Positions 1 through 19,413 of a stretch of 19,413 nt of DNA are shown here, piece by piece. The stretch is from contig CBFFRQ010000178.1 of assembly GCA_965644315.1 (NCBI GenBank), positions 1-19,413 on the forward strand, written 5' to 3'. Within the stretch, counting starts at the first letter, position 1; every line of letters starts with the position of its first letter. Source of the stretch: Caecitellus pseudoparvulus. Its lineage: Eukaryota > Protista > Bigyra: Bicosoecida. A program made the translations under genes and the position numbers. The notes below the pieces were generated by a model. The model saw nothing but the letters and a program-made list of their open reading frames with translations, did not search any database and was not told the origin of the DNA.

Positions 1-615
1 GTCCCATTGAGTGGTTAGGAGGGGTTCGTTTTTGAGCTTGTCAGGAGGGCATGTTGGCGATAGTTGTATGTGATAATGTACTGAGTATAAAATAACGAAT
101 GCATACATTATTTTTGTCAGAGTGTGCTTGAAAGGTTGGGTCTGTGATGCAAACTGGATGCGGAATTTGCTTGCCCACGTTTGTAAAAGGAGGCTGCTGT
201 CTTATGTTCCAGTCTACTTGCGCGTATTCGTACACTTTCGTGATCCAATGCAAATTTTTATGAAGTGTGGGCCGAATTTCGAGGAATCGGGCCGTTTTGG
301 TGATCACCCTCTTTCGATTCGGGTGAGTTGTCTGTCGATTACGAACAGAGGGCCTGCGTCGTCATCGAGGTGCTCACAAACCCGCATTCGACACCGGCGC
401 AACCAGCACTCCAGCCCCCATGTGTCTTTCACAGTGTCGAACTACCGATCAAACGATCAGCGTCCCAGGGTTGCAATTCACAATTTTCACCTCGAAGGCT
501 TGCACTTCCCGCAAGGCGAGTTTCGCGGAAATCGAAATGAGTCTTGGTTGAGACAGGCCGAACAAGGCACTGTGAGAAAAGACTCCCCGTATTGTCTTGC
601 ACAGATCATACAACC

Positions 616-2349
616 ATGTCTGGCATGCAATTCCTGGTTTCCTTTTTACTGTTGCGCCGGCGGCAGCATGTCCGTAGGTTGCAAGCGCTCCAAGCACTTA
701 TTGCCACAGAAGCAGCACTGTTGCTGGCAGTGGTAGCAATGGCCGATGAAGATGGACACGAGCAGGCCGTGCCACTACCGTGCTTCGATGAAGACTGTGC
801 TCTGGAGGAGGGCGTGAGGGCCAGCGCACGTGGCCGCACCAATCCTCTTGCAGGTTTGGCATCCGGTGTGAGGACGTGGGTGGCACGGCAACATGGAGTG
901 CCTCTCGAAGAGCACGAGGTTTGCACAACCCCACATACGGTGTTGCAGTATACTATGAAGCAGTTGTGCTCTGTTGGTGTGAACACTATTTTAGCTCTAT
1001 CGGTGTGGTTCATGAAATCTTCTGCACCAAAACTCTGGTACAGGTGGGTCATGCATTCGATCCTACCCGTGGAAGTAGAGGCCCACGCTGTGGAGCTTGC
1101 AGGTGATGAACCTGCAGAGGAACCAGACTCACAAGAGCACAGGACCTGGCAGAGACAGCTTCGGCGCCACAGGGAAGACTGTCTGCACGAGCACTGCAGT
1201 CGCCTTGGGGCATGCGAGCGTCCCATGGTGCAGCAACAGCCATCAGTGGCAGACTGGTGGGGTGCTGTGGACTCATCATTCTGCGGCCAAGGATGCACTT
1301 TCAGTTGGCTGGAGGCTTGTTGCCTTGGAGTGCATTATATGTGCAAGGGTTTCAACATGAGAGCTGGACAAGAAGCGTTCACTGGGGCATCGAAGTCCAC
1401 ATGCAGTCGAATCCTAAAGGTTTTCTTGCGGTCTATCTCATCCAGCATGTTTGAACAGCAGGTGTACATGCCAGCACCAGATTCTGGGGAGTGGATGGAG
1501 AGTGTACGATTGAACTTTGCCCTGTCAGGCATGCAGCTGCCGTGCGTAGCAGGCAGCGTGGATGATACACATGTGCGTGCTTACATCAGTGAAGATAGTG
1601 GAAAGGGCGTATACATAAACAAGGATGGCGTGGCTTCGGTTAGTGCCCAGTGCATGGTAAGTGGCCACGGACTCTTCTGGCAAGCAGACATTGGGTATGC
1701 TGGTGCCGAAAGCGATCGGGGGAAGCTCATAAGGTCTCCCATGTTTGCGGCAATGGTCGGGAACCCAAGCTTACGTCCTTGTCCACTCCCATATACATTG
1801 GCAGCAGACTCGGGATTTCGTCCGGGGTACACATTCTTACTTCTTCCGTTCGACCAGCGGGACACTGATGTGGTGCAGCCGAATCATTTGGTGACAATTT
1901 TCCACGATGCACTTTTGCACATTCGAGTTAAGGTAGAATGTGCATTTGGAGAGCTCAAGAACAGGTTCCGCATCTTGAACAACACTGCGAATGGAAACCT
2001 TGGGCCAGCAGCAGTTGCACTGCGTCTACGTGTAGCTGTAGCACTGCATAACTTTGTACTGCGAGCTCTGCCATTGCGGGCATCTGTGTGGCATGCCCTT
2101 GATGTGACAGCGCCGGGGACTGTCTGGGGTGACCTGCTGGAAGAAGCAACGGCAAAGGTGGTAGAGGACTTGCTTGAGGCGCAGCCCCCTTCATGGAGTA
2201 TGCCGAGTGCCATGGGATGGAAGACGCAAGTGCTGGAGCTGGCGCTTGGCCAGCTTCCACCCACACCATCTTCAAGTATGCTGGGGTTCAGTATCGCTCC
2301 ATCATGGTGGGCACTGCCCAGTGGTGCCGCGAGAGAGTTGAAGAGCTAG
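616..2349 (+). CDS. PIF/Harbinger-superfamily DDE transposase (HARBI1/DDE_Tnp_4-like); true C-terminus probably continues in another frame to 2444
   Basis: Harbinger motifs in canonical order: HTH-like region (LGVHYMCKG...ASKSTCSRILKVF), VAGSVDDTHV (D at 1561), SVSAQCMV...IGYAGAESD, TLAADSGF (D at 1807), LLLPF, RVKVECAFGELKNRFRIL (E at 1936), VAVALHNF. First in-frame ATG is at 616; the track ORF starts at TTG 544. Confidence 0.92.
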   Translation: MSGMQFLVSFLLLRRRQHVRRLQALQALIATEAALLLAVVAMADEDGHEQAVPLPCFDEDCALEEGVRASARGRTNPLAGLASGVRTWVARQHGVPLEEHEVCTTPHTVLQYTMKQLCSVGVNTILALSVWFMKSSAPKLWYRWVMHSILPVEVEAHAVELAGDEPAEEPDSQEHRTWQRQLRRHREDCLHEHCSRLGACERPMVQQQPSVADWWGAVDSSFCGQGCTFSWLEACCLGVHYMCKGFNMRAGQEAFTGASKSTCSRILKVFLRSISSSMFEQQVYMPAPDSGEWMESVRLNFALSGMQLPCVAGSVDDTHVRAYISEDSGKGVYINKDGVASVSAQCMVSGHGLFWQADIGYAGAESDRGKLIRSPMFAAMVGNPSLRPCPLPYTLAADSGFRPGYTFLLLPFDQRDTDVVQPNHLVTIFHDALLHIRVKVECAFGELKNRFRILNNTANGNLGPAAVALRLRVAVALHNFVLRALPLRASVWHALDVTAPGTVWGDLLEEATAKVVEDLLEAQPPSWSMPSAMGWKTQVLELALGQLPPTPSSSMLGFSIAPSWWALPSGAARELKS

Positions 2350-2464
2350 CCCTTCTGCACCTGCAAGCACCTGAACAGCCTGGGGCTGCCGGCGAAGGTG
2401 ATGAAGGGAGTGACTGGGAAGGTGACTCTGTTGGCAGTCAATAATGCAGTGTGTTGTCTCATGT

Positions 2465-4685
2465 TCATGACTGCATGGGTTGCCCAGCAACACTACGCTT
2501 CTTCAGGGCTGTAACCATTTGAAGTCGGGCGCGTGCGACCTTCAGCTCCTTGTCTGCGTCTGACAGCGGGTGCGGTGGCATGCCACGCAAGGTTGGAGGC
2601 ACACTTCCGCTGTGCAGCTGCTCCAAAACAGTCTGAACCTGCTCTTGCATGCTAAGGTCACCGTCAATGATGCTTAGGTCCAACCACCCCTGCACTCTTG
2701 TAATTACACCTGATATCGCTGCATCTACCGCACGCTCACTATGTGCGGCAGCAGCACCTGGTGCAGGCACCGAAAGCGAAGGTGCGGGCTGCTGCACTTG
2801 CAAGGACTGCTGGAAAAACTGAAGAAGTGAGGCGTCCTGTTGTGCTTGTCGTTCCCGTGCTGCCTCTTCAGCAACCTGTCGTTTCTCCAGCGAATCTGCC
2901 AAACGGGCAACGATGTCACGCATGCCTGCGGCTGGTGGTGACGTGCCAGACCCCAGGCGACCTCCATCCAGGGCTCCAGTTGCTTTTGCAACAGCAGCAA
3001 CACGGCTTCCCGTGCTCGTTCCACTCCCCGCACCTGATAGGTACTCTCCGCCCTGTCGCGGACTTTCAGTGGGCAACGCAGCGGGCCTGCCACTCGCCAA
3101 CAGCGAGGCTACTGTGTGTGATCCTTCAGATCTAGCCTCTGCAAATATCCCGTTGGTGATGTTGCGAGGCACTGAAGACATCGTTGCCTTTGGCCTGGCT
3201 TTGCCTTGGCACACGCTTGCATAATTCATCAGCTCGCCCGGAAGCAGTCCACCGTTCAGGGGTGGATAGCGCAAGTCATCAGTTGGTCCCACAGGCAACC
3301 ACATTTCCTTGTTCGTTACGCTACACCGCAGGCGCTGGAAGCGCAAGCGCGCAGCGGCGCTTGCGTTTCGTGCCCTGCTCCACCCCACCTTCGTGATGTC
3401 CCAACGTGTGTACTTCTTTCCATTTAAATCAAGAGAGGGAGCACCAGGGTGGCTAGGGGCTGTGGGTTCGCTTGCCCCCCCGCTTCCCGTCCTTCTGCCC
3501 TCAGACCCGTTGATGATGTCAACCTGTTTCTTCAACGTTTCGAGGCTGGCCCAAGTACCTGAAGCTGGAACCAGAGCCTCACGAAGGAGGCTTGAAACCA
3601 GGACCAAGCCTGACCACGACAGGAAGGCTTCTTGGGAATCACTACCTGGTGTTGAAACCAACACCATGTACTTTGAGTCGTCTCGCTCCGGCCATGGCCT
3701 TCCTAGCATGTTCGTGTCATGCTCCTCGAAGGCAGTGAGCAGCAACGGCAAGAATTTGTGAGCTAGGCTCTTGCCCACAATGCCACTTCGCATCTTGTTG
3801 CTCCCTTGTGTGGCAAAAGTCCGGAACAGGCTTCTGTCAGAGCCTTCCGGGCATGGCTCACCCGACGAGACAACACGACCCCCAAGAGATGAGTAGTCAA
3901 TGGTACCCTCACGAACACCCAGACGAACGATAGCTCCAGACATTCTCCATGCACTTGCTTTGTTTCCAAAGGCAGCCCAGGTCGACGACGGCATCAAGGT
4001 GGCGAACTCCTTCTTGTCAGGGTGCGTCTGCACCCCATTCTTGGACGGTGTTTGCAACAGAGCTCGATCAGTAGAGGCCCACGGAATTGGGCTCGCTGAG
4101 TCGAGACGCATCAACGCACGGGCAGGGGAAGTGGCAGCTGGTGTCGCGCCGACGGCACCAGCAGCACTCCGTGGTGGGGAAGGGCTGCCAGCTGTCCAGG
4201 ACACACCACCACTCTCCAAGTCAGGACTTGAACTGTCACTCTTGCCCTCATCACCACTCATGTCAACGACCTCGTCTGCGGGCAGAGTCAGGAAGGCGTG
4301 TTTGCGAGAAGCGTTTCGGAGTTTCACACAGCGGAAATGAAAACGAACCGAAAGCTTCCAGTTGTTCCTTAGCGTTTGTCTTCATCCTCCTGGCAATGCT
4401 TGCTGTAAGGGCAGCAATCCGGACTGGTCTGGTAGGCGTTGCGATGGCGGGTGATTCTTGCGCAGCGAGTTCGCTTCCTGGAGGCGTTGCAGGCAGCTCA
4501 AACACCCGTCCTGCTGCCCCGAGCCTCGCGCCCGTCCGCAGTCGGGAAGTCGGTGCGTTACCTTGAAGGAACTGTCGGACCAGTGCATGTGTGTCCGCTT
4601 GCGAGCCTTCAACTGCGGTTCTTTTGCCACTCGTCGGCGCATCTGCCTGAACGCGTGCATTCCGGGGGCGCTTGCGGCCAGACAT
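2465..4685 (-). CDS. Spliced ~715-aa protein, probable Harbinger accessory ORF2 (exons 4685-4349 and 4275-2465)
   Basis: ATG at 4685 in a gccATG context, N-terminal basic NLS-like RKRPR. A 73-nt phase-1 intron (4348-4276; GTTCGT donor, CTGAC branch-like motif, CGCAG acceptor) joins track ORFs 4263..4685 and 2465..4327 in frame (G|AC = Asp). The gene converges tail-to-tail on the transposase and has S/G-rich low complexity plus a coiled-coil segment (LADSLEKRQVAEEAARERQAQQ), as is typical of Harbinger ORF2. A Myb/trihelix domain is not clearly recognisable by eye. Confidence 0.7.
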
Positions 4686-4834
4686 GGCAGCAAATCATTC
4701 CAAGAGTATGCTCACAACTTACTGTGAATAGTTTAAAAGTAGAGTTTGATATCCATATCTGCACTGCTCGCCATGGTACACAAACCACTGCCAGCAAGTG
4801 GCAAATTCCGCATGCTAATAGGCTCGATAAACAA

Positions 4835-4918
4835 CGCTCTGTTGCACACGACAGAGCGGCCGTTCAAGTCTAACATCCTCTGTTAGTGTCAAGGTGACAA
4901 AACATGCTGCCTGCAGCA
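4835..4918. other. Cluster of four near-contiguous short inverted repeats in the divergent intergenic region
   Basis: CGCTCTGT-N8-ACAGAGCG (4835-4858), CTAACA-N5-TGTTAG (4870-4886), TGTCA-N3-TGACA (4887-4899), TGCTG-N4-CAGCA (4905-4918). Confidence 0.6.
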
Positions 4919-4991
4919 CTTTTCCGTGAACTTCAAAAAATGCATTCTCGTTTCACAGATTTTCTCGATTCAGAGGCCTCCGCTGGCCTCA

Positions 4992-6052
4992 ATGAGACAC
5001 GGCCCGGTGGTCACCCAACCACCACCGGCACAAGAACGCCGCCGCTCACTGTTTGACATTGTCATGCAAGCCTCCGATGCTGGTGCCCACATGACAGCAT
5101 CAACTGCATCAGAAGCAGACGCCAGTGTGACAGCAGCACCAGGTGCGCCACTCGGCAAAAGCCTGGCACTGAGACACGACACTCTTGGCATTGAAGCTGC
5201 TTTCGACGCCATCAGCCAAGGCGCCCACCACTCGAGTCTCCCGCCCCCCAAACACAATACTTCGGCACACCCTGCTCCAGAGGTACATGACTCCGTCGAC
5301 TTTCCTTCCCAGCCTGACCTCACATGTTCAGACAAAACTGGGCCGGCGCAGCCACACTGGACACGCCAGATGGATGCCTTGCTCCTTCGTGGGTTGCTGC
5401 AGGGCACACAACCCACATGGACTGGCAGACTTCAAGCCACCTGCACAGCCCTGGCGCCACATGGGGTCTCTTCCGTCGAGCAGGTCGAGCACCGTTGGAA
5501 CCTCCAATACGCGGCGAAGGTTAGACAACCACTGCCCTGACATCCCGAAATCACGCAAACCTGCAGGTGGACATGGCTGGGACCCCACCCCAGGGCCCCG
5601 CTCTCGCTGGCCTCGCCGCCGGTGCAGCCGTGGCCACGGGAGTGCACCTGGCGAGCCAAGCTGCCGGCACTGTTGCTGGCGCGGGCCTCAGCCTGGCATC
5701 CACCGCCATGACGGAGGGCACACGGGCCGTGGGCGGTGACGTGGCCGCGGCAGCTGTGGCAGGTGTGTGTGGTGCTGGGTGTGCCCTGGCCGCGACAGCC
5801 GCCAGCACCACCGGCACAGTGGCCAGTGCGGCGGCTGGCGCAGTCACGTCCGTGGCGGTGACGGCTGTAGGCTCCGCGGCGCTGCATGGTGTGCGTGCGG
5901 CGAGCGCGGGTGTGGTGGGTGGTCAGGGCGGGCATGGGGATGTGTGGAGGTGCGGGGAGGGGGGTCCGCTGTGGTGTGAGGTGGATGATGGGTATGTGTG
6001 TGTGTCTCGTCCGGGTGGGTGTGTGAGGGGCAGGAGTGGTGGAGAGGGATGA
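4992..6052 (+). CDS. Spliced ~337-aa protein: Myb/SANT-like repeat followed by an Ala/Gly/Thr-rich hydrophobic domain (exons 4992-5519 and 5567-6052)
   Basis: HWTRQMDALLLRG...TWT...SSVEQVEHRWNL has Myb-like W...W...RW spacing. A 47-nt phase-0 intron (5520-5566; AAG|GTTAGA...CTGAC...CTGCAG|GTG) fuses track ORFs 4926..5540 and 5567..6052 in frame. The start codon is uncertain (4992 or a later ATG). Confidence 0.65.
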
Positions 6053-6078
6053 GGTGGTGTGCATTGTGGGCATAGTGG

Positions 6079-8361
6079 TCATGCGTGTAGGGAGCGGATG
6101 TGTCTCTTGAGGCTACCAGCCTCGCAAAACGCCTTGTCACAGTGTGGGCAGTGGTGATCTCGGGCACCCTCGTGTACGGTGCGGATGTGGGTTTTGAGGT
6201 AGCCAGCCGTGCCAAATGTCTTGTCACAGTGTGGGCAGTGGTGGTCTCGGGCGCCTTCATGCACTGTGCAGATGTGCCGCTTGAGATTGCCAGCCGTGCC
6301 AAACGCCTTGCCACAGTGTGGGCAGTGGTGGTCTCGTGCACCTTCGTGCACAGTGCGGATATGCTTCGTGAGGCTGCCAGCCTGGCCAAACGCCTTGTCA
6401 CAGTGTGGGCAGTGGTGGTCTCGTGCACCCTCGTGCACGGTGCGGATGTGGACCTTGAGATTGCCAGCGTGCCCGAAGGCCTTGTCACAGTGTGGGCAGT
6501 GGTGATCCTTGGCGCCTTGGTGCACGGTGCGGATGTGAGCCTTGAGATAACCAGCCTCGCCGAATGCCTCGTCACAGTGTGGGCAGTGGTGATCTCTGGC
6601 ACCTTCGTGCACGGCGCGGATGTGGACCTTCAGGTTGTCAGCCCTCCCGAATACCTTGCCACAGTGTGGACAGTGGTGGTGTCTGGCACCTTCGTGCACG
6701 GTGCGGATGTGCTTCTTCAGATTGCCAGCCTGTCCAAATGCCTTGTCACAGTGTGGGCAGTAGTGATCCTTCGCCCCTTCATGCACAGTGCGGATATGCT
6801 TCGTGAGGCTGCCAGCCGTGCAAAACGCCTTGTCACAGTGTGGGCAGTGGTGGTCTCGTGCACCCTCGTGCACGGCGCGGATGTGGACCTTGAGGTCGCC
6901 AGCCTTGCCAAACGCCTTGTCACAGTGTGGGCAGTGGTGGTCTCGTGCACCCTCGTGCACAGTGCGGATGTGGACCTTGAGATTGCCAGCCGTGCCAAAC
7001 GCCTTGTCACAGTGTGGGCAGTGGTGGTCTCGTGCACCCTCGTGCACGGTGCGGATGTGGACCTTGAGGCTGCCAGCCTCGCCAAACGCCTTGTCACAGT
7101 GTGGACAGTGGTGGTCTCGCGCACCCTCGTGCACAGTGCGGATGTGTCTCTTGAGGTCGCCAGCCGTGCAAAACGCCTTGTCACAGTGTGGGCAGTGGTG
7201 GTCTCGTGCGCCCTCGTGCACGGTGCGGATGTGGACCTTGAGGTCGCCAGCCGTGCCAAACGCCTTGTCACAGTGCGGACAGTGGTGATCCTTGGCGCCT
7301 TGATGCACGGTGCGGATGTGGACCTTGAGGCTGCCAGCCTCGCCAAACGCCTTGCCACAGTGTGGGCAGTGGTGGTCTCGTGCACCTTCATGCACGGTGC
7401 GGACATGCCGCTTGAGTTGCGCAGCTCCACTGAAGCTCTTCCCACACACAATGCACACCACACGACCCCCAGCACCTGCCCCCCCATGACACTCACGCCT
7501 GTGCTCCTCCACAGCGCCCCACGACCCCAACACCACATCGCACAGCATGCACCGAGGCACGCCTTGCACACGCGCTCCTGCGCCTCGCCCCACATCTGCC
7601 CTCGCCGCCCCAGCCATCTCACCCTCGCCCACGCCCTCGCTGTCGCCCTCGCCACGCGGCATGCTCGTTCCCACATCGCCCAGGGCGTCGCCCCCGTGCC
7701 CACTGCCGTCACGGGTGCCGCTGCTCACCTCCTCACATGACACCGTGCTGTAGCTGCTGTCGCTGCCGTCAGTGCCGTCACTGTCCCACTCGCTGTCACT
7801 GCTGTGCCTCCCGCCATCATCATCGCCGCTGCACTCCTTGGCCCCACCCACACCCACACTCCCTCTTGCTCCCCACTCCCCACAGCTGCTCGACCCCCCA
7901 CTGCTCGTCACCGCCAACCCGCCACAACTCGCTCCGCCACACCACTCACCTTCGCTCACGCCCACCTTCCACAGAGCCATGTTCGACACCGTCCCGGCAT
8001 GCCACTGGGCAGAACATGACGGCAGCTCACCCTGCAGTGCCGCGAAGCCCGCGCGCGTCACGCCCTCCAACCGCCCCACCTGCGCCGCTGACTCTCCACA
8101 CACCTCGCCACCACGCCCTGCGCCCACGCACTGACCGTCGCCACACAACGCGCCCCCACTACACCCCGCCACCACACCCGGCGCCTCGCCACCACACGCT
8201 GCGCCACACTTCCTCTTGCAGGGACTGGCCTGGCCTCCCGCCAACCTGCGCTTCGCGCCCCCCACGGCGCTCACCCTGCCCGCTTGCGTTGCAGTCACTG
8301 CAGCGTGCCTCAAACTGCGCCGGCACGCCACGCCGGGCTGCCTCGTGCCCACACAGCTCAT
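6079..8361 (-). CDS. C2H2 zinc-finger array protein (~760 aa; 2 divergent plus 15 tandem fingers) with Gly/Cys-rich and acidic Ser-rich N-terminus
   Basis: 15 x CPHCxKxFxxAGxLxxHIRxVH with EGARDHH-type linkers, preceded by CMLC...HRRECH and CIVC...HVRTVH. Start placed at 8361 (MSCVGT) because this Met is conserved in the paralog (19346) and the longer track ORF begins inside the retrotransposon A1 repeat. Confidence 0.93.
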   Translation of the reverse strand: MSCVGTRQPGVACRRSLRHAAVTATQAGRVSAVGGAKRRLAGGQASPCKRKCGAACGGEAPGVVAGCSGGALCGDGQCVGAGRGGEVCGESAAQVGRLEGVTRAGFAALQGELPSCSAQWHAGTVSNMALWKVGVSEGEWCGGASCGGLAVTSSGGSSSCGEWGARGSVGVGGAKECSGDDDGGRHSSDSEWDSDGTDGSDSSYSTVSCEEVSSGTRDGSGHGGDALGDVGTSMPRGEGDSEGVGEGEMAGAARADVGRGAGARVQGVPRCMLCDVVLGSWGAVEEHRRECHGGAGAGGRVVCIVCGKSFSGAAQLKRHVRTVHEGARDHHCPHCGKAFGEAGSLKVHIRTVHQGAKDHHCPHCDKAFGTAGDLKVHIRTVHEGARDHHCPHCDKAFCTAGDLKRHIRTVHEGARDHHCPHCDKAFGEAGSLKVHIRTVHEGARDHHCPHCDKAFGTAGNLKVHIRTVHEGARDHHCPHCDKAFGKAGDLKVHIRAVHEGARDHHCPHCDKAFCTAGSLTKHIRTVHEGAKDHYCPHCDKAFGQAGNLKKHIRTVHEGARHHHCPHCGKVFGRADNLKVHIRAVHEGARDHHCPHCDEAFGEAGYLKAHIRTVHQGAKDHHCPHCDKAFGHAGNLKVHIRTVHEGARDHHCPHCDKAFGQAGSLTKHIRTVHEGARDHHCPHCGKAFGTAGNLKRHICTVHEGARDHHCPHCDKTFGTAGYLKTHIRTVHEGARDHHCPHCDKAFCEAGSLKRHIRSLHA
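6082..7390. repeat. 87-bp coding minisatellite, 15 units (zinc-finger array)
   Basis: The motif TTG(T/C)CACAGTGTGGGCAGTGGTG recurs with period 87 (e.g. 6134, 6221, 6308, 6395); units are near-identical at the DNA level. Confidence 0.96.
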
Positions 8362-8542
8362 GGTGGGAGTGGGGGGGGGGAGGGCAGCAATGTGCAGTGT
8401 GATTCGTGTGCAGTGTGTGCAGTGTGTGGTTGGGAAGTGGTGCGCGGGGGGAAGTGTGCTGGGTTGTGTGGCAGGAGAGACTCGCCGGCGAGCTGCTCGG
8501 GCTGCATGCTCGACTCCACACGTCCATGCCCAGCCCCAAGCC

Positions 8543-8721
8543 CCGAGGTTGCCGGCACCCCAGCCGGCAACCATGTTTCCCGGCAGGAGGGGCGGCGGGC
8601 AGTCCCACGCTAGTGGCACAATTGTCCCCCGCCGCCCCAACGCAGAGTAGACGACGGCAGGACCGGGCATGACAAAACCAGTCATTAGCCGGCCTCGTCA
8701 CTCTCTTTCCTTTTTTTTCGA
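8543..8721 (+). repeat. Split direct repeat A1
   Basis: CCGAGGTTGCCGGC...CTCTCTTTCC(T)8CGA, identical to 14027-14214 except in the terminal pyrimidine tract. Confidence 0.96.
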
Positions 8722-8722
8722 G

Positions 8723-10804
8723 ATGGCATCGGATGATCCAGCTTCCAGCGACACGGAGGGCGGAAGCTGGGAGGACATCCACGACAAAATGATGTCTGTC
8801 AACTCCGCCAAGCAAGCCAAGGCGCTCATAACGGAGCAGGAGTTCGAGTACTGGCTGAAGTGGGCGGATTCTGAGGATTTTGGTAAGATGGAGGCCGCTT
8901 GGCGCCTCCGGGAGGTGCCCGAGGGATTCCGGGCAGATCGCATGCGATCCCTCATTGCGGGCAGAGCTTTCCGCCTCCCCGCTGACGGTGCCCCTCATCG
9001 CGCAGGCGGCTCACCACGGGGGCACGGCACGAAGCGAACCCGTCCGCGCGGTGCGAGCAGTGGCACGCCCTACGGCCCGCACCTACCCCCGCGCCCGACC
9101 CAGCCGGACGCAGTCGCAGGCGACCTCCCGCAAGATCCCGCCACAGTGCTTACGTGGTTCCTGCAGAGGGGAGCGACGGTGCCGAGCGAGGACGTCGCCG
9201 TGCAGCTGCAGTTCTACGTGGGCTTGGCAACGGAGGAGACATCGCCGTACGCCCTCTCCGCTTGGCCTCCACGGCGCTTCGCCGCATGGTGCAGACTCAA
9301 CGGTATTCCCCCCGACCTCACCCCCGACGACATCGTGATGCATTTGCAGCGGGTCCTGGAGGCCGCGCTGGCGGGCGACGACGACTTTGGCGACGACGAT
9401 GCCGGCGCCCCGTTCTTTCCCGTTTTCCCGGGCACCACACCGGATGCCGCCCGGTTACAGCCCCGTGCGGCGGCCCCGGGTCACCCCCGGCCTCCAAGAG
9501 GCACAGGGCGGCCTATAGCCCGCAGCCCCCCTCCCCCGTGGGGCGGCGGAGCCTCGCCGGCAGTCCACCCCGAAGGCGGGTCGGCTGTTTTCGGTCACAT
9601 GGGGGAGAACAGCGGTCGGTCGTCGCCAGCCGACGAGGTACTGGTCACTGTAGGCGCGCTGCGGGTCATTGGGCCGACCGCACACCCCTCGTCGGCGGTG
9701 GCCCGGGACCGCCTGTCAGCCTTGGGGGCAGTTTTCGCTGCGGGGACCACAGACGCCTTGACCACGGTGGCTGTCGAGATGGCTGAGGCTGCTGCACGAG
9801 AGGTGCCCGCAGCAACGGGCCCAGTGCCGTCAGGTACGTTCCTGTCCCGCCAGCTCCCCCCCCACTCGCCCCGCGTGCCCGCTCCCGGCGACCCGTCCTG
9901 GCTCACAGCCCCCGGCGATGAGGTAGCCCCGCCGTCCGCGTCGGTCATGATGGACGACGCTATGGACGTAGTGACTGCTGTACGCCTGGTGCAAGGGAGG
10001 GTGGAAGTTACAGTTGACCCAACCCATCTAGTGGCAGTAACTGGGGCGGGTGCCCTGTCGGCATGCCACATGCTGGGCAACCGTGGGGGCGCTTGGTGGC
10101 TTGCTGCGATGACCAGGGACTTGCTGACGGCGCCTTCCGACGACCTCCACCGCTCCCTCCGAGCGTTCTGGTGGAAGTGGGCGTCCGAGGTGCCCGCCCT
10201 GGCAGACCAGCGGGGCCTGTGCCGAGCCATGGCGTGCGCACTCCTGATCACAATCGCAGTGCGGGCCGTGGCGCAGACCGCCGCTGCGTTGCCCGAAGGC
10301 CAGCGCAGGCGATGGGCCCAGCTGACGTGGGCCTCCTGGGTGGCCACGTTCCGCACTAACGCCACCATTGTCATGATGGCGTCGGCGACGGGGCAAGCAC
10401 TGGTGGCCAGCTCGCTGGCGCGCGAGGCATGGGCGGCCGGGGCCGCCGCCACACCGATGCCAGGTGCGGGGGGCGGCCCGGCGCAAACCCCCGCTCGTGG
10501 CCCTCCCGCGGGGCTGTACCGGCAGGACGACCCGAGCACATTCGTGTGGTGCCCCGGGTGCGTCGGATCCGACCGGCGGCGCCGGTCGCTGGCATCCTGC
10601 CCACGCCTGGCCCAGCATGTGGCCCACCTGCGCCGGACCCACACAGTCGGAGGTAAGCCCGCAGAACTTACCCAGGCGCAGGCAGTGGCCATGCTGGTGC
10701 GCCAGTGGGAGCGGAAGGTGGCATCCAAGGGACGTGACTTCCAGCGGCGCATGCAGCCCCGCGCTGTCACCACGGCCATGGTGGAGGCAGCTCTCAGCCT
10801 CTAG
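8723..10804 (+). CDS. Retrotransposon ORF1 (Gag-like by position), with a C-terminal CxxC...H...H motif
   Basis: ATG lies immediately after A1; long Pro/Ala-rich ORF preceding RT; motif CPGC...RLAQHVAHLRRTH near the C-terminus. The Gag assignment is positional only. Confidence 0.8.
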   Translation: MASDDPASSDTEGGSWEDIHDKMMSVNSAKQAKALITEQEFEYWLKWADSEDFGKMEAAWRLREVPEGFRADRMRSLIAGRAFRLPADGAPHRAGGSPRGHGTKRTRPRGASSGTPYGPHLPPRPTQPDAVAGDLPQDPATVLTWFLQRGATVPSEDVAVQLQFYVGLATEETSPYALSAWPPRRFAAWCRLNGIPPDLTPDDIVMHLQRVLEAALAGDDDFGDDDAGAPFFPVFPGTTPDAARLQPRAAAPGHPRPPRGTGRPIARSPPPPWGGGASPAVHPEGGSAVFGHMGENSGRSSPADEVLVTVGALRVIGPTAHPSSAVARDRLSALGAVFAAGTTDALTTVAVEMAEAAAREVPAATGPVPSGTFLSRQLPPHSPRVPAPGDPSWLTAPGDEVAPPSASVMMDDAMDVVTAVRLVQGRVEVTVDPTHLVAVTGAGALSACHMLGNRGGAWWLAAMTRDLLTAPSDDLHRSLRAFWWKWASEVPALADQRGLCRAMACALLITIAVRAVAQTAAALPEGQRRRWAQLTWASWVATFRTNATIVMMASATGQALVASSLAREAWAAGAAATPMPGAGGGPAQTPARGPPAGLYRQDDPSTFVWCPGCVGSDRRRRSLASCPRLAQHVAHLRRTHTVGGKPAELTQAQAVAMLVRQWERKVASKGRDFQRRMQPRAVTTAMVEAALSL

Positions 10805-13023
10805 GAGGTGGGCCGGAGCGCGGTGGTGAGAGCGACCACGGGGTACCGGGCCGTGCCCGTGGAGTGGAGGGCTGCCGCCCCGCTCTCGACAGACCACCGC
10901 GCCATGGCCGTGCTCATCGAATCAATGGTCCAGCAGCTGCATGGGGACCGTTGTTGGACTCCACCGGGGCTCTTCGAGGACATCTTGCGTGGGGGCTTGG
11001 ACTGGGGCCCCCACCCCGTGGTCTCATACTGGGGTTGCCAGGAGGCCCACGCTGACGTGTGTCCCGCATGCGGCGAGACCACTTCCAGATTACGGCAGCT
11101 TGAGCGGTGCGCAGCCATGCGACTGCTCACCGTGGTCACGCTGCGCGGGTGGGACCCCGCTTGGCTGCTGTTCCGCCGCCCCCCGGCAGCGGCATCCCCG
11201 TCCTCGGCATACGTGCTGCAGCCGCACGACGAGCGGGCGGGGGCAGCGGCCTATGACGCCTTCGCGGCTGCGCGCGTGCTGCAGCCGGTCACCCCCCAGC
11301 AGCTGCAGCAGCACCGAAAGATGGGGGGGCCAGCCGCTTCTGCCTTCGTTGTCACGACATGGGCCCCCCAGCCGGGCGTCAGCGACGAAGCTCTGCGACA
11401 GTGGGCTGCTGCGAACCCAGGCGAGGCGGTGCAGGCCGCCAGCTCTTCCCGCGCGCCCGCCCGCCCGAGCCGCCTGTTCCGGGCCAAGCAGCGGGTGGTG
11501 TACGATCTGGCAGCCGTCAACCAGGCCTCAGTGAGCCCCCCATTCCACTACCCCACGCTGGAGAGCTGGGCGCTGCGCCTCCCGCCGAACTCGGACTGTG
11601 TTGTCCTGGACGTGGAAGCAGGGTACACGGCCATCCCCATCGCTCCGTCGGGCGCCGGACTGTTCACCATGCTCGCCCAGGGCAGGCCAGCCTTCCGCAT
11701 GCTTCGGATGGCCTTCGGGTACAGCCCGGCCGGGGCCATTTTCTGCTTTTTTTCTGGACTTCTGGGCGCCAAGATCGAAGCGGCGTTCCCAGCAGGGCAT
11801 GTGGTTGTGTACGTAGACGACGTCGGGCTTGGGGGAGCTACGTTGGGGCCACGGCCATCGATCGTGCCCAAGATAACTCAACTGTTCGAGGACGTGGGCT
11901 TCCGGGTGTCGCGCAAGAAGACGCAAGGGCCACAGCGCGTCGTTCAGTACTTGGGGATGGTGGTCAGGTGTGCCCCGTGTGGGGTGTACCTTGAGTGTCC
12001 TCAAGCCAAACGAACTCAGCTGCGGTGGCAGCTGGCCGCGGTCCTTAATCGCCTCGGCGCTTGCTCCACCATCCCCAAGCGCGTTTTCGCCGCGGTCACA
12101 GGGCGCTTGCACGGCCTGTCGGCCGTGGTGCCCCACGCAAAACAAACGCTGTCGCTCTTGTACGACACCATGCGCACACACAAGTACCGCGTCGGCCCCC
12201 CGGCGCTCTCGTGCCTGTCCCCCCGGCGTCGCACGGGGCCCTGCGGACCCTCCTTGAGGCCCTCGGTGGGCCGTTATCGACGGGCCCGATGCGCCCGCTC
12301 TCCCCACTGTCAAGCAGGTGGCGCGCCGCCCTCTTTGGCTCGTGCGACGCGTCGGGGGAAGGCGGGCTGGGGGCAACAGTGTCGAGGTGGGCAGGGCCAG
12401 GAGAACGCACAGACTCCGCTTGGTACGCGTCCATGCGCATCCCCGGCACAGCCCCGGGCGAGGAGCTCGTGGGAGCCTCCACGATGCTGGAGCTGTACGC
12501 AATCGCCTTGGCTATGGCAATGGCGCGGCATGTTTTTCCCGAGCCGGGGCCGCTGCTGCTATGCCTAGCTGCGGACAGCCAGGCAGCGGTGGCGCTGGCG
12601 CGACGAGGGTACAGCAAGCACAGCCGTGAACTCACGCGCGTCTGCGGGGTCCTCGAGCGGGTTTCCCGCGTTTTGGACGTCCACTTGGCGCCTCGGTGGA
12701 TCCCGAGGAGCCTGAATTGGCGGGCGGACGCCCTCAGCCACCCCGAAAGGGTGGATAGCAGCACACCGGCAGCGCTCGGCCTCCCGCCAGGGCAACCAGC
12801 CGAGCTGGAGGTATCAGCAGGGGGAAGCAGCGCCGCTGAGCGGTGGCATGATGTGTCCCTAGACGTAGGGCCGTCGGGAAAGGCCGGGGCGGGCACCGCG
12901 TGGATTCACTCAGCTCAACTCTCCGTCGCCCTGCACAGACACACTCTGGATAAGGAAGCAGACCTTCTGGCAGATGATCAGGGCCATCCCCGCGTCCCCG
13001 ATCAGCAGGATTCACCAACATAG
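10805..13023 (+). CDS. Reverse transcriptase-RNase H (DIRS/Ngaro-type), split by an apparent 1-nt frameshift at ~12196-12201
   Basis: RT motifs: KQRVVYDL..VN, VVLDVEAGYTAIPI, RMAFGYSPAG, YVDD (11810-11821), VSRKKT, YLG. RNase H motifs in the -1 frame: GSCDASG, STMLELYAI, AADSQAAV, WIPRSLNWRADALS. Confidence 0.93.
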
Positions 13024-13873
13024 GCTGGCAAAGGGGACGGTGGTCAAGTACGTTCGCGCGGTTGCTGGCCTGATCAGGGCCGCTCCAGCACCCCGGGACA
13101 GGGCGCGGACCATGGTGGGCATCTTAACGGGCGGCGTGGCCGCAGGCAGATGGGCCCCCCATCGGGCGAAGCAGATCCTGGCGCAATGGGTCGGTGGTTT
13201 TAGGTATCTGGGCCTGCCAATCCCGTCGCTAGCCCCGCTGGGGCTCACAGTCGGCAGCATCTGCCGGGCAATCCGCCGGCTCCACCGAGGGAGAGGGGAG
13301 CAACACCGCCGCCCTATCAGCAAAGAACAAGTCATGGAGGCCATGAAGCGGGCATGGGACGGGCCACACCTCGGGAGGCATGCCCCAACTGCCGCCGCAG
13401 CTATCTACATCGGCTTTCATGGCATGTGCAGGCCGGGAGAGCTCCGGGGCCTGCGATGGGAGGAGTTGCACTTCGGGCGGGCGGGCCCCCTGCAGTGGGT
13501 GGAGGCCAGGGTCACGGATAAAACGCACCTGAGTGCAAACCGCCACATCCAGGTGGTGCGCCAGGCCGAGTGGGCGGGGGCCTTCGACCGCCTCCGGGAG
13601 CAGGCCCGGGACAAGCGGGGAAGCCTGCTCCCAAGGTGGGCGTGGCTCAGCCTGCAAGGCATCCTGAAGGCTGTAGCGGGCGTGTCCTTGGCCCACCTGA
13701 GACCCGGGGGCAATATGTTCTGGACAGGCCGGGCCCCCGACGTCTTGGTGGAGCACGCGGCGGGCTGGGCGGCTGGCTCCCCCACCCGGGCACGATACTA
13801 CACCCAGGGGGGGGGGGAGGGGGCGAGGCTGTGGCACGAGGCCATGACACCCAGGGGAGGAAGCAAGCATTGA
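12974..13873 (+). CDS. Tyrosine recombinase (DIRS/Ngaro YR integrase), 299 aa
   Basis: N-terminal LAKGTVVKY, then GFHGMCRPGEL (catalytic R), DKT (K), AHLRPGG (H-x-R variant of HxxR), AGW, RYY (catalytic Y). Overlaps the end of the RNase H frame by 50 nt. Confidence 0.92.
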   Translation: MIRAIPASPISRIHQHRLAKGTVVKYVRAVAGLIRAAPAPRDRARTMVGILTGGVAAGRWAPHRAKQILAQWVGGFRYLGLPIPSLAPLGLTVGSICRAIRRLHRGRGEQHRRPISKEQVMEAMKRAWDGPHLGRHAPTAAAAIYIGFHGMCRPGELRGLRWEELHFGRAGPLQWVEARVTDKTHLSANRHIQVVRQAEWAGAFDRLREQARDKRGSLLPRWAWLSLQGILKAVAGVSLAHLRPGGNMFWTGRAPDVLVEHAAGWAAGSPTRARYYTQGGGEGARLWHEAMTPRGGSKH

Positions 13874-13878
13874 AAAGT

Positions 13879-14028
13879 ATTGGCGGGTGCCGCAAGGAGG
13901 CGTCCCCTCCCCCAAGAGATGCAGCGAGCCCTGGTGGCCGCTGGCATAGAGGGGAGGGGACGGCCTCGAGGCGGGCCCAGTTCAATGCATTTCGATTGCC
14001 ACGCACAACGCACCAACACGAGGGAACC
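13879..14028 (+). repeat. Split direct repeat B1
   Basis: ATTGGCGGGTGCC...ACACGAGGGAACC, matching 14214-14366 apart from two homopolymer lengths. Confidence 0.96.
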
Positions 14029-14214
14029 GAGGTTGCCGGCACCCCAGCCGGCAACCATGTTTCCCGGCAGGAGGGGCGGCGGGCAGTCCCACGCTAGTGG
14101 CACAATTGTCCCCCGCCGCCCCAACGCAGAGTAGACGACGGCAGGACCGGGCATGACAAAACCAGTCATTAGCCGGCCTCGTCACTCTCTTTCCTTTTTT
14201 TTTCTTTTTCTCGA
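14027..14214 (+). repeat. Split direct repeat A2
   Basis: Copy of 8543-8721. Confidence 0.96.
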
Positions 14215-14366
14215 TTGGCGGGTGCCGCAAGGAGGCGTCCCCTCCCCCAAGAGATGCAGCGAGCCCTGGTGGCCGCTGGCATAGAGGGGGGAGGGGACGG
14301 CCTCGAGGCGGGCCCAGTTCAATGCATTTCGATTGCCACGCACAACGCACCAACACGAGGGAAACC
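14214..14366 (+). repeat. Split direct repeat B2 (right terminus of the element)
   Basis: Copy of 13879-14028 (G6 vs G4, A3 vs A2). Confidence 0.96.
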
Positions 14367-14606
14367 ATTGCCCCCACATCACACACGGCCACCTGCACGC
14401 CAGCCGCCCACGATGATGCTGCTGTGCATGGCCTGCGCCTGGCTGCATCGCGGCGCACAGTGGACTGCCCTGACCACGGGCCCGTCCTCCAGCACCACCC
14501 GCAACGCCGCCCGTGTTTCCACGGCGTTTCCTCACACCCATCCACAGCCCACTGACCACACCCCACAGCACACTGACCACACGCCACACGCCACACACAT
14601 CTGGAC

Positions 14607-15086
14607 ATGGCCGGGACCCCACCCCAGGGCCCCGCTCTCGCTGACCTCGCCGCCGGTGCAGCCGTGGCCACGGGAGTGCACCTGGCGAGCCAAGCTGCCG
14701 GCACTGTTGCTGGCGCGGGCCTCAGCCTGGCATCCACCGCCATGACGGAGGGCACACGGGCCGTGGGCGGTGACGTGGCCGCGGCAGCTGTGGCAGGTGT
14801 GTGTGGTGCTGGGTGTGCCCTGGCCGCGACAGCCGCCAGCACCACCGGCACAGTGGCCAGTGCGGCGGCTGGCGCAGTCACGTCCGTGGCGGTGACGGCT
14901 GTAGGCTCCGCGGCGCTGCATGGTGTGCGTGCGGCGAGCGCGGGTGTGGAGGGTGGTCAGGGCGGGCATGGGGATGTGTGGAGGTGCAGGGGGGGGTGTC
15001 CGCTGTGGTGTGAGGTGGATGATGGGTATGTGTGTGTGTCTCGTCCGGGAGGGTGTGTAAGGGGCAGGAGTGGTGGAGAGGGATGA
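14607..15086 (+). CDS. Ala/Gly/Thr-rich hydrophobic protein, paralog of exon 5567-6052, lacking an intact Myb exon
   Basis: Near-identical translation to 5573-6052. The upstream sequence differs and lacks the CTGCAG acceptor. Confidence 0.55.
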   Translation: MAGTPPQGPALADLAAGAAVATGVHLASQAAGTVAGAGLSLASTAMTEGTRAVGGDVAAAAVAGVCGAGCALAATAASTTGTVASAAAGAVTSVAVTAVGSAALHGVRAASAGVEGGQGGHGDVWRCRGGCPLWCEVDDGYVCVSRPGGCVRGRSGGEG

Positions 15087-15112
15087 GGTGGTGTGCATTG
15101 TGGGCATAGTGG

Positions 15113-18100
15113 TCATGCGTGTAGGGTGCGGATGTGTCTCTTGAGGTCGCCAGCTCTTCCAAATGTCTTGCCACAGTGCGGGCAGTGGTGATCTTTGACG
15201 CCTTCATGCACGGTGCGGATGTGTCTTTTGAGGTGGCCAGCTTTTCCAAATGTCTTGCCACAGTGCGGACAGTGGTGATCCTTGGCGCCTTGATGCACGG
15301 TGCGGATGTGGACCTTGAGATTGCCAGCCTGGCCGAATGTCTTGTCACAGTGTGGGCAGTGGTGGTCTCGTGCACCTTCATGCACGGTGCGGACATGCCG
15401 CTTGAGTTGCGCAGCTCCACTGAAGCTCTTCCCACACACAATGCACACCACACGACCCCCAGCACCTGCCCCCCCATGACACTCACGCCTGTGCTCCTCC
15501 ACAGCGCCCCACGACCCCAACACCACATCGCACAGCATGCACCGAGGCACGCCTTGCACACGCGCTCCTGCGCCTCGCCCCACATCTGCCCTCGCCGCCC
15601 CAGCCATCTCACCCTCGCCCACGCCCTCGCTGTCGCCCTCGCCACGCGGCATGCTCGTTCCCACATCGCCCAGGGCGTCGCCCCCGTGCCCACTGTCGCC
15701 ACGGCTGTCACTGCTCGCCTCCTCACATGACACCGTGCTGTAGCTGCTGTCGCTGCCACTGCTGTCACTGTCCCACTCGCTGCCACTGCTGTGGCTCCTG
15801 CCACCATCATCGCCCCTGCACTCCTGGTCTTGACTCTCGTCCACGTTAGTACACATGCCAGGCTCCCTAACGCTGCCACCCTCCACGTCATCCCCGTTAT
15901 CACTACTTCCATCGCCAAAGGACGACCTCGCCTGCACACTTCCACTCACAGAGTTTTCCACCCGCCCCACATCGACACGTTCACCCGCATCCGCCTCCCA
16001 CTCCTCGGTGCTGCTGGACCCGCCGCTGCTCGTCCCTCCATGGGCCAAGCTGGGTTGCTGCCCGGGCTCCGTCCATGACCCCGAGCACCAACGCTCCATC
16101 ACTGACTGCCGCTCACGCCACAGCCGTGCATGGGCCTCTATTGCAGGTGAGCCCGGTACACGTTCGCCCGCCACACTTCCATTTCTCAAAATTGAGTGTC
16201 GCAAAGGATGCACGGCACCTGAAGATGAGCTCTCACCCTGCAAGGACAAGTCTGTGCACCAACTGTGTGTCGCAGAGAAGCGCAGTGGCAGTCCGGGTCG
16301 GCACTGAAGTGCATGAAGCACTCCGTGATCCTTGACATGATCTTGAACGGCAGATGTCTTCGGGCTGAACAGAGCAAGTCGAGACATAGAGAGAGCAAGA
16401 GATGGCACGCTTCCACCACTGCCTGCACTCGGTAGCCGTGACCATGGCCCAACCGTGAGACCCCCACTTGACGAAGGAGCAGAGTTCCCGAACCCAAAGA
16501 GTTCAGCCGGCATCCTTGCCTCCATGAATCCCAAATCACCACTGTCCCCCTCTTCACGCAATAGATCCAAGGCGGCTCGCTGGGCAGAATACACCACTGG
16601 TCCAACACTGCCTTGCTTGCCAGCATCAAGTGCATCTGTCAGACCCTCAGTCACTGACCCATTCGTGCACGCATACTGGACAGCAAGCGTCTTGCGAGCT
16701 TCCCTCCTCTCAGTCCGCCGGTATAAGCGAGCGCCCTCTTCACCCACCGCTCGAGTGTACGCCTCCATCACACTCTCAACACCCTCTAGCATGCCCTTCA
16801 CCCACGCCAACCACCAACCACATGCATCCGCCACGCTCATACTGCCGCCGCTAGCCCCATCATCACCCACCACCTCACTCCCACCGCGCTGCAACGCATC
16901 CCTCACACTCACGTGAAACGGTGCTTCCACACTCACAGCACTGCTCGTACCACCCCCGCCACGCTCACACCGACAATCACACCCCAGCGGCGGGATGGGG
17001 TATGGCACTGCCGCCTTCCCCACACCACCCGCCCCCGCCGGCCACACCACCGGCACCCACTGCCCACTGAGTTCCTGCAGGTCCAGGCCCAGGCTTCGCT
17101 TGCACGACTCGGACACCCGCTGTCCCGTCCCAGACGCCACGCGCAGCAGCCACGCCTCCTCGTTCATGGTCGCCGGGTGCATGAAGTGCCCTCTGACGCC
17201 CACCTCCTCCGCCCCGTGCAGCCACGCCGTCGTCTGATCTCCACAGCACCACACCAGCCAATCACCCACCTGCACATGGTGATTGGAAACAGCAGCCCAT
17301 GGCACCATGTGTCCCGTCGTTACCACGGAGATGCCTGAGGACACGTTAGACCGACGGAACACTCCCTCGCCAGGGTAGAGTGCCTCCATATATTCCTGAA
17401 CACCCTCGTCGCTCACTGACTCGTGCAGCACGTGCACCACGCCCGCACTCCGCATTTGCTGGGCTGAGTGCTTGTCAAAATCTGCCTGCACACACCGCAA
17501 GTGGAACTGCACAATGCGCAAGTGCCAGTTCATGATGCTGACCATGCAGGCTGGCAGGCCGCCGCCGCCGCCTGCGTCCAACCCTGCCCCAGCAGCCGTT
17601 GCCGACCCCAGCTCATACGCACCACCCCCCACGCTGCAGCACCAGGCAAAGGCACACCCACTCCATGCCGCCGGACGATGCACAACCCGCCCCCCTGCCT
17701 TGCCCAGTGCAGCAACACCCGCTCGCCCCTCCACTGTCATCCACGACACCACACGCAGGCGCACATCCTCCGGCACTGATGCGTCACACACCCCCTCCGC
17801 ACACTCCCGCTCCGCCATACTGCACATGCCAGGCTGCATACCCGAGAGCTCAAGCACATGTGCCGGGCTCATGACGACGCCAAAGATCGCCATGAACGCC
17901 TGGGCGGCCATGACACTGTCCGCCACACTCTTCACGCCCCACGCCTCTCGCTCACGCTCCGCAGCCCAGGCCTCCTTCTCCACCTGCGCCGACACTTGCG
18001 GCATCACATCCTCGTACAACCCATGCTCCGAGTACGGGTACACCTGCGCACACACGCCATGCCGACACCCTTGCCAGAACACGCAACGCAGCCGCCTCAG

Positions 18101-18529
18101 CCGCTCACTCACCTTCCGACGCCGGGCCTGCCGCCACGCCAGGTAGTCGTACGCATTCTCCTCTGCCAGGCAGTGATACCGTCGCTGCAAACAGCTCAGA
18201 CATGAACATTTGCCCGCTTCTGCCGCCGGCACACACCTTTTGCCGTGGTACCCAGTCCCGTGCCCGTGCTTATCCTCACCTGCCCGACTCTCGCTCACCA
18301 GGCGTTCCAAGTCTCGAGGGCGGAAGGCCCGCTCACCGTACACAGCCGGGTCCAGGTGAGGCAGCAGCCCGGCCCTCTCTGTCGCCTCCATGTGCGCCAC
18401 CAGTGCCCCTGCCTTGGCCACACCCTTGCAGAAGGCGTACGGTTCCACGTACGCCGAGCACTCACGCAGGCCTGCCAAGGCATCACTGTACTGCGGCGGC
18501 AGTGCATCACTCCCACCCTCCACCGCCAT
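15113..18529 (-). CDS. Large protein with a degenerate JmjC-like domain, acidic Ser-rich linker and C-terminal C2H2 fingers (2 divergent plus 3 tandem)
   Basis: Open frame 19063-15113; ATG 18529 (MAVEGG) is a plausible start unless a 5' exon is spliced on. The fingers are unambiguous. JmjC resemblance: RPAAWSGCAFAWCCS vs KDM4-type PYLYFGMWKTTFAWHTE, and GDWLVWCCGDQTTAWLHG vs GEFMITFPYGYHAGFNHG (same spacing). Confidence 0.8.
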   Translation of the reverse strand: MAVEGGSDALPPQYSDALAGLRECSAYVEPYAFCKGVAKAGALVAHMEATERAGLLPHLDPAVYGERAFRPRDLERLVSESRAGEDKHGHGTGYHGKRCVPAAEAGKCSCLSCLQRRYHCLAEENAYDYLAWRQARRRKVSERLRRLRCVFWQGCRHGVCAQVYPYSEHGLYEDVMPQVSAQVEKEAWAAEREREAWGVKSVADSVMAAQAFMAIFGVVMSPAHVLELSGMQPGMCSMAERECAEGVCDASVPEDVRLRVVSWMTVEGRAGVAALGKAGGRVVHRPAAWSGCAFAWCCSVGGGAYELGSATAAGAGLDAGGGGGLPACMVSIMNWHLRIVQFHLRCVQADFDKHSAQQMRSAGVVHVLHESVSDEGVQEYMEALYPGEGVFRRSNVSSGISVVTTGHMVPWAAVSNHHVQVGDWLVWCCGDQTTAWLHGAEEVGVRGHFMHPATMNEEAWLLRVASGTGQRVSESCKRSLGLDLQELSGQWVPVVWPAGAGGVGKAAVPYPIPPLGCDCRCERGGGGTSSAVSVEAPFHVSVRDALQRGGSEVVGDDGASGGSMSVADACGWWLAWVKGMLEGVESVMEAYTRAVGEEGARLYRRTERREARKTLAVQYACTNGSVTEGLTDALDAGKQGSVGPVVYSAQRAALDLLREEGDSGDLGFMEARMPAELFGFGNSAPSSSGGLTVGPWSRLPSAGSGGSVPSLALSMSRLALFSPKTSAVQDHVKDHGVLHALQCRPGLPLRFSATHSWCTDLSLQGESSSSGAVHPLRHSILRNGSVAGERVPGSPAIEAHARLWRERQSVMERWCSGSWTEPGQQPSLAHGGTSSGGSSSTEEWEADAGERVDVGRVENSVSGSVQARSSFGDGSSDNGDDVEGGSVREPGMCTNVDESQDQECRGDDGGRSHSSGSEWDSDSSGSDSSYSTVSCEEASSDSRGDSGHGGDALGDVGTSMPRGEGDSEGVGEGEMAGAARADVGRGAGARVQGVPRCMLCDVVLGSWGAVEEHRRECHGGAGAGGRVVCIVCGKSFSGAAQLKRHVRTVHEGARDHHCPHCDKTFGQAGNLKVHIRTVHQGAKDHHCPHCGKTFGKAGHLKRHIRTVHEGVKDHHCPHCGKTFGRAGDLKRHIRTLHA

Positions 18530-18749
18530 CTTCACGAAGATCAACACCGTCGCACAGTGCAGCGCAGCATGTGGGGACAGAGCAGGGTGCGCCAGGCTTG
18601 CCAATACTCGCCGCTTCTGCGACGGGCGGGTGAGCAAGCGAGGAGAGGCGTGGCAAAGCTGCCGCCCGGTACGTGGCTGATGCGCCCACGCACGAGGATC
18701 CATGACCACGATATGCTTCCTGTCGCTAAGCACATCTGCAGCAGCCGCT

Positions 18750-19346
18750 TCACTCTCGGGTGCAGGATGGAGCTCCGGAAGCCCAGAAAAGACACATCCT
18801 GCGCAGCAACACACACGCCACCAGGGCGCAACTCGATCCATGACACCGACGATGGCACCCAGCACCGCCCACACCCACCTTCCACAGTGACACGTCCTCC
18901 CATCCCAAGCCCTGCGCACGCCCAGCACACGTCCTCCCTGTGGACTGCGGCCCCAACACACAAGCACCGCCGCCGTCGTCACACCACTCCGCCATGCCAC
19001 GCACCTTCGGCATGTCCGACACCGTCCGCGGACGCCACTGTGCAGACAGTGCTCGCGGCTCACCGTGCAGTGCCGCGAAGCCCGCGCGCTTCACGCCCTC
19101 CAACCGCTCCACCTGCGCCGCTGACTCTCCACACTCCTCGCCACCACGCCCAGCGCCCACGCACTGACCGTCGCCACCACACGCTGCGCCACACTTCCTC
19201 TTGCAGGGACTGGCCTGGCCTCCCACCAGCCTGCGCTTCGCGCCCCCCACGGCGCTCTCCCTGCCCGCTTGCGTTGCAGGCGCTGCAGCGTGCCTCAAAC
19301 TGCGCCGGCACGCCACGCCGGACTGACTCGTGCCCACGCAGCTCAT
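18750..19346 (-). CDS. Paralog of the N-terminus of the first zinc-finger gene; probable 5' exon of the JmjC-like/ZF gene
   Basis: MSCVGTSQSGVACRRSLRHAA... aligns with MSCVGTRQPGVACRRSLRHAA... (8361). It is in a different frame from the long ORF. A phase-1 donor G|GTGAGC at 19063 is compatible with in-frame acceptors at 18799 or 18736. Confidence 0.5.
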   Translation of the reverse strand: MSCVGTSQSGVACRRSLRHAAAPATQAGRESAVGGAKRRLVGGQASPCKRKCGAACGGDGQCVGAGRGGEECGESAAQVERLEGVKRAGFAALHGEPRALSAQWRPRTVSDMPKVRGMAEWCDDGGGACVLGPQSTGRTCAGRAQGLGWEDVSLWKVGVGGAGCHRRCHGSSCALVACVLLRRMCLFWASGAPSCTRE

Positions 19347-19413
19347 GATGACTGTGGGAGGAGGCAATGTGCATTGATGGGCGTGCAGTGTGATCAATGT
19401 GCGGTGTGTGCAG

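Follow-up and report, generated by a model that had tools for sequence, protein, structure and literature searches.

Gene A of Caecitellus pseudoparvulus, encoded on the minus strand of the window (the whole analysed stretch of 19,413 nucleotides), probably belongs, as an intact copy, to a lineage-specific family of 14 poly-C2H2 zinc-finger genes, whose predicted DNA-binding repertoire has diversified by birth-and-death evolution. The mode of this evolution is that of animal KRAB-ZFP and similar clusters and not that of a PRDM9-type minisatellite.

Structure of gene A

The features of gene A and of its flanks are as follows.

6079..8361, minus strand: zinc-finger gene A, probable coding sequence of 760 codons (ATG 8361-8359, stop codon 6081-6079)
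8362..8542, minus strand: 5' non-coding stretch of gene A, with indels that are not multiples of 3; a Ngaro insertion separates it from the next tandem unit
8209..8253, minus strand: KRR-x10-KRK motif, kept in 14 of 14 copies
7717..7830, minus strand: acidic Ser/Asp-rich stretch (SSDSEWDSD...VSCEEV), common to the paralogs, with a length that varies by whole codons
7486..7551, minus strand: atypical first finger (CMLC...H-x4-H), near-invariant among paralogs, with a Gly/Ala spacer after it
7390..7455, minus strand: 'CIVC' leader finger, present once in each paralog
6085..7368, minus strand: array of 15 'CPHC' fingers, each unit spanning 87 bp (29 aa), identified by Tandem Repeats Finder, regular-expression scan and Pfam
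5568..6078, minus strand: conserved 3' flank, probable 3' UTR, with 88-96% identity among paralogs

The frame of gene A contains no stop codon from 8685 to 6082 on the minus strand, and the open frame from 8685 to 6079 holds the repeat. Two observations underlie the N-terminal model: an in-frame ATG at 8361 that nine of ten aligned paralogs share, and the lengths of the indels between paralogs, which are all multiples of 3 downstream of this ATG but not upstream of it. Comparison of the paralogs revealed no codon-position signal between this ATG and the fingers, and an exact-protein look-up of the 868-aa frame gave no record. According to the textbook consensus, the KRR-x10-KRK motif resembles a bipartite nuclear-localisation signal and may function as such. 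Among paralogs, nucleotide diversity in the region 7561-7472 was 0.03-0.07 with an excess at third positions.

Tandem Repeats Finder reported an array at 6094-7403 with a period of 87 bp, 15.1 copies, 84% matches and a score of 1665, and a second array of 3.1 copies at 15125-15393. A regular-expression scan of gene A recovered 17 fingers, all of the form C-x2-C-x12-H-x4-H, and Pfam zf-C2H2 (PF00096) matched 16 stretches (E = 7e-80, 259.4 bits versus a cut-off of 25.2). The first CPHC unit starts at 7368 and the units follow in register at a spacing of exactly 87 bp; the last one (6150-6085) lacks a linker and precedes an alanine codon and the stop codon (6079-6081). The original prediction of 15 units of 29 aa with an H-x4-H ending and an EGARDHH linker was thus confirmed from 7368 to 6085 on the minus strand, and all 15 residue triplets at helix positions -1, +3 and +6 were exactly those it had named. 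AG stands at positions +1 and +2 of 14 units, and AD at those of the remaining unit. The linker of the family, E-G-A-R/K-D-H-H, is not the canonical TGEKP; the length of seven residues and the positions of G and K/R are kept, but T, E and P are lost.

Pfam detected no KRAB (PF01352), SET, ZAD (PF07776) or BTB domain in gene A, in agreement with the predicted absence of the first two. Neither the Pfam scans of genes A and B nor the database searches with the N-terminal block of B found a recognised effector domain in the family. Among solved structures, the DNA-bound arrays of ZNF568, CTCF, Aart, ZNF410 and PRDM9 come closest. By this likeness and by the residue alphabet at the contact positions, the fingers would bind double-stranded DNA as the arrays of ZNF568, CTCF and PRDM9 do, and each finger would read about three bases via helix positions -1, +3 and +6. 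The protein would consist of a conserved N-terminus with the NLS-like motif, a quickly evolving region of low complexity and acidic Ser/Asp character, the atypical finger and the leader finger, and would end in a run of 1-15 standard fingers. Contigs of about 100 nt from one environmental metatranscriptome match the array at 90-95%, for which relatives or DNA are possible sources.

Paralog B and genomic setting of the family

Two further features lie in the window.

15113..19063, minus strand: paralog B, open frame of 1316 codons
8543..14363, plus strand: young Ngaro-type retrotransposon, inserted so that it separates tandem units A and B; it does not belong to the gene

Paralog B comprises an orphan N-terminal block (19063-15827), the acidic stretch, the two leader fingers and three CPHC units (15358-15119), whose contact triplets QNV, KHR and RDR are those originally predicted. 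The N-terminal block showed an omega of 0.47 when compared with its twin on contig C185. It had no Pfam match at E ≤ 5, no Atlas match and two weak fragment matches among 1.84 billion representative-library proteins, and single-sequence AlphaFold gave an unusable model with a mean pLDDT of 34. The Ngaro element carries an RVT_1 domain and belongs to a set of at least 23 genome copies, with 99.2-99.8% identical copies elsewhere; filled and empty sites were compared, and the right end was set separately.

The family comprises 14 paralogs with 3-17 fingers each on eight contigs of the 30.6-Mb GC-rich genome of a marine stramenopile, and the host is a microbial eukaryote as originally proposed. 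The nearest proteins with a named source come from oomycetes, and a single near-identical protein is listed under a Symbiodinium assembly, probably through contamination of the culture. Just one other poly-zinc-finger locus, a weak one, was found in this genome. No close homologue of the family was present among 5.8 billion proteins, and no orthologue was found outside its own genome. Most members lie in head-to-tail tandem units of about 3 kb, and the family would have grown mainly by tandem duplication of this gene unit.

That the 3-kb unit is instead the cargo of a mobile element, which would make transposition and not host gene duplication the source of the copy number, is very unlikely. 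The existence of 14 copies with 80-92% identity and conserved 5' and 3' flanks, mostly located on small transposon-rich contigs, is what such an element would leave. However, the copies stand in direct head-to-tail tandem with the repeat unit running smoothly over the junctions, and the homology of the dispersed copies C57, C38 and C47 ends at differing points, C57 being flanked by ordinary host genes on both sides. Moreover, the comparison of junctions and flanks revealed no terminal inverted or direct repeats at the unit ends, no transposase or reverse transcriptase is encoded within the unit, and the GC3 of the family codons resembles that of host genes. The transposon reading was rejected after this comparison.

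The 14 genes together contain 134 standard CPHC units with 70 distinct contact triplets. Both histidines and the first cysteine are invariant in these units; the second cysteine is present in 133 of them and replaced in the remaining one by a TGA, which is the only stop codon in the arrays. The phenylalanine and the leucine of the hydrophobic core are each kept in 133 of 134 units. Damage is present in three of the 14 copies, caused by a Ngaro element within a linker, by an AT-rich element in place of the N-terminus and by the TGA in one finger, respectively, which means that individual copies can be dispensed with.

We also considered whether the array might be an assembly artefact, which the original prediction had named as a finding that would speak against it, or a pseudogene array in decay. 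The window, a small contig, is rich in repeats, and coverage of the array was judged from contigs of about 100 nt. Nevertheless, the units differ by about 16% and are therefore resolvable, and short contigs of three independent samples fill every 100-bp bin, many of them with at least 99% identity. Together with a single stop codon in 134 units, a framework omega of 0.17 and otherwise fully kept zinc ligands, this makes artefact or decay extremely unlikely.

Selection on framework and contact residues

Between the units of gene A, non-synonymous diversity was 0.53 at the base-contacting positions compared to 0.054 elsewhere, which confirmed that variation is focused on these positions. The framework had been described as almost invariant and as homogenised by concerted evolution. 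The first statement holds for the amino acids but not for the DNA, as synonymous framework sites differ at 38% (piS 0.38). The second was not borne out: the distance between units outside the contacts was 0.148 within arrays and 0.160 between arrays, corresponding to a within-array homogenisation of only 7.5%, and the contact codons hold only 37% of the nucleotide differences between units. With each partition analysed on a fixed tree in IQ-TREE, the framework omega was 0.17, and neighbour-defined unit pairs gave a framework pN/pS of 0.16. Purifying selection on the protein, not homogenisation of the DNA, maintains the finger scaffold.

For the contact codons, omega was 1.38 under the F1X4 model (2ΔlnL = 3.2 versus omega = 1) or 1.03 under F3X4 (2ΔlnL = 0.07), values that are not significantly above 1 and stem from approximate tests, since the units recombine. 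Tree-based omega estimates are formally shaky for recombining repeat units (PMC3890296). Neighbour-defined pairs, in which units were paired via their adjoining units, gave a ratio of contact pN to framework pS of 1.0-1.27. These pairs replaced an initial set picked by framework similarity, for which the ratio was 1.8-3.8; that set was dropped, as selection for low framework divergence introduces a bias. The predicted excess of contact variation over the synonymous rate was thus not supported by either approach, and with a contact omega not significantly above 1 positive selection is not demonstrated.

The number of residue types at positions -1, +3 and +6 is 10, 6 and 6, six of the 10 accounting for 96% of the units, compared to about 19 expected if these positions were unconstrained. 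At +6, T, V, A and I together make up 61%, and N is frequent at +3. Textbook recognition rules link T, V, A or I at +6 and N at +3 to A/T bases. Replacement in the contact codons proceeds at roughly the synonymous rate but stays within a narrow set of residues that is characteristic of DNA recognition.

Turnover of the finger arrays

That the arrays turn over is evident from their variable length, from units that were duplicated recently and from blocks shared out of register. In 37 of the 134 units the nearest neighbour in sequence is located in the same array, compared to 8% expected, and some pairs of units that lie 2-4 units apart have identical frameworks. Units 2-11 of the paralog C215b match units 6-15 of gene A in collinear order but out of register; five of the ten triplets in these blocks are identical and a sixth is off by one residue, despite a framework divergence of up to 10%. 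In the closest pair of paralogs, the CPHC units differ by 11.7% compared to 2.7% for the N-terminal block. These data show that 87-bp units are gained, lost and duplicated and that blocks are exchanged between paralogs. As a result, the string of predicted specificities differs from paralog to paralog.

These properties also bear on the idea of a PRDM9 analogue, that is, a hotspot specifier encoded by a minisatellite that is homogenised by concerted evolution and positively selected at its contacts. PRDM9 likewise has a C2H2 array encoded by tandem repeats with contact-focused variation and a variable number of units, and solved PRDM9-DNA complexes are among the structural matches. In contrast to PRDM9, the family has no PR/SET, KRAB or SSXRD domain and consists of 14 paralogs instead of one gene. 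Variation between PRDM9 units is mostly non-synonymous and located at positions -1, 3 and 6 (PMC3890296), whereas the units studied here show many synonymous differences and are 84% alike outside the contacts, compared to nearly 100% in PRDM9. The high framework piS, the small within-array homogenisation and the minor share of differences in the contacts all argue against this analogy, as does the frequent retention of contact triplets between collinear units of paralogs. We regard a PRDM9 analogue as most improbable. Multiple gene copies, a variable finger number, duplication of units and exchange between arrays were found, but not the PRDM9-type minisatellite of the original prediction.

Comparison with other zinc-finger systems

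The birth-and-death reading is in line with the properties of the KRAB-ZFP clusters of tetrapods and the ZAD-ZNF genes of insects. Like these, the family consists of lineage-specific poly-C2H2 genes in tandem whose finger number varies from paralog to paralog; it also shares with them a framework under purifying selection, diverging residues at -1, +3 and +6, gain and loss of units within arrays and some disrupted copies. It differs from them by the lack of KRAB, ZAD, SCAN and BTB domains and by an orphan N-terminus, by the 29-aa H-x4-H unit with EGARDHH instead of TGEKP, by a size of only 14 genes and by its unicellular stramenopile host.

The original prediction had regarded the unit as independently evolved. 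Four metagenomic proteins from other eukaryotes (P0065, P0009, P0013 and P0026) have the same 29-aa unit, a C-x2-C-x12-H-x4-H finger with a 7-residue linker that keeps G and K/R at positions 2 and 4 (EG.K/R-D..C). P0065 is the most similar one, with 63% identity across six fingers and the same 'CPHC...RTVHE' wording. All four differ from the family in their N- or C-terminal regions and lack the acidic region, the atypical finger and the leader finger. As the H-x4-H unit and the linker type are present in other eukaryotes, the unit is not an independent invention.

Possible role in defence against mobile elements

By analogy with KRAB-ZFPs, the family might serve in genome defence against Ngaro, Harbinger, telomeric LINEs, endogenous virophages and a giant virus, with the diversification reflecting an arms race. 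The tandem clusters, the variable arrays and the diversified contacts match such systems in their evolutionary mode, and the family is situated among mobile elements, with at least five independent Ngaro insertions in or beside family units and a virophage-like element adjoining one copy. In addition, following the recognition rules mentioned above, the A/T-type residues at +6 and +3 would mean unusual targets in a GC-rich host. On the other hand, the family has no repressor domain and the contact omega is not above 1. The proximity of transposons can be explained by repeat-rich, insertion-tolerant regions and by fragmentation of the assembly, and it is the transposons that damage the zinc-finger genes, with no sign of silencing in the opposite direction. 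We therefore judge a KRAB-ZFP-like defence function unlikely. The more specific proposal that this heterotrophic flagellate possesses a reprogrammable finger repertoire that works without KRAB, SET or a known effector and is aimed at Ngaro, virophages or giant-virus DNA is, in our estimation, quite unlikely.

Finger-coding DNA is the exact insertion site of one Ngaro copy, and a second copy is located where the same motif occurs in inverted orientation upstream of a gene. Homing onto finger-coding sequence could explain the crowding of Ngaro elements at the family just as well as conflict could. If the defence reading were true, the Ngaro copies crowding in and beside the family genes would represent an ongoing conflict.

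Significance of the family

According to the published view, organisms other than animals have few C2H2 fingers, which use a limited vocabulary and evolve slowly (Najafabadi et al., 2017; PMC5588721). If the genes described here, as members of a family shaped by birth and death, were ordinary transcription factors, they would be a modest addition to the catalogues of protist gene families. The unicellular stramenopile studied here has 134 standard fingers with 70 contact triplets, encoded by 14 recently duplicated genes with reshuffled arrays. This shows that 'kaleidoscopic' zinc-finger evolution also occurs outside metazoans and can do without a partner domain of the KRAB type.

Results

Structure of the finger array and gene model

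According to Tandem Repeats Finder, the window holds a repeat with a period of 87 bp at 6094-7403 (score 1665, 15.1 copies, 84% matches) and a related repeat of 3.1 copies at 15125-15393, both lying within long minus-strand open frames (8685 to 6079 and 19063 to 15113, respectively). A pattern scan of the first frame, which harbors gene A, identified 17 fingers of the type C-x2-C-x12-H-x4-H:

7551-7486, minus strand: atypical first finger
7455-7390, minus strand: 'CIVC' leader finger
7368 to 6085, minus strand: 15 'CPHC' units with a spacing of exactly 87 bp (array A)

The linker is missing from the last CPHC unit, after which come Ala and the stop codon. Pfam assigned zf-C2H2 to gene A with E = 7e-80 and found no KRAB, SET, ZAD, or BTB domain, in agreement with the original prediction, in which no KRAB or SET domain had been visible. 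Finger-by-finger reading reproduced all 15 predicted triplets at the base-contact helix positions -1/+3/+6. The residues given for +1/+2 (AG or AD), the unit length of 29 aa, the linker sequence EGARDHH and the three triplets of paralog B, the second zinc-finger gene, had likewise been read correctly.

The in-frame ATG at 8361 is kept in nine of ten aligned paralogs, the tenth having an Ngaro element at that place, and all indels among paralogs are multiples of three downstream of this ATG, but not upstream. The conserved ATG and the downstream indel lengths indicate a product of 760 aa for gene A. Residues 37-51 (KRR-x10-KRK), kept in 14 of 14 copies, resemble a bipartite nuclear-localisation signal, as judged from the textbook consensus. 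A low-complexity region, which includes an acidic Ser/Asp stretch and shows no codon-position signal, separates this segment from the fingers; no effector domain was recognisable. Among paralogs, conservation is far higher over the first ~85 codons that follow the ATG (window 8192-8281, minus strand) than in the flanks, with a nucleotide diversity of 0.02-0.05 at all three codon positions. In addition to carrying the nuclear-localisation-like motif, this stretch is subject to gene conversion or to a constraint on the nucleic acid itself.

In two of the 14 paralogs, B and its twin on contig C185 (C185:11016-16064), an orphan coding block of 3.2 kb is fused in frame to the fingers (in B at window 15827-19063, minus strand). 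Its omega between the two is 0.47, without indels. Neither Pfam nor the Atlas gave a match to it, and among 1.84 billion proteins there were just two weak fragment hits. The long open frame of both genes is not in phase with the conserved exon that holds the ATG and the nuclear-localisation-like motif, implying that there is an intron or that translation starts separately.

Gene family and genomic setting

The window is one complete contig (19.4 kb) of the assembly (30.6 Mb, 215 contigs), in which DNA and protein searches located the zinc-finger gene on eight contigs. A six-frame scan of the family regions yielded 14 genes with 3, 5, 5, 7, 9, 12, 13, 13, 14, 14, 16, 17, 17, and 17 fingers, of which three are damaged:

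Copy on C215: interrupted by a retrotransposon within the linker of a finger
Copy on C208: N-terminus lost to an AT-rich element
Copy C38a: TGA in the 16th finger

The genes are arranged in head-to-tail tandem units of ~3 kb each. In the dispersed copies (contigs C57, C38, and C47), homology stops at differing points and terminal repeats are absent. The C57 copy lies among genes for an IQ-motif protein, an NDUFAF7-type methyltransferase and an FGGY kinase, and the codon GC3 (0.71) is like that of these host genes. We therefore read the family as one of host genes and not as a transposon. The best named relatives of the methyltransferase are oomycete proteins, which places the host among the stramenopiles. 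On a 3.4-kb contig that NCBI lists as Symbiodinium sp. KB8, a protein (P0243, cluster of P0121) shares 98% identity with this NDUFAF7 homologue; it is probably a contaminant from the present flagellate in an algal culture.

Framework constraint and array turnover

The scaffold had been predicted to be homogenised by concerted evolution. In array A, the framework codons showed a non-synonymous diversity of 0.054 and a synonymous diversity of 0.377, the three contact codons 0.53 and 0.55, respectively. Among the family's 134 standard units, the mean non-contact nucleotide distance was 0.148 within versus 0.160 between arrays, a gap that is significant (permutation p = 0.0002) but amounts to only 7.5%. 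According to Buard et al. (2014, PMC3890296), PRDM9 units differ mostly by non-synonymous changes at -1, 3, and 6, whereas across the 134 units here the contact codons hold only 37% of the nucleotide differences in the finger core. The uniform framework is due to constraint at the protein level and not to concerted evolution of the DNA. We regard a PRDM9-type role of the family as highly improbable.

The arrays do turn over. Finger number spans 3 to 17, 37 of the 134 units have their nearest neighbor in the same array (8% expected), and framework-identical or near-identical pairs occur two or four units apart (e.g., A3/A5, A4/A6, C185a 2/6, C208 9/11). Out-of-register blocks are common to different paralogs, and terminal units form a type of their own. 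In the closest gene pair, B and the C185 twin, the standard fingers differ by 11.7% and the adjacent N-terminal block by 2.7%, which points to exchange with other family members.

Evolution of the contact codons

With a codon tree built from the 134 units in IQ-TREE, omega was 0.17 for the 26 framework codons and 1.38 (F1X4) or 1.03 (F3X4) for the three contact codons. Where units duplicate and recombine, such tree-based values are approximate, a caution also voiced for PRDM9 (PMC3890296). Neither contact value differed significantly from 1 (twice the log-likelihood difference 3.2 and 0.07, respectively). Unit pairs chosen by the similarity of their neighboring units, which avoids selection bias, gave a ratio of contact pN to framework pS of 1.0-1.27 and a framework pN/pS of 0.16. 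In the collinear block formed by units 6-15 of A and units 2-11 of C215b, a copy on contig C215, five of the ten triplets match exactly and one more is off by one residue, despite a framework divergence of up to 10%. Of the postulated hypervariability, the roughly tenfold faster change compared to the rest of the protein stands; the rate is about that of silent sites and not demonstrably higher. The residues are essentially T/E/Q/R/H/K at -1, S/N/H/D/Y/T at +3, and T/R/V/K/A/I at +6. Codons free of constraint should show ~19 residue types; the contacts are not drifting freely. The 134 units contain 70 distinct triplets.

Mobile elements at the family loci

A Ngaro-type retrotransposon of 5.8 kb lies between units A and B. 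At least 23 copies elsewhere in the genome share 99.2-99.8% identity with it, and the empty site is seen in paralogs without it. At least five independent insertions of this one young Ngaro lie in or beside zinc-finger family units:

window 8543-14363
C215:1532-7370
C215:15161-20984
C215:21479-27287
C160:1-5815
C185:5832-10796

Two insertions are located directly 5' of the same 14-16-nt motif, either as DNA coding for D-H-H-C-P-H of the finger (C215 array) or as an inverted copy present upstream of every gene (window 14364 onward). Ngaro may have a target preference for finger-coding DNA. In the C208 gene (C208:50000-58519, positions 1-6500), the N-terminus is replaced by an element of 21-31% GC encoding an rve integrase with chromodomain and a DUF5906 primase-helicase, which looks like an endogenous virophage of the mavirus/EMALE type. 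The 3' flank of gene A adjoins a Harbinger-type DDE_Tnp_4 transposase frame (window 544-2349, plus strand), beside which lies a 620-aa frame without Pfam match (2465-4327, minus strand). High GC content, marine origin and a ~6-kb Ngaro in many near-identical copies are also features of the Cafeteria burkhardae genome (Hackl et al., 2021, PMC8547959), and the likeness extends to the rve-chromo/DUF5906 element.

Discussion

The available data make it likely that the genes encode a family of nuclear, sequence-specific DNA-binding proteins diversifying by birth and death. Genes would be duplicated, 87-bp units gained, lost, and exchanged, and contact codons substituted within a functional alphabet. 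The animal KRAB-ZFP and ZAD-ZNF clusters evolve in the same mode, but the family described here lacks any known partner domain. A role in defence against mobile or viral DNA, suggested by analogy and by the many Ngaro copies crowded into the clusters, seems rather unlikely.

The original prediction of an independently evolved unit was not borne out. Although a search of 5.8 billion proteins revealed no close homologue, the unit type, with H-x4-H and a 7-residue linker having G and K/R at positions 2 and 4, is common to many eukaryotic proteins, reaching 63% identity in a metagenomic protein that is GC-rich and picoeukaryote-like. Among solved structures, the DNA-bound arrays of ZNF568, CTCF, Aart, ZNF410, ZBTB17, and PRDM9 come closest; their alignment takes one gap in each finger.

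Literature searches found no prior report of this family. Non-metazoan C2H2 fingers were described as limited in diversity and slow in evolution (Najafabadi et al., 2017, PMC5588721); the family of C. pseudoparvulus represents a stramenopile counter-example to this conclusion.
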